This document shows, piece by piece, positions 1 through 64,000 of a DNA stretch of 64,000 nt; positions within the stretch are counted from its first letter, which is position 1; each line of letters begins with the position of its first letter. Under the pieces are notes generated by a model. It was not told the origin of the DNA. It saw only the letters and a list, made by a program, of their open reading frames with translations, and searched no databases. Origin of the DNA: Promethearchaeota archaeon (lineage in GTDB: Archaea; Asgardarchaeota; Lokiarchaeia; Sigyniarchaeales; SOKP01); assembly GCA_016840085.1 (NCBI GenBank), contig JAEOTA010000081.1, forward strand, positions 64,001 through 128,000. Direction: 5' to 3'. The position numbers and the translations under genes were made by a program.

Positions 1-854
1 GCTTCTGATTCTCCCTCAATTTTACTAGATACCATTGAAATAGCTTGTTTTTGTTGAGTTTGAAAATTTTCAATATGCTCTTTATCTTTTCTAAGTTTTT
101 CAATAATAGCTAAAATATTCTGAGTTTGGGCAATCCAACCTATAGAATTTAATAATTGGACTGCTTCTTTATAATTATTTATAGCGTTATCAAATTTCTT
201 TTCCTTTTCAAATATCTTGGCTTTATCAATAAGAGAAAAAGCTTCATTTTGTACTTCTTCTTCACGTCTCTTTTGTTCTCTATATCTAGCAATCGTTTCT
301 GCTTTTTCTGGAGTAGATTTTTCTCCAAACATTCCAACAATTTGAGGTGATTGTTCTACTTGCTGTTGTGAGATTTGTTCTGAAGATATTTTCTCTTGTT
401 GTTGTTTTAATTGAAATTCTTGTTGTTGCTTAATATTATTTGCGAGTTTTTTTATTTTTACTCTCAGATTTTCTAATTGTACTTCAGGCCAACCCGATTG
501 GGCTAATAAATTAATAGCTGACATGTATTGCTGAATAGCATCTTCATAAAAACCATTAGATTCTAACTCTTTTGCTCCTTCTAAAAGTGAAAAAGCTTGA
601 TCTTGTACTTGTTCAATTTGAGCCTGGATCTGAGTATGTTCATAAAATTTTTCTTGTTTAAGAAAATTTTTTAATTCTTCTATTCTTTCATATATATCTT
701 GAATTCTATGAGTTAAAATTCCGCTTTGCTTTAGGTATTTAGCAGCTTTTTGATAATGGGATATTGCCTTTTCTGCATTTTTTTCCTCTTCAAAATTTTG
801 CGCAAGTTCTAAAAATTTTAAGGCTTCTTGAGCCAATTCGTCTGGATTTTGCAT
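1..854 (-). CDS. Helical-repeat (MIT/TPR-like) protein, runs off the left edge of the window
   Basis: Not in the ORF track because it has no stop in the window. ATG at 854, reads MQNPDELAQEALKFLELAQNFEEEKNAEKAISHYQKAAKYL. Three repeats of the form A-F-x-L-x3-A-x-x-(F/L)-E...A-I-x-x-Y-x-x-A-x-x-L-L-x-x-x-G-W, separated by Q/E-rich linkers. Confidence 0.75.
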   Translation of the reverse strand, partial: MQNPDELAQEALKFLELAQNFEEEKNAEKAISHYQKAAKYLKQSGILTHRIQDIYERIEELKNFLKQEKFYEHTQIQAQIEQVQDQAFSLLEGAKELESNGFYEDAIQQYMSAINLLAQSGWPEVQLENLRVKIKKLANNIKQQQEFQLKQQQEKISSEQISQQQVEQSPQIVGMFGEKSTPEKAETIARYREQKRREEEVQNEAFSLIDKAKIFEKEKKFDNAINNYKEAVQLLNSIGWIAQTQNILAIIEKLRKDKEHIENFQTQQKQAISMVSSKIEGESE

Positions 855-989
855 AATATAAAAATCTGACCAATTGTATTTTAATCAAATATATAACTAT
901 TGTTTTTCTTACTTAATTTACACTAAGTAATTAAACTTTTTATATTGTGATAACTATTTTAACTAAATTATTAAACACGATGAATATTA

Positions 990-2942
990 TTGAGCCAGAA
1001 ATTAAATAATAGAATTATAATAGACTTTGAACCAATTTCAAGAAGAGTATATCTACAAGAGGATAAAACTCTTTACGAAATCCTTACCGATTTAAATATT
1101 CCTATTCAAACGATATGTGGTGGATCAGGAACATGTGGAAAATGTAAAGTATTAATTCAGAGAGGAAAAGAATATCTAACACCTACAACGAATAATGAAA
1201 AAAATTTTGTAAAAACAAAGGAACTTGAGAATGGATGGAGATTAGCATGTCAGACAAGAGTAAACAAAAATAACATAAAAGAATTGGAAAAACAATCTTC
1301 CCCTCAATTTCGGATATTCTTACCGAATGAATTATTAATTGAAGATTTTAAAATCTTAGTAACTGGAACAGAAAAGGGGACAGAATTGTGGCCAGCAATT
1401 AAAAAAGTTTATATTGAGGTTAAGAAACCAACTTTACAGGAGCCTGTTCCTGATTATGAAAGAATCTTAACCGATCTTCTAGCTCAAAATAAAGATATAA
1501 AAAAGAATATTCAAATTGATTTTACTTTATTACAAGATTTGCCAAGTATTTTAAGACATAATGACCATAAAATTACATTAACTTTATGGAATTCTAATAA
1601 AATAATTGATTGCGAATTTGGGAATACTACTTATGATAATTTTGGAATTGCCTTTGATATTGGGACTACAACTATTGTGGGCTATTTAATCAATTTAAAT
1701 AATGGTAAAATCTATTCTGTTGACTCAAAATTAAATAGTCAAACAGCATATGGAGAAGACGTTATTACTCGTTTAACGTATATTAAAAACGATAAAAATA
1801 AGCTCAAAATATTAAATTCTACTTTGATAAACGATTTAAATAATATTATTGACAAGACTTCAACCGAAGCTAATATTAGTCCTTCTCAAATTTATGAAGC
1901 TACTATTGTTGGTAATTCTGTTATGCATCATATTTTTCTAGGATTAGATCCTGTAAATATTGGATTAAGCCCATTTATTCCTGTAATCAAAAAGGGATTA
2001 AATATTAAAGCGAAAGATTTAAAACTTAATATCTCTAAAAAAGGAAATGTTTATACTGCTCCACTTATTGCGGGATTCGTTGGAGCTGATACGATTGGAG
2101 TTATTCTCTCTTCTAATATTGAAAAGGAAAAAGAACTTACTTTAGCAATTGATATTGGAACAAATGGAGAAATTATTATAGGAAATCATAAATTTTTAGC
2201 TGTTGGATCATGTGCTGCAGGTTCCGCATTAGAAGGGGCTCATATTAGTGATGGAATAAGAGCAGCAGCAGGTGCAATCGATACTATAAAGATCACCCCT
2301 AAAAACCTTGATGTCTCTTACACAACAATTAGAAATAAAGAACCTATCGGTATATGTGGTTCTGGTTTGGTAGATGCTATAGCAGAAATGTTGAAATCTA
2401 AAATCCTAACAAGAAGTGGCAATTTTAATAAAGAATTTCTTGACCATGAGAGATTTATTAAAAAAGATAAAAATAATGAATTTATTATAGTTAAAAGAAA
2501 TGAAACATCTATTGGGAAAGATATAACTGTCACTCAAAATGATGTTAGACAAATCCAGATGGCAAAAGCAGCATTTTACTCGGGTTCAAGGATCATTTTA
2601 CAACATTTAGGAGATTCATTAGAAATTAAGCAAGTTTTCCTAGCTGGAGCTTTTGGAAACTATATTAACGCAAAAAATGCTAAATTTATAGGAATGATTC
2701 CAGATATCCATGATGAGAAAATCTTTCAAATCGGAAATGCCGCTGGGATAGGAGCTCAATATTGTTTGCTAAATAAGAATTTAAGAGATAAAGCAGAACA
2801 GTTATTAACTAAAATTCAATATGTAGAGATTGCAGTAAAAGAAGAATTTCAAAAAGAATACGCTGAAGCTATGTATTTTCCTCACTTAAATTTAAACTTA
2901 TTTCCAAATTTGAAAGAGTATAAAGAGATACCAAAAAGATAA
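990..2942 (+). CDS. ASKHA-domain ATP-dependent reductive activator of corrinoid proteins (RACo/RamA-like, DUF4445) with N-terminal 2Fe-2S ferredoxin
   Basis: CGGSGTCGKC...RLAC 2Fe-2S motif; DIGTTT, YGEDVITR, GFVGAD, DIGTNGE, GICGSG and AGAFG motifs. Confidence 0.9.
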   Translation: MSQKLNNRIIIDFEPISRRVYLQEDKTLYEILTDLNIPIQTICGGSGTCGKCKVLIQRGKEYLTPTTNNEKNFVKTKELENGWRLACQTRVNKNNIKELEKQSSPQFRIFLPNELLIEDFKILVTGTEKGTELWPAIKKVYIEVKKPTLQEPVPDYERILTDLLAQNKDIKKNIQIDFTLLQDLPSILRHNDHKITLTLWNSNKIIDCEFGNTTYDNFGIAFDIGTTTIVGYLINLNNGKIYSVDSKLNSQTAYGEDVITRLTYIKNDKNKLKILNSTLINDLNNIIDKTSTEANISPSQIYEATIVGNSVMHHIFLGLDPVNIGLSPFIPVIKKGLNIKAKDLKLNISKKGNVYTAPLIAGFVGADTIGVILSSNIEKEKELTLAIDIGTNGEIIIGNHKFLAVGSCAAGSALEGAHISDGIRAAAGAIDTIKITPKNLDVSYTTIRNKEPIGICGSGLVDAIAEMLKSKILTRSGNFNKEFLDHERFIKKDKNNEFIIVKRNETSIGKDITVTQNDVRQIQMAKAAFYSGSRIILQHLGDSLEIKQVFLAGAFGNYINAKNAKFIGMIPDIHDEKIFQIGNAAGIGAQYCLLNKNLRDKAEQLLTKIQYVEIAVKEEFQKEYAEAMYFPHLNLNLFPNLKEYKEIPKR

Positions 2943-3133
2943 ATTTGCTTTTAAATAAATAAAATTCAATTTGAGTTTTTGTAAAAATATTTAAATTTTT
3001 AATTTATCTAATCTATAATTTAATTTGTATTATCAAATTAAATAAATTCTTAAATATCATTTACAATAATATTTTATATACATAAACAAAAACTTTAAAA
3101 AAAAATATAAATAAACGACGTGAATGAAGCCTT

Positions 3134-3658
3134 ATGTCGAGTTTTAAGCTCAAAGTATTGTTAACGGGAGCCGCTGCTGTAGGTAAAACCAGCCTCGTCC
3201 AACGATTTATTAAAAATAGATTTCAAGCAAATTATAAATTAACTGTTGGAGTTGATATATTGACGAAGGATGTTGAATTCCGATCTGGTGAAATAGCAAC
3301 TCTATCGATATGGGATATTGGGGGACAGCAACGCTTCGAATTTATTCGAAGTACTTTCTATAAAGGTGCCGCTGGTGCCTTATTGGTATTTGACTTGACT
3401 CGAGAACAGACTTATACAGAAACTCGAAAATGGATGACAGAAATACGTCAATTTGCAGGTGAAAATATTCCTTTTGTCCTTATTGGAAACAAGGCAGATC
3501 TAATAGAGGATGTTGGGGTAGTGATCGATAGAAATGAAGCACGCTCATATGCGGAAAATGAGGGTAGTATTTATATAGAAACATCTGCAAAAACAGGAGT
3601 AAATGTAGACGAGGCTTTCACGGAACTCACACGAAGAATAATTGATTCTAGATCTTAA
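3134..3658 (+). CDS. Rab-like small GTPase
   Basis: G1 GAAAVGKTS, G3 WDIGGQ, G4 NKAD, G5 ETSAK; RabF-like motifs VGVDI, RFEFIR, FYKGA, LVFDLT; no C-terminal Cys. Confidence 0.93.
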   Translation: MSSFKLKVLLTGAAAVGKTSLVQRFIKNRFQANYKLTVGVDILTKDVEFRSGEIATLSIWDIGGQQRFEFIRSTFYKGAAGALLVFDLTREQTYTETRKWMTEIRQFAGENIPFVLIGNKADLIEDVGVVIDRNEARSYAENEGSIYIETSAKTGVNVDEAFTELTRRIIDSRS

Positions 3659-3752
3659 GAATTAAAATATGGTTTTTTCTTCGAATTCTGAAAATTATTT
3701 ATTTCTTAATTTTGAAGAAGTAATAATTTAATTACTTTCTCATGAAAATAAT

Positions 3753-5168
3753 TTAGTTAATAGGCTCAAATTCTTCATAAAGATCATCATGAATAATTTT
3801 TATCGCATCTATTAATCGATCTTTGGCTATAACAATAGAAAGATTTAATTCATCATAACTTTGAGAAATCGATTTAACTTTTATATTCTTTTTATCTAAA
3901 GCATTGAATATTTTTGCTTTAGTTTGATTTTCAAGGACTTTTAGACCTATTATGTTAATCACAGCAACATCTTCCCATTTTATCTCAAAAAATTCAGAGT
4001 AAAATTCAGAATTTTTTAATGCTTGAATCGCTTTTTTTGAGTCTTCTGCTTTAACGATGAATGATGTGCTTATTTCAGAAGAACTTTGCGCTACTAGTGA
4101 AACGCTAATATTATTTTTACTCATTTTTTTGAATATCTTTGCTAAAATCCCTGGAACATCAACCATGCTCCCAGAAATTATAGTAATTATTGTTGCCAAT
4201 TCTACAGCAGAAATTCCCTTAATATGTTTGACATCAGTATGTTCAGAAATCTCAGTAAAGTTCTTTTCTAATGGATTATCAAAATTTCTGATTTCTAAGG
4301 GGATTTTATATTTTTCTATTGCTTCTAAACATTTAGGATGGAGAATTTTAGCTCCAAAATTAGCGATATGTTTTGCTTCAGTATAATCTAGATTCTTAAT
4401 AAGGGAAGATTGAGGAACATATTTCGGATTTATTGCCAATAATCCACCGACATCTTTCCATAAAATTACTTTTATATTTTTATCTATACCCACATTATAA
4501 AGTGAATGTGCTAAAATCGTTGCTGAATAATCTGAGCCTCCTCTTCCTAATGTTGTAATATATCCGATCTTATTTCTTCCAATAAAGCCAGTAAAACATA
4601 TAATTATATCCTTTTTAGGATTCTCTAAAATTGGGATTAAATATTTTTCAACTCGAGAGTTTGTTAAATCATATAAAGGATAAGCGTTATTAAATTCATC
4701 ATTTGTGATAATAACTTTATTTGCTGGGATATAAACAGAATCTATTTTATTACTTGCTAGATACTGATCTAAAATATATGTCGATATTATTTCACCGAAA
4801 CTCGATATATAATCCTTATAATAGGGTTCTAAACCAAATTCTTTAATATCTGCTAAAGTATCTTCTAATTCACTTAATTTATCATCAATCCAATCTTTTA
4901 CTTTAAAATAATATTCAGTTTCCTCTTTAAATATCTGTTCAATTATGTCAATATGCTTTTTCTCAATTAAAGCAATATTTTTATCAATATCTTTAATATC
5001 TTCTAAATTTTGAGCTGTTTTTAAGAGTAAATCTGTTATTCCACTAAAGGCTGAAGTAACATACACTTTTTTTACATTTTTATAAAGTTCTGTAATTTTA
5101 AGAATCTGTTTAAAAGAAATTTTATCAGTTAAACAAGAACCTCCGAATTTCATCACTACAATCGGCAT
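3753..5168 (-). CDS. lysC: Aspartate kinase with C-terminal ACT domains
   Basis: VMKFGGS, SAFSGITD, TTLGRGGSDYSA and FGAKILHP motifs. Confidence 0.92.
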   Translation of the reverse strand: MPIVVMKFGGSCLTDKISFKQILKITELYKNVKKVYVTSAFSGITDLLLKTAQNLEDIKDIDKNIALIEKKHIDIIEQIFKEETEYYFKVKDWIDDKLSELEDTLADIKEFGLEPYYKDYISSFGEIISTYILDQYLASNKIDSVYIPANKVIITNDEFNNAYPLYDLTNSRVEKYLIPILENPKKDIIICFTGFIGRNKIGYITTLGRGGSDYSATILAHSLYNVGIDKNIKVILWKDVGGLLAINPKYVPQSSLIKNLDYTEAKHIANFGAKILHPKCLEAIEKYKIPLEIRNFDNPLEKNFTEISEHTDVKHIKGISAVELATIITIISGSMVDVPGILAKIFKKMSKNNISVSLVAQSSSEISTSFIVKAEDSKKAIQALKNSEFYSEFFEIKWEDVAVINIIGLKVLENQTKAKIFNALDKKNIKVKSISQSYDELNLSIVIAKDRLIDAIKIIHDDLYEEFEPIN

Positions 5169-5348
5169 ATTTCTCCAATCTAACTTATGACGCTCTAGTT
5201 CTATTAATTTTAATTAATAAATATATTTTATCCAATAAAAATCATAAAAAAGACATTAAGTATTTTTGAAATTTATTATCTAAATGAAGCAGAGTAATTG
5301 TACTTATTTTAAGAAAAAGTAAAATGGTAATATTAATTTAATAATAAG

Positions 5349-6221
5349 ATGATAGATTTACATTTACATTCTACTAGTTCTGACGGACTGCAAACACCTT
5401 CTCAATTAATCGATTTAGCAACTGACCTTAAATTAAAAGCGATTGCACTGACAGATCATGATACAGTAGCGGGAGTAGATGGATTTTTATTATATGGAGA
5501 AACTAAAGAGATAATCGTTATTCCGGGCTTAGAAATATCAATAAGACATGAACCAGATAGAGAAATAATAGATGTTCATATAATTGGTTTGAATATTGAT
5601 CACAAATCAACAAAATTGATTAATGTAATTGAAGATCAAATAAAGGGTAGATTAGAACAAAAAAAAGCAATTTGTAAGCGTCTACGAGAGGAATTTGGTT
5701 ATAATATAACATTTGAAGAAGTTAAAACCTATGCAGGAGGAAAGGTTGTTGGTCGACCACATATAGTTGAAATTATGAAAAAAAATAATCCTGATAAAGT
5801 TAAAGTAAAGTCTGCCAATCAATTATTTAAGATGATAAGTATAAATGGTGAAGCGTTTGTAGATCGTGAAATAGAGCTTAATCTGGAAGAGTCCATTGAA
5901 TTAATTAAATCTGCTGGCGGAATTCCAATTCTGGCACATCCAGGAATTTATGAGATTTCAGATAGAACTAAGTTTATAGAATTATTTATTAGCGCGGGAA
6001 TAGAGGGAATCGAAGTAGAGTATACATATAATAAAAATAGACCTTTTTCCCAAACAGATAAAGCAAATTGGGCACAAAGCTTCTTTCCAGGTTATTTTCG
6101 AAAAATTGCTGAAAAATTTAACCTCATCAAATCAGGAGGATCTGATTATCACGGAGGTAAAAAAGGGATAAAAATTGGAGACGCCAAAGTTCCAGATGCA
6201 TATTTAAAGAGTTTTATTTAA
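5349..6221 (+). CDS. PHP-domain metal-dependent phosphoesterase (YciV/TrpH-like)
   Basis: DLHLHSTSSDG, ALTDHDT, GRPH, LAHP and GGSDYHG motifs. Confidence 0.88.
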   Translation: MIDLHLHSTSSDGLQTPSQLIDLATDLKLKAIALTDHDTVAGVDGFLLYGETKEIIVIPGLEISIRHEPDREIIDVHIIGLNIDHKSTKLINVIEDQIKGRLEQKKAICKRLREEFGYNITFEEVKTYAGGKVVGRPHIVEIMKKNNPDKVKVKSANQLFKMISINGEAFVDREIELNLEESIELIKSAGGIPILAHPGIYEISDRTKFIELFISAGIEGIEVEYTYNKNRPFSQTDKANWAQSFFPGYFRKIAEKFNLIKSGGSDYHGGKKGIKIGDAKVPDAYLKSFI

Positions 6222-6265
6222 TTTGATATCTAGAATTTCATTCCTTTAAATTCAGTTTTCTTATT

Positions 6266-7735
6266 TTAATCACTTTCTAAATTAGATTTAATATTATTTG
6301 CTCTTTCTTTCAAGATCTCTCTAATCTGATTAGCATCTTTTTCGCTTGTAAAGAAAAGTGGAACCCATAAGCAAATTGATAAAATACCAAATATTAAAGT
6401 TGACCATAATATTGTTAACGAAAAACTATCTGTCCACGCAATTATAAAACCTCCTAAGACGACCCCAATTGATCTTCCTACAAAATCAATAAACGATCCC
6501 ATTGCTACGATTGTTCCTCTATGCTCCGGTAAATTTACATCTATTAAAGAACTATACCAATTTGGTGCGATTCCAAAAGTAAAGGCAAAACCAATCCCTA
6601 ATAACGAGGAATAAATAATCCATAAAACCCAAAATCCTGTTAAATTAACTGATAGACTTCCAAAAAAAAAGGTTTTATTTGAAACATTAGGTGTCAGTAA
6701 AAAGCCCCCTAAAAGAAAGGGTAATGTAAGAATCGAACAAATTGTAGCAATTTTAATTCTTCCACTTGAGTCACCTCTCTTTACCTTTTTATCTCCCCAA
6801 TGAGCCAACCAAAACTGTCCAAAAATTAATCCTAAACCAATGACAAAGAGAAGCAGAACACCAAGTGTTAATATACTAAAAGAATCGGAAAATGAAATTC
6901 CTAATTCGAGATTTAAATAAGGAAAAATATATGCCACAAGTAGTCCTGAAGCTATTACATCAAAGAAATTTAATGTTAAAAAAATATTAGATTTCCTTAT
7001 GTAAATATTTTTCAAATCACTAAATTTTATTTTATAAGAATATTGAAGTGTATCCTCTGTTAAGATTGATTCCAAATATTTTTCTTTTGCAGCTCTTTTT
7101 GGTTCAGTAGTAAGAAATAGACAGAAAATAGTGAAAATGAAGCCAACAAGACCAAGAATTAAAAAGGGAAGCCGCCATGTATTTAGCAAATTAGGAAAAT
7201 TTAAAGAGATATATGAAATATTTTCTCTAATACTTTCAGATTCTATATCAATTCTTTCATAGGGAATTTTATTAAAGGATAATGCAAAGAATGTAGCAAA
7301 TAACGAACCGATTGTTGATAATAATGACCACACAGCAAATGATTTTGACCTTGATTCTGAAGAGACCATATCTGCAATATAAGAAATGATTAAAGGACCT
7401 GTTATTCCTGTTGCTATAGCAGCGAGAATACGTGCTAAAATCAACTGCCATAGATCAGTAATAAAAATATGAATCATTGCTGTCATGGACCAAAACAATC
7501 CTGCAATGACTAACAACTTTTTTCTTTCAATAAGATCTGTAGCATACCCCGAAATAACAATAGTTACTCCATGGACTATTGTATAAATTCCGAGAATAAT
7601 ACCAATAGTGTCAAAAAATATTCCTAAATCCGCGGCAATTAATACTTGGTTTGGAAGTATTAACGGACTATCCATTATAATGATTATTACTAAGATTAAA
7701 AATAAAGATAATGAGAGATATTCTCTTTTTTTCAT
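6266..7735 (-). CDS. MFS transporter (spinster-like)
   Basis: About 12 hydrophobic segments; GYATDLIERKK motif-A-like loop, WRLPF, PEHRG. Confidence 0.8.
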   Translation of the reverse strand: MKKREYLSLSLFLILVIIIIMDSPLILPNQVLIAADLGIFFDTIGIILGIYTIVHGVTIVISGYATDLIERKKLLVIAGLFWSMTAMIHIFITDLWQLILARILAAIATGITGPLIISYIADMVSSESRSKSFAVWSLLSTIGSLFATFFALSFNKIPYERIDIESESIRENISYISLNFPNLLNTWRLPFLILGLVGFIFTIFCLFLTTEPKRAAKEKYLESILTEDTLQYSYKIKFSDLKNIYIRKSNIFLTLNFFDVIASGLLVAYIFPYLNLELGISFSDSFSILTLGVLLLFVIGLGLIFGQFWLAHWGDKKVKRGDSSGRIKIATICSILTLPFLLGGFLLTPNVSNKTFFFGSLSVNLTGFWVLWIIYSSLLGIGFAFTFGIAPNWYSSLIDVNLPEHRGTIVAMGSFIDFVGRSIGVVLGGFIIAWTDSFSLTILWSTLIFGILSICLWVPLFFTSEKDANQIREILKERANNIKSNLESD

Positions 7736-7777
7736 TTTTATATTAAGAGCTTAAAATTAGATAAAGAAACAGTAGGA

Positions 7778-9643
7778 TTATTGATTTAAAAGATTTTGGA
7801 TTTCATAGATTTGGTCATCTAATTTTTTCACTAAAAGAGTTATTTTCTTCTTTTTTTCTTCAAGTTCTTCAGCAGAAATTTCTCCTTGTAGTTCTTGCAT
7901 ATCATAGTCTAACGCCATTTTATTTAAATTTGCTTTTTTTATCTTTATATCAAGCAATTGTTTTTTCAAATCTTCATTTTGATACCTATTCGTTATTGAA
8001 ATCGCTTCTGTAGTCGTAGAAGTTTCCAAGGGAGGGATTCCTTCAGATTCTTCTTTTAAAACTTTTTGATATTTCATTTCTAGCGGTTTTTCGTCAATTT
8101 TTTGAACAAATGGTTGCTCAGGTTGAGTTTTGATAACATTAGATTTTATTTTTAAAGATGGAGTCGCTGAGAGAGGTTTTGTGATTTTTTGTTCTGCGTC
8201 ACTTTTTATCTGACCATACGGAGAAATTTTTAACTGAGATTTAGCCTCTTTTGGAACAGTAACCACTCTTTTTGGTCGAATTTTAACCATAAAATCTTCA
8301 GGCTTTAATTTTAAACTTGTAGGTTCTTGAGCAATTTCTGGTTTTTTAAGCCCTTCTTGTTTAGGTATTTCCTTAATATCTTCAGTTTTTTCCTGAAGTA
8401 CTTCTTGTTCTATTCTTGGTTTTTCAATTGAAAACGGGCTTTTTTGAGGTGGATTTACTGATGGAGGAAGATGTGGTGGCGGAGGAGTTTTAAAAATTTT
8501 TGGTTCTTCAATGGGTATAGGGGCCTTAGATGTTTCAGACGGAACAGCTTTTTGGACTCTATCCGCATCTATAGGGTGTGCAGGGGTAACTTGCGGTGCT
8601 TCAACTTGTTCTAACATTGTTTTTATTTTTTGTGATTTCTCAAAAAATTCCTTTCCTAATGAATCATCTCCTAATTCCACGCATAAACTACTGATTTTAT
8701 CAAATAGAAATGCTGCTTTATCAAAATCAGCATCCTTCAAAACTTTTGTTGCCTCTTCAATCAATTTATCCCTCTCTAATAATGGCTTTAAAAGAGGAGA
8801 AACCTCTGCACTCATCTCTAAGATATCTGCGATTATTTGAATCATTTTATTACGATTTTCTGGATCTTTAGCTATCATTGAATAAGTTTTCAATCCTAAA
8901 ATTCTTTCGATTTGGGAAGGGTCCATAGCTCCTTCTAAATCTTGTTTATTGCCTATTATAGATGTATGTGCATCAGGTGCTTGTTCTTTTATTAATTCTA
9001 AGAAAAATTTGCTTTTTTCAACATTTTCTAATGTAGAATCAGTAATCAGGAGAACCGCATCACTTCCTTTAATAAAATTATTCCATAAGTAGCTAAATTG
9101 TTCCTGTCCTGCAAAATCCCATAAATGAAAATATAATTTACCAATTCTAATTGTAGCAATTTCGCCTGTGATCGTAGGTATATGTTGCATAGGGATTTCC
9201 TCTGCACGAATTAATTTAGTGATTGTAGTTTTACCTACTCCAGAAAATCCAACTAAAGATATTTTTGGTCTTAAATTTTTATGGATTCCATCTACTATTG
9301 GATCAAAAACTTCGAAAGTTTTGGCATCAAACCTGTGTTGTAGGATATCTTCAAATAAAGTTCCGAATTCTTTTCTACATCTCTCTAATTCTTTTTTAAC
9401 ATTATCAAATTTATCTGTTAACCCAGTTACAAATATGAACAGTAAGTCTAATTCTTTTTGTGTTATAAATGATACTTTAAATTTATAAAAATCATGAGAT
9501 TCTACTATATCTATTTCTCTTGAGGATACATCTTGCATAATTTCTTCTACTAGAAGACTCAATGCTTCTTGTTTCATTGCTTTACCGAAATGCCTATAAT
9601 ATAGAAGCTCTTCACCCTTATATATAAATACTTGACGTAAAAT
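7778..9643 (-). CDS. Longin-like domain + small GTPase + helical domain + Pro-rich linker + SHOCT-like C-terminus (start extended from 9577 to a probable ATT at 9643)
   Basis: G1 GFSGVGKTT, G3 WDFAGQ, G4 NKQD. The frame stays open upstream of ATG 9577 (ILRQVFIYKGEELLYYRHFGKA) as far as TGA at 9650-9652, and a GGTGA SD-like sequence lies just upstream of ATT 9643. Confidence 0.8.
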   Translation of the reverse strand: MLRQVFIYKGEELLYYRHFGKAMKQEALSLLVEEIMQDVSSREIDIVESHDFYKFKVSFITQKELDLLFIFVTGLTDKFDNVKKELERCRKEFGTLFEDILQHRFDAKTFEVFDPIVDGIHKNLRPKISLVGFSGVGKTTITKLIRAEEIPMQHIPTITGEIATIRIGKLYFHLWDFAGQEQFSYLWNNFIKGSDAVLLITDSTLENVEKSKFFLELIKEQAPDAHTSIIGNKQDLEGAMDPSQIERILGLKTYSMIAKDPENRNKMIQIIADILEMSAEVSPLLKPLLERDKLIEEATKVLKDADFDKAAFLFDKISSLCVELGDDSLGKEFFEKSQKIKTMLEQVEAPQVTPAHPIDADRVQKAVPSETSKAPIPIEEPKIFKTPPPPHLPPSVNPPQKSPFSIEKPRIEQEVLQEKTEDIKEIPKQEGLKKPEIAQEPTSLKLKPEDFMVKIRPKRVVTVPKEAKSQLKISPYGQIKSDAEQKITKPLSATPSLKIKSNVIKTQPEQPFVQKIDEKPLEMKYQKVLKEESEGIPPLETSTTTEAISITNRYQNEDLKKQLLDIKIKKANLNKMALDYDMQELQGEISAEELEEKKKKITLLVKKLDDQIYEIQNLLNQ

Positions 9644-9683
9644 AGCTTTTCACCAAAAAAGTATATAATTTACCCTCTTAAAA

Positions 9684-10172
9684 CTAATTCGAGAGATATT
9701 TTACTAAATCCTTAATAATCGAATATTTATCCTTTTTAATTTTTTCTTCTTTTAAAGTATCTTCTATTTTTGTAATCTCTTTTGAGAAATCAAAGATAGA
9801 AAATTCATGAATCTCTTCTTCAGAACTTTCACTTAATTTTTTCAAAAAAACACCAATACTTGGCATAAATTTTGCTAAGTTTACGCTTAATTCAAGTTTA
9901 GAAATTAATATTAAATCTTCTATAAATGTAAATAAATAGTTATTCTTTTTAGCTTCCAACGCAAATGAATTAATATTTTCTAAACTTAATTCAGCAGCAA
10001 TTTCTTTAGAATTTGAAATCAATGATAGAATTTTTTGAGGAATTACTTTTCCTTTAGAGAATTCCTTAATTGCCGATCCTAGTATAATTCCATATTTATT
10101 AGCGATTGCACATTCAGCATTTAAGTCAGATTTTAGTTGAGAGATAATTTCCTCGTAATTAATTTGATTCAT
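9684..10172 (-). CDS. Roadblock/LC7-like domain protein with C-terminal helical tail
   Basis: ECAIANKYGIILGSAI beta-hairpin pattern typical of roadblock domains; directly upstream of the GTPase on the same strand. Confidence 0.65.
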   Translation of the reverse strand: MNQINYEEIISQLKSDLNAECAIANKYGIILGSAIKEFSKGKVIPQKILSLISNSKEIAAELSLENINSFALEAKKNNYLFTFIEDLILISKLELSVNLAKFMPSIGVFLKKLSESSEEEIHEFSIFDFSKEITKIEDTLKEEKIKKDKYSIIKDLVKYLSN

Positions 10173-10284
10173 AATTTGGAAGTATTGCTTTTTAATAAAT
10201 AATGAAAACCTATTTATTTATATTTATTTTGTTATTAGAATCAATATAATACTAAGATTCTTAAGAATTTAATAAATAAAGAAA

Positions 10285-11082
10285 TTGAAAACATTTAAAA
10301 CACATTTTTCAGAAAAAGAATCTGATATTACGATTATTTCTGAATCGAAATCAGCAATATTAAGAGCTAAAGACACTTTATTTTTTCATAGAAATAATTT
10401 AGAAAGATATATTAAAAAAAATAATAATTTTTTAACTTCCTTCTCTCCAGTAAAAGTAAAAACAAGTTTAAGGATTGTTAATTTAATGGCAGAAGTAGCC
10501 TATATCTGTGATGTTGGTCCTATGGCTTCTGTAGCAGGAGCTTTAGCTGATTTAATGTTAGAAGCAATGAAAATAAAGGATAATACTACAGAAATTGATT
10601 TTATTCCAGCAAAAATTGCGTTAGTTGAAAATGGGGGTGAAATTTCAATAGATTCAATTAAACCAATGAAAGTTGCTTTATTCGCTGGATATAATGAATT
10701 AAATCTAAATATAGGATTCTTAATAGAAAAAAAAGATTGTCCTTTAGGAATTGGTACTAGTTCTGCTACAATAGGGCATGCGATTAGTTTAGGACAAGCT
10801 GATGTGGTGACAATCTTTGCAGAAAATGCAGCGTTAGCAGATACTGCAGCTACTAAAATTGGAAACTTAGTAAAGGGTAAAGATATCGAAACATCAATAA
10901 AAAAAGGTTTGGATGCCGTGGATAACATTTTTGGGGTTTCAGGAGCTTTTATTAGCAGAGAAAATAAAGTTGGTCAAACTGGTAAGTTGCCTAAATTAAT
11001 AAAGATTGAAGGAAATAAGAAAAAGATTCTTAAAGAAAAATTGGATAATATCTTTCCTGGAGATTATGAAATTTTTAGATAA
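10285..11082 (+). CDS. UPF0280 / ApbE-like archaeal protein
   Basis: VGPMASVAGA, ENGGEI, GIGTSSATIGHAISLGQAD and ADTAAT motifs. Confidence 0.88.
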   Translation: MKTFKTHFSEKESDITIISESKSAILRAKDTLFFHRNNLERYIKKNNNFLTSFSPVKVKTSLRIVNLMAEVAYICDVGPMASVAGALADLMLEAMKIKDNTTEIDFIPAKIALVENGGEISIDSIKPMKVALFAGYNELNLNIGFLIEKKDCPLGIGTSSATIGHAISLGQADVVTIFAENAALADTAATKIGNLVKGKDIETSIKKGLDAVDNIFGVSGAFISRENKVGQTGKLPKLIKIEGNKKKILKEKLDNIFPGDYEIFR

Positions 11083-13360
11083 CCCAATAAAGAGGAGTTT
11101 CCACCCCTTTCATCGTTTTTGATGATAATATTTTGTTTAAATAATCGAGAGTGTAATATTCTTCTAATTCCTCTTTTGATAATTGTCCAAATAAATCTCC
11201 TCCCTTGTTTATTATATATTCACCTGCGAAAATAATATAGACATCTGTATTATAATCACTTTTAATTTTACTTAAGATATTAATGCCACTCTCATTGATA
11301 TGGTTATTAGGAGGAAATAAATCAGTTTCATTTTTCAAAAAAATAAAATTCTCATTATAAGTAAACGAACCATCTTGATCACTAAAAAGATAATCATAAT
11401 GATTAAATACATGATTCCATCCAACTTTAGTAAAGATAACATTTTTATCCACAGTGTTATTTGAATACCATTGAATAGAACTTGCATCCCTCTTCTTTAC
11501 ATCAAAAACTTCATAACTGACTGACTCATAAAAATAAGATGTAAATAATGAAAATGATATTATCATTAAAAAGGTAAATTTTAGTCTAAAGTTTTTAAAT
11601 TTGTTTAACCTTATAAGCTTATATATATACGAAATAAACCCAATCACAATAAATGGAGGTATAAGATATAGAATTCTTTGCCAAATCAAATTACTAAGAA
11701 TAAAAACGTTAAAAATAAAACCTATTGCCAATAATATAATGAGACTTAATCCCCAAATAAATATCGGTTTTCCTCTTGGCTTTTTTTGAAATAGAATCAT
11801 TCCCCATATAGAAAATGCGCTTATTAATATAATTTCAGTTACATAGAATATATTAATCATTTCTATTTTAAGCCAGAACAAGTTTACGATCAATAAAACA
11901 ACTACAAGGAGAATCAAAATACTTAAAATTAGTGGAATTATTATTCTGTCTTCGATTCTTTTGTAAAAATTATTTCCTTCTCCTTTAATCACAGATGAAA
12001 ATCTTCCTTTAGTAAAAATGATTGATTTTTGTAATCTCCAGAATAAAATAGCTCCAGCTGTAACCCCGGCTATAATCATAAATAGTAAGAGATACCATGA
12101 GATATTGAATGGAATTAAAAACCAATAATGTCCACTTCCAATTCCAAAATAACTTAATACTAAAAAAATCCCTAATAATCCTACTAAAAAGATTAAGTCA
12201 AAACCGCGCTTGTAATCTTTCAAAAAATAAATAAAATATAACCATAAATAAGAGATTAAAAATATTATAGATGTGACTACGTGCGTAAGAACAGCACTAA
12301 TAAAGATTATCGTAATTATTATATAAAAGAAAGAAATGTTTGTAAGAATGTCTTTTCTCTGTGGGCGTTCTACTTTAATAAAATTTTGTAATCGTACATA
12401 TAGAAGGAAAAATATAGCTAGACATTTAATTAACGCGGAACCTGAAGGCCAATATTGAAGCATCATTGTAGAGAAGCCTAGCGAAGAAAACTCTAAAATA
12501 AATACACTAAGAAATGCTAGATTCCGATTTTTAAATATTCTTAAAGATATATTATAGAAAACAAGAGCAGAAAGAAAGAAAGTATAAAATACCAAAAATT
12601 TTGGTAAAAGTACATGATTCAAACCAGAAAAAAAATTGATTACTGCTCCAAAAATACTTAAACCCATTTCTCCATGATATTCTTTAATAGGAATAATATT
12701 TTCACTTGTTATTCTTTGGCTATTAAGAATATGAAGCCATGGATCAGTTCCACCAAAATTACTAAATTTAAAAATATTCATAATACAGATTAAGAAGATA
12801 AAAATTATTAAGAGGATGCCATTTAGAGGTATGTTGTCTTTGAAAAATTTATATAGAGAGAACTTATTGATTTTTTCATGTTTATTTTTCAAATACTCTT
12901 TAGATTTAATGAAATTATATAATCCTTTTTTCCATTCACCAAATATTATAATAATTATTAACAGTAAAAAAAATATTAAAGTAAAAGAAAAGAAAAAAAA
13001 CCCTATAATTGGAATACCTATCCAATATCCAATATAACCTATAAAAATGTAAAAAGCTGAATTAATAACTATTGTTAGACTTAATTTTTCTAAAAAACTA
13101 AAATTCTGCTTTTTCATTAGTATGAAAAAGATGGGGTAAGTGGGTAAAAATAATAAAGCAAAAATGGTACTAATAATTACACTCGATTGAAAAAGATATT
13201 CAAGAATAAAGATATCTGCTATACCTAAAAAAGTAGTAAAATTAATTAATTTAAAAAAAATGAATGTAAAAGAAACTATAGAAATTATAAAAATAAATAG
13301 ATTTATTCTTGAATAAATGGAAAGTAATGCTGTGGTTATTTTATTTTTAATATTATTCAT
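11075..13360 (-). CDS. Polytopic membrane protein, probable GT-C-fold glycosyltransferase (paralog of 36665-38950)
   Basis: Many TM segments, loop motif GGTDPWLH, soluble C-terminal domain ending PLYWVI; 761 aa, same length as the paralog. Confidence 0.6.
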   Translation of the reverse strand: MNNIKNKITTALLSIYSRINLFIFIISIVSFTFIFFKLINFTTFLGIADIFILEYLFQSSVIISTIFALLFLPTYPIFFILMKKQNFSFLEKLSLTIVINSAFYIFIGYIGYWIGIPIIGFFFFSFTLIFFLLLIIIIIFGEWKKGLYNFIKSKEYLKNKHEKINKFSLYKFFKDNIPLNGILLIIFIFLICIMNIFKFSNFGGTDPWLHILNSQRITSENIIPIKEYHGEMGLSIFGAVINFFSGLNHVLLPKFLVFYTFFLSALVFYNISLRIFKNRNLAFLSVFILEFSSLGFSTMMLQYWPSGSALIKCLAIFFLLYVRLQNFIKVERPQRKDILTNISFFYIIITIIFISAVLTHVVTSIIFLISYLWLYFIYFLKDYKRGFDLIFLVGLLGIFLVLSYFGIGSGHYWFLIPFNISWYLLLFMIIAGVTAGAILFWRLQKSIIFTKGRFSSVIKGEGNNFYKRIEDRIIIPLILSILILLVVVLLIVNLFWLKIEMINIFYVTEIILISAFSIWGMILFQKKPRGKPIFIWGLSLIILLAIGFIFNVFILSNLIWQRILYLIPPFIVIGFISYIYKLIRLNKFKNFRLKFTFLMIISFSLFTSYFYESVSYEVFDVKKRDASSIQWYSNNTVDKNVIFTKVGWNHVFNHYDYLFSDQDGSFTYNENFIFLKNETDLFPPNNHINESGINILSKIKSDYNTDVYIIFAGEYIINKGGDLFGQLSKEELEEYYTLDYLNKILSSKTMKGVETPLYWVI

Positions 13361-13374
13361 CTTTTTTAAAGGAT

Positions 13375-14346
13375 TTACGATATCTGTAAATCTATTTTAT
13401 ATTTTTGACTATGCCATGTAAAATACTCTCTCAATCCTTCTTCTTGTGTATATTTTGGCTGGTAATTTATAATTTTTTTAGCCTTAGAAATATCACCAAA
13501 ACTATGTAATATATCACCAGGCCGAGGATCTGTATATGTAATCTTTAAATCTTCTCTGTTTGTTAATTTTAAAATCAATTTTGCGAGATCTGTTAATTTA
13601 ATTGGAGAACCAGCTGCTATATTTAAAATTTCACCTTTTATATTATGCTCAACAGCTAATATATTAGTCTGAATTACATCTTCAACATAAGTAAAATCCC
13701 TTGATTGCTCTCCATTACCAAATATTATTAGATTCTTATTATTGATGAGTCTTCCTAACCAAATTGCGATTACCCCGCTATAAGTTGAATCCTTTTGTCT
13801 TGGACCAAAAACATTAAAATATCTCAAAGATACTGTCTTTAATCCATAAATTTGATAATATACCTGCATATACGCCTCACCAGTCATTTTAGATACACCA
13901 TAAGGAGAAATTGGTAAACAATTCATATCCTCCCTTTTAGGTAATTCAGGACTATCTCCATATACTGAAGAACTTGACGCAAAGATGATCTTTTCGACAT
14001 CCATTTTCCTGGCTGCATTTAAAATGTTTAATGTACCATTCACATTAACATCATTGCATGATTCTGGCATTAATATTGATTGAGGTACACTAGTAAATGC
14101 TGCTTCATGATATATGATGTCAATATCTTCAAAGATTTCTAATAAAAAGTTTAAATCTCTTATATCCCCTTTTTTAAATTTAAAATTTTTGTGTTCTAAA
14201 ACATTTTCTAAATTGTCTAAACTGCCATTAAATAGGTTATCAACACCTATTACTTCTGCCCCTAATTCAATTAATTTACTTGTTATATTACTTCCGATGA
14301 ACCCAGCAGCTCCAGTAACAAGAATTCTTTTATCTTCAATTTTCAT
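13375..14346 (-). CDS. NAD-dependent nucleotide-sugar 4-epimerase (WbpP/GalE-like extended SDR)
   Basis: TGAAGFIG, SSSSVYG, YGVSK, LRYFNVFGPRQ and SRDFTYV motifs. Confidence 0.9.
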   Translation of the reverse strand: MKIEDKRILVTGAAGFIGSNITSKLIELGAEVIGVDNLFNGSLDNLENVLEHKNFKFKKGDIRDLNFLLEIFEDIDIIYHEAAFTSVPQSILMPESCNDVNVNGTLNILNAARKMDVEKIIFASSSSVYGDSPELPKREDMNCLPISPYGVSKMTGEAYMQVYYQIYGLKTVSLRYFNVFGPRQKDSTYSGVIAIWLGRLINNKNLIIFGNGEQSRDFTYVEDVIQTNILAVEHNIKGEILNIAAGSPIKLTDLAKLILKLTNREDLKITYTDPRPGDILHSFGDISKAKKIINYQPKYTQEEGLREYFTWHSQKYKIDLQIS

Positions 14347-14475
14347 ATTTAATCAATTAAAAATCTTGAGATTATTTTTATTAAAATCTTGTAATGTTAT
14401 TTAACATTTTTAATAAAATTGATAACCTAAACATGTTCATAAAGAAGAAATTTTTTAATAGTATTTTAAAAATTA

Positions 14476-15627
14476 TTAGCGTGAATCCGTTAAATATTTC
14501 ATAAATTCTTTTTTATACTCTTTTGGAAGTTTATCTGGTCTTTTTAGGTCTGAATCAGGACTTACTTTAGTTTTAATCAAGATCATAATTGGACCTTCTC
14601 GATTTTTAATATCTTCTAATGATTCTAATAATTTCTCTTTAGATTCTATTAAAATTCCTAATTTGTAATTTGATGCCAAGGCTATATTAGTGAATTTAAC
14701 ATTGGGAGAATTTGTAGGTTGACTTCCTGTAGATTCATGAACTTCATTATCTAATATAATATGAACGAAGTTTGTAGGTGAATACTTTCCAATCGTTGTA
14801 AAAGCCCCCATTTGCATAATTGTTGCTCCATCTCCATCAAATACAATTACTCTTTTATCTGGCTTTTGAAGAGCTATACTTAATCCAATAGAACTAGCGC
14901 ATCCCATTGATCCAATATTATAGAAACTTTTATTATGTTCTTTTTTTCTTGATTCTCTATACTCAAATAATTTTCTTGAAATATATCCTGTGGTAGAAAC
15001 AATAATTTCATCATTAGTTAAATTATTCATAATTAACTCTATTACTTCTTTCGTTGTCAATGAATAATTATTTAATGATTTTTTTTTCATTTCATAAAAT
15101 TGAAAGAAATTTCGTCGAAAAATTAAAGCATATGGACCATTTTCTTTCTTAAGATACTCAATTACCTTCTTAATCTCGTTTTTAATTAAAACTAAATCTG
15201 GTTTAAGGATAGTATAAGGAATTTGCAATGTATCTAATAATGGGAGCATAATTTCACCCATTTTCTTATGTTGAGGTGCATCAATTTTATCAGGTTCACC
15301 TCTCCACCCAATCATTAAGAGAACAGGAATTGAGTATACTTCTGGATCACATAATGACGTAATAGGATTGATTGTCTTCCCAAATCCAGAATTTTGCATA
15401 TAAACAATTCCTATTTTATTTGTTGCTAAATGATAACCAGAAGCAATAGCAATAGCTTCACATTCATTGCAAGCAACAACATTTTTTAGACCTTTTCCAT
15501 CATTATCAGCTAAGTATTTCATCCAATCTTTAAATGTGGAATCAGGGATTCCAGTAAAGAAAGTAAAATCAAAATTTTTTAAAATTTCAAAAAAATCCTC
15601 GCACCTAATCATTTTTATCATCAACAA
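14476..15627 (-). CDS. aepY: Phosphonopyruvate decarboxylase (TPP-dependent)
   Basis: TGIPDS, YMQNSGFG, GWRGEP..DAPQH, GSMG, GDGA..MQMG and HESTGSQP motifs; lies in an operon with PEP mutase. Confidence 0.93.
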   Translation of the reverse strand: MLMIKMIRCEDFFEILKNFDFTFFTGIPDSTFKDWMKYLADNDGKGLKNVVACNECEAIAIASGYHLATNKIGIVYMQNSGFGKTINPITSLCDPEVYSIPVLLMIGWRGEPDKIDAPQHKKMGEIMLPLLDTLQIPYTILKPDLVLIKNEIKKVIEYLKKENGPYALIFRRNFFQFYEMKKKSLNNYSLTTKEVIELIMNNLTNDEIIVSTTGYISRKLFEYRESRKKEHNKSFYNIGSMGCASSIGLSIALQKPDKRVIVFDGDGATIMQMGAFTTIGKYSPTNFVHIILDNEVHESTGSQPTNSPNVKFTNIALASNYKLGILIESKEKLLESLEDIKNREGPIMILIKTKVSPDSDLKRPDKLPKEYKKEFMKYLTDSR

Positions 15628-15635
15628 ATAAAGAT

Positions 15636-16352
15636 TTAATTATTTTTTTTAAAATACTGCTTTGCTTTTTCTAAATCTTTGTGATCATCAATTTCAATAC
15701 AAAATTCATTAAAAAAACAAGGTTTTAAAACTATTTTATCTAAAATTTCATTTAGTGCATCTTCAGCATAGCAATTTACCTTATTATAGCTTACAAAAAT
15801 TTCTATTTGTTCAAACCATTGTTTCATAAATTCTTTTGATAATTTATATAATGGAGCTAAAAATGCTGTTTGTGGTCCTGACAAATCTACTCCTATCTTA
15901 TATATCCTATTATTTAAAATATTTGCTTTAAAGTCCTTCACGGGAGGGGGAATCTCTTTATTTACTAATACACAGTTTATATCTTTAGAATCAACTAAAA
16001 GCTTTATCAGATTTTCAGAAATTATTAAATCTCCATGAGAAATCAAAATATCATCAGTAATAACATCTCGAGCTAAATAAATTGAATATATATAATTGGT
16101 ATTTTCATAACGGGGATTATGAATAAATTGAACTTCAATAGAAGGATAAAACTTTTTAATATAGGATTTAATTTGATTCTCAAATGGACCAGTTGGAATT
16201 ATAAACTCTTTAAAGTTAAACTTAACGATGTTTCTTATTTGATAATCTAATATTGTTTCGTCATTATTAATTTTAACAAGGCATTTAGGCTTATTATTAG
16301 TTAATGGCGCTAATCTTTTGCCAATCCCTGCGTTTAACAATATCACTTTCAT
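15636..16352 (-). CDS. LicC/PntC-like cytidylyltransferase (NTP transferase)
   Basis: LNAGIGKRL..PKCL, NYIYS, HGDL and EIDDHKD motifs; ATGA overlap with the upstream reductase. Confidence 0.88.
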   Translation of the reverse strand: MKVILLNAGIGKRLAPLTNNKPKCLVKINNDETILDYQIRNIVKFNFKEFIIPTGPFENQIKSYIKKFYPSIEVQFIHNPRYENTNYIYSIYLARDVITDDILISHGDLIISENLIKLLVDSKDINCVLVNKEIPPPVKDFKANILNNRIYKIGVDLSGPQTAFLAPLYKLSKEFMKQWFEQIEIFVSYNKVNCYAEDALNEILDKIVLKPCFFNEFCIEIDDHKDLEKAKQYFKKNN

Positions 16353-17509
16353 CTTATATCATTTAAGATTTTCCTTAATTTTGTTTCTGTAAGTAAACGA
16401 GGATTATTTTTTACTCTTTCAGGATTGAATCCATTTTTTATAATTAATTCAATATCCTCCTGAGTCTTAATATGCAAATTCTCTAATTTTATTTCTAATC
16501 CAATATTTATTATTAAATTTCTAATAATTTCTCGTGCTTCGATAAAATCTGAAGCACCAATTATTGAAATTAGTTCTTTCATAACCTTTTTAACATATTC
16601 AACTCCACGTGAATCTATTATATCATCTTCACTCACATCTGAATTAAAGACAATCATAGAAGGTAAAGTCAAAGCAACTGCATGTCCATGAGGTATATTA
16701 AAGTATGAAGTAATAGGATATGAAATAGCATGACAAGCAGTCGTTTTTGTGATGTTTATTGCTTTTCCAGCATAATTTGCCGCAATTACCATATTATACC
16801 TAGATTTTTTATCAGGGGTGTTAACAGCTTTTATTAAATTATTTAATATAAGCTCAATTGCCTTCTTCGCATAGTTTTTTGATTCATCAGTAGAATTTAT
16901 ATTCCAAAAAGATTCAATAGCTTGAGTGAGTGCATCTAAACCGGAAACAGCAGTGTTTTTTTTCGACAAGCTGTATGTAAACTGAGGATCGACAATCACA
17001 TATTCTGGTTGTAAGTATTCTGGTTCTGCTAAAGAATATTTATCTTTATCTATGTAAACAACAGCAAAATGAGTTGCTTCACTCCCAGAACCTGCTGTTG
17101 TTGGAATCCGAATTAAAGGTATGCCTTTTTTTTTTATTTCTTTTTTTTTTACGATAAGATCTATAGGAGAATTATCATTAGTTGATAAAATTGAAATAGA
17201 TTTTCCCATATCTAAGACTGATCCTCCTCCAACAGCGATAATTACATCAAAATCTTGGCTTTTAAATAAGTCTAATCCTTTTTTTATATCATTTAATTTT
17301 GGATTTGGAGAAAAATCATTGAATTGGATATAATCATAATTTTTGAGAATCTTAAGAAGCTTTTCTTTTATAATAGTCTTCTCAAAAGAATCTTTTCCTG
17401 TTATTAGGAATATATTTTTAAAGGTATTCTTTCTTAAAATCGTCTTTAATTTATTAATAGAGTTAAATCCTAAATATTCTATCATTTTTGTGTTATATTT
17501 ATTAATCAA
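16349..17509 (-). CDS. Phosphonoacetaldehyde reductase (Fe-containing ADH, PhpC/FomC-like) producing 2-hydroxyethylphosphonate
   Basis: GGGSVLD, PTTAGSGSE, DALTQAIES, TTACHAISYP and IPHGHAV motifs; between pepM and ppd. The real start may be the ATG of MIEYLG. Confidence 0.87.
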   Translation of the reverse strand: MINKYNTKMIEYLGFNSINKLKTILRKNTFKNIFLITGKDSFEKTIIKEKLLKILKNYDYIQFNDFSPNPKLNDIKKGLDLFKSQDFDVIIAVGGGSVLDMGKSISILSTNDNSPIDLIVKKKEIKKKGIPLIRIPTTAGSGSEATHFAVVYIDKDKYSLAEPEYLQPEYVIVDPQFTYSLSKKNTAVSGLDALTQAIESFWNINSTDESKNYAKKAIELILNNLIKAVNTPDKKSRYNMVIAANYAGKAINITKTTACHAISYPITSYFNIPHGHAVALTLPSMIVFNSDVSEDDIIDSRGVEYVKKVMKELISIIGASDFIEAREIIRNLIINIGLEIKLENLHIKTQEDIELIIKNGFNPERVKNNPRLLTETKLRKILNDIR

Positions 17510-19206
17510 ATTAATCTTTCAGCAAATTCAATATCTTTCTTATTATGAATCTCAATCCAACCTTTATGTACTTCCAAAATGTCTACTTGAAAACCTCTAT
17601 CTATTACTTCTTGTATAAGATCAACAAATGATGCTTTTTCAAATGAATCTGCTTCATGGAAATTTCCTTTGTGATTCATTTTGCAATCATTATATATCCT
17701 TCTGATTATCTCGACCCCATATTCTGAGAAGTAAGCTATTCCGGCAAATTCATAATCCGCCATGTCTTTATTAATACTCCTTCCTATTCTGAAAATCTTG
17801 TTCTTTATTTGATATAAATCTCTGGTTTGTTCACTTGGCTTACTTTTTGTAAGAACAAGTTCAAGAATTTTATCAATTTTATGCTTGTGATAAGTGTAAG
17901 AATTATCCAATACCAATATAATATCTCCTTTTGAATTGAGCAGGTTTTTTATTATTTGTTCATTAAACAATATATCAGAGTAAATAAAAATAAACCCTCC
18001 TCCCATATCCCATTCAGCTTTAAAGAGAGAATGTAAGATGTAATACTCATCATATTCATCATTATCAATGTATTTTATACCATCAACTGTAAATTCCTCT
18101 TTTTTATAACCTCTAATAACAATTATATCGTTAATACCACAATTTTTTAATGTCTCTATTTGTCTTTGGAGAACAGGCTTACTTTTTAAAAGCGTCATCC
18201 CCTTCGGAATATTAAACTCAGGATCACTTCCAGCAGCAGGGATAATTACTTTTATAGGACTTTTAATATATTTTAAATCTTTTTCTTTTACATCCAAAAA
18301 ACCAACATCTTTAAAAACGGTTTTAACTGGGCTGCACATAGATTCTGCTTCAAATGCCCTTTTATTCCTTAAAATTATTGAAGCAGTTTCCTTCATAGCT
18401 TTATGAGCAGCTCGTAAAAGATGATTAGCATATATTACTATATTAAATCCATGCTCTATTAGTTCTTCCTCTGTAATAGTATTATAAGTGGTAGGGACAC
18501 ATACTAAAGGTTTTCTAAATCCTAATTCTTTTGTTAATTTTTCATATTCTATAGCAAAATTAAGGATTTCTTTAGGATCTCTCTGTTTAGAATGAATCAT
18601 TATTCCATCTGCACCTGCTAATAAATATTTCTTAGCTCTATAAATAGCATCTCTTAATCCTGAACCTGCTATCAAGCTTTCAATACGTGCTATAATCATA
18701 AAATCATCAGAAATTTGAACTTCCTTCCCTCTTTTAATTTTTGTAGCAAATATATCCGGATCTGCTTGATCTTGGATTGTACCCCCTTCAAGGCTATTTC
18801 TTTTAGGGAATTTCTTATCCTCAATAATAACCATTGAAACGCCCATGTCTTCTAATGCTCGAATAAAATATTCGAAATTTGCAGCTTCTCCACCAGTGTC
18901 TCCATCAATTATTATTGGTTTATTTGAGCTATTTAGAATTTGTCTAATTGTTTCATATCGAGATTCAGCACCTACAAGCTCAATATCTGGATATCCTTTA
19001 GCAGCACTATCTGTAAAACTACTAGCCCAAAATCCATCAAACTCACGAATTTCATCTTTGTAGTGTTCTTTTATATTATTAGCGATAATTGCACTTAATC
19101 CGTTATGAGCTTCTATAATTCTAATAAAACTTTTTTTTTCAAGTAAATCTTTTAGCATTCTTCTTCTTACATTTGGTAAGATTCTACTTGTTAGCTTGAA
19201 TTCCAT
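17506..19206 (-). CDS. aepX: Phosphoenolpyruvate mutase fused to a C-terminal LicC-like nucleotidyltransferase domain
   Basis: PepM signature EDK(X5)NS present as EDKKFPKRNS; also EAHNGLSA, DGDTGG, ARIESLI and IYANH. GGTGGTGA SD precedes ATG 19206. Confidence 0.95.
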   Translation of the reverse strand: MEFKLTSRILPNVRRRMLKDLLEKKSFIRIIEAHNGLSAIIANNIKEHYKDEIREFDGFWASSFTDSAAKGYPDIELVGAESRYETIRQILNSSNKPIIIDGDTGGEAANFEYFIRALEDMGVSMVIIEDKKFPKRNSLEGGTIQDQADPDIFATKIKRGKEVQISDDFMIIARIESLIAGSGLRDAIYRAKKYLLAGADGIMIHSKQRDPKEILNFAIEYEKLTKELGFRKPLVCVPTTYNTITEEELIEHGFNIVIYANHLLRAAHKAMKETASIILRNKRAFEAESMCSPVKTVFKDVGFLDVKEKDLKYIKSPIKVIIPAAGSDPEFNIPKGMTLLKSKPVLQRQIETLKNCGINDIIVIRGYKKEEFTVDGIKYIDNDEYDEYYILHSLFKAEWDMGGGFIFIYSDILFNEQIIKNLLNSKGDIILVLDNSYTYHKHKIDKILELVLTKSKPSEQTRDLYQIKNKIFRIGRSINKDMADYEFAGIAYFSEYGVEIIRRIYNDCKMNHKGNFHEADSFEKASFVDLIQEVIDRGFQVDILEVHKGWIEIHNKKDIEFAERLI

Positions 19207-19405
19207 AATCACCACTTATAAGTCCAGATAAAAAATTATTTTAAATATTCTCTTATATTTTCTAATTAACTTGCTTGATGTCTATTACTAATTAAAGATT
19301 AGAATTTATACAATTATCTTAGTAAATTAAGATTAATTAGGTTTTTCTTTTAATATATTATTTAAAATGTGGAAATGAGAAAAAAATTATTAATAATTTT
19401 ATGTG

Positions 19406-20719
19406 TTATAAATATTCCTTTCTCTCTGGCATACTTTTCCAATCAACTAAAAGAACTAAACCACCTACTAGAGCCACAATTATCCAAAGCATAAAAGCAG
19501 CTCCAGAACCTGCCGTATCAATGAGAACACCTGAAGTAAAAGTTGTAATTGCTGCGCCAATATATCCCCACCCATCAATAAACCCCGTGGCGGCAGATGC
19601 TGCTTTTCTTGTACCAAATTCCATTGGTATTGTAGAAACTAATAGAGCGTGGGGAGCAAAGTTTAAAAAACCAATTAAAATCAATACTGGAATCCCAAAA
19701 ACCATATCAAGTGGAGGAAGCAATGTATATATAACTAATGTCAAGGATAATGCTATAAAAAGAAGTGAAATAACAGGAATTCTTCTTTTATTGAGAAATT
19801 TATCTGAAAACCAAGCACCGATAATAACCCCAATTACTCCCCCAATTGGGTAAAAAATTGATTTCCATATAACAAAATATTCCGCACCTGTTATTTCAGG
19901 GCTTAATAAATATGGGAGCCAATCTGTTAAACCATATCTAACCATATTTAAACAAAATAACCCAAAGGAAGCAAAAAGAACCGTTTTTGTTTTAATAATT
20001 GTGCCAACTGTGTATTTAAAGCCTAGAAATTCATCATCATGACATTCACCCATTACAATTTTACCCTCACATTCCTCCTCAAGAGTTGGGAAACCAACCT
20101 CTTCAGGAGCATTTCTACTACGAATGTAAAAATGAATCGCCATGAAAAACATGATAAATCCTGGAATAATAAATGAAAATCTCCAATTTAGCCCAAAAGT
20201 ACCAGTAATAAGTATTGCAATTAGCCATGCTATAACACCTCCAAATAAATATGATGTAGCAAGTCTACTTGACCATTTCCCTCTTTCGTCTGGAGGATAC
20301 CAATTGGCAATGGTTTTTACAGAAGGAGCCCATCCCATTGCTTGAAAATATCCATTTAATCCCCAAAGCAGAAATGCCAACCAAATGAATTCAAATGCAA
20401 CCCCCATAAATAAATTTATAATAGAAGATGCAATTAGACCCAAAGTTATAAAACGTCTCGCGCCAATTTTATCACCTAAAAACCCATTAAAAAATTGTCC
20501 AAAAGCATATGCTAAGAAAAAACAAGTCCCTACAAATCCCATAATAGTTGCGGAGATTCCATACTCCGACATGAGATATGGTTTTGCTATAGACAAATTT
20601 GTACGACCTATATAATAAATCATATAGGTAATCCACACCGTAAAAAATATTCGATTTCGCCAACGTTTAAATGCTTGTTTTGTTTCAATCTCACTGTTTA
20701 AACTTAATTTTTCATCCAT
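19406..20719 (-). CDS. MFS organophosphate:phosphate antiporter family (GlpT/UhpT/PgtP-like)
   Basis: YYIGRTNLS, NGYFQAMGW, WYPPDERG, PEEVG, RYGLTDW and ATGFIDGWGYIG motifs of the OPA family. Confidence 0.88.
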   Translation of the reverse strand: MDEKLSLNSEIETKQAFKRWRNRIFFTVWITYMIYYIGRTNLSIAKPYLMSEYGISATIMGFVGTCFFLAYAFGQFFNGFLGDKIGARRFITLGLIASSIINLFMGVAFEFIWLAFLLWGLNGYFQAMGWAPSVKTIANWYPPDERGKWSSRLATSYLFGGVIAWLIAILITGTFGLNWRFSFIIPGFIMFFMAIHFYIRSRNAPEEVGFPTLEEECEGKIVMGECHDDEFLGFKYTVGTIIKTKTVLFASFGLFCLNMVRYGLTDWLPYLLSPEITGAEYFVIWKSIFYPIGGVIGVIIGAWFSDKFLNKRRIPVISLLFIALSLTLVIYTLLPPLDMVFGIPVLILIGFLNFAPHALLVSTIPMEFGTRKAASAATGFIDGWGYIGAAITTFTSGVLIDTAGSGAAFMLWIIVALVGGLVLLVDWKSMPERKEYL

Positions 20720-20749
20720 ATTTTTAATACCTCTTCTTAATTAAAAGTT

Positions 20750-21514
20750 TTATATTTTTCCTTCTTTTATTAATTGTTTTGCATATTCATAATCTTCGTC
20801 AGTATCCAATTCAACCCATCCTCCCTCAATATCTACTGAATAGATAGAATATCCCCTAATAATAAGTTCCTCAAACATATCTGTTAAATAAGCTTTTTCA
20901 ATCGTAGTAGAATCATGGAAGCGTCCTGTAAACTTACAGGTTTTATTATTTTTTGCCCGATTGTAATTCCGGGTAAAAATCTCTGCTCCTTTTTTAGAAA
21001 TTTTTCCAAGGCCTATAAATTCTCCATAAGCAACATTGGGATTATAAAATTTAGAAAGGTGAGTTATTTTACCTTCTTTTACTAGAACTAATTCAGCTTC
21101 ATCTGTAGGATGCTTTGTACGTCCCTCATATCTTTCTCTCCAAGCTGTATCTACTACAAGGCTAAAATCATGAGCGGAATCAAGTAGTTTTTGAACAACT
21201 TCTTTGCTATAAAGGATATCTGAATATGTGAATATGAATTCATCAATCATCTCTGGCTCAGCGTAAAAAAGTGATTCTAAAATATTATTGTTATAAAAAT
21301 TATCATTATCATAATACCTAATATTTGGAAGATTAATTGTTTCTTTCTGATATCCTCGAATAATGACAATATCATTAATACCACAACTATAAAGAACCTC
21401 TAAAGTCCTATCAAGAATTGTTTTTCCTTCTATTTCTAGTAGACATTTAGGTTTGTAGTCTGTAAAGGGTCTTAATCTAGTACTAGGCCCTGCTGCTATA
21501 ATAATAGCTTTCAT
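20750..21514 (-). CDS. LicC/PntC-like cytidylyltransferase
   Basis: IAAGPSTRL..KPKC, NNILESL, YSDILY, GEFIG and WVELDTDED motifs. Confidence 0.9.
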   Translation of the reverse strand: MKAIIIAAGPSTRLRPFTDYKPKCLLEIEGKTILDRTLEVLYSCGINDIVIIRGYQKETINLPNIRYYDNDNFYNNNILESLFYAEPEMIDEFIFTYSDILYSKEVVQKLLDSAHDFSLVVDTAWRERYEGRTKHPTDEAELVLVKEGKITHLSKFYNPNVAYGEFIGLGKISKKGAEIFTRNYNRAKNNKTCKFTGRFHDSTTIEKAYLTDMFEELIIRGYSIYSVDIEGGWVELDTDEDYEYAKQLIKEGKI

Positions 21515-21683
21515 ACTTGAATACCTATTTTAAACATTTAATTCTAAGTAAAATATAAAATACAAAATATTTGTATAAAAAATTAATTATTCAATTAAAT
21601 CCTTTTGAAATTATTTATAATCTGCCTTCAAATTAGTTTTAAGAGATGGTATAAATAAATTACTTCTTGTTAAGAATTTTAAA

Positions 21684-23213
21684 TTAAGGATAATGTTTTC
21701 TTACATATTTATTAAAATAAAGAGGAAAGTATAAAATCCATACAACTATTTCTTTCCATCTTTGGGACAATTGTTTTCTTCGGGCTATAATTGACCGTAT
21801 TACAAACTTTAAATATCCGGTATTTTTAATCTGATTAGATACATCATTTAATTCTGTGTCTAAGATAATGAAACGTTTAGTGAACTTTTTATACCTACGG
21901 AACAACTTTTTTAATCCATAACCAGTTAATCTATTAAAAATTAGAATTGTAATGAACTTTTGATTTTTAGATGAATAAAAATTTTTAGTTTCAGATGGGT
22001 TTATCATAGAATTATTGATTTTAAGCTTTTCTCGAAGAAATTTCACTAATTGGGGTGGAAATTGATAAGGAATTAAGACATTCTCAAATTTCAATGTGGT
22101 TAAAATGCTTTGTTCATAGAGTGTATTCAAAATGGATTGAAACGTCCTGTAAGCTTTTGATTCTGTCTTTTTATAAAATTGAAATAATTCATCATATATG
22201 ATTGGATATTTTTCCTTTACATCTTTTTTCTCCAGATAATCTTCATACAAATTGTATAAGGCAAACTTTCCATTGTCATTAACTAATTTCCAATTATCCT
22301 GAATTATCATTGTTTTTTTGATAGATTGAAACATTAAGTAACAATCTCCTCTAACTTTTCTGTTCTTATTAACATCAACACCTTTTTCGATTAAATCTTT
22401 AAATGATTTTGATTCTCTCTCATGCGTAGCTTCAAGATTTAGATAATCAAGAATAGTTTCTATAATGTCTATTAAATAAACTCTATTTTTGATTCTTTTA
22501 GGAGGAGAATTCGTCAGAATTAATGGCAACTTGATAAAAAAAACTGGTTGCATAGAAGATTGATGTATATCATCAAAATGTAATAATTTAGTTTTTTTAT
22601 ATAAATTCTTATCATAATAACCATGGTCAGAGTTGATAATGATAATAGAATTATCCCAATAATCTTTCTTTTTTAAATAATCTATTATTTTGCTTAAAAA
22701 TAAATCAGTTTGAGGGTCACTTGGTCTAAAAAATACAAAAAGGAAATTGTTTTTATAACGGTTAAGTTCCTCAACCTTTTTGATAAATAAGTGATATACT
22801 TCCATCGCATTTAACCAGTGATCTCCTTTATGCAGGTCCTCTTCATAATATGGATTGAGAATTTCTTCAAAAACTATTACTTGCTCTCTTCCAAACAATA
22901 TTGATTCAATATTATAATCTTCTTTTCTTAAAGGAGCAATATTATTTTTAGATTTTAAACTTGGAAGGTTTTTGATTGAACGAAAATAGTCAGGAAATAC
23001 AAAATAGGGGAATCTTCCGGTTAGAAATGAAAAGAGCGATAAGTTTGTTGAGGAAAATTGAGAAATACAATCTTCAAAATAAAAACCTTCATTACAATCT
23101 CTTAGTTTTTTATATATTGGAAGCAACCCATGTAGATCAGATCTTTCATAATTGCAGATTGAATCAGTGACTATCCAAAAAATATTCATTGGGACACCTT
23201 TTTTTAATATCAA
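21684..23213 (-). CDS. Alkaline-phosphatase-superfamily (sulfatase-like) hydrolase/transferase
   Basis: NIFWIVTDS, SSTNLSLFSFLTG (no CxPxR), INSDHG, IDIIETILDYL and LYNL..D..E motifs. Confidence 0.75.
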   Translation of the reverse strand: MILKKGVPMNIFWIVTDSICNYERSDLHGLLPIYKKLRDCNEGFYFEDCISQFSSTNLSLFSFLTGRFPYFVFPDYFRSIKNLPSLKSKNNIAPLRKEDYNIESILFGREQVIVFEEILNPYYEEDLHKGDHWLNAMEVYHLFIKKVEELNRYKNNFLFVFFRPSDPQTDLFLSKIIDYLKKKDYWDNSIIIINSDHGYYDKNLYKKTKLLHFDDIHQSSMQPVFFIKLPLILTNSPPKRIKNRVYLIDIIETILDYLNLEATHERESKSFKDLIEKGVDVNKNRKVRGDCYLMFQSIKKTMIIQDNWKLVNDNGKFALYNLYEDYLEKKDVKEKYPIIYDELFQFYKKTESKAYRTFQSILNTLYEQSILTTLKFENVLIPYQFPPQLVKFLREKLKINNSMINPSETKNFYSSKNQKFITILIFNRLTGYGLKKLFRRYKKFTKRFIILDTELNDVSNQIKNTGYLKFVIRSIIARRKQLSQRWKEIVVWILYFPLYFNKYVRKHYP

Positions 23214-23330
23214 TTTTAATGTTTTTAATTATTTGAGTATAAATGCATTCAATGATTAATTAAATGATAAAAATTTATTGCATTATACTTAACTCTTAAA
23301 ACTATTATTCTAACTTAATTACTCACCATT

Positions 23331-24443
23331 CTATTGTTGCAAACATTTTTTATATGTATCTAAAACAGTTTGTGCGCTCTCTTTCCAGGAAAATTTCTTG
23401 ACTCTTTCAAGACCCTTATCTATTAGATTATTCCGTAAATTTTTATCACTAATTATCTGAAAAATTTTATTCGCAAGTTCATTTGGATCCCTATTATCAT
23501 TTAAAATTAGGGCAGCATCTCCTACAACTTCTGGAATAGCAAAAGCATTTGATGTAATAACTGGGCAACCACAAGCCATAGCTTCTATATTGGGTATACC
23601 AAATCCTTCGAAAAATGATGGAAATACAAAAACTTCGGCTAAATTTAAAAGCTCAATAATTTCTTCTCGAGAAATAAAGCCTGTAAAAATGATATCTTTA
23701 AGTATATTCTTTTTTTTTGCAAATTCAACTACTTTTTGATTTTTCCATCCTTTCCCTCCCAAGACAAATTTTAGATCTATTTTTTTTTCTTTTAGAATTT
23801 GAAATGCATTTAGCATTATCCAAGGGTTTTTTCTCACAGAATATTTACTCAAATGAAAAATAAAAGGTTTATCTATTCTAAACTTTTTTTTAGCTTTTAT
23901 TGGATTATCTTTATATTTTTTGAAATCCTTGTCTACAGAGCTATGAGTAAAAAAGATTTTATCTTTTTTCACATGGTATTGATTAGTAATAAAAAATTTA
24001 CCTGCTTTTGAACCCACAAATATGTAATCCATTTTTCGAATATAAAATGGCTTAATAATTCTTGTGTGCAACACTTTAATTTTAGAATATTGATATGGAA
24101 AATAGAATTGCGCTGCTCCTCCTCCATGGATTGAAGTAATTTTTTTTGGTTTTCTTAACCAAATAGGAGAAAATATAGTTATAGGGTAAAAATGAAGAAT
24201 ATCAAATTTTTCCTTTATAAGCTTAATTGTTGCTAATAATGGATTTTTAGAAATAATAAGTTGATCTGCTTTTTTATAAATTTCATTATTATTTCTCGAG
24301 TAATGTATAAGTACAATATGAAATCTATCATTAATATTTAAAATATTATTAACTAACTGTCTTAAATAACTACCACTTCCACTTGTTCCTTGATCTATTG
24401 GTTTTGTAAAAATCCCTACTTTTGGTCGGTTATTTGATTTCAA
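23331..24443 (-). CDS. GT4 glycosyltransferase
   Basis: RKN, FPSFFEGFGIPNIEAMACG and FSW motifs. Confidence 0.92.
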   Translation of the reverse strand: MKSNNRPKVGIFTKPIDQGTSGSGSYLRQLVNNILNINDRFHIVLIHYSRNNNEIYKKADQLIISKNPLLATIKLIKEKFDILHFYPITIFSPIWLRKPKKITSIHGGGAAQFYFPYQYSKIKVLHTRIIKPFYIRKMDYIFVGSKAGKFFITNQYHVKKDKIFFTHSSVDKDFKKYKDNPIKAKKKFRIDKPFIFHLSKYSVRKNPWIMLNAFQILKEKKIDLKFVLGGKGWKNQKVVEFAKKKNILKDIIFTGFISREEIIELLNLAEVFVFPSFFEGFGIPNIEAMACGCPVITSNAFAIPEVVGDAALILNDNRDPNELANKIFQIISDKNLRNNLIDKGLERVKKFSWKESAQTVLDTYKKCLQQ

Positions 24444-24472
24444 CTTTATTTTAACATTTCTTCGATTCGTAA

Positions 24473-25279
24473 TTAATCATATTTATTCGTAGATTGAAAA
24501 ATCTTGATAATATCCTTTTCAAAAGTTTTAGCTTTAATAATTATAAATGATGAAAATACAATAAACATAAAAATAGTGTAAACTATCATAATAATTTCTA
24601 ATATCTGTAAATAACCAAAATTCATATATAATAAGAAGCCAATGAAAAATACTGTTATAATGATATAAGGATGACTAAAAGCATTAACAAGATTAATAAT
24701 TAAACCTTTTATAAATTTAATAATACCTTTTTTTGACGATTTAAATTCGTTACTTTCTATTTTTCGATTAATAATATTTCTGATTTCACTCTTAGTAGAC
24801 GCTATCATGGCTATCTTACGGATTATTCTTATTCCTAATAAGAAGTAAGATGCTATTGCTCCTAAAATTATGTATAGAAATTTTGTATTGATATTATAAA
24901 TGCTATAACCAAGAGCAAAGAAAAATAATCCCAGAAAGATTAAATGTCCAATCTCATCGTAATAAATTCCTCGCAATGAAATTTGTTTTTTATATCTTGC
25001 AATCTCCCCGTCTACTTCATCAGAGATATAATATAGATATAATAATATAAATCCAAGGATAATAAAAAAGTTGTTACCTACCCCAATCAATAATAATCCT
25101 ATTAAACCAATTATAATACCGAAAACTGTAACAAAATTTGCAGTAATTGGGGTTTTTACTAATATCCAGGTGATATAAGGAGAGATAAAGTGAGGAAGAG
25201 AGTGCCACCAAGCTTTTTTTCTTTTTGTTCTTTCTAATTTTTTTCCCTGACAGATCTTTTTGAATTCTTTAAATTTCAT
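24473..25279 (-). CDS. CDP-alcohol phosphotransferase family membrane protein
   Basis: TANFVT and DEVDGEIAR(x8)GIYYDEIGH motifs; multiple TM segments. Confidence 0.87.
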   Translation of the reverse strand: MKFKEFKKICQGKKLERTKRKKAWWHSLPHFISPYITWILVKTPITANFVTVFGIIIGLIGLLLIGVGNNFFIILGFILLYLYYISDEVDGEIARYKKQISLRGIYYDEIGHLIFLGLFFFALGYSIYNINTKFLYIILGAIASYFLLGIRIIRKIAMIASTKSEIRNIINRKIESNEFKSSKKGIIKFIKGLIINLVNAFSHPYIIITVFFIGFLLYMNFGYLQILEIIMIVYTIFMFIVFSSFIIIKAKTFEKDIIKIFQSTNKYD

Positions 25280-25350
25280 CTCGCATTTTAAAAGTATTTT
25301 AATTTATAATATACTCACAAATTTTTCGAAAAATAAATTATTTATCAAAA

Positions 25351-25377
25351 TCTTCAAATCATAAATTTAATTTGAAA
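25351..25377. repeat. Recurring intergenic motif TCTTCAAATCRTAAATTTAATTTGAAA, copy 1 (TTCAAAT-N10-ATTTGAA inverted repeat)
   Basis: 26/27 identical to 35602-35628; partial copies near 26551-26574 and 26639-26661. Confidence 0.7.
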
Positions 25378-25432
25378 CTCATTATTTTTTTTTAAAATGA
25401 ATTAAAAATTTCAGAGATTTTTTACTTTTAAT

Positions 25433-25582
25433 ATGAAAGCTGAAAATATTGAGAAACAGCTATCTAAAGATAATACAGAGTACAAAAATTTAGCTACTAA
25501 TACATTTTACTCGATTTTAAAGAATTTCTGCAAGTATATAAAAACTTTTTTAGGAAGTTTAAATTACCAACACCAGAAATAA
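25433..25582 (+). pseudogene. Truncated 5' remnant of a flippase paralog
   Basis: Reads MKAENIEKQLSKDNTEYKNLATNTFYSILK, matching DNTEYRNLATNTFFS (26724) and RNLAKNSFYSIL (39067); stops after 49 codons. Confidence 0.8.
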
Positions 25583-25626
25583 AATCATTATGTAAAATAT
25601 TTTAATTCTTTATATATAGGTTAAAA

Positions 25627-26295
25627 ATGAATAATAGAGTTTTTATTTTGTGCGCAGGAGAATCCACCAGATTTGGTGGCAAAGCAAAGCAATTGATTAA
25701 AATAGATGGGGAAGAAATTTTAAGACGAATAATAAGAGTTTTAAAGCATTATGAAAGCATTAGCGAAATTTTTATTATAACCCATCGTGATGATATTAGA
25801 AACAATATAAAAGAATTAAATGACAATAAAATACACTTTATAAACCCATCAAAAAGGAGATATACGCTTGAGTCGATGCTATCCACCCAAGATGAATGGG
25901 TTGATAGAAATATTATTTTACTTGGAGATGTTATATTTTCTAAAAATGGTTTAGAAAAAATATTAAATTCTAAGAAAGATTTTTGCTTTTTTGGAAGAAC
26001 CAAGCCTTATAAATATACCTTTAAAATAGAACAGGAGATCTATGGCATAATAATCCCCTTTAGCGAAAAAGAAAGAAGAATAAAAGATTCTCTTGAAGCA
26101 ATAGAAAATTCTACGGGAAAAAATAAAGGAAAGCTAAATAGTCTTTTTTTCTATTTAGAAAAACAAGAGAAAAGCAAAAGGTTTTTTCGTGAAATAAATT
26201 GGGTTGAAATTAACGATACAACTGAAGATATTGATTCTAAAGAAGACTTAGAACAATTTAAGAAAAATATAATAGATAAAAATTTATTAGATTGA
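25627..26295 (+). CDS. Nucleotidyltransferase (NTP_transf_3-like)
   Basis: ILCAGESTRFGG..KQL, LLGDV and EDIDSKEDL motifs. Confidence 0.8.
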   Translation: MNNRVFILCAGESTRFGGKAKQLIKIDGEEILRRIIRVLKHYESISEIFIITHRDDIRNNIKELNDNKIHFINPSKRRYTLESMLSTQDEWVDRNIILLGDVIFSKNGLEKILNSKKDFCFFGRTKPYKYTFKIEQEIYGIIIPFSEKERRIKDSLEAIENSTGKNKGKLNSLFFYLEKQEKSKRFFREINWVEINDTTEDIDSKEDLEQFKKNIIDKNLLD

Positions 26296-26723
26296 AATTA
26301 TAAGTCCGATTTAGCAAGATTATAATATTATTTAAAATTGAAAATAAATTTTTCTTCATCACAAGAAGTGTAAATAGGTATTTTCTCATTTTCAACGTGA
26401 TAAACTTAAATTCTTCTTAAAATTTTCTTAAATCATAAAGTTAATAAAATTTGAAGGAGATTTTTTATGGATTCAGAATTGATTCCAGTACATATAGGCT
26501 GGAAAGACTCCTTTTCTACCTTTTATATAGAGCTTGCTTCTTTAGGTGTCCTCAATCATAAATTTAATTTGAAATTTTAAAAGATTACTTTATACTTAAT
26601 GAGACTTTCAAGATCAATTTCTTTAGAAAGTATTAATTTCATAAACTTAATTTGAGATTCATAATTTTCTTTTTTTAATTTAATTTCATATTACATTTCA
26701 TTCTTAAATTATAACAGAGTATC

Positions 26724-28352
26724 ATGACGAATCAGTCAGCTAGAGATAATACAGAATATAGAAATTTAGCTACAAATACATTTTTTTCCTTTATGTTTAA
26801 TTACAGTTCTCTTTTTTTTACATTCATATATTCATTTCTTTTAGCACGATTGTTTACTGACGCTTTGTGGGGGCTTCTAATATTGGCTACATCATATATC
26901 ATAATAATAGTAACCATTACCTCTTTATTACCACCAGGTCTTAATTTTGTGTTAAATTATTATATTCCAAGATATCTAATATTAAATGAAAAAGTTAAGA
27001 TAAAATCTTTAATTAGAAATTCAGTTATAGTAAAATTTTCTTTTTTAATTCCTATTTTCATTATCAGCATTCTCTTATTTAATATATTTAGCTATTTTTT
27101 TATAGATACTTTGGTATCTCTTTTTTTTATTTTATCCCCCCTCATTTTCATAAATAATTTTAACTTAATTGTTTTAGCAATAAACCGTAGCTTTAATAGA
27201 TTTAATTATAATTTCTTGTTCTTAGTATTGAAAAATTGTATTCATATTATACCTCTATTTATATTTTTTATTTATGAAATTAATATTGAAATAGAGATTG
27301 CTGCTTGGATAGTATTAATTTCAAGTATAATTCCCTTTTTGCTAAACTCTCTATTTGTATTTATAATGGTTTATAAAATTAAACCAATCGGAAATAAACC
27401 CGATTCATTTAAAAAAGATGTATCTAAAACGTTTAAATATGGTATTTATATAGGATTTACTGATCTTATCGAAAGACTTTCGAGGGAAGCACAACTTCAA
27501 GGAATTGGATTTGTAATATCACCAGATGTTGTTACAGGTTTTAATATCGCTAGAAATTACCAAAAATTAGGTGAGTATTCAATTGCATCTTTTCATTTTC
27601 CATTATTAACTTCTTTTACAAAACTGAACACAAAGGAAAATTATGAACAAATAGATATGATTTATAGAGTTGCTTATAAAATAACATTATTTCTATTGTT
27701 AATTATATCCGGAATTTTATTCTTTAGTGTTGAATTTGTTTTAGATTTTGTATTTCTTGAAGCGCGTTTAATATATTCGAATTTACTCCGTTTAATCGTA
27801 CTTGCTTCTATTTTTCAAGTTTTAGCGATTTTTGTACAAAGCCATTTCAATGCTCAACATAAAGTAAAATTATCATTATTTTTAAGAATATTCTATACTT
27901 CAATTAGTATTCCATTATTTTTTATAGGACTTTACTTTTTTGGGGTCGAAGGAGCAATATTATATGGATTAATTGTAGGGAGCATTCTTTCAATGGTTAT
28001 TCAGATTTTTGCAACCTATAAATTTGGAAACATCAAATTAAATATTAAAGGTATAATACTCCAATATATAACATTTTTTGTTCCGTTAATTATCACAATT
28101 TTCTTAAAAGAACTTATATTTAAAGATGCTACTTCAAACCTAATAGAAAATTTAGGATTATCACATTTTAAAAAATTAGACTTTCTATCTATAGGTACAT
28201 TCCTTATCCTCTTTATATTAATGAATTTAATTCTTAAAACTGTTACCTCTTCAGATATTAAATATTTTGAATCTTTCTTAAATAAAGAAAGATTTTTTGA
28301 TAAATATATGTTAAAAGGTCTGAATATCTTAAAGAGATTTACGAGAGATTAG
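26724..28352 (+). CDS. Oligosaccharide flippase (Wzx/MOP superfamily)
   Basis: About 14 TM segments; LLARL...WG and GVEGA motifs; paralog of 39067-40728. Confidence 0.8.
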   Translation: MTNQSARDNTEYRNLATNTFFSFMFNYSSLFFTFIYSFLLARLFTDALWGLLILATSYIIIIVTITSLLPPGLNFVLNYYIPRYLILNEKVKIKSLIRNSVIVKFSFLIPIFIISILLFNIFSYFFIDTLVSLFFILSPLIFINNFNLIVLAINRSFNRFNYNFLFLVLKNCIHIIPLFIFFIYEINIEIEIAAWIVLISSIIPFLLNSLFVFIMVYKIKPIGNKPDSFKKDVSKTFKYGIYIGFTDLIERLSREAQLQGIGFVISPDVVTGFNIARNYQKLGEYSIASFHFPLLTSFTKLNTKENYEQIDMIYRVAYKITLFLLLIISGILFFSVEFVLDFVFLEARLIYSNLLRLIVLASIFQVLAIFVQSHFNAQHKVKLSLFLRIFYTSISIPLFFIGLYFFGVEGAILYGLIVGSILSMVIQIFATYKFGNIKLNIKGIILQYITFFVPLIITIFLKELIFKDATSNLIENLGLSHFKKLDFLSIGTFLILFILMNLILKTVTSSDIKYFESFLNKERFFDKYMLKGLNILKRFTRD

Positions 28353-28410
28353 TTATTTTAATGCAATTTAAAAATAAAAAACAACATAATTAGGATAACA
28401 CATTATATTC

Positions 28411-29376
28411 TTATTTGTTCATATTTTTCCTTAGCCAATCATATGTTTTTTGTAATCCTTCATCAATACTAATTTGGGGATGATAATTTAATATTGTTTT
28501 GGCTTTATTTATGTCTGAATGTGTAATATCTACATCTCCTTTTTGCTTATCAGCGTATATTATATTTTTAGGTTTGTTTGCAATTTTAGACATTTTTTCA
28601 ACTAATTGATTAACACTAATAGGATTTGAATACCCTAAATTAAATGCTTCCCCTGAGGAATTATTACTCTCTGCTGCTAAAATTAATCCATTAACTATAT
28701 CCGAAATATATGTGAAATCTCTTAGCTGTTCCCCTTCACCATAAATAGTAATTTCTTTGTCTTGGAAAATAAGGTTTAAAAATTTTCTTATTGCCATATC
28801 TGGTCTACCTCTTGGCCCATAAACAGTATAAAATCTAAGAGAAGAAGTAGGAAGGTTATTTTCTCGAAAAAAATAGTCAACATACATTTCACAACATAAT
28901 TTTGAGATAGCGTATGGAGATATAGGGTTTTTAGGGTGTTCTTCATCAACTGGAGTATAAATTGGATTGCCATATACAGAAGAAGATGATGAATAAATAA
29001 CCTTTTTTACATTATTTTTATCAGCATATTCTAAGATATTGAGAGTACTAATGATATTATTATTAGTAATTTTTCCTGCATGTTCAATTGAATATCTTAC
29101 ACCTGGTTGAGCAGCAAGATGAAATATAATATCAATATCGCAATTAATTTCTTCAAAAACTGATTTATTTAATAAATCTCCTCTAATTAGATCGAAGTCT
29201 TTAAATTTTTCATAATTTTTAGTTATTTCTTCTATGTTTTCTTCTTTTCCGGAATAATAATCATTAAAATTATCTATTATTATGATATAATTATCTTTTA
29301 TAATTAAATTCTCAAAAAGATGGGAACCTATAAAACCTGCTCCCCCAGAAATCAAAATATTTTTATTTTTTATCAT
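28411..29376 (-). CDS. NAD-dependent epimerase, UDP-glucuronate 4-epimerase-like
   Basis: SGGAGFIG, HLAAQPGVRYS, YAISK, FYTVYGPRGRPDMA and RDFTYI motifs. Confidence 0.88.
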   Translation of the reverse strand: MIKNKNILISGGAGFIGSHLFENLIIKDNYIIIIDNFNDYYSGKEENIEEITKNYEKFKDFDLIRGDLLNKSVFEEINCDIDIIFHLAAQPGVRYSIEHAGKITNNNIISTLNILEYADKNNVKKVIYSSSSSVYGNPIYTPVDEEHPKNPISPYAISKLCCEMYVDYFFRENNLPTSSLRFYTVYGPRGRPDMAIRKFLNLIFQDKEITIYGEGEQLRDFTYISDIVNGLILAAESNNSSGEAFNLGYSNPISVNQLVEKMSKIANKPKNIIYADKQKGDVDITHSDINKAKTILNYHPQISIDEGLQKTYDWLRKNMNK

Positions 29377-29664
29377 AGTGATTTCAAATTCTTTTTTTTA
29401 AATAGAATAATTATTCTAAGGAAGAATAAATTAATTATATTACTAAAAAAATTCTTAAAATTGTCTATTAGAAAGAAAATTCTTTATAAATTCGTCCTAA
29501 ACTTAATAAAATTTATAAAAAATCAAAATATTATTCAGAGATTCAATTTCATAAGACTTTAAAACGTATAAAAGTAGTTTATTTAATTTAAATCAAGAAA
29601 TTAGAAAATTTTATGTGCTGAATCTTTTAAAGGATAAAATAACATCTTAATTCGTTTATTAAAA

Positions 29665-30876
29665 TTATTGATATAATCGTTCAAAATTTTTAATATTTTT
29701 TTTCCATAGGAATTTAGCTTGTATTTTATCCAGACTATTTTTTATAAATTGATTTCTTAAATCTTCATCTCGTAACAGTTTTTTTATTGATCGTGCATAG
29801 CATATGTAATTTTCTGTTTCACATAAAAGTCCATTTTTTAAATGATTTATTAAATCTCTTGTACCCGCTATATTACTGGTAACTATTGGAACTTGAAAAA
29901 CCATTGCTTCCATTAAGACACCAGCTAAACCTTCTCCTCTACTTGGAAGAAAAAATATATCTGCATGCCCATAAAAATTATGAACATCAAGTCTATTCCC
30001 TACAAATAAAATTATTTCTCCTAATCCTAATGTTGAAGCTTTCTGGATTGATCTTTTCCGCTCTGGACCATCTCCTATCAATATAAACTTAATATTCTCA
30101 TTTTTTAGTAATTTAGCAGTTTTTAAAATTAAATCAATCCCTTTCCTTTTATTAAGGAGTCCAATAAACAAAATTATTTTTTCATTTTTAAGAATGTTAA
30201 AAATCTCCTTTATATTTTTATCAGGCGTTTTTGGTGTTAAATCAATTCCAGTAGGGGTAATTCTGATTTTTCTTTTAGGAACTCCTGCTTTATCAGCATA
30301 TTTAATTAAGGATCTTCCATAAACTGTGATATAATTAGAAGCAATAAAAACAAGTTTACCTAATATTTTAAAGAAAATTTTAAAGAAGACATCTAATTTT
30401 GATGATACTTTAAAGGAATAAGACGGAATAGTATCCATTGTGAGAACTAATTTTTTTTTTTTAAAGAATAAGAGTTTTAGTAAGCAAATTATAAATGTAT
30501 TTGGATAGAATGGTACCCAAGCATGAATTATATCATTTTCTTTTAAGATTTTCCAACATTTTTTAAAAAATTCCAAATTGGTGGGGATAGGCCAAGAATA
30601 TCCTGAAGATTTTGTCCAAACCGGGTAAGTTATTAGATTAATTCCCTTAAAATCGTCGTAGTGTCTTGAATCTTTTTTTTTTAATTCTTTTTTTTTTCTT
30701 GGAGTAAAAACTGATACAATATATCTTTTTTTTTTTAAATTATTCATGATATAAGAAATTGGTCTCTTTGTATTAATACCAGGGTTTATATAACAAATTC
30801 TTTTGTATTGTCTACTCATAAATAAGGAAAAGAAGTATGAAATTTTTAAATTACTTTTTTTTACAAAAATTTTCAT
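29665..30876 (-). CDS. GT4 glycosyltransferase
   Basis: RKG, GDGPE and LPSRGEGLAGVLMEAM motifs. The start may be the downstream ATG (MSRQYK). Confidence 0.9.
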   Translation of the reverse strand: MKIFVKKSNLKISYFFSLFMSRQYKRICYINPGINTKRPISYIMNNLKKKRYIVSVFTPRKKKELKKKDSRHYDDFKGINLITYPVWTKSSGYSWPIPTNLEFFKKCWKILKENDIIHAWVPFYPNTFIICLLKLLFFKKKKLVLTMDTIPSYSFKVSSKLDVFFKIFFKILGKLVFIASNYITVYGRSLIKYADKAGVPKRKIRITPTGIDLTPKTPDKNIKEIFNILKNEKIILFIGLLNKRKGIDLILKTAKLLKNENIKFILIGDGPERKRSIQKASTLGLGEIILFVGNRLDVHNFYGHADIFFLPSRGEGLAGVLMEAMVFQVPIVTSNIAGTRDLINHLKNGLLCETENYICYARSIKKLLRDEDLRNQFIKNSLDKIQAKFLWKKNIKNFERLYQ

Positions 30877-31122
30877 TAAATTAGTCTTAAAATAACTAAT
30901 ACTATAAGCTAATTAAAAAGAATGATTGTAGGATATATCTCCTTGAGTTTACAAAATATTAAAAGGCATAAGTTGTTATTGAGACAGTTATATAAATATA
31001 TAATTAATAAAGTACTAATTTTTTATATTACGTAATTTTTTAACACATATCGAAGTTTTATTAATAATTAGATTTAAATTTAATAATAGAAACTGATTTT
31101 AATACATCTAGGAGTATTCATT

Positions 31123-31959
31123 TTGAAAACATCAACATCTTCTAAAAATTTGAAATATACTACGAAGAAAAATACACCTAAATCTCTTGATACAAAATAC
31201 CTTTTTCCAGGCTTAAAAATAGGTGTAATAATACCAGCATATAATGAAGAATTGAATATAGGAAAAACCCTTGAAGAAATCCCCCATAATTTATCTGAAA
31301 AATTTGATGTTATAGTAGTCGATGATGGATCCGCCGATAAAACTAGCGAAGTTGCTAATCAGCATAATATCACTTTAATTAAGCACTCTCAAAACAGAGG
31401 ATATGGGGCTGCAGTTACAACAGGATTAAATTATTGCAAGAAAGATAAATTTGATGTGATAGTTATACTTGATGCTGATGGCCAACATCCTCCTAGGTAT
31501 ATTAAAGATTTTATAAAACCTATTATTGAAAATAATGTAGAGTTTGTCATTGGAAATCGTTTTAAATATTATTATGATATGAACAGCTTTAAGAAACTTT
31601 CAGTTAAAATTATGACTGCCTTTTATATGGTATTTTTTCAAAGAAAAGTAATGGATCCTACTAATGGATATAGATCATTGTCTTCAAAAATAATAGAAAA
31701 TTTAGAACTTGAATCTGTATATTCCATATCACAAGAGATGCTTTTCAAAATTATTCCTTTCTACAAATATAAAGAAATTCCTATTATTGTTAGACAAAGG
31801 AACCACGGGAAATCTTTTATAAAAATGAGAAATTATTTACTCAAAATAATATTACTATTCTTAAAATTTTACATTTTCCCAAAAATTAAAAAAATCACTC
31901 ATAAATTTTTAAGTGGAGATTTCAGACAGAGAGTTAAAAAATATTATCTGAGAACTTAA
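31123..31959 (+). CDS. GT2 glycosyltransferase, DPM1-like (polyprenol-phosphate sugar synthase)
   Basis: IPAYNEE, VDDGSAD, NRGYG, DADGQH and DPTNGYR motifs; GGAG SD before the TTG start. Confidence 0.9.
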   Translation: MKTSTSSKNLKYTTKKNTPKSLDTKYLFPGLKIGVIIPAYNEELNIGKTLEEIPHNLSEKFDVIVVDDGSADKTSEVANQHNITLIKHSQNRGYGAAVTTGLNYCKKDKFDVIVILDADGQHPPRYIKDFIKPIIENNVEFVIGNRFKYYYDMNSFKKLSVKIMTAFYMVFFQRKVMDPTNGYRSLSSKIIENLELESVYSISQEMLFKIIPFYKYKEIPIIVRQRNHGKSFIKMRNYLLKIILLFLKFYIFPKIKKITHKFLSGDFRQRVKKYYLRT

Positions 31960-32338
31960 ATCTTTCTAATTCTATAATTTGAAGTTATGAAGGTAATAAT
32001 AATTTTCTGAACCTCTTATCTTCTTTTAAATACAATTAAACTGCCAAAAAACGAGGTAAGGTTTCTAAATCAATAAAATTAAAATTATCTTTATATTCAA
32101 CCATATTAAGAAAAATCTTCAATGGGGTTAAGTCCTATAATTCTAAAAAATGATTAATTATTGTAGAGATAAGTAGGGAAATATCTTAAAAACGTAAATT
32201 TTCTAACTTAAAAACGTGTTAATATATTGTATAATTTTAGATTAGATAATTGGTTTAGGATTTGAATAATACTTGAATTTTTGTTAATTAATTTCTTGAA
32301 ATTTTTCCAAATCTTTTTTATATTATGACAATAATACA

Positions 32339-32562
32339 ACTTGCAAATGATTAATGATTATGGGGATGCCAATCTTGGGTTAAAACAACTAAGGAATTGC
32401 TGTTTTTGAAAATCTCAGCAACGACATTAATACCATCTATTATTAGATCTCATTCCTCAACCGGTAATGAGCCTTCTGGTAAAAATCATTTTGAATATCA
32501 ACAATTATTAATGCGTCTTTATCATCAATCTTAATATCTTTTTCAAATTCTAATTGTTCCAT
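32339..32562 (-). pseudogene. pncA: Nicotinamidase/pyrazinamidase pseudogene (frameshift, stops, 3' truncation)
   Basis: Reads MEQLEFEKDIKIDDKDALIIVDIQNDF / frameshift / LPEGSLPVEE*DLIIDGIN...VVLTQDWHPHNH*SFAS, which are the PncA motifs. Confidence 0.85.
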
Positions 32563-32614
32563 GATATATCCAAATTTTGAGGTCGTATTGAATTCTAATA
32601 CCATCTAATAATAA

Positions 32615-33286
32615 TTAAATTTTTTTATATAACAAATAGCTTGAATTAAATAAATACCAAAATAGTATGGAAAAAATCACGATCCATTCAGTAGTAGGCA
32701 AAATAGTGAATATTGCTCGACCAAGAGAGTAACATATATTAATATAAAGATTGCAATAATTTGTTATAAAAAATGGTATTAAATAAAATACAAAAATCCC
32801 TGCTACGATAAATCCAACATATGCTGCGAGTTTTGAAAATTCTGTATTTTTTAACATAGCAATACTAAAAAGTGTACAAAAAATTGCACCACCTACCCAT
32901 GAAAATAGAGCAAATAAACCATGTACATCTGAAAAAATCCCACCAGAAAAAGATGCTGTGAGTATAGCACTCACAGAAGAAAAAATCCCAGTTATAATAG
33001 CGCTTTTTCTTAAATTCTCATTTACATTTTCATGTTGTATGGCTCTTCCCATGTAAATTATAAAAGGAATTGAAAATGATGAAGAAATTATAATTCCTAA
33101 TCTCAAATATATTCCGCCAGTTTTACCTCCCAATACACTTATTGATTTCTTCCACATTATATATTCAGGAGATAGAAAAAGTGCAATAATATCTCCACAA
33201 AATCCAATAATAAATGTTAGCAATCCAAAAATGTATCCGGGTAAGAAATTAAAGAGCTTATCAAAAAATTTATTTACTTTTTTCAT
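32615..33286 (-). CDS. DUF998-like membrane protein
   Basis: Five to six TM segments; ISVLG motif, conserved H in HGLFA, EW near the C-terminus. Confidence 0.6.
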   Translation of the reverse strand: MKKVNKFFDKLFNFLPGYIFGLLTFIIGFCGDIIALFLSPEYIMWKKSISVLGGKTGGIYLRLGIIISSSFSIPFIIYMGRAIQHENVNENLRKSAIITGIFSSVSAILTASFSGGIFSDVHGLFALFSWVGGAIFCTLFSIAMLKNTEFSKLAAYVGFIVAGIFVFYLIPFFITNYCNLYINICYSLGRAIFTILPTTEWIVIFSILFWYLFNSSYLLYKKI

Positions 33287-33325
33287 ACTAATTATTCTAT
33301 ATTTTATGATTTAAAAAAATTTATT

Positions 33326-33598
33326 AATAACTTGAAAAATGTGGGTACAAAGAGTAATTTGATTTCATAAAATTAGAAATAAACTTTTTATTATTCTCTA
33401 ACTCAAGATACATCTTTTTAACACTAATTAGGTTTTTTCACTTCTGAATTCGAATCCTCGAATAGTATTAAATAAGGTTGGTTGAGGTAAGGAGGAATAT
33501 AGGCCTTTTCCTTCTATTGTAAATATTCCACTATCTATTACTTCTTTATCATCTACACAATCTCTTAAAAGCTGTATAATTTTTTGAAATATTGGCAT
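33326..33598 (-). pseudogene. Fragment of a roadblock-like domain gene, frameshifted in an A6 run
   Basis: Reads IDSGIFTIEGKGLYSSLP...RSEK; adding one A continues NLISVKKMYLELENNKKFISNF. The family call is tentative. Confidence 0.4.
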
Positions 33599-33905
33599 AG
33601 ATGGAAAATTAATCAGTGTCAGAAATAAGTAGAATTTTTTGCAAATTAATTTTTTTGCTAAGCACAAAAAAAGCGATATCTAAATTCAAAATCTTCAAAA
33701 AATTTTTATATAAGGTTACTTTCTGATTCATTTAAAATTCTTCAGTTTTATATGAGAACCGATTTTAACAAATTTCTATTTATTAAATCTTTTATGGATA
33801 GTTTATGTATATAATGCTTAATATTTAGTGTTGAGTTATTACAGAGTACTTAAAATAGTATTAAAACATTATCAAAAATCAAATAAACCTTAAATAAATT
33901 ATAAA

Positions 33906-35378
33906 ATGCTAAATAAAACTCATAAAATTGAATTTATTCACTATATTTATTTAGGTTATTTTATCTTACTTTCAATTGTTGTGCTTTTTCCTTTAGAATT
34001 TATTCTTGTTTTATTACCTGACGATAGCTATTATTATTTCGAAATAGCCAAGAATGTAGCATTAAAAGGGGAATCCACATTCGATACAATTAATAAAACT
34101 AACGGCTTTCAACCATTATGGTTGATTTTATTAGTGCTAATATTCTTTTTTAAATTAGATTTAGTTCTAACTATTAGAATTATCATTCTATTTTCTGGAA
34201 TCATTCTTTTCATTACTTTAATTTTCATAAAGAGATTAGTTAAATTATTATTTGATAATAAAACTGCTGAATTCTGTGTAATGCTTTATGCTTTCAATCC
34301 TTTATATATTGTTCTAAATTTAGATGGGACTGAAGCAGCTTTAAATGGTCTTCTTTTATCTGGGCTGTTTTACTATGCATTCAAAACTAATTTTGAAAAT
34401 ATGAATGAAAAGGATTTTTTAATCTTTGGTTTTCTTCTTTCTTTATCTTTTTTGACAAGGACAGATAATATAATATTAATATCGTGTATTATTAGCTTTG
34501 TAACTTTCTCTGGAATGATTGAAATTAGAAGAGAAAACTTAAAAAATCTCTTTTATTTTACTCTTGCTCTTTCCCCCTTGCCTTTAATTTACATTTCCTG
34601 GAATTTAATTAATTTTAATCATTTTTTACCTATTAGTGGTGTTGTATTTGGTATATCATTTACTTCAGTATTAATTTATCAGATGGTAATCGTAATAATC
34701 TGCTCTACTTTGGGTTTAATATGTAGAAAACGTGAATATAGCGAAAAAGCACTTAAAATATTAATTCTATTAATTATAGCACCAATCCTACATCTTTCTT
34801 ATTATTTATATAATGAAATTGCGGGTCATGGAAGATTTGCTGAATGGTATTTTGTCTTACCATTCATTTGTTTAACGATTTTTGCTTCATTTGCATTAAT
34901 TAGTATTTTTAGAAAGATAACGCTCTATTCAAAATCTTCAGATATTAAAAGACGTAATATTAAAATAAGGGCTCTTCAACTTACTTCTATTTCTCTTCTA
35001 TTTATTATTTTTGTTCCACTCATCGCGGGGGGTAGAATTGACAATGGAGCCAGATATCACGCATCAATATGGATAAATGAAAATACTCCTGAGGATTCTA
35101 TTATTGCATCTGCTAATGCTGGTTGTTTGGGTTATTTTACAGATCGACCACTCATCGAAATAGGTGGTCTTGTAAATAGTTATGAATTTTTCGAAAAATA
35201 CAAAGGTAATAAAACCGCTTTTTTAATTGAAGGAGATTACGATTATTATTTAGACAGAAAAATGTATATCCCTCTTTCAAATGCTAAAATGGAAGAATTA
35301 GGTTTGATATTGGTTAAAGAAATTGAAGAACCAAGGAGAGAGGGATGGAATATTGAAATTTGGCATAATCCAAGTTAA
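33906..35378 (+). CDS. GT-C-fold (PMT/ArnT-like) membrane glycosyltransferase
   Basis: DDSYYY...G.STFD....TNGFQPLW loop after TM1; GTE and TRTD motifs; C-terminal WINENTPEDSIIAS. Confidence 0.75.
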   Translation: MLNKTHKIEFIHYIYLGYFILLSIVVLFPLEFILVLLPDDSYYYFEIAKNVALKGESTFDTINKTNGFQPLWLILLVLIFFFKLDLVLTIRIIILFSGIILFITLIFIKRLVKLLFDNKTAEFCVMLYAFNPLYIVLNLDGTEAALNGLLLSGLFYYAFKTNFENMNEKDFLIFGFLLSLSFLTRTDNIILISCIISFVTFSGMIEIRRENLKNLFYFTLALSPLPLIYISWNLINFNHFLPISGVVFGISFTSVLIYQMVIVIICSTLGLICRKREYSEKALKILILLIIAPILHLSYYLYNEIAGHGRFAEWYFVLPFICLTIFASFALISIFRKITLYSKSSDIKRRNIKIRALQLTSISLLFIIFVPLIAGGRIDNGARYHASIWINENTPEDSIIASANAGCLGYFTDRPLIEIGGLVNSYEFFEKYKGNKTAFLIEGDYDYYLDRKMYIPLSNAKMEELGLILVKEIEEPRREGWNIEIWHNPS

Positions 35379-35601
35379 TATTTTTTATATTGAATTTTTT
35401 TTTAAAAAAAAATCACTTTAAGAAATAGAATTATTATTAACATAGGCTTAGAGCCTTGTAGTGTTTTTATTATTTTGATGCTAAATTAAAAAGTGGGATT
35501 GTTCTTTTTTGTTAATTGTTATAAAAAATACTTTAATACATGTAAAAAAGATATTCATAAGCATTACAAAAAAAAGTTTCTTAACTTATTTTTTCTTAAA
35601 T

Positions 35602-35628
35602 TCTTCAAATCGTAAATTTAATTTGAAA
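35602..35628. repeat. Recurring intergenic inverted-repeat motif, copy 2
   Basis: tcttcaaatcgtaaatttaatttgaaa, one mismatch to 25351-25377. Confidence 0.7.
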
Positions 35629-35754
35629 TTCAAATTTTTTTTTTTTATCTCCCAGCACTTTCTAAAAAAATCCATAAAAATCTCTCTGGATACACAAATA
35701 TTTTGTATAGTAAAAATATAGAAACTTATTTTACTATACACTAAGTATATTGCT

Positions 35755-36588
35755 TTGAAAACGTTGTTACCATCCCAGAAATCAAGTTATGATTCCACAA
35801 ATACAAATAGAAAGGGTCAATATTAAAGTTATCTTTTTCCTGATCTAAAAGTTGGTGTAGTAATTCCTACACATAATGAAGAATTGAATATAAGGAAGAC
35901 AATAGAACGTATTCCAAATAATATTTCTAATAAAATGGAAATTATAGTAGTAGACGATGGTTCTGTTGATAATACGTATCAAGTCGCCAGAAAATATGAT
36001 GTACATATTATTAGACATCCTAAAAATAGAGGTAATGGAGCTGCTACAAAAACAGGATTACATTCTTGTAAAAAAAGAAACTGTGATGTTGCAGTTATAT
36101 TAGATGCTGATGGACAACATGATCCGAAGTATCTTAGTGATTTTATTAAACCAATTATAGAAGATACTATTGATTTTGTTATTGGAAACCGATTTAAATA
36201 TCATTATAATATGAATGCATATCGAAAATTTTGTTCAAAATTAATGACTGCTTTTTATTTCCTATTTCTTCGAAAAAAAATATCTGATCCTACTAATGGG
36301 TATCGAGCATTATCCTCAAAGATAATAAATAAAATAGAATTTGAATCAGAATACTCTTTGACTCAAGAGATGCTATTTAAAATTATTCCTAAATACAATT
36401 TCAAAGAAATTCCCGTTGAGGTAGAACAAAGAAAATATGGTCATTCTTTTTTAAAATTAAAAAATTATTTCACTAAAATTATTCTATTCTTCATAAAATA
36501 TTATATCTTTCCTAAAATCACATGGATTACCCATAGATTATTAAGTAAAGAGACTAGAGTCAGAATGGGAAATATTTTAAAAACTTAG
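35755..36588 (+). pseudogene. DPM1-like GT2, paralog of 31123-31959, with an in-frame TAA at codon 24
   Basis: TTG 35755 gives MKT...QY*SYLFPDLKVGVVIPTHNEE, colinear with the paralog (YLFP at residue 26 in both). TAA at 35824-35826; the rest is intact. Confidence 0.7.
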
Positions 36589-36664
36589 AACTGAGCATTG
36601 ATATAAGATTATTATAAGACCAAGAAGAAATTAGTGTTTAAATATGTTTGTGAAATAAATCTTT

Positions 36665-38950
36665 TTAAATAACCCAATAGAGTGGATTTTCTTGTCCATA
36701 TTCATTCTTTGCTGAATATATCTTATTTAAATAAGATAAACTATAATATCTCTCGATTTCTTCATTTGTTAAGTGACCATATACTTCCCACCCTATAACC
36801 AAATAATATTTATTATCTAATGTTATATAAACATCAGAATCATATTTATTTTTTAGTTCTTGTAATATATTAAACCCAGTTTCATTAAAGTGATTATCAG
36901 GTGGAAATAAATTTAATTCATGCCTTAAAAAATAATGAATTTCATTACATTGTAGCTCTCGGGTATTGTTATCATAAGGATAATCATAAAAGATAAATAT
37001 ATAATTGAATCCAAATTCAGTAATTATTACACTTTTTTTATAATTATTTTCTGAATACCACTTAATACCGCTTACTTCCTGCTGTTTCAAACTAACATCA
37101 TTTATAGTAAAAAATTCATGTATATAAGAAGAAAATAATGAAAAAGTAATAAAAACAATAAAAAATAATTTAATTCTCTTTCTCCTGATTTTATCTATTC
37201 TTATAAGTTTATGAATATAGGCTCCATATCCTATAGCTATTATTGGAGAGGACATATAAAATATTCTTACAAAATACATTTGACTTGGAAATATCATGTC
37301 AAAAATTAGCACTACTATTAACATTAACATTAGAATTAAGCCCCAAATTAATAATACTTTACCTTTAGGTTTTTTTTGAAATAAAATTAATCCCCAAATT
37401 CCAAAAATAATAATAAAAAAAAGTTCAATTACTACAAAGATAGTTGTCAGTATTAATTTAAAGAGAAATAAATTACCAATAATAAACATAGTAACTATAA
37501 TTATTACAATAATAATTGAAATAGGGATAATAAACTTATCTTCAATTTTCTTATAGATATTAGATTTTTCTCCTATAATTGTTGCCTCATATCTTCCATT
37601 CGTAAAAATAATTGATTTTTTTATCCTCCAAATTAATAAGCTCAGTGGTAACACTAAAATACATGCTAGAAAAACAAATTCTTTCCAATATGTTACAATT
37701 TTATTTAAAAACCAAAAATGCTCAGATCCAAAGCCAAAATTATAAAGAATTATAAAAACTATTGATAATATCGACAATAATATAAAATCTATGCCTCTCT
37801 TAATATCTTTAATAAAATAAATGAAATAAATCCACATAAAGGATATTAGTAATAATATTGTGGTAAGTGAATGAGTAAGCGTAGCACTAATAAATACTAT
37901 TATTATTAAGGAGTAATAAAATAAAATATCTTTAAACAAAATATTTCTTGTTGGTCTGTTTAATTGAACTAAAGTTATTATTCGTGAATAAAAAAGATAA
38001 AAAATAAATAAACCTTGTATTAATGCTAAACTCGATGGCCAGTATTGATACATCATATAATTAAACCCCACATAAGAAAACTCTAAAATAAATACCCCAA
38101 ACAAAGCTAGATTTTTATTTTTGAAAATTTTCACTAGTAAATTATAAAAAACTAACGCAGACAATAAAATTGTATAAAATGTGAAATATTTGGGAATTAA
38201 GATTACATCTAAACCTGAGAAAAAATGAAATATCGAACTAAATATGTGGAATCCTAAGCTGCCATAATATTCATTTAAAGGTAAAATATTCATTTCTGAT
38301 ATCATTTTGATAATTGTGATATGTAACCAAGGATCTGTTCCATAAAAAAAGTCAAATCTTACAACATTTAAAATACAATTCAATATTAAGAAAATAATTA
38401 ATAAAACACAATTTAGATGAATTTTACTTTTTATCAACTTTAATATTGAAAAATCTTTCCCTATGAAATCTATTGGTAATAAAGATTTATAAGATCCAAA
38501 TAATTTGTATCTCCGTGTTTTAATTTCAGCTATAATTATATATGAAAATATTGAAAAAAAGACAATAGTTGTAAAATAATAAATAAAAATTCCTGTTATT
38601 TTATTTATTATAAAGAAACTAATATATCCTAATAAGATATAATATGATAAATTAATAATTAACGTAAAACTTAATTTTTCTAAAATAGTAAAACTTTTTT
38701 TCTTAAATATTATAAAAAAGATAGGATAACTAGGTATAAATAGAATGTAGTAAATAGAACTCAAGAGAACTAAAGAGTTAAACAAGAAGTTTAAAAAAGG
38801 AATATTATTAGTCCCTATTATACCATTTAAATTAAGCAATTTGAATAAAATCAATAATGCAGAAAATAAGGAAAAAAGAAAACTAATAAAAACTACTCTT
38901 GCTTTCAAAAAAAAGAGAATTTTAAAAAAAAATATTTTCCAATTTTTCAT
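36665..38950 (-). CDS. Polytopic membrane protein, probable GT-C-fold glycosyltransferase (paralog of 11075-13360)
   Basis: Shares GTDPWLH, ILEFS, QYWPS, LFQKKP.GK, LFPP.NH and PLYWVI with the paralog. Confidence 0.6.
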   Translation of the reverse strand: MKNWKIFFFKILFFLKARVVFISFLFSLFSALLILFKLLNLNGIIGTNNIPFLNFLFNSLVLLSSIYYILFIPSYPIFFIIFKKKSFTILEKLSFTLIINLSYYILLGYISFFIINKITGIFIYYFTTIVFFSIFSYIIIAEIKTRRYKLFGSYKSLLPIDFIGKDFSILKLIKSKIHLNCVLLIIFLILNCILNVVRFDFFYGTDPWLHITIIKMISEMNILPLNEYYGSLGFHIFSSIFHFFSGLDVILIPKYFTFYTILLSALVFYNLLVKIFKNKNLALFGVFILEFSYVGFNYMMYQYWPSSLALIQGLFIFYLFYSRIITLVQLNRPTRNILFKDILFYYSLIIIVFISATLTHSLTTILLLISFMWIYFIYFIKDIKRGIDFILLSILSIVFIILYNFGFGSEHFWFLNKIVTYWKEFVFLACILVLPLSLLIWRIKKSIIFTNGRYEATIIGEKSNIYKKIEDKFIIPISIIIVIIIVTMFIIGNLFLFKLILTTIFVVIELFFIIIFGIWGLILFQKKPKGKVLLIWGLILMLMLIVVLIFDMIFPSQMYFVRIFYMSSPIIAIGYGAYIHKLIRIDKIRRKRIKLFFIVFITFSLFSSYIHEFFTINDVSLKQQEVSGIKWYSENNYKKSVIITEFGFNYIFIFYDYPYDNNTRELQCNEIHYFLRHELNLFPPDNHFNETGFNILQELKNKYDSDVYITLDNKYYLVIGWEVYGHLTNEEIERYYSLSYLNKIYSAKNEYGQENPLYWVI

Positions 38951-39066
38951 TAGTTTGAGTAATTTTAATTCAATTATAAGTCTGTGTACTTTCTAAGAAA
39001 TAAAATTTTAGTCAATATTTAATTCTAATATTTCGTTTTTTAGAATTATTTAATGTTATTTTCTGA

Positions 39067-40728
39067 ATGGTTACTTTAATGACTTATGATGACAAGGATG
39101 AAACTGAAAAAATTACAAGTGAACATAGAAATCTCGCAAAAAATTCTTTTTACTCAATTTTAAATACTTATGGCACTTTTTTATTTACTTTAATTATAAC
39201 TTTTTTTATTGCTAGATTAATTTCTAAGGAAGCGTGGGGATATCTAATTCTAGCAAATTCTTATATTCTTATTATTACAATAATTCTAACTTTTTTACCG
39301 CCTGGCTTAAACCAAACATTAAATTATTTTATTCCACGTTATTACGCTTTAAACCAAATAAGCAGATTGAAGTCGCTAATAAAGTACTCACTTATTTTAA
39401 AAATCATATTTTTAATTCCTGTGTTTTTTATAAGTTTTTTACTTTTTATTTTTTTATCAGATTTATTTGCATTAAATCTGACAGAGGAAAATTTAAACCT
39501 TTTATTTCTATTATCTCCTCTTATAATCATTAATAGTTTGGAAATTATATTTAATTCTATTAATCAAGGGTTCAACAAATATAACCTTCTTTTTATTTTG
39601 CTAATACTAAAATACTCAATATATATTGGGTTTTTAGCTTATTTTTTTTTCTTTCTTAAGACTATTACTCTTGAAACCCTAGTTATTACTAACGTTATTG
39701 CTTCTTTAATTTCTTTTATATTGAACTTCTTAATTATTTTAAAAATATATATTAAAATTAAAACTGATAAACAAATATCAAAATTTTCTAAAGAAGATCT
39801 ACAAAGAATTATAAAATATGGTATTCCCGTCAGAGTAGGGAAATTTTTAACTGAAATTTGGGTTGAAATCCAAACTCAAGCAATAAGTATATTTGAATCA
39901 TCAGACCAAATAACAGGTTTTAACATATCAAGAACATATTTATCTATCTCTGTAAATATTTTAGCTTCTTTATCATCTCCATTAACGATTTCTTTTTCAA
40001 GAATTATTGCTAAAAATGGAACAAATCGTATTGAATCATTATATAATCTTTTTGTAAAATACTCTTTATTTATGTATTTACTAATAACTGGTATCTTATA
40101 CTACGTAGTAGATTTTTTTATTGTTGTAATATTAGGAGAGACTTATTTAGTTTATTCAGAGCTCATAAAAATCTATCTCTTTTCTTATTTATTCTTGATC
40201 TTTGCTAGTCCATTTGACGCTCTCATGTTAGCTGAAAATAAGGCAAAATATATTGCCCAAATTAGGTTTTATGGTTTGTTGGTACGGGCACCACTATTTT
40301 TTATTTTATTAATAAATTTTGGTATGATTCCTGCCTTTTATGGAATTTTAATTAGTAATTTCTTATATGGCATTGGTTATTTGTTGTTCACGATTAAAAT
40401 TGGTAGGATAAAATTAAACTTTAAAAACATATTCTTTCAATATATTATATATTTCGTTTCTTTGGGTATTTCAATGATTCTACACATTTTTTTTGTTAAT
40501 AAGTGGAATTTTTTGATATTAAAGCAGTTAAATCTTCTCTTTTTTCAAAATTTTTATTTCTTATCATTAATTATTTTTATTTTTATTTTCATTCTCTTAA
40601 GTGTGGTTTTCAAGGTTTTTACAAAGAACGATATTGAGAATTTAAAAGGTTTCTTTAATAAGGAGAAAAAATTACATAGGTTTAGTAATAAAGTCTTAAA
40701 GATATTAAAAAAGATCTTTAGAGATTAA
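39067..40728 (+). CDS. Oligosaccharide flippase (Wzx/MOP superfamily)
   Basis: Shares LPPGLN..LNY.IPRY, TGFNI.R.Y and the C-terminal RD with 26724-28352. Confidence 0.8.
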   Translation: MVTLMTYDDKDETEKITSEHRNLAKNSFYSILNTYGTFLFTLIITFFIARLISKEAWGYLILANSYILIITIILTFLPPGLNQTLNYFIPRYYALNQISRLKSLIKYSLILKIIFLIPVFFISFLLFIFLSDLFALNLTEENLNLLFLLSPLIIINSLEIIFNSINQGFNKYNLLFILLILKYSIYIGFLAYFFFFLKTITLETLVITNVIASLISFILNFLIILKIYIKIKTDKQISKFSKEDLQRIIKYGIPVRVGKFLTEIWVEIQTQAISIFESSDQITGFNISRTYLSISVNILASLSSPLTISFSRIIAKNGTNRIESLYNLFVKYSLFMYLLITGILYYVVDFFIVVILGETYLVYSELIKIYLFSYLFLIFASPFDALMLAENKAKYIAQIRFYGLLVRAPLFFILLINFGMIPAFYGILISNFLYGIGYLLFTIKIGRIKLNFKNIFFQYIIYFVSLGISMILHIFFVNKWNFLILKQLNLLFFQNFYFLSLIIFIFIFILLSVVFKVFTKNDIENLKGFFNKEKKLHRFSNKVLKILKKIFRD

Positions 40729-40741
40729 GAAATAATATTTA

Positions 40742-41986
40742 TTATATTATATATTTTAAAAACAGATTTAGTTTATTCAATAGTTTTGTAAAAAGAAAAT
40801 CAATTAAAATTCGAGTGTATTTATAATTCTGCCCTAAACTCAGATAATATTGAAGTAATTTTAATTTAATTTTATCTAAATAATTTACTTTATAAGATTT
40901 AACTCTAATTGGATATAATGATTTATTTTTAGCTAAAACCCTAGCATATAAGAAATTTTTATATTTTTTCTTAATATTTTGAGATAATAATATTTTTACC
41001 AATTTCTCTTCCTTCAGATCGAAAATTGAAGCAAACGACTCTATAATTTCTTTACCTTTTGATGTTCTAATTATGATATTAGAGTTACCTTCCTTATTTT
41101 GTTTTTTTTTTATATAACAATCTCCGAAAGAAATATCTGATAACCTATTCAGCTTATCAAAACAAAAAAGGCATCTATTCAAATTAAAATATTTTTTAAG
41201 TGATATTCGAATAGTTCTATCTAAAATTAAACTTCGACCAGAATTAAACACAATTTTTGAATGTCCTGGCCACCCATATTTTTCTTTTGTGCGATAATAG
41301 AACTCATCAGTATTTTCCTTAGATTTACCATAAAGGTCGTTAATAATTTTAAGAAAATTAAAGTTTAAGGTGGCATCACAGAATAATCCTAGAAAAAGTA
41401 AATTTTTTTCTAGTATTTTGTTTTTTCTTATAAATTTTTTGATACCCAATATTTGACAAGGGGTTCCAACGATAATATATTTTTTTTTATCCTTCTCTTT
41501 TAAAATTTCAATAACATTATAAACAGAAGCAGGGATATATTTTGATCCAGCAGATTTAATAATTTCACCAATATCATTAGACATTGCTAAACGTGCGGGG
41601 CGATCATTAGATTTTTGAAATTTAAGGACAAAAGCAGCATCAAATTCTCGATTTTTAATTAATTCAACTATTAATTTTGTAACCAAACCTCCACTTGTTG
41701 ATAATTTTCTGATTTGATTATTTTTACAAAAGCCACTAAAACACTCTATTGAATTTTGTTTGATAATATCCATAAAATTATCTTCTTCCATTAAATCCAG
41801 AGTAAAAATGTCAATACCTGGACAAACTTCTAAACAAATACCACACATATTACACAGATTTTCATTAACTTCTGGGATAAACTGTCCTCTTAATGATCTC
41901 ATAGAAATAGCATTTTCAGGGCAAGCTGAGCTACAAATTTCACAGGATACACATAAATCTAGTGCGACAGTTTTTGTAATATTCAT
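40742..41986 (-). CDS. FrhB/FdhB-family (F420 hydrogenase beta-like) Fe-S flavoprotein with N-terminal 2x[4Fe-4S]
   Basis: CVSCEICSSACP, CNMCGICLEVCP, STSGG, SKY, VGTPCQ, GLFC and RC..C.D....SDISFGD motifs. Confidence 0.9.
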   Translation of the reverse strand: MNITKTVALDLCVSCEICSSACPENAISMRSLRGQFIPEVNENLCNMCGICLEVCPGIDIFTLDLMEEDNFMDIIKQNSIECFSGFCKNNQIRKLSTSGGLVTKLIVELIKNREFDAAFVLKFQKSNDRPARLAMSNDIGEIIKSAGSKYIPASVYNVIEILKEKDKKKYIIVGTPCQILGIKKFIRKNKILEKNLLFLGLFCDATLNFNFLKIINDLYGKSKENTDEFYYRTKEKYGWPGHSKIVFNSGRSLILDRTIRISLKKYFNLNRCLFCFDKLNRLSDISFGDCYIKKKQNKEGNSNIIIRTSKGKEIIESFASIFDLKEEKLVKILLSQNIKKKYKNFLYARVLAKNKSLYPIRVKSYKVNYLDKIKLKLLQYYLSLGQNYKYTRILIDFLFTKLLNKLNLFLKYII

Positions 41987-42017
41987 AGTTTCAATAATGA
42001 AATTAAATGTTTTCTCT

Positions 42018-43370
42018 TTATTCTTGAATATATTTAGTGATTATATCAAAACAATTTCTCGTTTTTAAAATAGATTCAAACCTTGACTTAATTTTTTCCT
42101 TTTCATGCTGAAAATTTAGTAACATTTTTTCTAGGCTTTTATCTAGTATTTCAATATTTAAAAGATCCCTAATATCATAATAATAATCAGCTTGTTTGAA
42201 ATATTCTAATAACTCGTAATATTTTACTGCCCACCCGATAACAATAGCAGGTACACCGTTCTTATATGCATGAATAATAGAATGATAACGCGAAGCAATG
42301 ACAAAATCAAATTTTTTTATAAGATTTTCAATTTCAATAACATTTAAATCGTCTGAGATTAAATAGATTCTTTCATTATTTGTCAAGAGATTTTTAATTT
42401 TTTCACATATTTCAACATCTCCATTTGAATGCCGTAAAATATAGACATTTTTCTTGGCTTTCATCAATTTCTTTAATATATGGGAGTAGATACTGTAAAT
42501 TTTTTCAGTTTTTATTCTTTCAATAACCATTCTGTTAGGAATTATACAAACAGAATTAGGGAGAATATTATAATCTTTACTTTTTATTTCTTCTCTATAA
42601 ATATTTGATAAATTATAACCTTCATTTTGAATGACGATATCAAATGTTTTCTTGATATTTATGTTCTTAAATTGACTTAAATATCTTAATCCATCATATT
42701 CCCTAGAAAAAATTACTTTTGGGTATTTCAAATAGTATTTTGCTAACGGATAGAAAAATATTCTATTTTTAAATGAAAAATTAAATGGTCCAATAGATTG
42801 GGGAAAAATTAAATAAGGAATTTCTTGCTTTTTAGCAATAATTATATCTAAAATATAAAAAATCCAATAATTTTGGTCAAATTGCGAAGAAAATCTATAT
42901 CCACTGATATCAATTATAAGGGCCGTATTTTCAATTATATTTTCTATTTTGGTATCAAAAAGACTACGTTTAAAAGTTTTTATAAAATATTTGTGCAAAA
43001 TACATGAGAGTAAGATTCTATGCCAATTTGTCCAAGGTGTAATATTAAACTTGTATTTATAGCTTTCAATTGTCTCAAATTCGAAAATAGAAAATAAATA
43101 GAATTTCTTATTCGGAAATTTTCTCTTCATTTGATCCACTACGGTAAATGTCATTGCCTGAGCACCTTTATTAGCAAGACTTCCACCAACTATAATTATA
43201 TTATTTCTACTCTTATTAGAAATGTTTATTTTTCTTTTTTTCCAAATTAAGTTAAAACCTGTTTCTATGAGTAGAATTATAGGCAAAATAAAATTTAAAA
43301 AAACGTTTCTAATTATTTCTACACATTTTGTTAAGTTCTCAGATATTCTTCTCATAAAATAAGAAATCAT
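42018..43370 (-). CDS. Polysaccharide pyruvyl transferase family (WcaK-like)
   Basis: NKGAQAM, PQSIGPF, SRE, ASRYHS and GWAVKY motifs. Confidence 0.88.
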   Translation of the reverse strand: MISYFMRRISENLTKCVEIIRNVFLNFILPIILLIETGFNLIWKKRKINISNKSRNNIIIVGGSLANKGAQAMTFTVVDQMKRKFPNKKFYLFSIFEFETIESYKYKFNITPWTNWHRILLSCILHKYFIKTFKRSLFDTKIENIIENTALIIDISGYRFSSQFDQNYWIFYILDIIIAKKQEIPYLIFPQSIGPFNFSFKNRIFFYPLAKYYLKYPKVIFSREYDGLRYLSQFKNINIKKTFDIVIQNEGYNLSNIYREEIKSKDYNILPNSVCIIPNRMVIERIKTEKIYSIYSHILKKLMKAKKNVYILRHSNGDVEICEKIKNLLTNNERIYLISDDLNVIEIENLIKKFDFVIASRYHSIIHAYKNGVPAIVIGWAVKYYELLEYFKQADYYYDIRDLLNIEILDKSLEKMLLNFQHEKEKIKSRFESILKTRNCFDIITKYIQE

Positions 43371-43562
43371 AATTAATAAGAAAAATTTGGGAAATTATTA
43401 TTTAAGTTGCTAAAATCTTTAGAATTATATAAAATTGACCAGATATCATCTCTTAAAATCAAATTATTTACGAAAATATTAAAAATCTAAATGTGCCAAG
43501 AAAAATAAACACATTAGTCTATTATAGAATTTTGTTCTCTATTGGAGACTTATTAATCTTGT

Positions 43563-45578
43563 TTAAATCTTAAAAAAAATATATTTGTTATTTTCATAAA
43601 GAACACTATAATTACCTCTAATCTGAAGTAAAGCCGATACTGTTATATTGAATTTTGGCGTGATTGAATAATTAATCTCATTTAAAATAATCATTTCAGA
43701 TATAGTCGTAAAATTAGTTCCATACGTATAAAAAATTGATGAATTGATAACCAAATACCTATAAATTGAAATTAAACTAAACATATTTTTTGGGGCAATA
43801 TTATCAAAAAGCATTAAATTAATCTCATTTGTTTTACTACCATAAACTCTATTAAAATAATCTCCAGAATACAGGAAAACATCATCCAGATCCTTATCAT
43901 TATAATAGCTATAATAGAAATACGTGTAATGTTCATCTAAATGGGATATATATAAATATAATCCCAATCCTAATAAAATAGAAAATGTAATAACTTTATA
44001 TTCTTTTAAATTAACAGATTTTTGGTTTTTGCCTTCTTTATACTGAGAAACTTTATGATTTAAAAAAGTAATAAATTCTCTTATCACTAAACAAAAAAGA
44101 ATTGCCCAGAATCCTTGAAATAATTCAAACAATCGTGGAATAAATCGTACTAAAAAAGTTACTGGAATTATAAATGAAATTTTGAACTTATACAGGAATC
44201 CAACTATAACGAATGTAATGAAAGTTACCAAGAGTGAAAATAATAGAAAAGAAATTATTTTAATATAAAATGAGGATAGCTTATTTTTTTTCTTTAGATT
44301 TAGAAAGAAGGCGATGAACAAAATAAATGTTAAATATTTTAAATTATTATTTTGAAAAGATTTAATAAGATATTCAAGAAAATTGAAAAATGCTCTCGTA
44401 ATATTTACATTTTGTACATTCAATAATTGTAAATTATATAGTTGAAAATTTTGAGAAGAGCTATAATTATTTACATTTACGCTATAAGTATTATAGTAAT
44501 AAAGAATTGTATTAATTATACTTATTCCCTGTAAGAAAAGATTAAGGAAGTAAAATAGTGAAAATAATAAGAAAAATGAAATTATAATTAAATTATTCTT
44601 TAAAATATTTTTAATTTTAATCCCTTCTGCTTCTTTTCTAGAAATAATGCTTTTAAGTAAGCCCCATAATTCATACATTAGAAATAAGACAATATAAAAA
44701 ACCCCATAAAGAACATGGCATAGAAAAATGCCTCCTAAAAGACCTCCCCTCTTGAAATTATTAACATAACTTTGAGAATTTTCAAAACTTAAAATGAAAA
44801 TAAATCCAAAGGTAGTTGCAAGTATAGATGGAACAGAAAGAATATATCGAAAAAAGAGAAATCTAAAACTTAGAAAAATAACTAAAGTAAAAATGATATA
44901 TTCATTTTTAGTAAAAATTTTTTTTGCTAAATAATATATGGTAAGAACGTTGAAATACATTAAAAACATTGGAATAAATTTAATATAATAATAAAAAATA
45001 AAGTAATCATTAATAAAAATTAAAGGCGCTGCTGAAAAGAAGATAAAACCAGCAGAATATCCTTTAACTAATTCGTAATCTAACCCACCATAAAATTTCA
45101 ATTTTATAACAGCTTCAAACCAATAAAATGGATCTCTATAAGGCAAACTTAAATTTTGTTCAACAGAGAATTGAATTAAAGACTGGAGAACGAAAATTAT
45201 AATCAATATTGCTAAACGTATGCAATTTTGCCTTTCTTTAAGAAGTATTAATCTTTTCTTAAAATTTTTAATCTTTACCCTTGAATGGTATATTTCATCT
45301 TTTTGATACCAAAAAATAAATGAGATTATTATAAAAATAGAGGGTGGTAAATACACATATATAAAATTAAATTCCAAAAACATCTCAATTATATAGCAAT
45401 AGCTAATAAAAAGTAAGACTCCTATCCCAAATGATTCCAGAATTGTTTTTAAAGATACTTTCTCCTGTCTTAAATTACTACTTATACAAATTAAAAAAAA
45501 ATATCCAAAAAGAATTATGTAAATTGAGAATAGTATAAAAATTACCAGAATTATTAAAAAAAGAAGTGGAGTTATCAT
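43563..45578 (-). CDS. Polytopic membrane protein, distant GT-C-like
   Basis: Many TM segments, YRDPFYW loop, N-x-S/T-rich soluble C-terminus. Confidence 0.5.
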   Translation of the reverse strand: MITPLLFLIILVIFILFSIYIILFGYFFLICISSNLRQEKVSLKTILESFGIGVLLFISYCYIIEMFLEFNFIYVYLPPSIFIIISFIFWYQKDEIYHSRVKIKNFKKRLILLKERQNCIRLAILIIIFVLQSLIQFSVEQNLSLPYRDPFYWFEAVIKLKFYGGLDYELVKGYSAGFIFFSAAPLIFINDYFIFYYYIKFIPMFLMYFNVLTIYYLAKKIFTKNEYIIFTLVIFLSFRFLFFRYILSVPSILATTFGFIFILSFENSQSYVNNFKRGGLLGGIFLCHVLYGVFYIVLFLMYELWGLLKSIISRKEAEGIKIKNILKNNLIIISFFLLFSLFYFLNLFLQGISIINTILYYYNTYSVNVNNYSSSQNFQLYNLQLLNVQNVNITRAFFNFLEYLIKSFQNNNLKYLTFILFIAFFLNLKKKNKLSSFYIKIISFLLFSLLVTFITFVIVGFLYKFKISFIIPVTFLVRFIPRLFELFQGFWAILFCLVIREFITFLNHKVSQYKEGKNQKSVNLKEYKVITFSILLGLGLYLYISHLDEHYTYFYYSYYNDKDLDDVFLYSGDYFNRVYGSKTNEINLMLFDNIAPKNMFSLISIYRYLVINSSIFYTYGTNFTTISEMIILNEINYSITPKFNITVSALLQIRGNYSVLYENNKYIFFKI

Positions 45579-45866
45579 ATGTAAACAATTTATAATATAA
45601 GAAAAGTATTTAAAAAGTTTAATTATATAAAAGCATAATTTTCTTATAAAAATTACAAATTTATTATTAATTAACTTTATTTTAGTGAACAGATTTTAAT
45701 TTTAAATGGTATCATTGGAAAAGATTTAGGGGATTATTAAAGCATATCTTAACTCTTATATTAATGAGAAAAGTTGACTTTTGAATAGAAAAATATTGCA
45801 AATAAAATTAAACGATTATATATAGATGTTTAAAAAAACAATTAAATAATGTATTTATTCAATTAG

Positions 45867-47084
45867 ATGTTTAGGTTGTTGAAAAAGATTAAATATTTCT
45901 TGAATTTTTTATTAGATTTTATTTCTAAAAAATTAGATATGGATATTGGACATTTAATAACATATTTCTTATCAACTTTATATAGCAATAATCAAGTTAA
46001 AAATAAGTTATTAATTTTTGGAAGTACTAATGGAAAACAATTTCTAGGTAATAGTAAAGATCTCTTTCTTTATCTTACCAAGCATTCAAATTATCATTGT
46101 GTTTGGATAACTGCCTCCAAACAAGTATTTGAAAATTTGAAAAAACAAAATTATAACGTTGTTTTAAATCGAGATTGGTTTAGGGCAATCAAAATTTTAA
46201 AAATGGCAAATTATATTTTTATCACGCACGGTTTTGGAGATATCGCATGGATTAAATTTTCACCAAAAACAAAATTCATTCATTTAGAGCACGGAACCGC
46301 ATTAAAAAAACAAGGATTTGATTTTCTAGAAAAGAAATACAATATATTTCAAAAAATCCTATTTGAAAAATTAGCTAAGAGGATAGATTATATGATTGTT
46401 CCATCAGAAGAAGCAAAAAAATTAAAAATGTCGTGTTATCATTTACCTTCTAATAAGTTTATTATAAGTGGTTATCCTAGAAACGATATCCTTATAAATT
46501 ATACAAAAAATTTGCAGGAAACTATTAAAGAGAAATTAAATCTTAAAAAAGATCATGAAATTTTGTTATATGCGCCAACATATAGAAGAGAATATGAATA
46601 TGAAAGTTCTATAAACAAAATTTTCCTTGAAAAATTAGATCAGTTTTTAATAAAGGAAAAAAAGATTTTCTTATATAAACCTCATCCTTTTTCAGAAAAA
46701 ATAGAAACAGAGATTTATAAAAATATTATATCTATTTCACCTAAGATAAACATCTCGGACTTATTAATAATTACAGATCTATTAATCACCGATTATTCTG
46801 GTGTTTTTTTTGATTATCTCCTTACTTTACGACCAATCGTGTTTTTTAGCTACGATTTAGACATATATAAAGACGCTCGAAATTTTTATTATGATTATGA
46901 ATCTTTTGTTCCTGGACCAATAGCCAAAACTGGAGATGAATTAATATTAATATTAAAAAATATTAACGATTGGAACAAAAAGTATGAGAAAAAGAGAAAA
47001 ATAATTCATAATAGGTTTAACAAATATTCCGATGGAAACTCAAGGCAGAGAATCATCAAATTTTTAGATTTAAAATTAAATTAA
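45867..47084 (+). CDS. CDP-glycerol glycerophosphotransferase (TagF/TagB) family
   Basis: HGTALKK, SGYPRND, LYAPTYR, KPHP, LITDYSGVFFDY and DGNS motifs. Confidence 0.9.
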   Translation: MFRLLKKIKYFLNFLLDFISKKLDMDIGHLITYFLSTLYSNNQVKNKLLIFGSTNGKQFLGNSKDLFLYLTKHSNYHCVWITASKQVFENLKKQNYNVVLNRDWFRAIKILKMANYIFITHGFGDIAWIKFSPKTKFIHLEHGTALKKQGFDFLEKKYNIFQKILFEKLAKRIDYMIVPSEEAKKLKMSCYHLPSNKFIISGYPRNDILINYTKNLQETIKEKLNLKKDHEILLYAPTYRREYEYESSINKIFLEKLDQFLIKEKKIFLYKPHPFSEKIETEIYKNIISISPKINISDLLIITDLLITDYSGVFFDYLLTLRPIVFFSYDLDIYKDARNFYYDYESFVPGPIAKTGDELILILKNINDWNKKYEKKRKIIHNRFNKYSDGNSRQRIIKFLDLKLN

Positions 47085-47110
47085 GTCCTTAATTCTAAGA
47101 CATTACTAAT

Positions 47111-48247
47111 TCAATTAAAAATTACATTCAAGACTTTATTCTCAAAATCTTTTGCTATTCTTTCATAAGATTGATTTTCTTCCAACCATTTCCTCCCATT
47201 AAGACCCATTTTTTCGGCTTTTTCTGATGTCTGGAATAATTTAATCATCGATTTAGCAAAAGATTCTGCATTAAAATCAACAAGCAATCCTCCTTTACTA
47301 TTCTTGATTGTCTTTACGTGTGGAGGGATTTCCTTATTTGCTATAACAGGTCTAGAACAACTCATATACTCAAATAATTTTAACGGTGAACTTACTTGGT
47401 ATTGATAGTAAGGAGGAATAGGGCATAAAGCTATATGAGATTTAGAAACATATTTATGAACATTTTCGTAAGGCACCAAACCTGTAAATATTATATTTTT
47501 TTCTAAATCATACATTCTTGTTAAATTTCTAAGATTATTTAAATCGTTACCCTTTCCAACCATAAAAAGCTGAGCATCTTTATATTTTTCACATACTATT
47601 TTCATTGCTTTTATTAATATATCTAATTTTCTAATTTTTGCCAGCGTTCCCATATAAATAAATTTAGGATTCTTAAAGGATTGTGGATATTTTGAAGGCT
47701 GAAATAAATCTACATTTGCTCCGTTTTCAAATATATAAATTTTCTTTTTATCAATTTTATTAGAGATAAGATATTTTCCCATCCATTCGCTAGGTGGCAA
47801 AATAAGATCTGCTTTTTTCATAAATTTCATTAATACTATTTCTTTAATACTACCTCCAATACTTATCGGATTATGCCATTTCCGATTAAATTCTGCAAAA
47901 TATTTTATAGGATTTATGAATTGAAAAAATAAAGGTATATTAAACTTTTTTTTTATTAAAATACCAATCAAGAGAAGTGAGAGCGCATCTCTTGAAAAAA
48001 CTAAGTCAAATTTTTCAGAATTAACAACTTGAAATAGTTTTTTTACATATTTTTTAAATATAGGTACGTTATAAAATTCGATGTTTTCCCAAAAGAAATG
48101 ACTTTTTTCAGATTCGATACGTACAAATGCAACTATCTTATGTTTTTTGGACAAATACTTGCCAAAAACTTCAGCCAGTTGAGTTCTTAAGGGTATTGAT
48201 TGGTTAGGGTAATAAGTTAGTATTAAAATTTTTAGTTTTCTTTTCAT
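47111..48247 (-). CDS. GT4 glycosyltransferase
   Basis: NGANVDLF, YMGTL and SSPLKLFEYM motifs. Confidence 0.9.
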   Translation of the reverse strand: MKRKLKILILTYYPNQSIPLRTQLAEVFGKYLSKKHKIVAFVRIESEKSHFFWENIEFYNVPIFKKYVKKLFQVVNSEKFDLVFSRDALSLLLIGILIKKKFNIPLFFQFINPIKYFAEFNRKWHNPISIGGSIKEIVLMKFMKKADLILPPSEWMGKYLISNKIDKKKIYIFENGANVDLFQPSKYPQSFKNPKFIYMGTLAKIRKLDILIKAMKIVCEKYKDAQLFMVGKGNDLNNLRNLTRMYDLEKNIIFTGLVPYENVHKYVSKSHIALCPIPPYYQYQVSSPLKLFEYMSCSRPVIANKEIPPHVKTIKNSKGGLLVDFNAESFAKSMIKLFQTSEKAEKMGLNGRKWLEENQSYERIAKDFENKVLNVIFN

Positions 48248-48454
48248 ATGAGCTTTTAAATATAAAATATAATTTTAAATTAATTTATTTATATTAATAA
48301 AAAGCTAAATTAATGGGCTTAAATGGAAGAAAATGAGTCAAGCAAAATCGAACATACGAAAAATTAGCTTTAGCTTTAGAAAAAAAAATTTTAAGAGAAT
48401 TTTTTCATTGATCCAATTTTTTTAAGATGTAGTAATTAACATATTATTTCTAAT

Positions 48455-49657
48455 TTATGGAATATACCCTTTTTTACTTTTAATATTATAGTATATCTTT
48501 TTGATAGTATTAGCTACATTAATCCAATCAAATCTTTTTACTAATTCTAATGAATTTTTAACAAGTTCTTTACCCCATTCTTTATCATTAAATAGTTTTT
48601 TAAGTAATTCAGCAATTTCTTCATGATTTCCTACTGAAACCAATAAATTTTTATCAAGGATCTCTCTTACTTCTCCAACATCGGTGGCAATGCAGGGTAC
48701 TCCAGAAGCAATAGATTCTAATACTACTGTTGGGAATCCTTCTATATGAGATGTTAATGCACATAAATCAGATATTGCATAAAAATTTTCAACCTTTTTC
48801 TTTTTACCAAGTAAAAAAACATTACTTTTTAAGTTAAGTTCTCTTATTTCGTTTTTCAATAAGTTGCTGTATAATCCATCTCCGATATATAGCAATTTGA
48901 TTTTCTTTCTTTCATTTTCATTTAGGTGAGCTAAAAATGAGTTTAAACCATGTAAAAAATCAATCATTCCTTTAACTTTTTGTAGAAAAACCATATAGCC
49001 AATGTAAATTATTACAAAATCATCAACATTAATTATTTTAGAGAGCCCTAATTCTTTTATTATTCTGCTTTTCTCCTTATTATTTCTAACATGAAAGAAT
49101 TTACCTAGTTCAATTCCGTTAGGAATCCATATTAATTTTTTTGTATCTGCATTATTTTTCTCAAAATATAATCTCATTTTTCTGCTTATTATAATGTGAT
49201 AAATAGACCTCCGATTAATTGATCTTAGTTCTAATAAGTAATCTAATTTATATGGTGAATCAAGTCCATGTTGAGTATAAATAAATGGAATTTTAAAAAG
49301 ATAATTAAATAACAGAGCAATAAATCCAGTAATTGAAGGATTATCACAATGAATTAAGTCAATTCTATATTTACGATGTAATTTTAAAATTTTTTTAAGA
49401 GAAAAAATTATAAACATCAAAACAAATTTAATTTTTTTAGATATTGAATCATTTTTAGTAGGAACAGTTGTTGGTAAATAATATATAGTAAAATAACGAT
49501 TAATAATTTCTTTCTTCTTATATATTTGTTCAGACCGACTTGATATATTAAATATACGAAAATCCTTTCCTGAAACATATTTAGATAACATAAAAGCATA
49601 AATGGCAGGTCCTCCGCTATCAGGATAAATTCTTGTTGTTATTCTAACTATATTCAT
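48455..49657 (-). CDS. GT4 glycosyltransferase (paralog of 53739-54929)
   Basis: RIYPDSGGPA, YIGYMVFLQKVKGMIDFL and EGFPTVVLE motifs. Confidence 0.9.
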   Translation of the reverse strand: MNIVRITTRIYPDSGGPAIYAFMLSKYVSGKDFRIFNISSRSEQIYKKKEIINRYFTIYYLPTTVPTKNDSISKKIKFVLMFIIFSLKKILKLHRKYRIDLIHCDNPSITGFIALLFNYLFKIPFIYTQHGLDSPYKLDYLLELRSINRRSIYHIIISRKMRLYFEKNNADTKKLIWIPNGIELGKFFHVRNNKEKSRIIKELGLSKIINVDDFVIIYIGYMVFLQKVKGMIDFLHGLNSFLAHLNENERKKIKLLYIGDGLYSNLLKNEIRELNLKSNVFLLGKKKKVENFYAISDLCALTSHIEGFPTVVLESIASGVPCIATDVGEVREILDKNLLVSVGNHEEIAELLKKLFNDKEWGKELVKNSLELVKRFDWINVANTIKKIYYNIKSKKGYIP

Positions 49658-49842
49658 AAGATTTTCAATGTAATATTTATTGTATTATATTGAAATAAAT
49701 AAAATTGTTATTTTATTATTTCTAAAAATTACTTAACAATTAAATTATTTTTTTACCCATTTAATTTTTCTTAAATAGAAAAAAAAATAATGATTAGGTA
49801 ATTATAATATTCTATCTTGATAGATCAATTATTTTGATATAA

Positions 49843-51018
49843 ATGAATATTTTAATAATTTCACATTTTTTTCCTCCTCATAAAGGAGGAGTTGAAACTG
49901 CCTCATATAATACAGCAAAAAAATTGGCAAACCTTGGACATAATGTAGTAGTTCTAACAAGTAAATGTGAAAAATCATCTCCAAAATACCAGAAAATGGA
50001 TGGATTTTATGTATATAGATTCAGGTCTTTTTATCCTCCTGAAGTTAGGGGGATTCCTCAAACTTCAAGTTTTGGAATTATGCCAAAAGCAATTTTCAAA
50101 TTACCCAAAATTATAAAAAAACATCAAATTCAATTAATTCATGCAGAAGGACGCTTATTTCCAATTACTTTTACTACTGCTTTATTTAATAAACTGATAT
50201 ATAAAAGACCAATCTATCTAACTATTCAAGGCAGGTTAGAGATTGGTTTTTCTGGCTTAATAGAAAATTTATTTGATAAAATAATTACAAAAAATCTTTA
50301 TCAAAAATTTAAGAAAATCATATGTGTGAGTGAATCTCTCAAGAAAAGACTTATAACCTTTAAAATTAAACCAGAAAAATTGATTGTGATTCCAAATGGA
50401 GTAGATCTAACTGTTTTTTCCAGAAATAAAACCTCAAAATATCTTGATCAATATCTTAAAGATAAAAAAAATTTCAAAAAAATAGTCTTTGTAGGTAGAT
50501 TAGATACTCAAAAAGGTGTAGAATACTTAATTAAAGCTATACCATATGTAATAAAAGAAGTTAAGAAAGTTCATTTCTTTATTTTAGGTAATGGAAATCT
50601 AGAAGCTCAATTGAAAAAATTAGCTAAATCTTTGAAAATATCATCGCATTTGACATTTCTAAATATGATTCCCTTAGAAAAAATGCCGGATTTCTATTCT
50701 TCAGCAGATATTTTTTGTCTACCTTCGATTCATGAAGGATTTCCTCTAAGTATAGCTGAAGCTTTATCAATCGGATTAATTATCGTTGCATCCTCAACTG
50801 AAGGTATACCTGAAGCTATAATTGAAGGAAAAAATGGATTTTTAGTTAAACCCAAAAATGTAGATTTACTAAGTAAAAAACTAATTAAAGCTTTAATGCT
50901 TTCAAATGAAGAAATCATAGAAATTGAAAATAATAATGTTAAATTAGCGAACGATAAATATTCATGGGATAAAATTACGCAACAAATTTTGGAAGTTTAT
51001 AGAGAGAGTTTGAAATAA
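49843..51018 (+). CDS. GT4 glycosyltransferase (PigA/PimA-like)
   Basis: FFPPHKGGVE, IPNGVD, VGRL..QKG and EGFPLSIAEA motifs. Confidence 0.92.
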   Translation: MNILIISHFFPPHKGGVETASYNTAKKLANLGHNVVVLTSKCEKSSPKYQKMDGFYVYRFRSFYPPEVRGIPQTSSFGIMPKAIFKLPKIIKKHQIQLIHAEGRLFPITFTTALFNKLIYKRPIYLTIQGRLEIGFSGLIENLFDKIITKNLYQKFKKIICVSESLKKRLITFKIKPEKLIVIPNGVDLTVFSRNKTSKYLDQYLKDKKNFKKIVFVGRLDTQKGVEYLIKAIPYVIKEVKKVHFFILGNGNLEAQLKKLAKSLKISSHLTFLNMIPLEKMPDFYSSADIFCLPSIHEGFPLSIAEALSIGLIIVASSTEGIPEAIIEGKNGFLVKPKNVDLLSKKLIKALMLSNEEIIEIENNNVKLANDKYSWDKITQQILEVYRESLK

Positions 51019-51247
51019 TATAATTATTGTCCTTTAATAATTGATTTTGGAATGGATCTTAATAAATCAATTCATTATTTCTTTTAAGCAATAGTTGAAC
51101 AAAATTGAAGCATATGCGATTAAATGGTTAATTAATCAAATAGATTTTTATTGAATAATAACCATAATTGTATTAAGAATATTATTAAAAAAATGAAAGA
51201 TTTTTAATAAATTTACTTAGGAGAAATTTAAACGAGGATTTAGCCGA

Positions 51248-52090
51248 TTGAAGACAATTAGCTCTGACATAGTTATTGATTCCATTTTTAAAAAAAAGGC
51301 ACAAGATAATTTAGAATCTTATTATCAATTTAAAGAATTATTTGAAGAAGTTAAAATTGATAATACTTATGAAGAACAAGTTCTAATTTCCATAATTATA
51401 CCTGTGTATAATGAAGAAAAAACAATAAAATTTATCTTAGAAAAATTACCAAAAAATAATAAAATTGAAGTTATTGTTATTGATGATAATTCTAACGATA
51501 ACAGTTTAAAAGAGATTAAAAAAGCTAAATTTAAGTCTCAATTAAAGATAATAAAGCATAGTAGAAATAGAGGTTATGGAGGAGCTCTTCTCTCCGGCAT
51601 TAAAAAAACAAAAGGTAAAATAATAGTTACAATGGATTCTGATGGACAACATCGTCCAGAAGATCTCTCTAATTTAATAAGTCCAATATTAAACCAAGAA
51701 GCAGATATTGTAATTGGTTCCAGATATAAAGGCTCCTATGATTATAAATTACCAATATCAACAAGATTAGGAGAAGCTTGTTTGGAAAAATTAATTCAGA
51801 TATTCTTTAATCGAAAAATAAGTAATAATCAGAGTGGATTTCGAGCGTTCAATAGAAAAACTTTAGATCTTTTTGAAAATATTAAATATTTAGGTTATGC
51901 CTTTGCTACCGAAATAATTCTTAAAGCGTCATTAAATGGCTTCAGAATTAAAGAAATACCCATTAAGATATTAAAACGAGAATATGGCGTTTCTAAAATT
52001 ATTTTAAGTAAATTATTCTTATCGATTATATCATGTTTATTCATATATTTTCTTAAAAAGATAAAAAAGATATTCTCAAAAACAGTATAA
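51248..52090 (+). CDS. GT2 glycosyltransferase, DPM1-like
   Basis: IPVYNEE, DDNSND, NRGYG, DSDGQH, GSRY and QSGFRAF motifs. Confidence 0.9.
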   Translation: MKTISSDIVIDSIFKKKAQDNLESYYQFKELFEEVKIDNTYEEQVLISIIIPVYNEEKTIKFILEKLPKNNKIEVIVIDDNSNDNSLKEIKKAKFKSQLKIIKHSRNRGYGGALLSGIKKTKGKIIVTMDSDGQHRPEDLSNLISPILNQEADIVIGSRYKGSYDYKLPISTRLGEACLEKLIQIFFNRKISNNQSGFRAFNRKTLDLFENIKYLGYAFATEIILKASLNGFRIKEIPIKILKREYGVSKIILSKLFLSIISCLFIYFLKKIKKIFSKTV

Positions 52091-52139
52091 CAAAAAAATT
52101 GTATTAGCTTTGATTAAATAAATGAATTTCTTTTTATTA

Positions 52140-53288
52140 TTAAGAATAAAGCTTTAGAAGTTTTTTATAGATATTATATACTTTATCTGTTACGACTTCC
52201 CAGGAATATTCTTTTTCGATTAATCTTCTTCCATTCCTGCCAAAATCTTCTAATTTATGTTTATCATTTACTAATTCCAAGATTAGGTCAACAGCGCTTT
52301 TATAATTTGCTATATCATATAAATACCCATTTTCATTATGAGAAATGATACCAGAGATTCCTCCTACATCTGAAGACACGACAGGTGTTTGACATGCTAA
52401 ACTCTCATGTATAACATTTGGAATACCTTCAAACCGAGATGTAACCAGCAATAATTTACTCATATTATAAATATCTTGAATATTTTCATATGGATAATAT
52501 GAGTAATGTTTTAGGGGGAGTTTTTTCTTGGCATCTAATACGAGCTTTTCTAATTCTCCTTTACCTATTATTAGAAATTTTAAGTTTTTATTTTTCTTAT
52601 AGAGCTCTTTAATTATATCAATATATATATCAATACCCTTAATATGCGATAATCTAGTTGCCAATAATGTAATATATTCTCTTTTAATATTATTATTCCG
52701 TTTGAATTTGTTGACATCTACACCATCTGGAATATAAAAGCTTTTCTCTTCTTTGATCTTATAGCGTTTTCTTAATGTATATAAGTCACTTTCTGCACCA
52801 GATATAATTATATCTGCTAATTTAAAAGTATATTTGCCAATGGTTCTATCAAATAATTTTTCTTTGAAAATTAGTTGAAGGTTTTCATAAATATTTAAGT
52901 CTAGACAATAAGGTGTCTGAATACCTCCATGTGTATGTATTATGAATGGAAAATTCTTAATTTTTTTTAATAGGGCACATTGGAGAGTAGAGAAAAAATA
53001 ATATCCATGAGCATGAATTATATCATACTCTTCATAATGGTCTTTTATAAAAGGTAAAATGTAGATTAACGGGTTTTTACCCAAAAGAAAAGAATAGCAT
53101 TTATTATAAATAATCCTAATATTTTCATCAAGATACTCAATTTTTTTATATTTTCCCGTTAAATCAGAGGTTAATATATCACATTTAACATTTTTCTTTT
53201 TGGATAAGTTAATAGAAATATTTTTGCAATAGAACGGTAAACCTCCGATATAATCTGGGGGAAAGGGAACGACCCTTAATATTTTCAT
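52140..53288 (-). CDS. GT4 glycosyltransferase
   Basis: PPDYIGG, IHAH and SRFEGIPNVIHESL motifs. Confidence 0.9.
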   Translation of the reverse strand: MKILRVVPFPPDYIGGLPFYCKNISINLSKKKNVKCDILTSDLTGKYKKIEYLDENIRIIYNKCYSFLLGKNPLIYILPFIKDHYEEYDIIHAHGYYFFSTLQCALLKKIKNFPFIIHTHGGIQTPYCLDLNIYENLQLIFKEKLFDRTIGKYTFKLADIIISGAESDLYTLRKRYKIKEEKSFYIPDGVDVNKFKRNNNIKREYITLLATRLSHIKGIDIYIDIIKELYKKNKNLKFLIIGKGELEKLVLDAKKKLPLKHYSYYPYENIQDIYNMSKLLLVTSRFEGIPNVIHESLACQTPVVSSDVGGISGIISHNENGYLYDIANYKSAVDLILELVNDKHKLEDFGRNGRRLIEKEYSWEVVTDKVYNIYKKLLKLYS

Positions 53289-53417
53289 ATTATTGAATTT
53301 TTAGGTTTCAATTAATAATATAGAAATTTAATATTATACCTTTTAACTTAAAATTAATTATAAGTCTTTTTAGTATATACTATATTGAAGAAAATATCAA
53401 TTTTTAGATTTGTTATT

Positions 53418-53513
53418 TTAAGATCCATTTAACTCTATAAAAGATTCAATTAATTGTTCCCATTTTTTTATTATTCTTTCCATACTAAAGAATTTTACTT
53501 TTTGTAATTTAGA
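53418..53513 (-). pseudogene. 3' remnant of a GT4 gene
   Basis: Reads KLQKVKFFSMERIIKKWEQLIESF..*, resembling the C-terminus of 58452-59597 (LKRAEFFNIERINSYWINLLESF). Confidence 0.55.
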
Positions 53514-53738
53514 ATTAATTAAAAAATTAGAAGTACTCATATATCAAAAACTTCTTTAGAGGAAGTTCTTAAGAATACTTATTATTGGTATATTAAGATG
53601 CTCTGATTTAGTGACATATTAATATACATTTATAAAATATTTTTTCATAATGCTCAACTTAATTATATTGAAAAACAAACTTAAGAATAAAAAAGAGAAG
53701 CTGTATCAATAAATCCAAAAAAAAAAGAGAAAATAAAA

Positions 53739-54929
53739 ATGAACATTTTACGAATTAGTACTAGAATTTATCCTGATGTCGGAGGACCAGCAAAACAAGT
53801 GAGAATTTTATCTGAATTTCTTTCAAATAATAACTTTTCATCATTTAATATTACATGTTTACCTAAAAATAAATATAATATTAAAAAAGAGAAAATTAAC
53901 AATAATTTTATAATTTATTATTTACCTCTTCATGCTCCTGGAATTAATCTAAGTGTTTTTAGATATTTAGGTTTTTTTATTAAATATCTTATTTATGGAC
54001 TCTTTAAATCTATTAAAATACATAGAAAATATCGTGTAGACATCATTCATGCTCATACTCCACCACCTACTGGTTTTATCGCTTATATTATGTCCAAAAT
54101 TTTTAGAATTCCATATTTTTATACAATCCATGGTTTAGATTATCCTCTTTTTAATCTTGATATAAAAACAGTTGTAAAAAATTCTAAAAAGACATTTACT
54201 ATAACTAGAAAAATTGAAAATTATTTAAAATACAATTTTAAATTAAATAATATTAATTGGTTTTATAATGGAATAGAAACATCAAAATATTTTCATATAA
54301 ATACCATAGAACAAAAAGAGCATATTATAGAACAGTTAAAACTTAATTCTATAATAAAAAGAAATGATTTTATTATCATATATATAGGTTATATGATTTT
54401 TCAACAAAAAGTTAAAGGAATGATTGATTTTCTACATGGTTTTAACTTATTTTTAAAAGATCTAGATGAAAATGAAAGAAGAAGAATTAAATTATTATAT
54501 ATAGGAGAGGGAAAGTACTCTTCTAATTTGGAAAGAAAAATAAGTGAGTTTAATTTAAAAAATAATACTTTTATTTTAGGAAAAAGAAAAGAGATAAAGG
54601 AAATATTAGCTATTACGGATTTATTAGCCTTAACATCCTATATAGAAGGATTTCCAAATGTTATATTGGAAGCAATGGCATCAAAAGTTCCTTGTTTGGG
54701 AACTAATGTAGGGGAAATCAAATTTATAATAGGGGAAACTGGTTATATTGTTGAACCGGGTGATATTAAAAATATTAAAAATATATTACAAAAATATATT
54801 AACTCTTTAAACTTAAATCAGTATGAATTAATGAATAAAGCATTATTTAGAGTAAGAAAACTCTTCGATATAAAAATTATTGGAAAGAAGTTGTTGAATG
54901 AGTATATAAAATTAAAAATGAATGTTTAA
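53739..54929 (+). CDS. GT4 glycosyltransferase
   Basis: RIYPDVGGPA and EGFPNVILEAMAS motifs. Confidence 0.92.
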   Translation: MNILRISTRIYPDVGGPAKQVRILSEFLSNNNFSSFNITCLPKNKYNIKKEKINNNFIIYYLPLHAPGINLSVFRYLGFFIKYLIYGLFKSIKIHRKYRVDIIHAHTPPPTGFIAYIMSKIFRIPYFYTIHGLDYPLFNLDIKTVVKNSKKTFTITRKIENYLKYNFKLNNINWFYNGIETSKYFHINTIEQKEHIIEQLKLNSIIKRNDFIIIYIGYMIFQQKVKGMIDFLHGFNLFLKDLDENERRRIKLLYIGEGKYSSNLERKISEFNLKNNTFILGKRKEIKEILAITDLLALTSYIEGFPNVILEAMASKVPCLGTNVGEIKFIIGETGYIVEPGDIKNIKNILQKYINSLNLNQYELMNKALFRVRKLFDIKIIGKKLLNEYIKLKMNV

Positions 54930-54974
54930 AATAAATTTTAAAAAAATTGCTTTACCAAAAACAACAAAAAAGTT

Positions 54975-55397
54975 TTAAAAGATATATTAGCGGCTATTTT
55001 CTTATTGACGACGAACGCATTCATTCAATCGCCGAATGTTAAAAAAATAAATTTTATAAAAATCGAAAAGAGTACGGAGGTCGTTGGCGGTAAGAAATTT
55101 CTTATCGAGAATGCAATCCCTTTATAATCTAATCAACCAGCGCCGACCCGAACGTGAGGAACTTCTACTTTATTATTAGCCTGTTGCTTTACAACTTCTG
55201 GATAATTATGACTTTATTTCTTCACAAAAAGAGGTATTGGTTACCAAAAGAGCCAAAAGGGTATTTTAAAGAAAACTTCAAGATTATTTTGTTGATAGTA
55301 TTACAATATTTCATGAGCAGTACCCAACCCATCTCAAAATTTTGTCGAACTAAACAATTATTAAGAAAAAGGTATATTTTTATTTAGTCCAATACTG
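54975..55397 (+). mobile_element. Degenerate IS4-superfamily (ISH3-like) transposase 3' remnant with right end
   Basis: Reads EYGGRWR*EISYRECNPFII*STSADPNVRNFYFIISLLLYNFW (YREK-type motif with two stops). Locally GC-richer; ends ...CCAATACTG (CAGTA on the minus strand). Left boundary approximate. Confidence 0.78.
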
Positions 55398-55429
55398 ACT
55401 AACTAATAAAAAATTTAGAAACTGATAAT

Positions 55430-57172
55430 ATGTCTTCTAATGATAATTTAAAAAAAGAATATCTTAGATTCGGAATAATGTGCGATGATCTCTCATTCAA
55501 CAAATTTCAAATCAAAACAATAAAAAATATTTTAGAATTAGATTATGTAGCCTTAAAATTAATAATAATTAATAATGGCCCAAAAAATAAAATAAAAAAG
55601 AATAAAGGTTTCTTTTATTATTTGAATCATTTTATATATGGGATATATAACCATTTAAATGGACCAGAAATTCTTGAACGAATAGATTGTTCTAATTTTT
55701 TTCAAAAAATACCTAAAATTAATTGTAAATATAAGTTAAAGGGAAAATATTCTCAATACTTCTTAAAAAAAGATATTGAACAAATAAAATCTTACAAACT
55801 CGATTTTATTTTAAGATTTGGATTCAATATAATTCGGGGAGAGATTTTAAAAACAGCAAATTATGGTGTTTGGTCTTTCCATCATGGTGATGAGATGAAA
55901 TATAGGGGAGGGCCTCCCTGTTTTTGGGAAATATATTATTCAGATCCTATTACTGGTTGTGTTTTACAGAGATTAACAAACATATTAGATGGAGGGATAA
56001 TTCTTAAAAAAGGATATTTTATTACTCAACTTCTTTCTAGCTTTAAAAAGAATAGACAAAATTTGTATAAAAGTACCATTAATTGGCCAAAACAAGTATG
56101 CATAGATATTCATAATGGTAATGCTAATTATCTTTTAAACAAGCCCAGTAAATCTAATGCATCAATATATCGGGCACCAAAGAATAATGAAATGGGAAGA
56201 TATTTTTTAAATCGTTTAAAATATTTTATAAAATATTACAAAGCAACGTTTCTAAAATTTCCCCTATTAATTAGAAGAGAATTTTGGAATATAGGAATTA
56301 TTAATCAACCTATTGAAAATGTTTTAGATAATAATTCTAAATTTTTTGATAAGGTTAAATGGGTATCAAAAATCTTCGATTTTAAGTTTAGAGCAGATCC
56401 ATTTGGGATTAAATATAAAGGGAACTATTATATTTTCTTTGAAGAATATGATTATAAAAAAGAAAATGGACATATCTCTTGTGTAAAAATTAAGAAAAAC
56501 GGAGATTTAACAAATCCGTCTATTGCAATAAATCCAAAAGAACACTTATCTTATCCTTTCTTATTTAAATATAAGGAAGAAATTTATTGTCTACCAGGAA
56601 GAAAAAAATATGGAATTAGTTTATACAAAGCAATTGATTTTCCAAAAAAATGGAAAAGACAATGTGTTTTACTTGAGAATAAAAGGTTTTCTGACAGTAC
56701 AATTGTAAAATATAAGAATTTATGGTGGCTTTTTACATATAACCATGAAGATTGTGGGTTATATTTATTTTATTCCAAGAATCCTCTTGGAAATTGGGCA
56801 CCCCATAAGAAAAATCCTGTTAAACAAGATATTAGATCTTCAAGACCTGCTGGAACTTTATTTTTTAAAGATAATTTCCTATTTAGACCTTCAATGGATT
56901 TATCAATTCATTATGGAAGACAAATCTTTTTAAATAGAATAAAAAAGTTAAATAAGAATGATTTTAAAGAAGAGACTATTAAAATTATTGAGCCTAAAGA
57001 AAATTGGAAATATCAAAAAGGTATACATACCCTATCTAGAATAGATCAAAAATATACACTGATAGATGCAAAAGATTATAAAATCATGCCCCATTCTTTA
57101 TCTCAGTTAAGAAAATTCATAAAAACTGAAATTAAGAATATATCTATGAGTTTTATCCATTCAAACAATTGA
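55430..57172 (+). CDS. Formyltransferase-like domain fused to a GINT1-N-like/GH43-like beta-propeller
   Basis: N-terminal LRFGFNIIRGEIL...WSFHHGD..KYRGGPP.FWE...LDGG; C-terminal RADPF, IFFEEYDY, HLSYPF and SRPAG. Confidence 0.72.
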   Translation: MSSNDNLKKEYLRFGIMCDDLSFNKFQIKTIKNILELDYVALKLIIINNGPKNKIKKNKGFFYYLNHFIYGIYNHLNGPEILERIDCSNFFQKIPKINCKYKLKGKYSQYFLKKDIEQIKSYKLDFILRFGFNIIRGEILKTANYGVWSFHHGDEMKYRGGPPCFWEIYYSDPITGCVLQRLTNILDGGIILKKGYFITQLLSSFKKNRQNLYKSTINWPKQVCIDIHNGNANYLLNKPSKSNASIYRAPKNNEMGRYFLNRLKYFIKYYKATFLKFPLLIRREFWNIGIINQPIENVLDNNSKFFDKVKWVSKIFDFKFRADPFGIKYKGNYYIFFEEYDYKKENGHISCVKIKKNGDLTNPSIAINPKEHLSYPFLFKYKEEIYCLPGRKKYGISLYKAIDFPKKWKRQCVLLENKRFSDSTIVKYKNLWWLFTYNHEDCGLYLFYSKNPLGNWAPHKKNPVKQDIRSSRPAGTLFFKDNFLFRPSMDLSIHYGRQIFLNRIKKLNKNDFKEETIKIIEPKENWKYQKGIHTLSRIDQKYTLIDAKDYKIMPHSLSQLRKFIKTEIKNISMSFIHSNN

Positions 57173-57495
57173 TTATAATAGGAGAATATTAATTATGGAA
57201 TTTATTATTGGAGGTTATCTTAATAAGCCTAAAGTAACGATTCACAGAGCAATAGATTATTTTGAGAATAGGTTTTCTCTAACTTTTGATTCTAAGGGAA
57301 TTTTAGAAGGAAATTATTTAATGGGAATTTTTAAAGATTTTTAAAAATAAAATACCTTATTTGATTGATAAGAATTATTTGAGCTTTTCATTAACATCAT
57401 AATTCAATTCTTTATCTTATTAATCTTCAAAATTTTAAAATATAAAAGACTTCAAAAATTAATAATAATTAAATTTTAACAGATTAATTGATCAG

Positions 57496-57888
57496 ATGGA
57501 TTCTTTCATAAACAAATTAAAGCTAAAATCCCAAGAATATTTTGCGAATTATAAATTCGCAGATTATTTATCTTTCCTTAGGCAATCTCAATTTTTTAGC
57601 AATAAAAAAATATTAGAAATTCAAAACAATAAACTAAGAAACCTATTAAATTATAGTTCTCAAAATATAAGGTCTTATAACAATCTTTTTAAGAAAATCA
57701 ATATAAAACCATCAGATATTAAATCAAATGAAGATTTAACAAAACTTCCTGTAATGACAAAAGATAGCTATAGAAATGATTTCCCAGATAAATTTGTAAA
57801 TTTAAGAGCAAATAAACAAGATCTCTTTTTAAATTTTACATCAGGATCAACTGGTAATCCCTTTAAATTTTTTGAAAATCATATATAG
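57496..57888 (+). pseudogene. 5' fragment of a CapK/phenylacetate-CoA-ligase-like adenylate-forming enzyme
   Basis: LTKLPVMTKD and TSGSTGNP motifs; cut immediately after the P-loop. Confidence 0.8.
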
Positions 57889-58416
57889 GTTATATGATTT
57901 TTCAGCAAAAAATTATGGGAATGATTGATTTTCTACATGGGTTTAACTTATTTTTAGAAGATCTAGATGAAGATGAAAGAAAGAAAATTAAATTATTATA
58001 TATAGGAGAGGAAAGGTACATTTCTAATTTGGAAAGAAAAATAGGTGAACTTAATTTAAAAAATAATACTTTTATATTAGGAAAAAGAAAAGAAATAAAA
58101 GAAATATTAGCTATTATGGATTTATTAGCCTTAACATCTTATATAGAAGGATTTCCAAATGTTATATTGGAAGCAATGGCTTCAATGGTTCCATGTTTAG
58201 CAACTGATGTAGGAGAAGTTAAATTTATTATAAGCGACACAGGATATATTATCGAACCAGGAGATGTTAATAATAAAAAAAAAGAAGTTAAATGAATTTC
58301 TTAATTTATCAGTAGAAGAACGAAATAAATTGGCAGAAAAAGCATTTGTTAGAGTAAAATATCATTTTGATATTAATTCAGTTGGAAAAAAGTTGATTAA
58401 CCTATATTCTTTTTAA
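57878..58416 (+). pseudogene. 3' half of a GT4 paralog of 53739-54929, frameshifted in an A9 run
   Basis: Near-identical to about 54375-54700. After the A9 run at 58275-58283 another frame reads KKLNEFLNLSVEERNKLAEKAFVRVKYHFDINSVGKKLINLYSF*. Confidence 0.85.
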
Positions 58417-58451
58417 AATAATTCATTCAAACTATTTACAAATTTTCTATT

Positions 58452-59597
58452 TTAGAAAGATTCAAGTAAATTTATCCAATAGCTATTAATTCTCTCAATA
58501 TTAAAAAATTCGGCTCTTTTTAGAGAGATCTCTGAATATCTTTTTAATAATTTTTTATCCCTTGCTAAAATCATCATTTTTTCCGCTAAATCTTCAGAAT
58601 CCTTAACATTTACTAAAAACCCATATCTTCCATTATCTAAAATTTCACTTGGTCCTGTTTCACAGTTAGTTGATATAATTGGAAGCCCACATGCTAATGC
58701 TTCAATTAGGACCATTGGGAGACCTTCATATAGGGAAGAAAATACAAAAATATTTGATTTCTCAAGATACTTAAAAGGATTTTTCTTAAATCCAAGAAAA
58801 ATTACATCCTCGTCTAAATTCTTATTTTTTGTATATAATTCTAACTCATTTTTTAATGGTCCATCTCCTATAAATATCAATTTAGAATTTGGAACTACCT
58901 TTTTTAGAATGGAAAATGCTTTAATTAAGTATCTATGTCCTTTTGATTCTATTAACCGTCCTATCGTAATAAATTTGATTAAATCATCATCATTAAAGAT
59001 TTTTTCAAATTCTAAATAAATTTCTTTTTTCATTTCTTTGATTTTAGCAATGTTAATTCCATTGTAGATAGTTTCTAATTTGTTTTTTCTAATTCCATAT
59101 TTTGTGTGAAAAATATTTTGTACTTCTTTAGAGATTGTAATAATTTTATCCACTACTTTTGAAGAGTAAAAGAGTTTCAATAACAAATTGAGATAATTTT
59201 TACGTTGTTTATAAGCAATTTTAGGATTAGTGTGTGTTGAAACAATTAATGGAATTTTAAATCGAAATAGAAATTTTGACAATATTGAATAAATATTTGT
59301 GAGATCCATATTAGATAAAATAATATCAGGGGAAATCTTTTTTATTATTTTATAGATTCTAAAAGGTCTAATGAAAGTATAAAATTTAAATAAACTTAGA
59401 ATTTTTCCTCTTAATCCTATATTCTCTCTTAACGAATAATAATTTCCTTTAAACGGATAAAGATTTTTAAAATCGTGAATAGTTAATATAAAAATATAAT
59501 AATTCTTCGATAAATGTGTTGTTAAATTTGATATCGCTCTCTCCGCCCCTCCTCCTCTCTTTAAAGAATGTATTACTATTAATACTTTTTTCTTCAT
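58452..59597 (-). CDS. GT4 glycosyltransferase (PglJ-like HexNAc transferase)
   Basis: GGAER, GRL..SKG, NPFKY, EGLPMVLIEA and GPSEIL motifs. Confidence 0.9.
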   Translation of the reverse strand: MKKKVLIVIHSLKRGGGAERAISNLTTHLSKNYYIFILTIHDFKNLYPFKGNYYSLRENIGLRGKILSLFKFYTFIRPFRIYKIIKKISPDIILSNMDLTNIYSILSKFLFRFKIPLIVSTHTNPKIAYKQRKNYLNLLLKLFYSSKVVDKIITISKEVQNIFHTKYGIRKNKLETIYNGINIAKIKEMKKEIYLEFEKIFNDDDLIKFITIGRLIESKGHRYLIKAFSILKKVVPNSKLIFIGDGPLKNELELYTKNKNLDEDVIFLGFKKNPFKYLEKSNIFVFSSLYEGLPMVLIEALACGLPIISTNCETGPSEILDNGRYGFLVNVKDSEDLAEKMMILARDKKLLKRYSEISLKRAEFFNIERINSYWINLLESF

Positions 59598-59837
59598 TGG
59601 ATGATTAATATTGATTAATTAATTAGAATATTTTGATTATTTTTGTTTATTTTCTTTCTTTCTTTTTTAATATCTTATTAGCTTTTTCTATATAATCTTA
59701 AAAACTAGTATATTAATCATATTAAATAAATTAATTAAATTGAAAATAATTTTTATAAATAGTTTTAAAAAAAGACTCTCTTTGAAAGTTATTGATTAAA
59801 TTGAATTTTACCAACTAAGACTATTTATATTAGAATA

Positions 59838-61046
59838 ATGAAAATTGCTGTAATAACAAATCACATACCTTCTAAATGGGCACATAGTATAAACACCATG
59901 AAAATTGCTGAAGGTTTATACAGATTAGGTCATTTAATTGAAGTTTTAGTTGTTCAGAGAGCAAAAGAAGATCTCAATAGGTTAATCATTAAAGATATTC
60001 ATAATTTTTATGGAATCAATAAAAAAATTAAAATAAAATTTTTTAGAGATTATTCCATTAATTATTTTAAAGAAATTAGATACACTGGACCAATTTTAAA
60101 TAAATTATTTGATCTTTTTGCTAGAATTATACCTAAATTAGCGGTTCGTCTTGATCCTGAAAAGAGAATTAGTAAATATTGTAAAAAAAGTGATTTTGAT
60201 TTAACTTTTTGTCGTTCAGCTTATCACACAGTTTATTATAACGTTATTAATGAAATCCCTACAATACTCGATTTACATGGATATCTCATTCCTGAATTAA
60301 TTCATATTGTAAAATTAACAAATAGTAAATATTTTAAGGGAATAATGACGTTAAATGAATTTCTGAAACAAAAACTTATACAAATTGGTTTTCATGCTGA
60401 AAAAATTGTATTTATGGAAAATGCAGTTGATATAGACAAGTTTGATAGAATTACAAATGACAAGAAAAAGCTTAGGAAAAAACTAAATTTACCCTTAAAC
60501 AAGATAATAATTTTATATTCAGGAATTATATCTGATGACAGAGGAATTGATATTATATTAAATGCTTCTAATTATTTGGATGCTGAAAATATTTCATTTT
60601 ATTTTTTAGGAGTTGGTAAGAGAAAAAATTCAATTAAAAAATGGAAAAATTATATAAAAAGAAATAAAATAGAATCAAACGTTAATTTTTTAGGGTTTAA
60701 ACCAAGAATATTTATTCCATTTTATCTAAAAGCAGCAGATATTCTATTAGCAACATATTCGGCACATTGTATAATTAAAAATTATACATCGCCAGTTAAA
60801 CTTATTGAATATAGGGCTTCAAAAATACCTATAATTGTTACAGAAATAGGAAGGCTTAAAAAATTATGCAATAAAAATGAGTGTTTATTCATTAAAGTGG
60901 ATGATCCGAAAGATTTAAGTGAAAAGATTGAAATCTTACTTACAAATATCGAACTAAGAGATATGATAATTGAAAATGCTTATAATAAAGCAAAGAGATT
61001 TATTCTAGAAAAAAGATCTCAAAAAATTCTTGAATTGTTAAGATAA
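59838..61046 (+). CDS. GT4 glycosyltransferase
   Basis: AHSINTMK, NAVD, RGID and TSPVKLIEY motifs. Confidence 0.88.
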   Translation: MKIAVITNHIPSKWAHSINTMKIAEGLYRLGHLIEVLVVQRAKEDLNRLIIKDIHNFYGINKKIKIKFFRDYSINYFKEIRYTGPILNKLFDLFARIIPKLAVRLDPEKRISKYCKKSDFDLTFCRSAYHTVYYNVINEIPTILDLHGYLIPELIHIVKLTNSKYFKGIMTLNEFLKQKLIQIGFHAEKIVFMENAVDIDKFDRITNDKKKLRKKLNLPLNKIIILYSGIISDDRGIDIILNASNYLDAENISFYFLGVGKRKNSIKKWKNYIKRNKIESNVNFLGFKPRIFIPFYLKAADILLATYSAHCIIKNYTSPVKLIEYRASKIPIIVTEIGRLKKLCNKNECLFIKVDDPKDLSEKIEILLTNIELRDMIIENAYNKAKRFILEKRSQKILELLR

Positions 61047-61059
61047 TCAAACAAAAGAT

Positions 61060-62427
61060 ATGAGTGGTTTTCCAATGAAACAATCTATGAATGCTCAATA
61101 TTTTATAAATATTCTAAATAACATATTTGCTAAAATAGAATTTTGTATTTTCAATCTGAAAGATAGATTTCCAAATATTGGAAGATTATTAGCATTTGGA
61201 TGGCATATTGTTTATAGAATTAAAATCAAAATAGAAAAAAAAGCTATACAAATAAAAGCTAAAATACAATATGGTAATGATATATTTGATTTTGATAAAA
61301 TCTATTGGATAAATCCTCATAAAATAAAAAATTATATAACAGTTAAACTCGATAAGCGGGATAATTATTCTAGAATAATAAGTGGTAATTGGGATCGATC
61401 AATAAAGACTTTTGAAGAATTATCAGTTTATAAAGCATTTATAAAAAGATTTAAAGAAGGAAAAAAATGGGAAGAAACTCAATTTTATAATCGCGTACTA
61501 AATGAAGTGATTAGCAGTAAAGAGAAATGGGGTTGTAACAATAAGCAAGCATTAGATGCTAGGTTTAGGGGATTAGATTTATTATATAAGGAGATTAAAA
61601 AAAATGGTTATAAATCACAAAAAGAGATATATTCTTCTAAACGATTATTTGAAAAATTAGAAAAACATGTTATTGATAATGAGGTTGCTATAGCGATTGG
61701 CAGAGGCGGGCAAATTTTATTTGTAGATGGAAGACACAGGCTCTCAATTGCTAAAATGCTCAATATCCCCAAAATTCCAGTTATGATTGCTACAAGACAT
61801 AAAAAATGGATAGATTTTAAGAAAGAATTATATTATTTTTCTAAAAGTCGTCAATCCGAAAAGCTTTATCAAACCCTTACTCATCCTGACCTTCAAGATA
61901 TTCCTTTTCTTCATGGAGATACCCGTTATAATATGATAAAAGAAAATATCTCTCATTCTAAAGGGACTCTTCTTGATATTGGAGCAAACTTAGGATATTT
62001 TTGTCATAAATTTGAGGATGATGGATTTGATTGTTTTGCAGTTGAAAATAATCCTATTTATAAGTATTTTTTAAGAAAATTAAAAAAATCAGAAGAGAAA
62101 AAGTTTAAGATAATTTCAGAATCCATTTTTGATTATAAAAAAGATCAAGACTTAAACTTTGATGTTGTATTGGCTTTAAATATATTTCATCACTTCTTAA
62201 AGACAAAAGAAAATTATATTAATTTAATTAATCTATTAAAAAGAATTAAAACTAATGAGTTTTTTTTTGGAGCACATTTACCAAAGCAACTTCAAAAGAT
62301 AAATGCTTATCGAAATTATAATCCAGATGAGTTTGTAGATATTATAATCAATAATTCCTGTTTAAACAAATCGAAATTACTTGGTAAAACCAGCGATGGG
62401 AGATCACTTTTTAAACTCTCAAAATAA
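61060..62427 (+). CDS. ParB/sulfiredoxin-like domain fused to a class I SAM-dependent methyltransferase
   Basis: FVDGRHRLSIAKML..PKIPV in the N-terminal half; LLDIGANLGYF and FDVVLALNIFHH in the C-terminal half. Confidence 0.78.
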   Translation: MSGFPMKQSMNAQYFINILNNIFAKIEFCIFNLKDRFPNIGRLLAFGWHIVYRIKIKIEKKAIQIKAKIQYGNDIFDFDKIYWINPHKIKNYITVKLDKRDNYSRIISGNWDRSIKTFEELSVYKAFIKRFKEGKKWEETQFYNRVLNEVISSKEKWGCNNKQALDARFRGLDLLYKEIKKNGYKSQKEIYSSKRLFEKLEKHVIDNEVAIAIGRGGQILFVDGRHRLSIAKMLNIPKIPVMIATRHKKWIDFKKELYYFSKSRQSEKLYQTLTHPDLQDIPFLHGDTRYNMIKENISHSKGTLLDIGANLGYFCHKFEDDGFDCFAVENNPIYKYFLRKLKKSEEKKFKIISESIFDYKKDQDLNFDVVLALNIFHHFLKTKENYINLINLLKRIKTNEFFFGAHLPKQLQKINAYRNYNPDEFVDIIINNSCLNKSKLLGKTSDGRSLFKLSK

Positions 62428-62611
62428 GATATTTTATTAAAAAACTCTATATGCAAAAGCCCTTACGAGTTTTTTAAAATATAAATAATTTTATGCGAAT
62501 TTTCTCTTAAGGGTAAAAATTTTCATGCAATTTCCCCCAAAAGAAAAGAAATTAAAAGTTTTAGAAGTAGGGAGTGATCTTGAATTTGAAAAAAAAATTA
62601 GATTAATAATA

Positions 62612-62662
62612 ATGGAACATTAGTTATAAATTCACATTACTTGAAGATTTAAGAATACCATA
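62612..62662 (+). repeat. 51-bp direct repeat, copy 1
   Basis: atggaacattagttataaattcacattacttgaagatttaagaataccata; 47/51 identical to 63793-63843. Confidence 0.85.
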
Positions 62663-62725
62663 TTTTTTATTTATTAGTATTAAAGAGTACTAGGGTTTTA
62701 CTTATAATTGAAATAAAAAATAAAT

Positions 62726-63577
62726 TTATTTTTTTAAAAAATAAAACCTTTCATTAGCATTCAATCCGAATTTTTTTATATTTTTTGGTCCTAAATTTTT
62801 AGCATAATCTATAACCCTGACATGAAATCCAACTTTTTCAACCCTTTGTTTAAAATCAAGTCCATATATTCTTACATGATCTTCACGCCCAAAATGAAGT
62901 AAACGATCTTTTGGTTTTAGTATTTTTTGAATTTCATATGTCTTTTTTCTCTCTCTATTTAATGGTATTTGTATTATTCCCCATCCTTTTGTTTTTAATA
63001 CTCTATATAATTCTTTCAAAGCTAAATGATCATCTTTTATATGCTCTAATACGTGAGAACATATTATTACATCAAAAATATTATTCTTAAAGCTGAGGTT
63101 AGTAATATCATTTCGAATTAAAATATTAGAAGAATTAAGATTTGTAGTAATATATCTGATATTGTTATGGTTTCTAAATAAATTTTTTAAACTACTATTT
63201 GGAGTAAAATGCAATAATTTTATATTTCTTGAAAAAAAAGTAGTTTTTGTTTTAAGAAAAATAATTAGAAGTCTATGCCTTTCCAAAGATCCACATATTG
63301 GGCATAATGCTGATTTTCTCATTTTGAAACCATAAGAGTTAAATTTTCTTAAATATCTTCCACAACACGAGCATAAATTTGATTTACCACTCCAAAAATT
63401 AATCTTAATTTTATAGTAGATTATATTAATTAATTTATAAAACCAGCTATTCAGAAAAATAAATTTATAAGATAGATGTAATTTAAATAAGTCTTTAATC
63501 TTCTTAAAGATGGTAATCATTAAATCAATTAAATTGATACGTTTGTTTTTTATTCCTATTTCTTTTAACCCATTCAT
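62726..63577 (-). CDS. Class I SAM-dependent methyltransferase with N-terminal Zn-ribbon
   Basis: CSCC...CPICGSLERHR, FDVIICSHVLEHI and FGREDHVR motifs. Confidence 0.85.
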   Translation of the reverse strand: MNGLKEIGIKNKRINLIDLMITIFKKIKDLFKLHLSYKFIFLNSWFYKLINIIYYKIKINFWSGKSNLCSCCGRYLRKFNSYGFKMRKSALCPICGSLERHRLLIIFLKTKTTFFSRNIKLLHFTPNSSLKNLFRNHNNIRYITTNLNSSNILIRNDITNLSFKNNIFDVIICSHVLEHIKDDHLALKELYRVLKTKGWGIIQIPLNRERKKTYEIQKILKPKDRLLHFGREDHVRIYGLDFKQRVEKVGFHVRVIDYAKNLGPKNIKKFGLNANERFYFLKK

Positions 63578-63792
63578 ATAATCTTTTAAAAATTCAGTGC
63601 ATTAATATTAAAAAATAATTTAAAATTTTAATTTTATATTAAAATATAAATTTGTTAATTTAGATTTTTCATGTGAAAAAATTATAGATATTAAAATTAT
63701 TTTCTCTCTAGTCAAACTTATTTAATATTTAACTTCATTACCTTTTATATTCATTATTTGGATTATAAAGATTAAAATTTCGAGTAATAAAT

Positions 63793-63843
63793 ATGGAAAA
63801 TTAGTCATAAATTCACATTACTTAAAGATTTAAGAATAACATA
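63793..63843 (+). repeat. 51-bp direct repeat, copy 2
   Basis: atggaaaattagtcataaattcacattacttaaagatttaagaataacata. Confidence 0.85.
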
Positions 63844-63941
63844 GTTCTTCATTAAAAATATGAATGTAAAAAAAGATTTGAATTGATTAATGATATTTAA
63901 TTTAATTGTATATCAATTAATTATTCTTTTAGGGAAAATAA

Positions 63942-64000
63942 ATGATTAAAGCTTTAATGATGCCTGATTTTCGAGGATTGAATTACTATCAGGATTTACT
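63942..64000 (+). CDS. Start of a probable GT4 glycosyltransferase, runs off the right edge
   Basis: Reads MIKALMMPDFRGLNYYQDLL, resembling the N-P/Y-Y-Q-x-L-L N-termini of GT-B enzymes; only 19 codons visible. Confidence 0.45.
   Translation, partial: MIKALMMPDFRGLNYYQDL

Follow-up and report, generated by a model that had tools for sequence, protein, structure and literature searches.

The locus analysed here raises the question whether an archaeon of the Asgard group makes a phosphonate, 2-hydroxyethylphosphonate (HEP), and to which surface molecule this compound would be attached.

Organization of the locus

In the 64-kb stretch of DNA that was analysed (the window), the following features are relevant:

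11075..14346, minus strand: sugar-nucleotide epimerase and 761-aa multi-TM protein, conserved downstream anchor (synteny)
14476..15627, minus strand: Ppd, phosphonopyruvate decarboxylase, fused alpha/beta type (TIGR03297, 420.6 bits, cut-off 312.5)
15636..16352, minus strand: cytidylyltransferase 1, LicC/PntC-like, predicted CMP-HEP synthase (PF00483/PF12804)
16349..17509, minus strand: Fe-ADH, predicted metal-dependent phosphonoacetaldehyde reductase of the PhpC/FomC type (PF00465 and PF25137)
17506..19215, minus strand: PepM with fused C-terminal NTP-transferase domain (TIGR02320, 349.3 bits, cut-off 319.55)
19406..20719, minus strand: OPA-family MFS antiporter, GlpT/UhpT/AepP-like, proposed phosphonate importer (match to GlpT 1pw4)
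20750..21514, minus strand: cytidylyltransferase 2, LicC/PntC-like, partner of the transporter (PDB matches LicC 1jyk and PntC 6pd1)
21684..23213, minus strand: soluble alkaline-phosphatase-superfamily (AP) protein with Thr nucleophile, candidate HEP transferase (PF00884, AF2 model)
23331..24443, minus strand: GT4 glycosyltransferase (PF00534; synteny)
24473..25279, minus strand: CDP-alcohol phosphotransferase-like membrane protein (PF01066)
25627..26295, plus strand: divergent NTP transferase (PF12804)
26724..28352, plus strand: Wzx-type flippase at the locus border (PF01943)
45867..47084, plus strand: TagF-like protein of the CDP-glycerol glycerophosphotransferase family, rival transferase (PF04464, 292.7 bits)

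The ten open reading frames from ppd to the divergent NTP transferase had been described in an earlier note; their positions and strands are correct, and each matches its family. The NTP-transferase domain fused to PepM and the TagF-like gene are additions to that description. The Fe-ADH stop and the start of cytidylyltransferase 1 overlap by 4 bp. The Asgard origin assumed in the note is borne out by the nearest pepM loci, which are situated in Promethearchaeota MAGs (68-96% identity), and the flanks are syntenic with those in genome G024 (73-96% identity), which indicates that the locus is native to the genome; the host is a member of Lokiarchaeia. The search for PepM across Asgard genomes that the note had proposed recovered pepM in 42 of the 400 genomes searched (31 of 135 in the host family), and the loci were compared. 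Promethearchaeum syntrophicum and Ca. L. ossiferum belong to the same order as the host genome.

The epimerase and the 761-aa protein are kept in relatives with or without phosphonate genes, and the GT4 is a frequent, non-constant neighbour. The divergent NTP transferase, found among the loci examined only here and in Loki_b32, and the CDP-alcohol phosphotransferase are variable passengers. The locus is modular, with a de novo module, a separate module of transporter and cytidylyltransferase, and alternative transferases, and does not constitute one fixed nine-gene system. From the complete biosynthesis and transfer system claimed earlier, the genes for HEP synthesis and CMP activation are retained, whereas transfer is deduced and the gene set is not a single unit.

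The predicted de novo pathway to HEP and CMP-HEP

Besides its score above the curated cut-off, PepM carries the sequence EDKKFPKRNS, in agreement with the motif EDKxxxxxNS; the models for phosphonopyruvate hydrolase and for PrpB, tried as other identities, both remain far under their cut-offs. The ComD/E models, tried for Ppd, are likewise under cut-off. A split ComDE-like pair, separate from ppd, is located elsewhere in the host genome. Concerning the Fe-ADH, with its called start probably at 17485 (378 aa), all homologues at 57-74% that carry NCBI names are designated phosphonoacetaldehyde reductase (JGI names are generic), as are the best two plasmid matches. The curated model TIGR03405 (PsrA) gives 193 bits for this enzyme, under its cut-off of 423.7, and the assignment follows the usage of PMC8942020, in which the PhpC type is recognised as a PF00465 enzyme in a cluster with pepM and ppd, the arrangement found here.

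Cytidylyltransferase 1 is the constant fourth gene of this quartet, always accompanied by pepM, ppd and the Fe-ADH gene, and its GxGxR...PK and EID motifs are intact in all 24 homologues listed. Both cytidylyltransferases possess the GxG(T/S)R...PK loop with Arg15, Lys25 and the metal Asp; one non-catalytic loop position is P in copy 2 and K in copy 1. The C-terminal domain of PepM (PF12804, residues ~324-569), to which cytidylyltransferase 2 is closest among the paralogues (37% identity), retains Lys25 and possesses neither an Arg15 equivalent nor the Asp of EID, which is His; among 120 homologues this position is H or N in 119 and a gap in one, and never D. This copy looks catalytically degenerate; probably it is inactive as an enzyme or has a regulatory role.

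The lack of an AEP transaminase, reported earlier for the window, extends to the whole host genome, in which the best match to TIGR03301 reaches 44 bits (cut-off 360.8), while loci of the sister genus g27, serving as positive control, score 437-445 bits; in g27 the AEP transaminase stands where the reductase is situated here. In agreement with the note, no MpnS/HepD-like frame is seen among the annotated ORFs of the window.

Since PepM and Ppd exceed their cut-offs, the relatives of the Fe-ADH are named phosphonoacetaldehyde reductases, and no AEP transaminase is found, HEP, with CMP-HEP as its activated form, is the most likely product. According to family membership, PepM would convert PEP to phosphonopyruvate and Ppd would form phosphonoacetaldehyde, which the Fe-ADH would reduce to HEP, and cytidylyltransferase 1 would yield CMP-HEP. 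The HEP trunk proposed in the note is upheld: that these genes make HEP and CMP-HEP is very probable judging from sequence, and there is good support for HEP biosynthesis with CMP activation being encoded in a surface-glycan locus of an Asgard archaeon.

The transporter and the second cytidylyltransferase

The best solved relative of the OPA transporter is GlpT (1pw4, E 4e-43), of which both phosphoryl-binding Arg positions are kept and the positions of K80 and H165 are changed; the protein stays under every curated subfamily cut-off, such that its substrate is putative. In cytidylyltransferase 2, with LicC and the PntC of T. denticola as best PDB matches, the motifs are intact. The two genes adjoin each other in 13 of 13 genomes. 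They are kept in G002, G016, G032 and G224, where the quartet is absent from the slot, and in the genus g28 quartet and transporter pair alternate in one slot between flanks that are mostly 80-96% identical; the TagF next to the slot shows no more than 56% identity, which suggests that it was swapped too. The C-P lyase gene phnJ was looked for and not found.

Because the quartet and the transporter pair fill the same chromosomal slot in close relatives, a role of the pair in salvage is suggested and appears fairly likely. The antiporter would take up external HEP against phosphate, and cytidylyltransferase 2 would activate the imported HEP, a Lic-like salvage for which no kinase would be required.

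The candidate transferase

The AF2 model of the AP enzyme (pLDDT 93.5) exhibits the sulfatase/AP fold, with a Thr nucleophile (T47, numbered from the probable ATG at 23186) and D/DH/H metal ligands, as in phosphoform transferases of the LtaS/EptA type. Among 129 family members the nucleophile is T in 90 and S in 37, with no Cys, and DHG and H are invariant. A formylglycine sulfatase or phosphonate monoester hydrolase was considered and rejected, the motif (C/S)xPxR being replaced by SSTNLS, and at its Arg position Arg is not among the common residues of the family. No TM segment is present, no segment exceeding a hydropathy of 0.96. The enzyme occurs in 17 of 17 pepM-positive genomes of the host genus (g1), a count confounded by linkage and kinship; distant relatives (25-31%) are located in other pepM operons, and one adjoins a TagD-like gene. 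No LicD match is found in the host. Among the characterised transferases of the AP superfamily, none is known to us to take a CMP-activated donor.

The AP enzyme is somewhat favoured, on sequence grounds, as the best candidate for the HEP transferase. It would move the phosphonyl group from CMP-HEP, via a Thr-linked intermediate, to a hydroxyl of HexNAc while the glycan still faces the cytoplasm; flipping and attachment to protein would follow.

The N-glycan of Promethearchaeum syntrophicum

Strain MK-D1 of this species, the first Asgard archaeon in culture, possesses CyTase-PepM, Ppd, Fe-ADH and cytidylyltransferase, and its cytidylyltransferase 2, OPA transporter and AP enzyme are encoded in a glycan cluster ~305 kb from the de novo genes. 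MK-D1 belongs to a different family from the uncultured host, and the PepMs of the two families do not form one clade (AU p = 6e-5). Among its published N-glycans (PMC11284389), one with a mass of 801.30 terminates in HexNAc and one of 909.30 in a residue of 311.08 Da that was left unassigned. Calculated masses are 311.0770 for HexNAc plus HEP and 909.2991 for the whole glycan with HEP; the shift of +108 is that of HEP and not the +78 of methylphosphonate. AEP, methylphosphonate, PEtN and isethionate were tried as substituents, and their masses miss. Of sugar-like formulas, just two fit; to two decimals C9H17N3O7S agrees as well, and the mass is common to the HEP ester and its isomers (ethyl phosphate; methyl phosphate on methyl-HexNAc). 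With good confidence, the residue can be regarded as HexNAc-HEP. Of the surface glycans or lipids named in the note as targets, the glycans are favoured by this residue of a relative, whereas lipids as a core target are not, the CDP-alcohol phosphotransferase gene being missing in two pepM-positive relatives.

Alternative explanations

HEP might be attached to glycans by a TagF-like protein (45867..47084 or paralogues), with the AP enzyme as a hydrolase that removes or recycles HEP. The host genome contains three such genes and MK-D1 a single one, ~3.6 kb from cytidylyltransferase 2; in the sister genera g18, g27 and g28 they replace the AP gene and are immediate neighbours of either the quartet or the transporter pair. 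The donor of TagF is CDP-activated, and the AP fold is also that of phosphonate monoester hydrolases. However, in G002 (100% complete), which encodes the AP enzyme together with the salvage pair, no TagF match is found, the TagF gene of the window is ~20 kb distant, AP and TagF alternate as neighbours instead of co-occurring, and relatives of the AP enzyme follow donor-making NTases or, in four cases, are fused to GT4. We consider this explanation unlikely. More improbable is a phosphonolipid, for which the CDP-alcohol phosphotransferase would join CMP-HEP to archaeol, as end product or as donor for the AP enzyme in a relay like that of EptA or LtaS. Its gene is co-oriented in the run and found in many g1 loci, and Thr-nucleophile AP transferases (EptA, LtaS, GPI transferases) normally use lipid donors. 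The protein scores 28 vs 22 bits on PF01066, but in its motif DxxDGxxAR...GxxxDxxxD only the first three Asp are present, the fourth being His; the gene is not next to the AP gene in G024, G025 and G012, and the AP enzyme has no membrane anchor. Since no orthologue exists in P. syntrophicum or G012 (99% complete, pepM-positive), the lipid route is not supported as a core pathway; moreover, the HEP-glycan appears present in MK-D1, without this gene.

Instead of HEP salvage, the transporter pair might serve another organophosphate (glycerol phosphate, phosphoethanolamine) for an alternative decoration. The OPA family carries mostly phosphate esters, one distant AP relative lies after a kinase-reductase-NTase operon without pepM, and the TagF next to the pair differs from that next to the quartet. 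Against this, the pair adjoins pepM in g1 and L. ossiferum, the domain fused to PepM has cytidylyltransferase 2 as its closest paralogue, the AP enzyme is common to quartet-only, pair-only and both-module genomes, AepP is an OPA member carrying a phosphonate (PMC8316502), and no +154 or +123 glycoform is among the three dominant MK-D1 masses; salvage of HEP is preferred, and this alternative seems about as unlikely as the TagF route. Slightly less probable still is that the 311.08-Da residue is not a phosphonate (isomeric alkyl phosphate, sulfoethyl-HexNAc or C9H17N3O7S) and that HEP is used elsewhere, e.g., in a secreted small molecule. The masses were published with no more than two decimals, MK-D1 and most relatives have split ComDE-like genes as a possible source of isethionate, and L. 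ossiferum, with quartet and salvage pair, has no recognisable transferase (no AP, TagF or LicD match). Isethionate, however, would give 311.0675 and 909.29 (30 ppm off), no +80, +94 or +14 intermediates are among the dominant masses, the HEP mass is the one predicted by the genome, and peptide or antibiotic tailoring genes were not found around the clusters.

Proposed function

Taken as a whole, the best explanation, and a likely one, is that the locus serves to decorate a surface glycan with HEP, the most likely acceptor being the lipid-linked precursor from which protein N-glycans are made; that HEP ends on a glycan is probable to a slightly higher degree. The full combination for Lokiarchaeia, i.e., HEP on the N-glycan HexNAc (explaining the 311.08-Da residue), a new family of soluble CMP-donor AP transferases, and switching between making and scavenging, remains tentative. 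Chemistry of this kind is already known; a phosphonate-bearing N-glycan would be novel for archaea and, as far as literature searches reach, the first one there. A structure is proposed for the unidentified sugar in the only cultured-Asgard glycoproteome found, the raw data of which are public (PXD051006), and a candidate enzyme family is named for what follows the formation of CMP-phosphonates, a step that is poorly known. As anaerobic organisms of sediments, Lokiarchaeia would be added to the sources of HEP-glycans, which make up a major class of organic phosphonate in the sea, and the make-or-scavenge polymorphism in surface decoration may be as expected under recognition pressure by viruses or partners.

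Comparison with known systems

The three reactions and the cytidylylation are alike in the early steps of fosfomycin synthesis, for which the summaries in PMC6697681 and PMC13576164 give Fom1 (CyTase-PepM), Fom2 (Ppd) and FomC (PhpC-type reductase), leading to CMP-HEP. The PepMs of P. syntrophicum and L. ossiferum are Fom1-like, with an N-terminal CyTase (auto-annotated K23999, supplement of PMC9834061), whereas in the host the PF12804 domain is at the C-terminus of PepM and apparently inactive, a cytidylyltransferase is encoded separately, and the locus, without methylase or epoxidase genes, is set among glycan genes. The Pnt clusters of Rice et al. (2019, PMC6697681) share the PepM-PF12804 fusion, present in ~1/3 of PepMs, the LicC-like cytidylyltransferases and the surface-glycan context; the PntCs that have been characterised act on AEP, with LicD-like transferases proposed for the step that follows, whereas in the host the predicted substrate is HEP, LicD is lacking and the candidate transferase is a soluble AP enzyme.

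The HEP phosphonoglycans of Glycomyces and Stackebrandtia (Yu et al. 2014), as cited in PMC8942020, have in common with the present case, here predicted from genes, an HEP ester on a glycan via a pepM-ppd-PhpC trunk; those are bacterial exopolysaccharides, whereas the present locus would serve a glycan of an archaeon, probably an N-glycan of proteins, with a putative salvage module in addition. With AepP (PMC8316502) the host transporter shares membership among OPA-family carriers, AepP for a phosphonate; AepP is catabolic, whereas the host transporter is paired with a cytidylyltransferase. The logic of import, cytidylylation and transfer is that of choline salvage by LicB/LicA/LicC/LicD, except that no kinase would be required.

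With Nitrosopumilus maritimus the host shares an archaeal pepM-ppd-reductase trunk for a surface polysaccharide. The methylphosphonate pathway of that species requires the O2-dependent MpnS, whereas the window shows no MpnS and the shift in the MK-D1 mass is +108, not +78. Finally, the AP enzyme shares fold, metal ligands and Thr nucleophile with LtaS, EptA and the GPI ethanolamine-phosphate transferases, but has neither membrane anchor nor signal peptide and possesses an extra C-terminal domain of ~150 aa; its proposed donor is nucleotide-activated, whereas theirs is a lipid.

Organization of the phosphonate locus

All genes named in the earlier note were found at the positions reported for them. 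The phosphonate genes are situated on the minus strand, with an NTP transferase and a flippase divergent to them, and the remaining window constitutes a glycosylation island of glycosyltransferases (GTs), flippases and epimerases.

Features of the locus and its surroundings in the window (minus-strand genes in order of transcription)
Minus strand: CDP-alcohol phosphotransferase
Minus strand: GT4
21684..23213, minus strand: alkaline-phosphatase-superfamily protein (PF00884; AP enzyme)
Minus strand: cytidylyltransferase 2
Minus strand: OPA-family MFS transporter
Minus strand: pepM
Minus strand: Fe-ADH
Minus strand: cytidylyltransferase 1
Minus strand: ppd
Minus strand: epimerase
Minus strand: 761-aa membrane protein
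Divergent: NTP transferase and flippase
3134-3658 and 7778-9577: small GTPase and Arf/Roc-type GTPase fusion, typical Asgard genes flanking the island
11075-13360, 36665-38950 and 43563-45578: three large proteins with no match in Pfam or NCBIfam, the first clearly multi-TM, possibly GT-C-like, and a conserved anchor of the locus
40742-43370: polysaccharide pyruvyl transferase family gene adjoining an FrhB-like dehydrogenase
45867-47084: TagF-like gene within the island
55430-57172: 580-aa protein combining a GINT1_N (glucosamine inositolphosphorylceramide transferase-like) domain with weak similarity to formyltransferases
57496-58295: pair of short ORFs on one strand, the second corresponding to the C-terminal half of a GT4; perhaps a broken glycosyltransferase

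PepM and Ppd exceed their curated cut-offs (349 vs 319.55 bits and 421 vs 312.5 bits, respectively). The Fe-ADH is above the cut-off of none of the curated subfamily models; its NCBI-named homologues and best two plasmid matches are all designated phosphonoacetaldehyde reductase. The absence of an aminoethylphosphonate (AEP) transaminase, claimed for the window, extends to the whole genome, in which a profile search returned none above cut-off; this negative has power because the same model scores 437-445 bits on the sister-genus genes occupying the reductase's place. In genus g27, loci L126:13003-14118, L147:6253-7359 and L129 represent an AEP version (pepM-ppd-cytidylyltransferase-AEP transaminase) with the transaminase replacing the reductase, and TIGR03301 is above cut-off in the two transaminase genes tested.

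The C-terminal nucleotidyltransferase domain of PepM is 37% identical to cytidylyltransferase 2. It is devoid of the arginine whose loss in PntC drops activity to <10% (PMC6697681), and the aspartate of its EID motif is His or Asn in 119 of 120 homologues; both stand-alone cytidylyltransferases have intact motifs. Judging from these residues, the fused domain would be non-catalytic and perhaps regulatory.

Host and distribution of pepM

The genome comprises 4.68 Mb with a GC content of 29.5%. The presumed Asgard origin of the contig was borne out: the closest pepM loci belong to Promethearchaeota MAGs (68-96% identity), and since the genes flanking the phosphonate locus are syntenic with those of relatives, the contig is native to the genome and a contaminant is ruled out. 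The PepM profile search across the phylum that the earlier note had proposed yielded matches above cut-off in 42 of 400 genomes, among them 31 of the 135 in the window's family; short PepM-family genes under the cut-off occur in other contexts at L032 (genome G059) and L033 (G027). Two complete genomes of the same order, both from cultured species, carry pepM, Ca. Lokiarchaeum ossiferum (G055; UYP47934, named 2-methylisocitrate lyase in GenBank) and Promethearchaeum syntrophicum MK-D1 (G050, 4,324,194 bp; QEE15795). Both possess a Fom1-like N-terminal CyTase domain, and PepM of the window's family the C-terminal NTP-transferase domain; these types are separate and do not form one clade, so that the PepM tree (unrooted, with thin bacterial sampling) rules out a single origin for Lokiarchaeia pepM genes.

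The L. ossiferum operon is covered by contigs from four RNA-library runs, all belonging to one study; these contigs break in the divergent intergenic region, a weak hint at transcription, as contigs give no expression level and DNA carry-over is possible. A split ComDE-like (sulfopyruvate decarboxylase) pair (G000:C71:33997-34994) occurs in nearly all genomes of the window's genus and in MK-D1. In the literature searched, which excluded most subscription papers, nothing links Asgard archaea or Promethearchaeum to phosphonate or pepM; in a Nature 2023 paper, the orthogroups receive automatic annotation only, in a supplement (PMC9834061).

Proposed synthesis and salvage modules

In loci of the 2-hydroxyethylphosphonate (HEP) type, pepM, Fe-ADH, cytidylyltransferase 1 and ppd form a constant quartet, which would synthesize HEP and convert it to CMP-HEP. 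Transporter and cytidylyltransferase 2 adjoin in all 13 genomes (among 61) having both; the closest solved relative of the transporter is GlpT, both phosphoryl-binding arginines are kept, and AepP, likewise of the OPA family, has been proven to be a phosphonate permease (PMC8316502). The transporter of the pair would import HEP for cytidylyltransferase 2. G012 and G025 contain the quartet without the pair, and G002 (100% complete), G016, G032 and G224 the pair without the quartet in the same slot, with ppd remnants in three of them (G014 is left out of this count because its quartet genes lie on another contig). The close relative G024 (flanks 73-96% identical) has lost both modules; pieces of cytidylyltransferase 2, pepM and ppd remain, and its AP enzyme is intact (L034:9574-10411). 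In L. ossiferum both modules are present (L019, around NEF87_004217).

The exchange recurs in genus g28: G267 has the quartet where G241 and G263 have the pair, and the flanks on either side are shared (mostly 80-96% identical). There the neighbouring TagF has been swapped along with the module (56% identity), so that the pair may possibly feed a product other than HEP. The simplest reading is that synthesis and salvage are two supply routes to one CMP-phosphonate. No C-P lyase PhnJ was found in five genomes searched. In both cultured species a NUDIX-type gene adjoins the transporter (L106:10729-11295 in MK-D1, Pfam-checked; L019:13902-14489 in L. ossiferum, motif seen), possibly for clean-up of nucleotide-activated donors.

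Candidate transferases

The AP enzyme has a confidently predicted AP/sulfatase-type fold with an additional C-terminal domain and no membrane segment. Across 129 family members the nucleophile is Thr or Ser and never Cys, so that it is not a formylglycine sulfatase; DHG and His are invariant. In the window's genus the enzyme is present in 17 of 17 pepM-positive genomes, in 18 of 19 with the transporter (the contig of the 19th ends there) and in 0 of 31 without either route, G024 being the sole genome with it and neither route, counts that are affected by linkage and kinship and are no statistical test. Less dependent on both is the support from MK-D1, whose orthologue (QEE16070, 49% identity) lies with the salvage pair about 305 kb from pepM, and from distant relatives. 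Among eleven of the latter, three are within or adjoin pepM operons, five (two sharing one context) adjoin a nucleotidyltransferase and three have uninformative contexts (two neighbourhoods too short, one with neither gene type within 5 kb). Fusions to GT4 occur in four family members.

DUF6564 (PF20202) genes adjoining AP genes at L116:5296-6093, L117:9158-9952 and L118 are LicC-like nucleotidyltransferases, 24-29% identical to cytidylyltransferase 1. The O-antigen-type cluster at L140:3603-9378 has no pepM; in it a distant AP gene comes after genes for an aldolase, an FGGY kinase, an Fe-ADH and a nucleotidyltransferase, a context suggesting that transfer of polyol phosphates from CDP donors is a further activity of the family.

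The supply module of genera g18, g27 and g28 usually has a TagF-like gene beside it in the AP enzyme's stead, so that one transfer step may be served by two unrelated enzymes. As MK-D1 possesses both and the window's genome three TagF-like genes, we regard the AP enzyme as the HEP transferase with no more than somewhat better than even confidence. LicD was absent from five genomes searched, and the complete L. ossiferum genome gave no AP-family, TagF or LicD match.

Acceptor

The earlier note had proposed HEP on glycans or lipids. The lipid route is not core: the fourth-motif Asp of the CDP-alcohol phosphotransferase is His, MK-D1 and G012 contain no orthologue, and the divergent NTP transferase was seen outside the window only in Loki_b32 among the loci examined. 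Within 23331-26295, GT4, CDP-alcohol phosphotransferase and NTP transferase are 96, 89 and 91% identical to those of L046 (Loki_b32) and their neighbours 58-85%, a difference suggesting that the three were recently exchanged as a block.

The glycan part is favoured by a mass match in P. syntrophicum, a relative from another family than the window's host. Its glycoproteome contains three dominant N-glycans of 801.30, 909.30 and 1212.40 Da (PMC11284389), the second with a 311.08-Da residue, left unassigned by the authors, in place of HexNAc. A HEP ester of HexNAc computes to 311.0770 and the whole glycan to 909.2991, the published masses having two decimals and isomeric alkyl phosphates sharing this mass. 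C2H5O3P is the sole plausible CHNOPS increment permitted by rounding, and only C10H18NO8P and C9H17N3O7S fit the whole residue. Glycans with AEP (908.32), methylphosphonate (879.29), phosphoethanolamine (924.31) or isethionate (909.29) miss 909.30; hydroxymethylphosphonate, phosphonoacetate and taurine are each excluded by mass as the +108 increment. The N-glycan is thus the probable HEP acceptor, and would be so by extension in the window's organism. The string 'phosphon' occurs nowhere in the glycoproteomics text (PMC11284389), and no paper linking the residue to HEP was found in a search excluding most subscription papers. The 303.10-Da residue of the third glycan fits HexNAc+C4H4O3 (succinyl or methylmalonyl, 303.095) borderline.

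Comparison with known systems

The chemistry of the locus is of a known kind, and clusters with pepM are already known in archaea; new here are its occurrence in this host group, an N-glycan as the probable acceptor, for which a published mass matches, a salvage module that can be swapped and a family of candidate transferases. The genes, their motifs, the taxonomy, the synteny and the mass arithmetic are observed, and every activity, the acceptor in this organism and the direction of transport are inferred. Up to CMP-HEP the locus would work in the same way as Fom1/Fom2/FomC, and it would likewise resemble the Pnt clusters and the phosphonoglycan clusters of bacteria (PMC6697681, PMC8942020).
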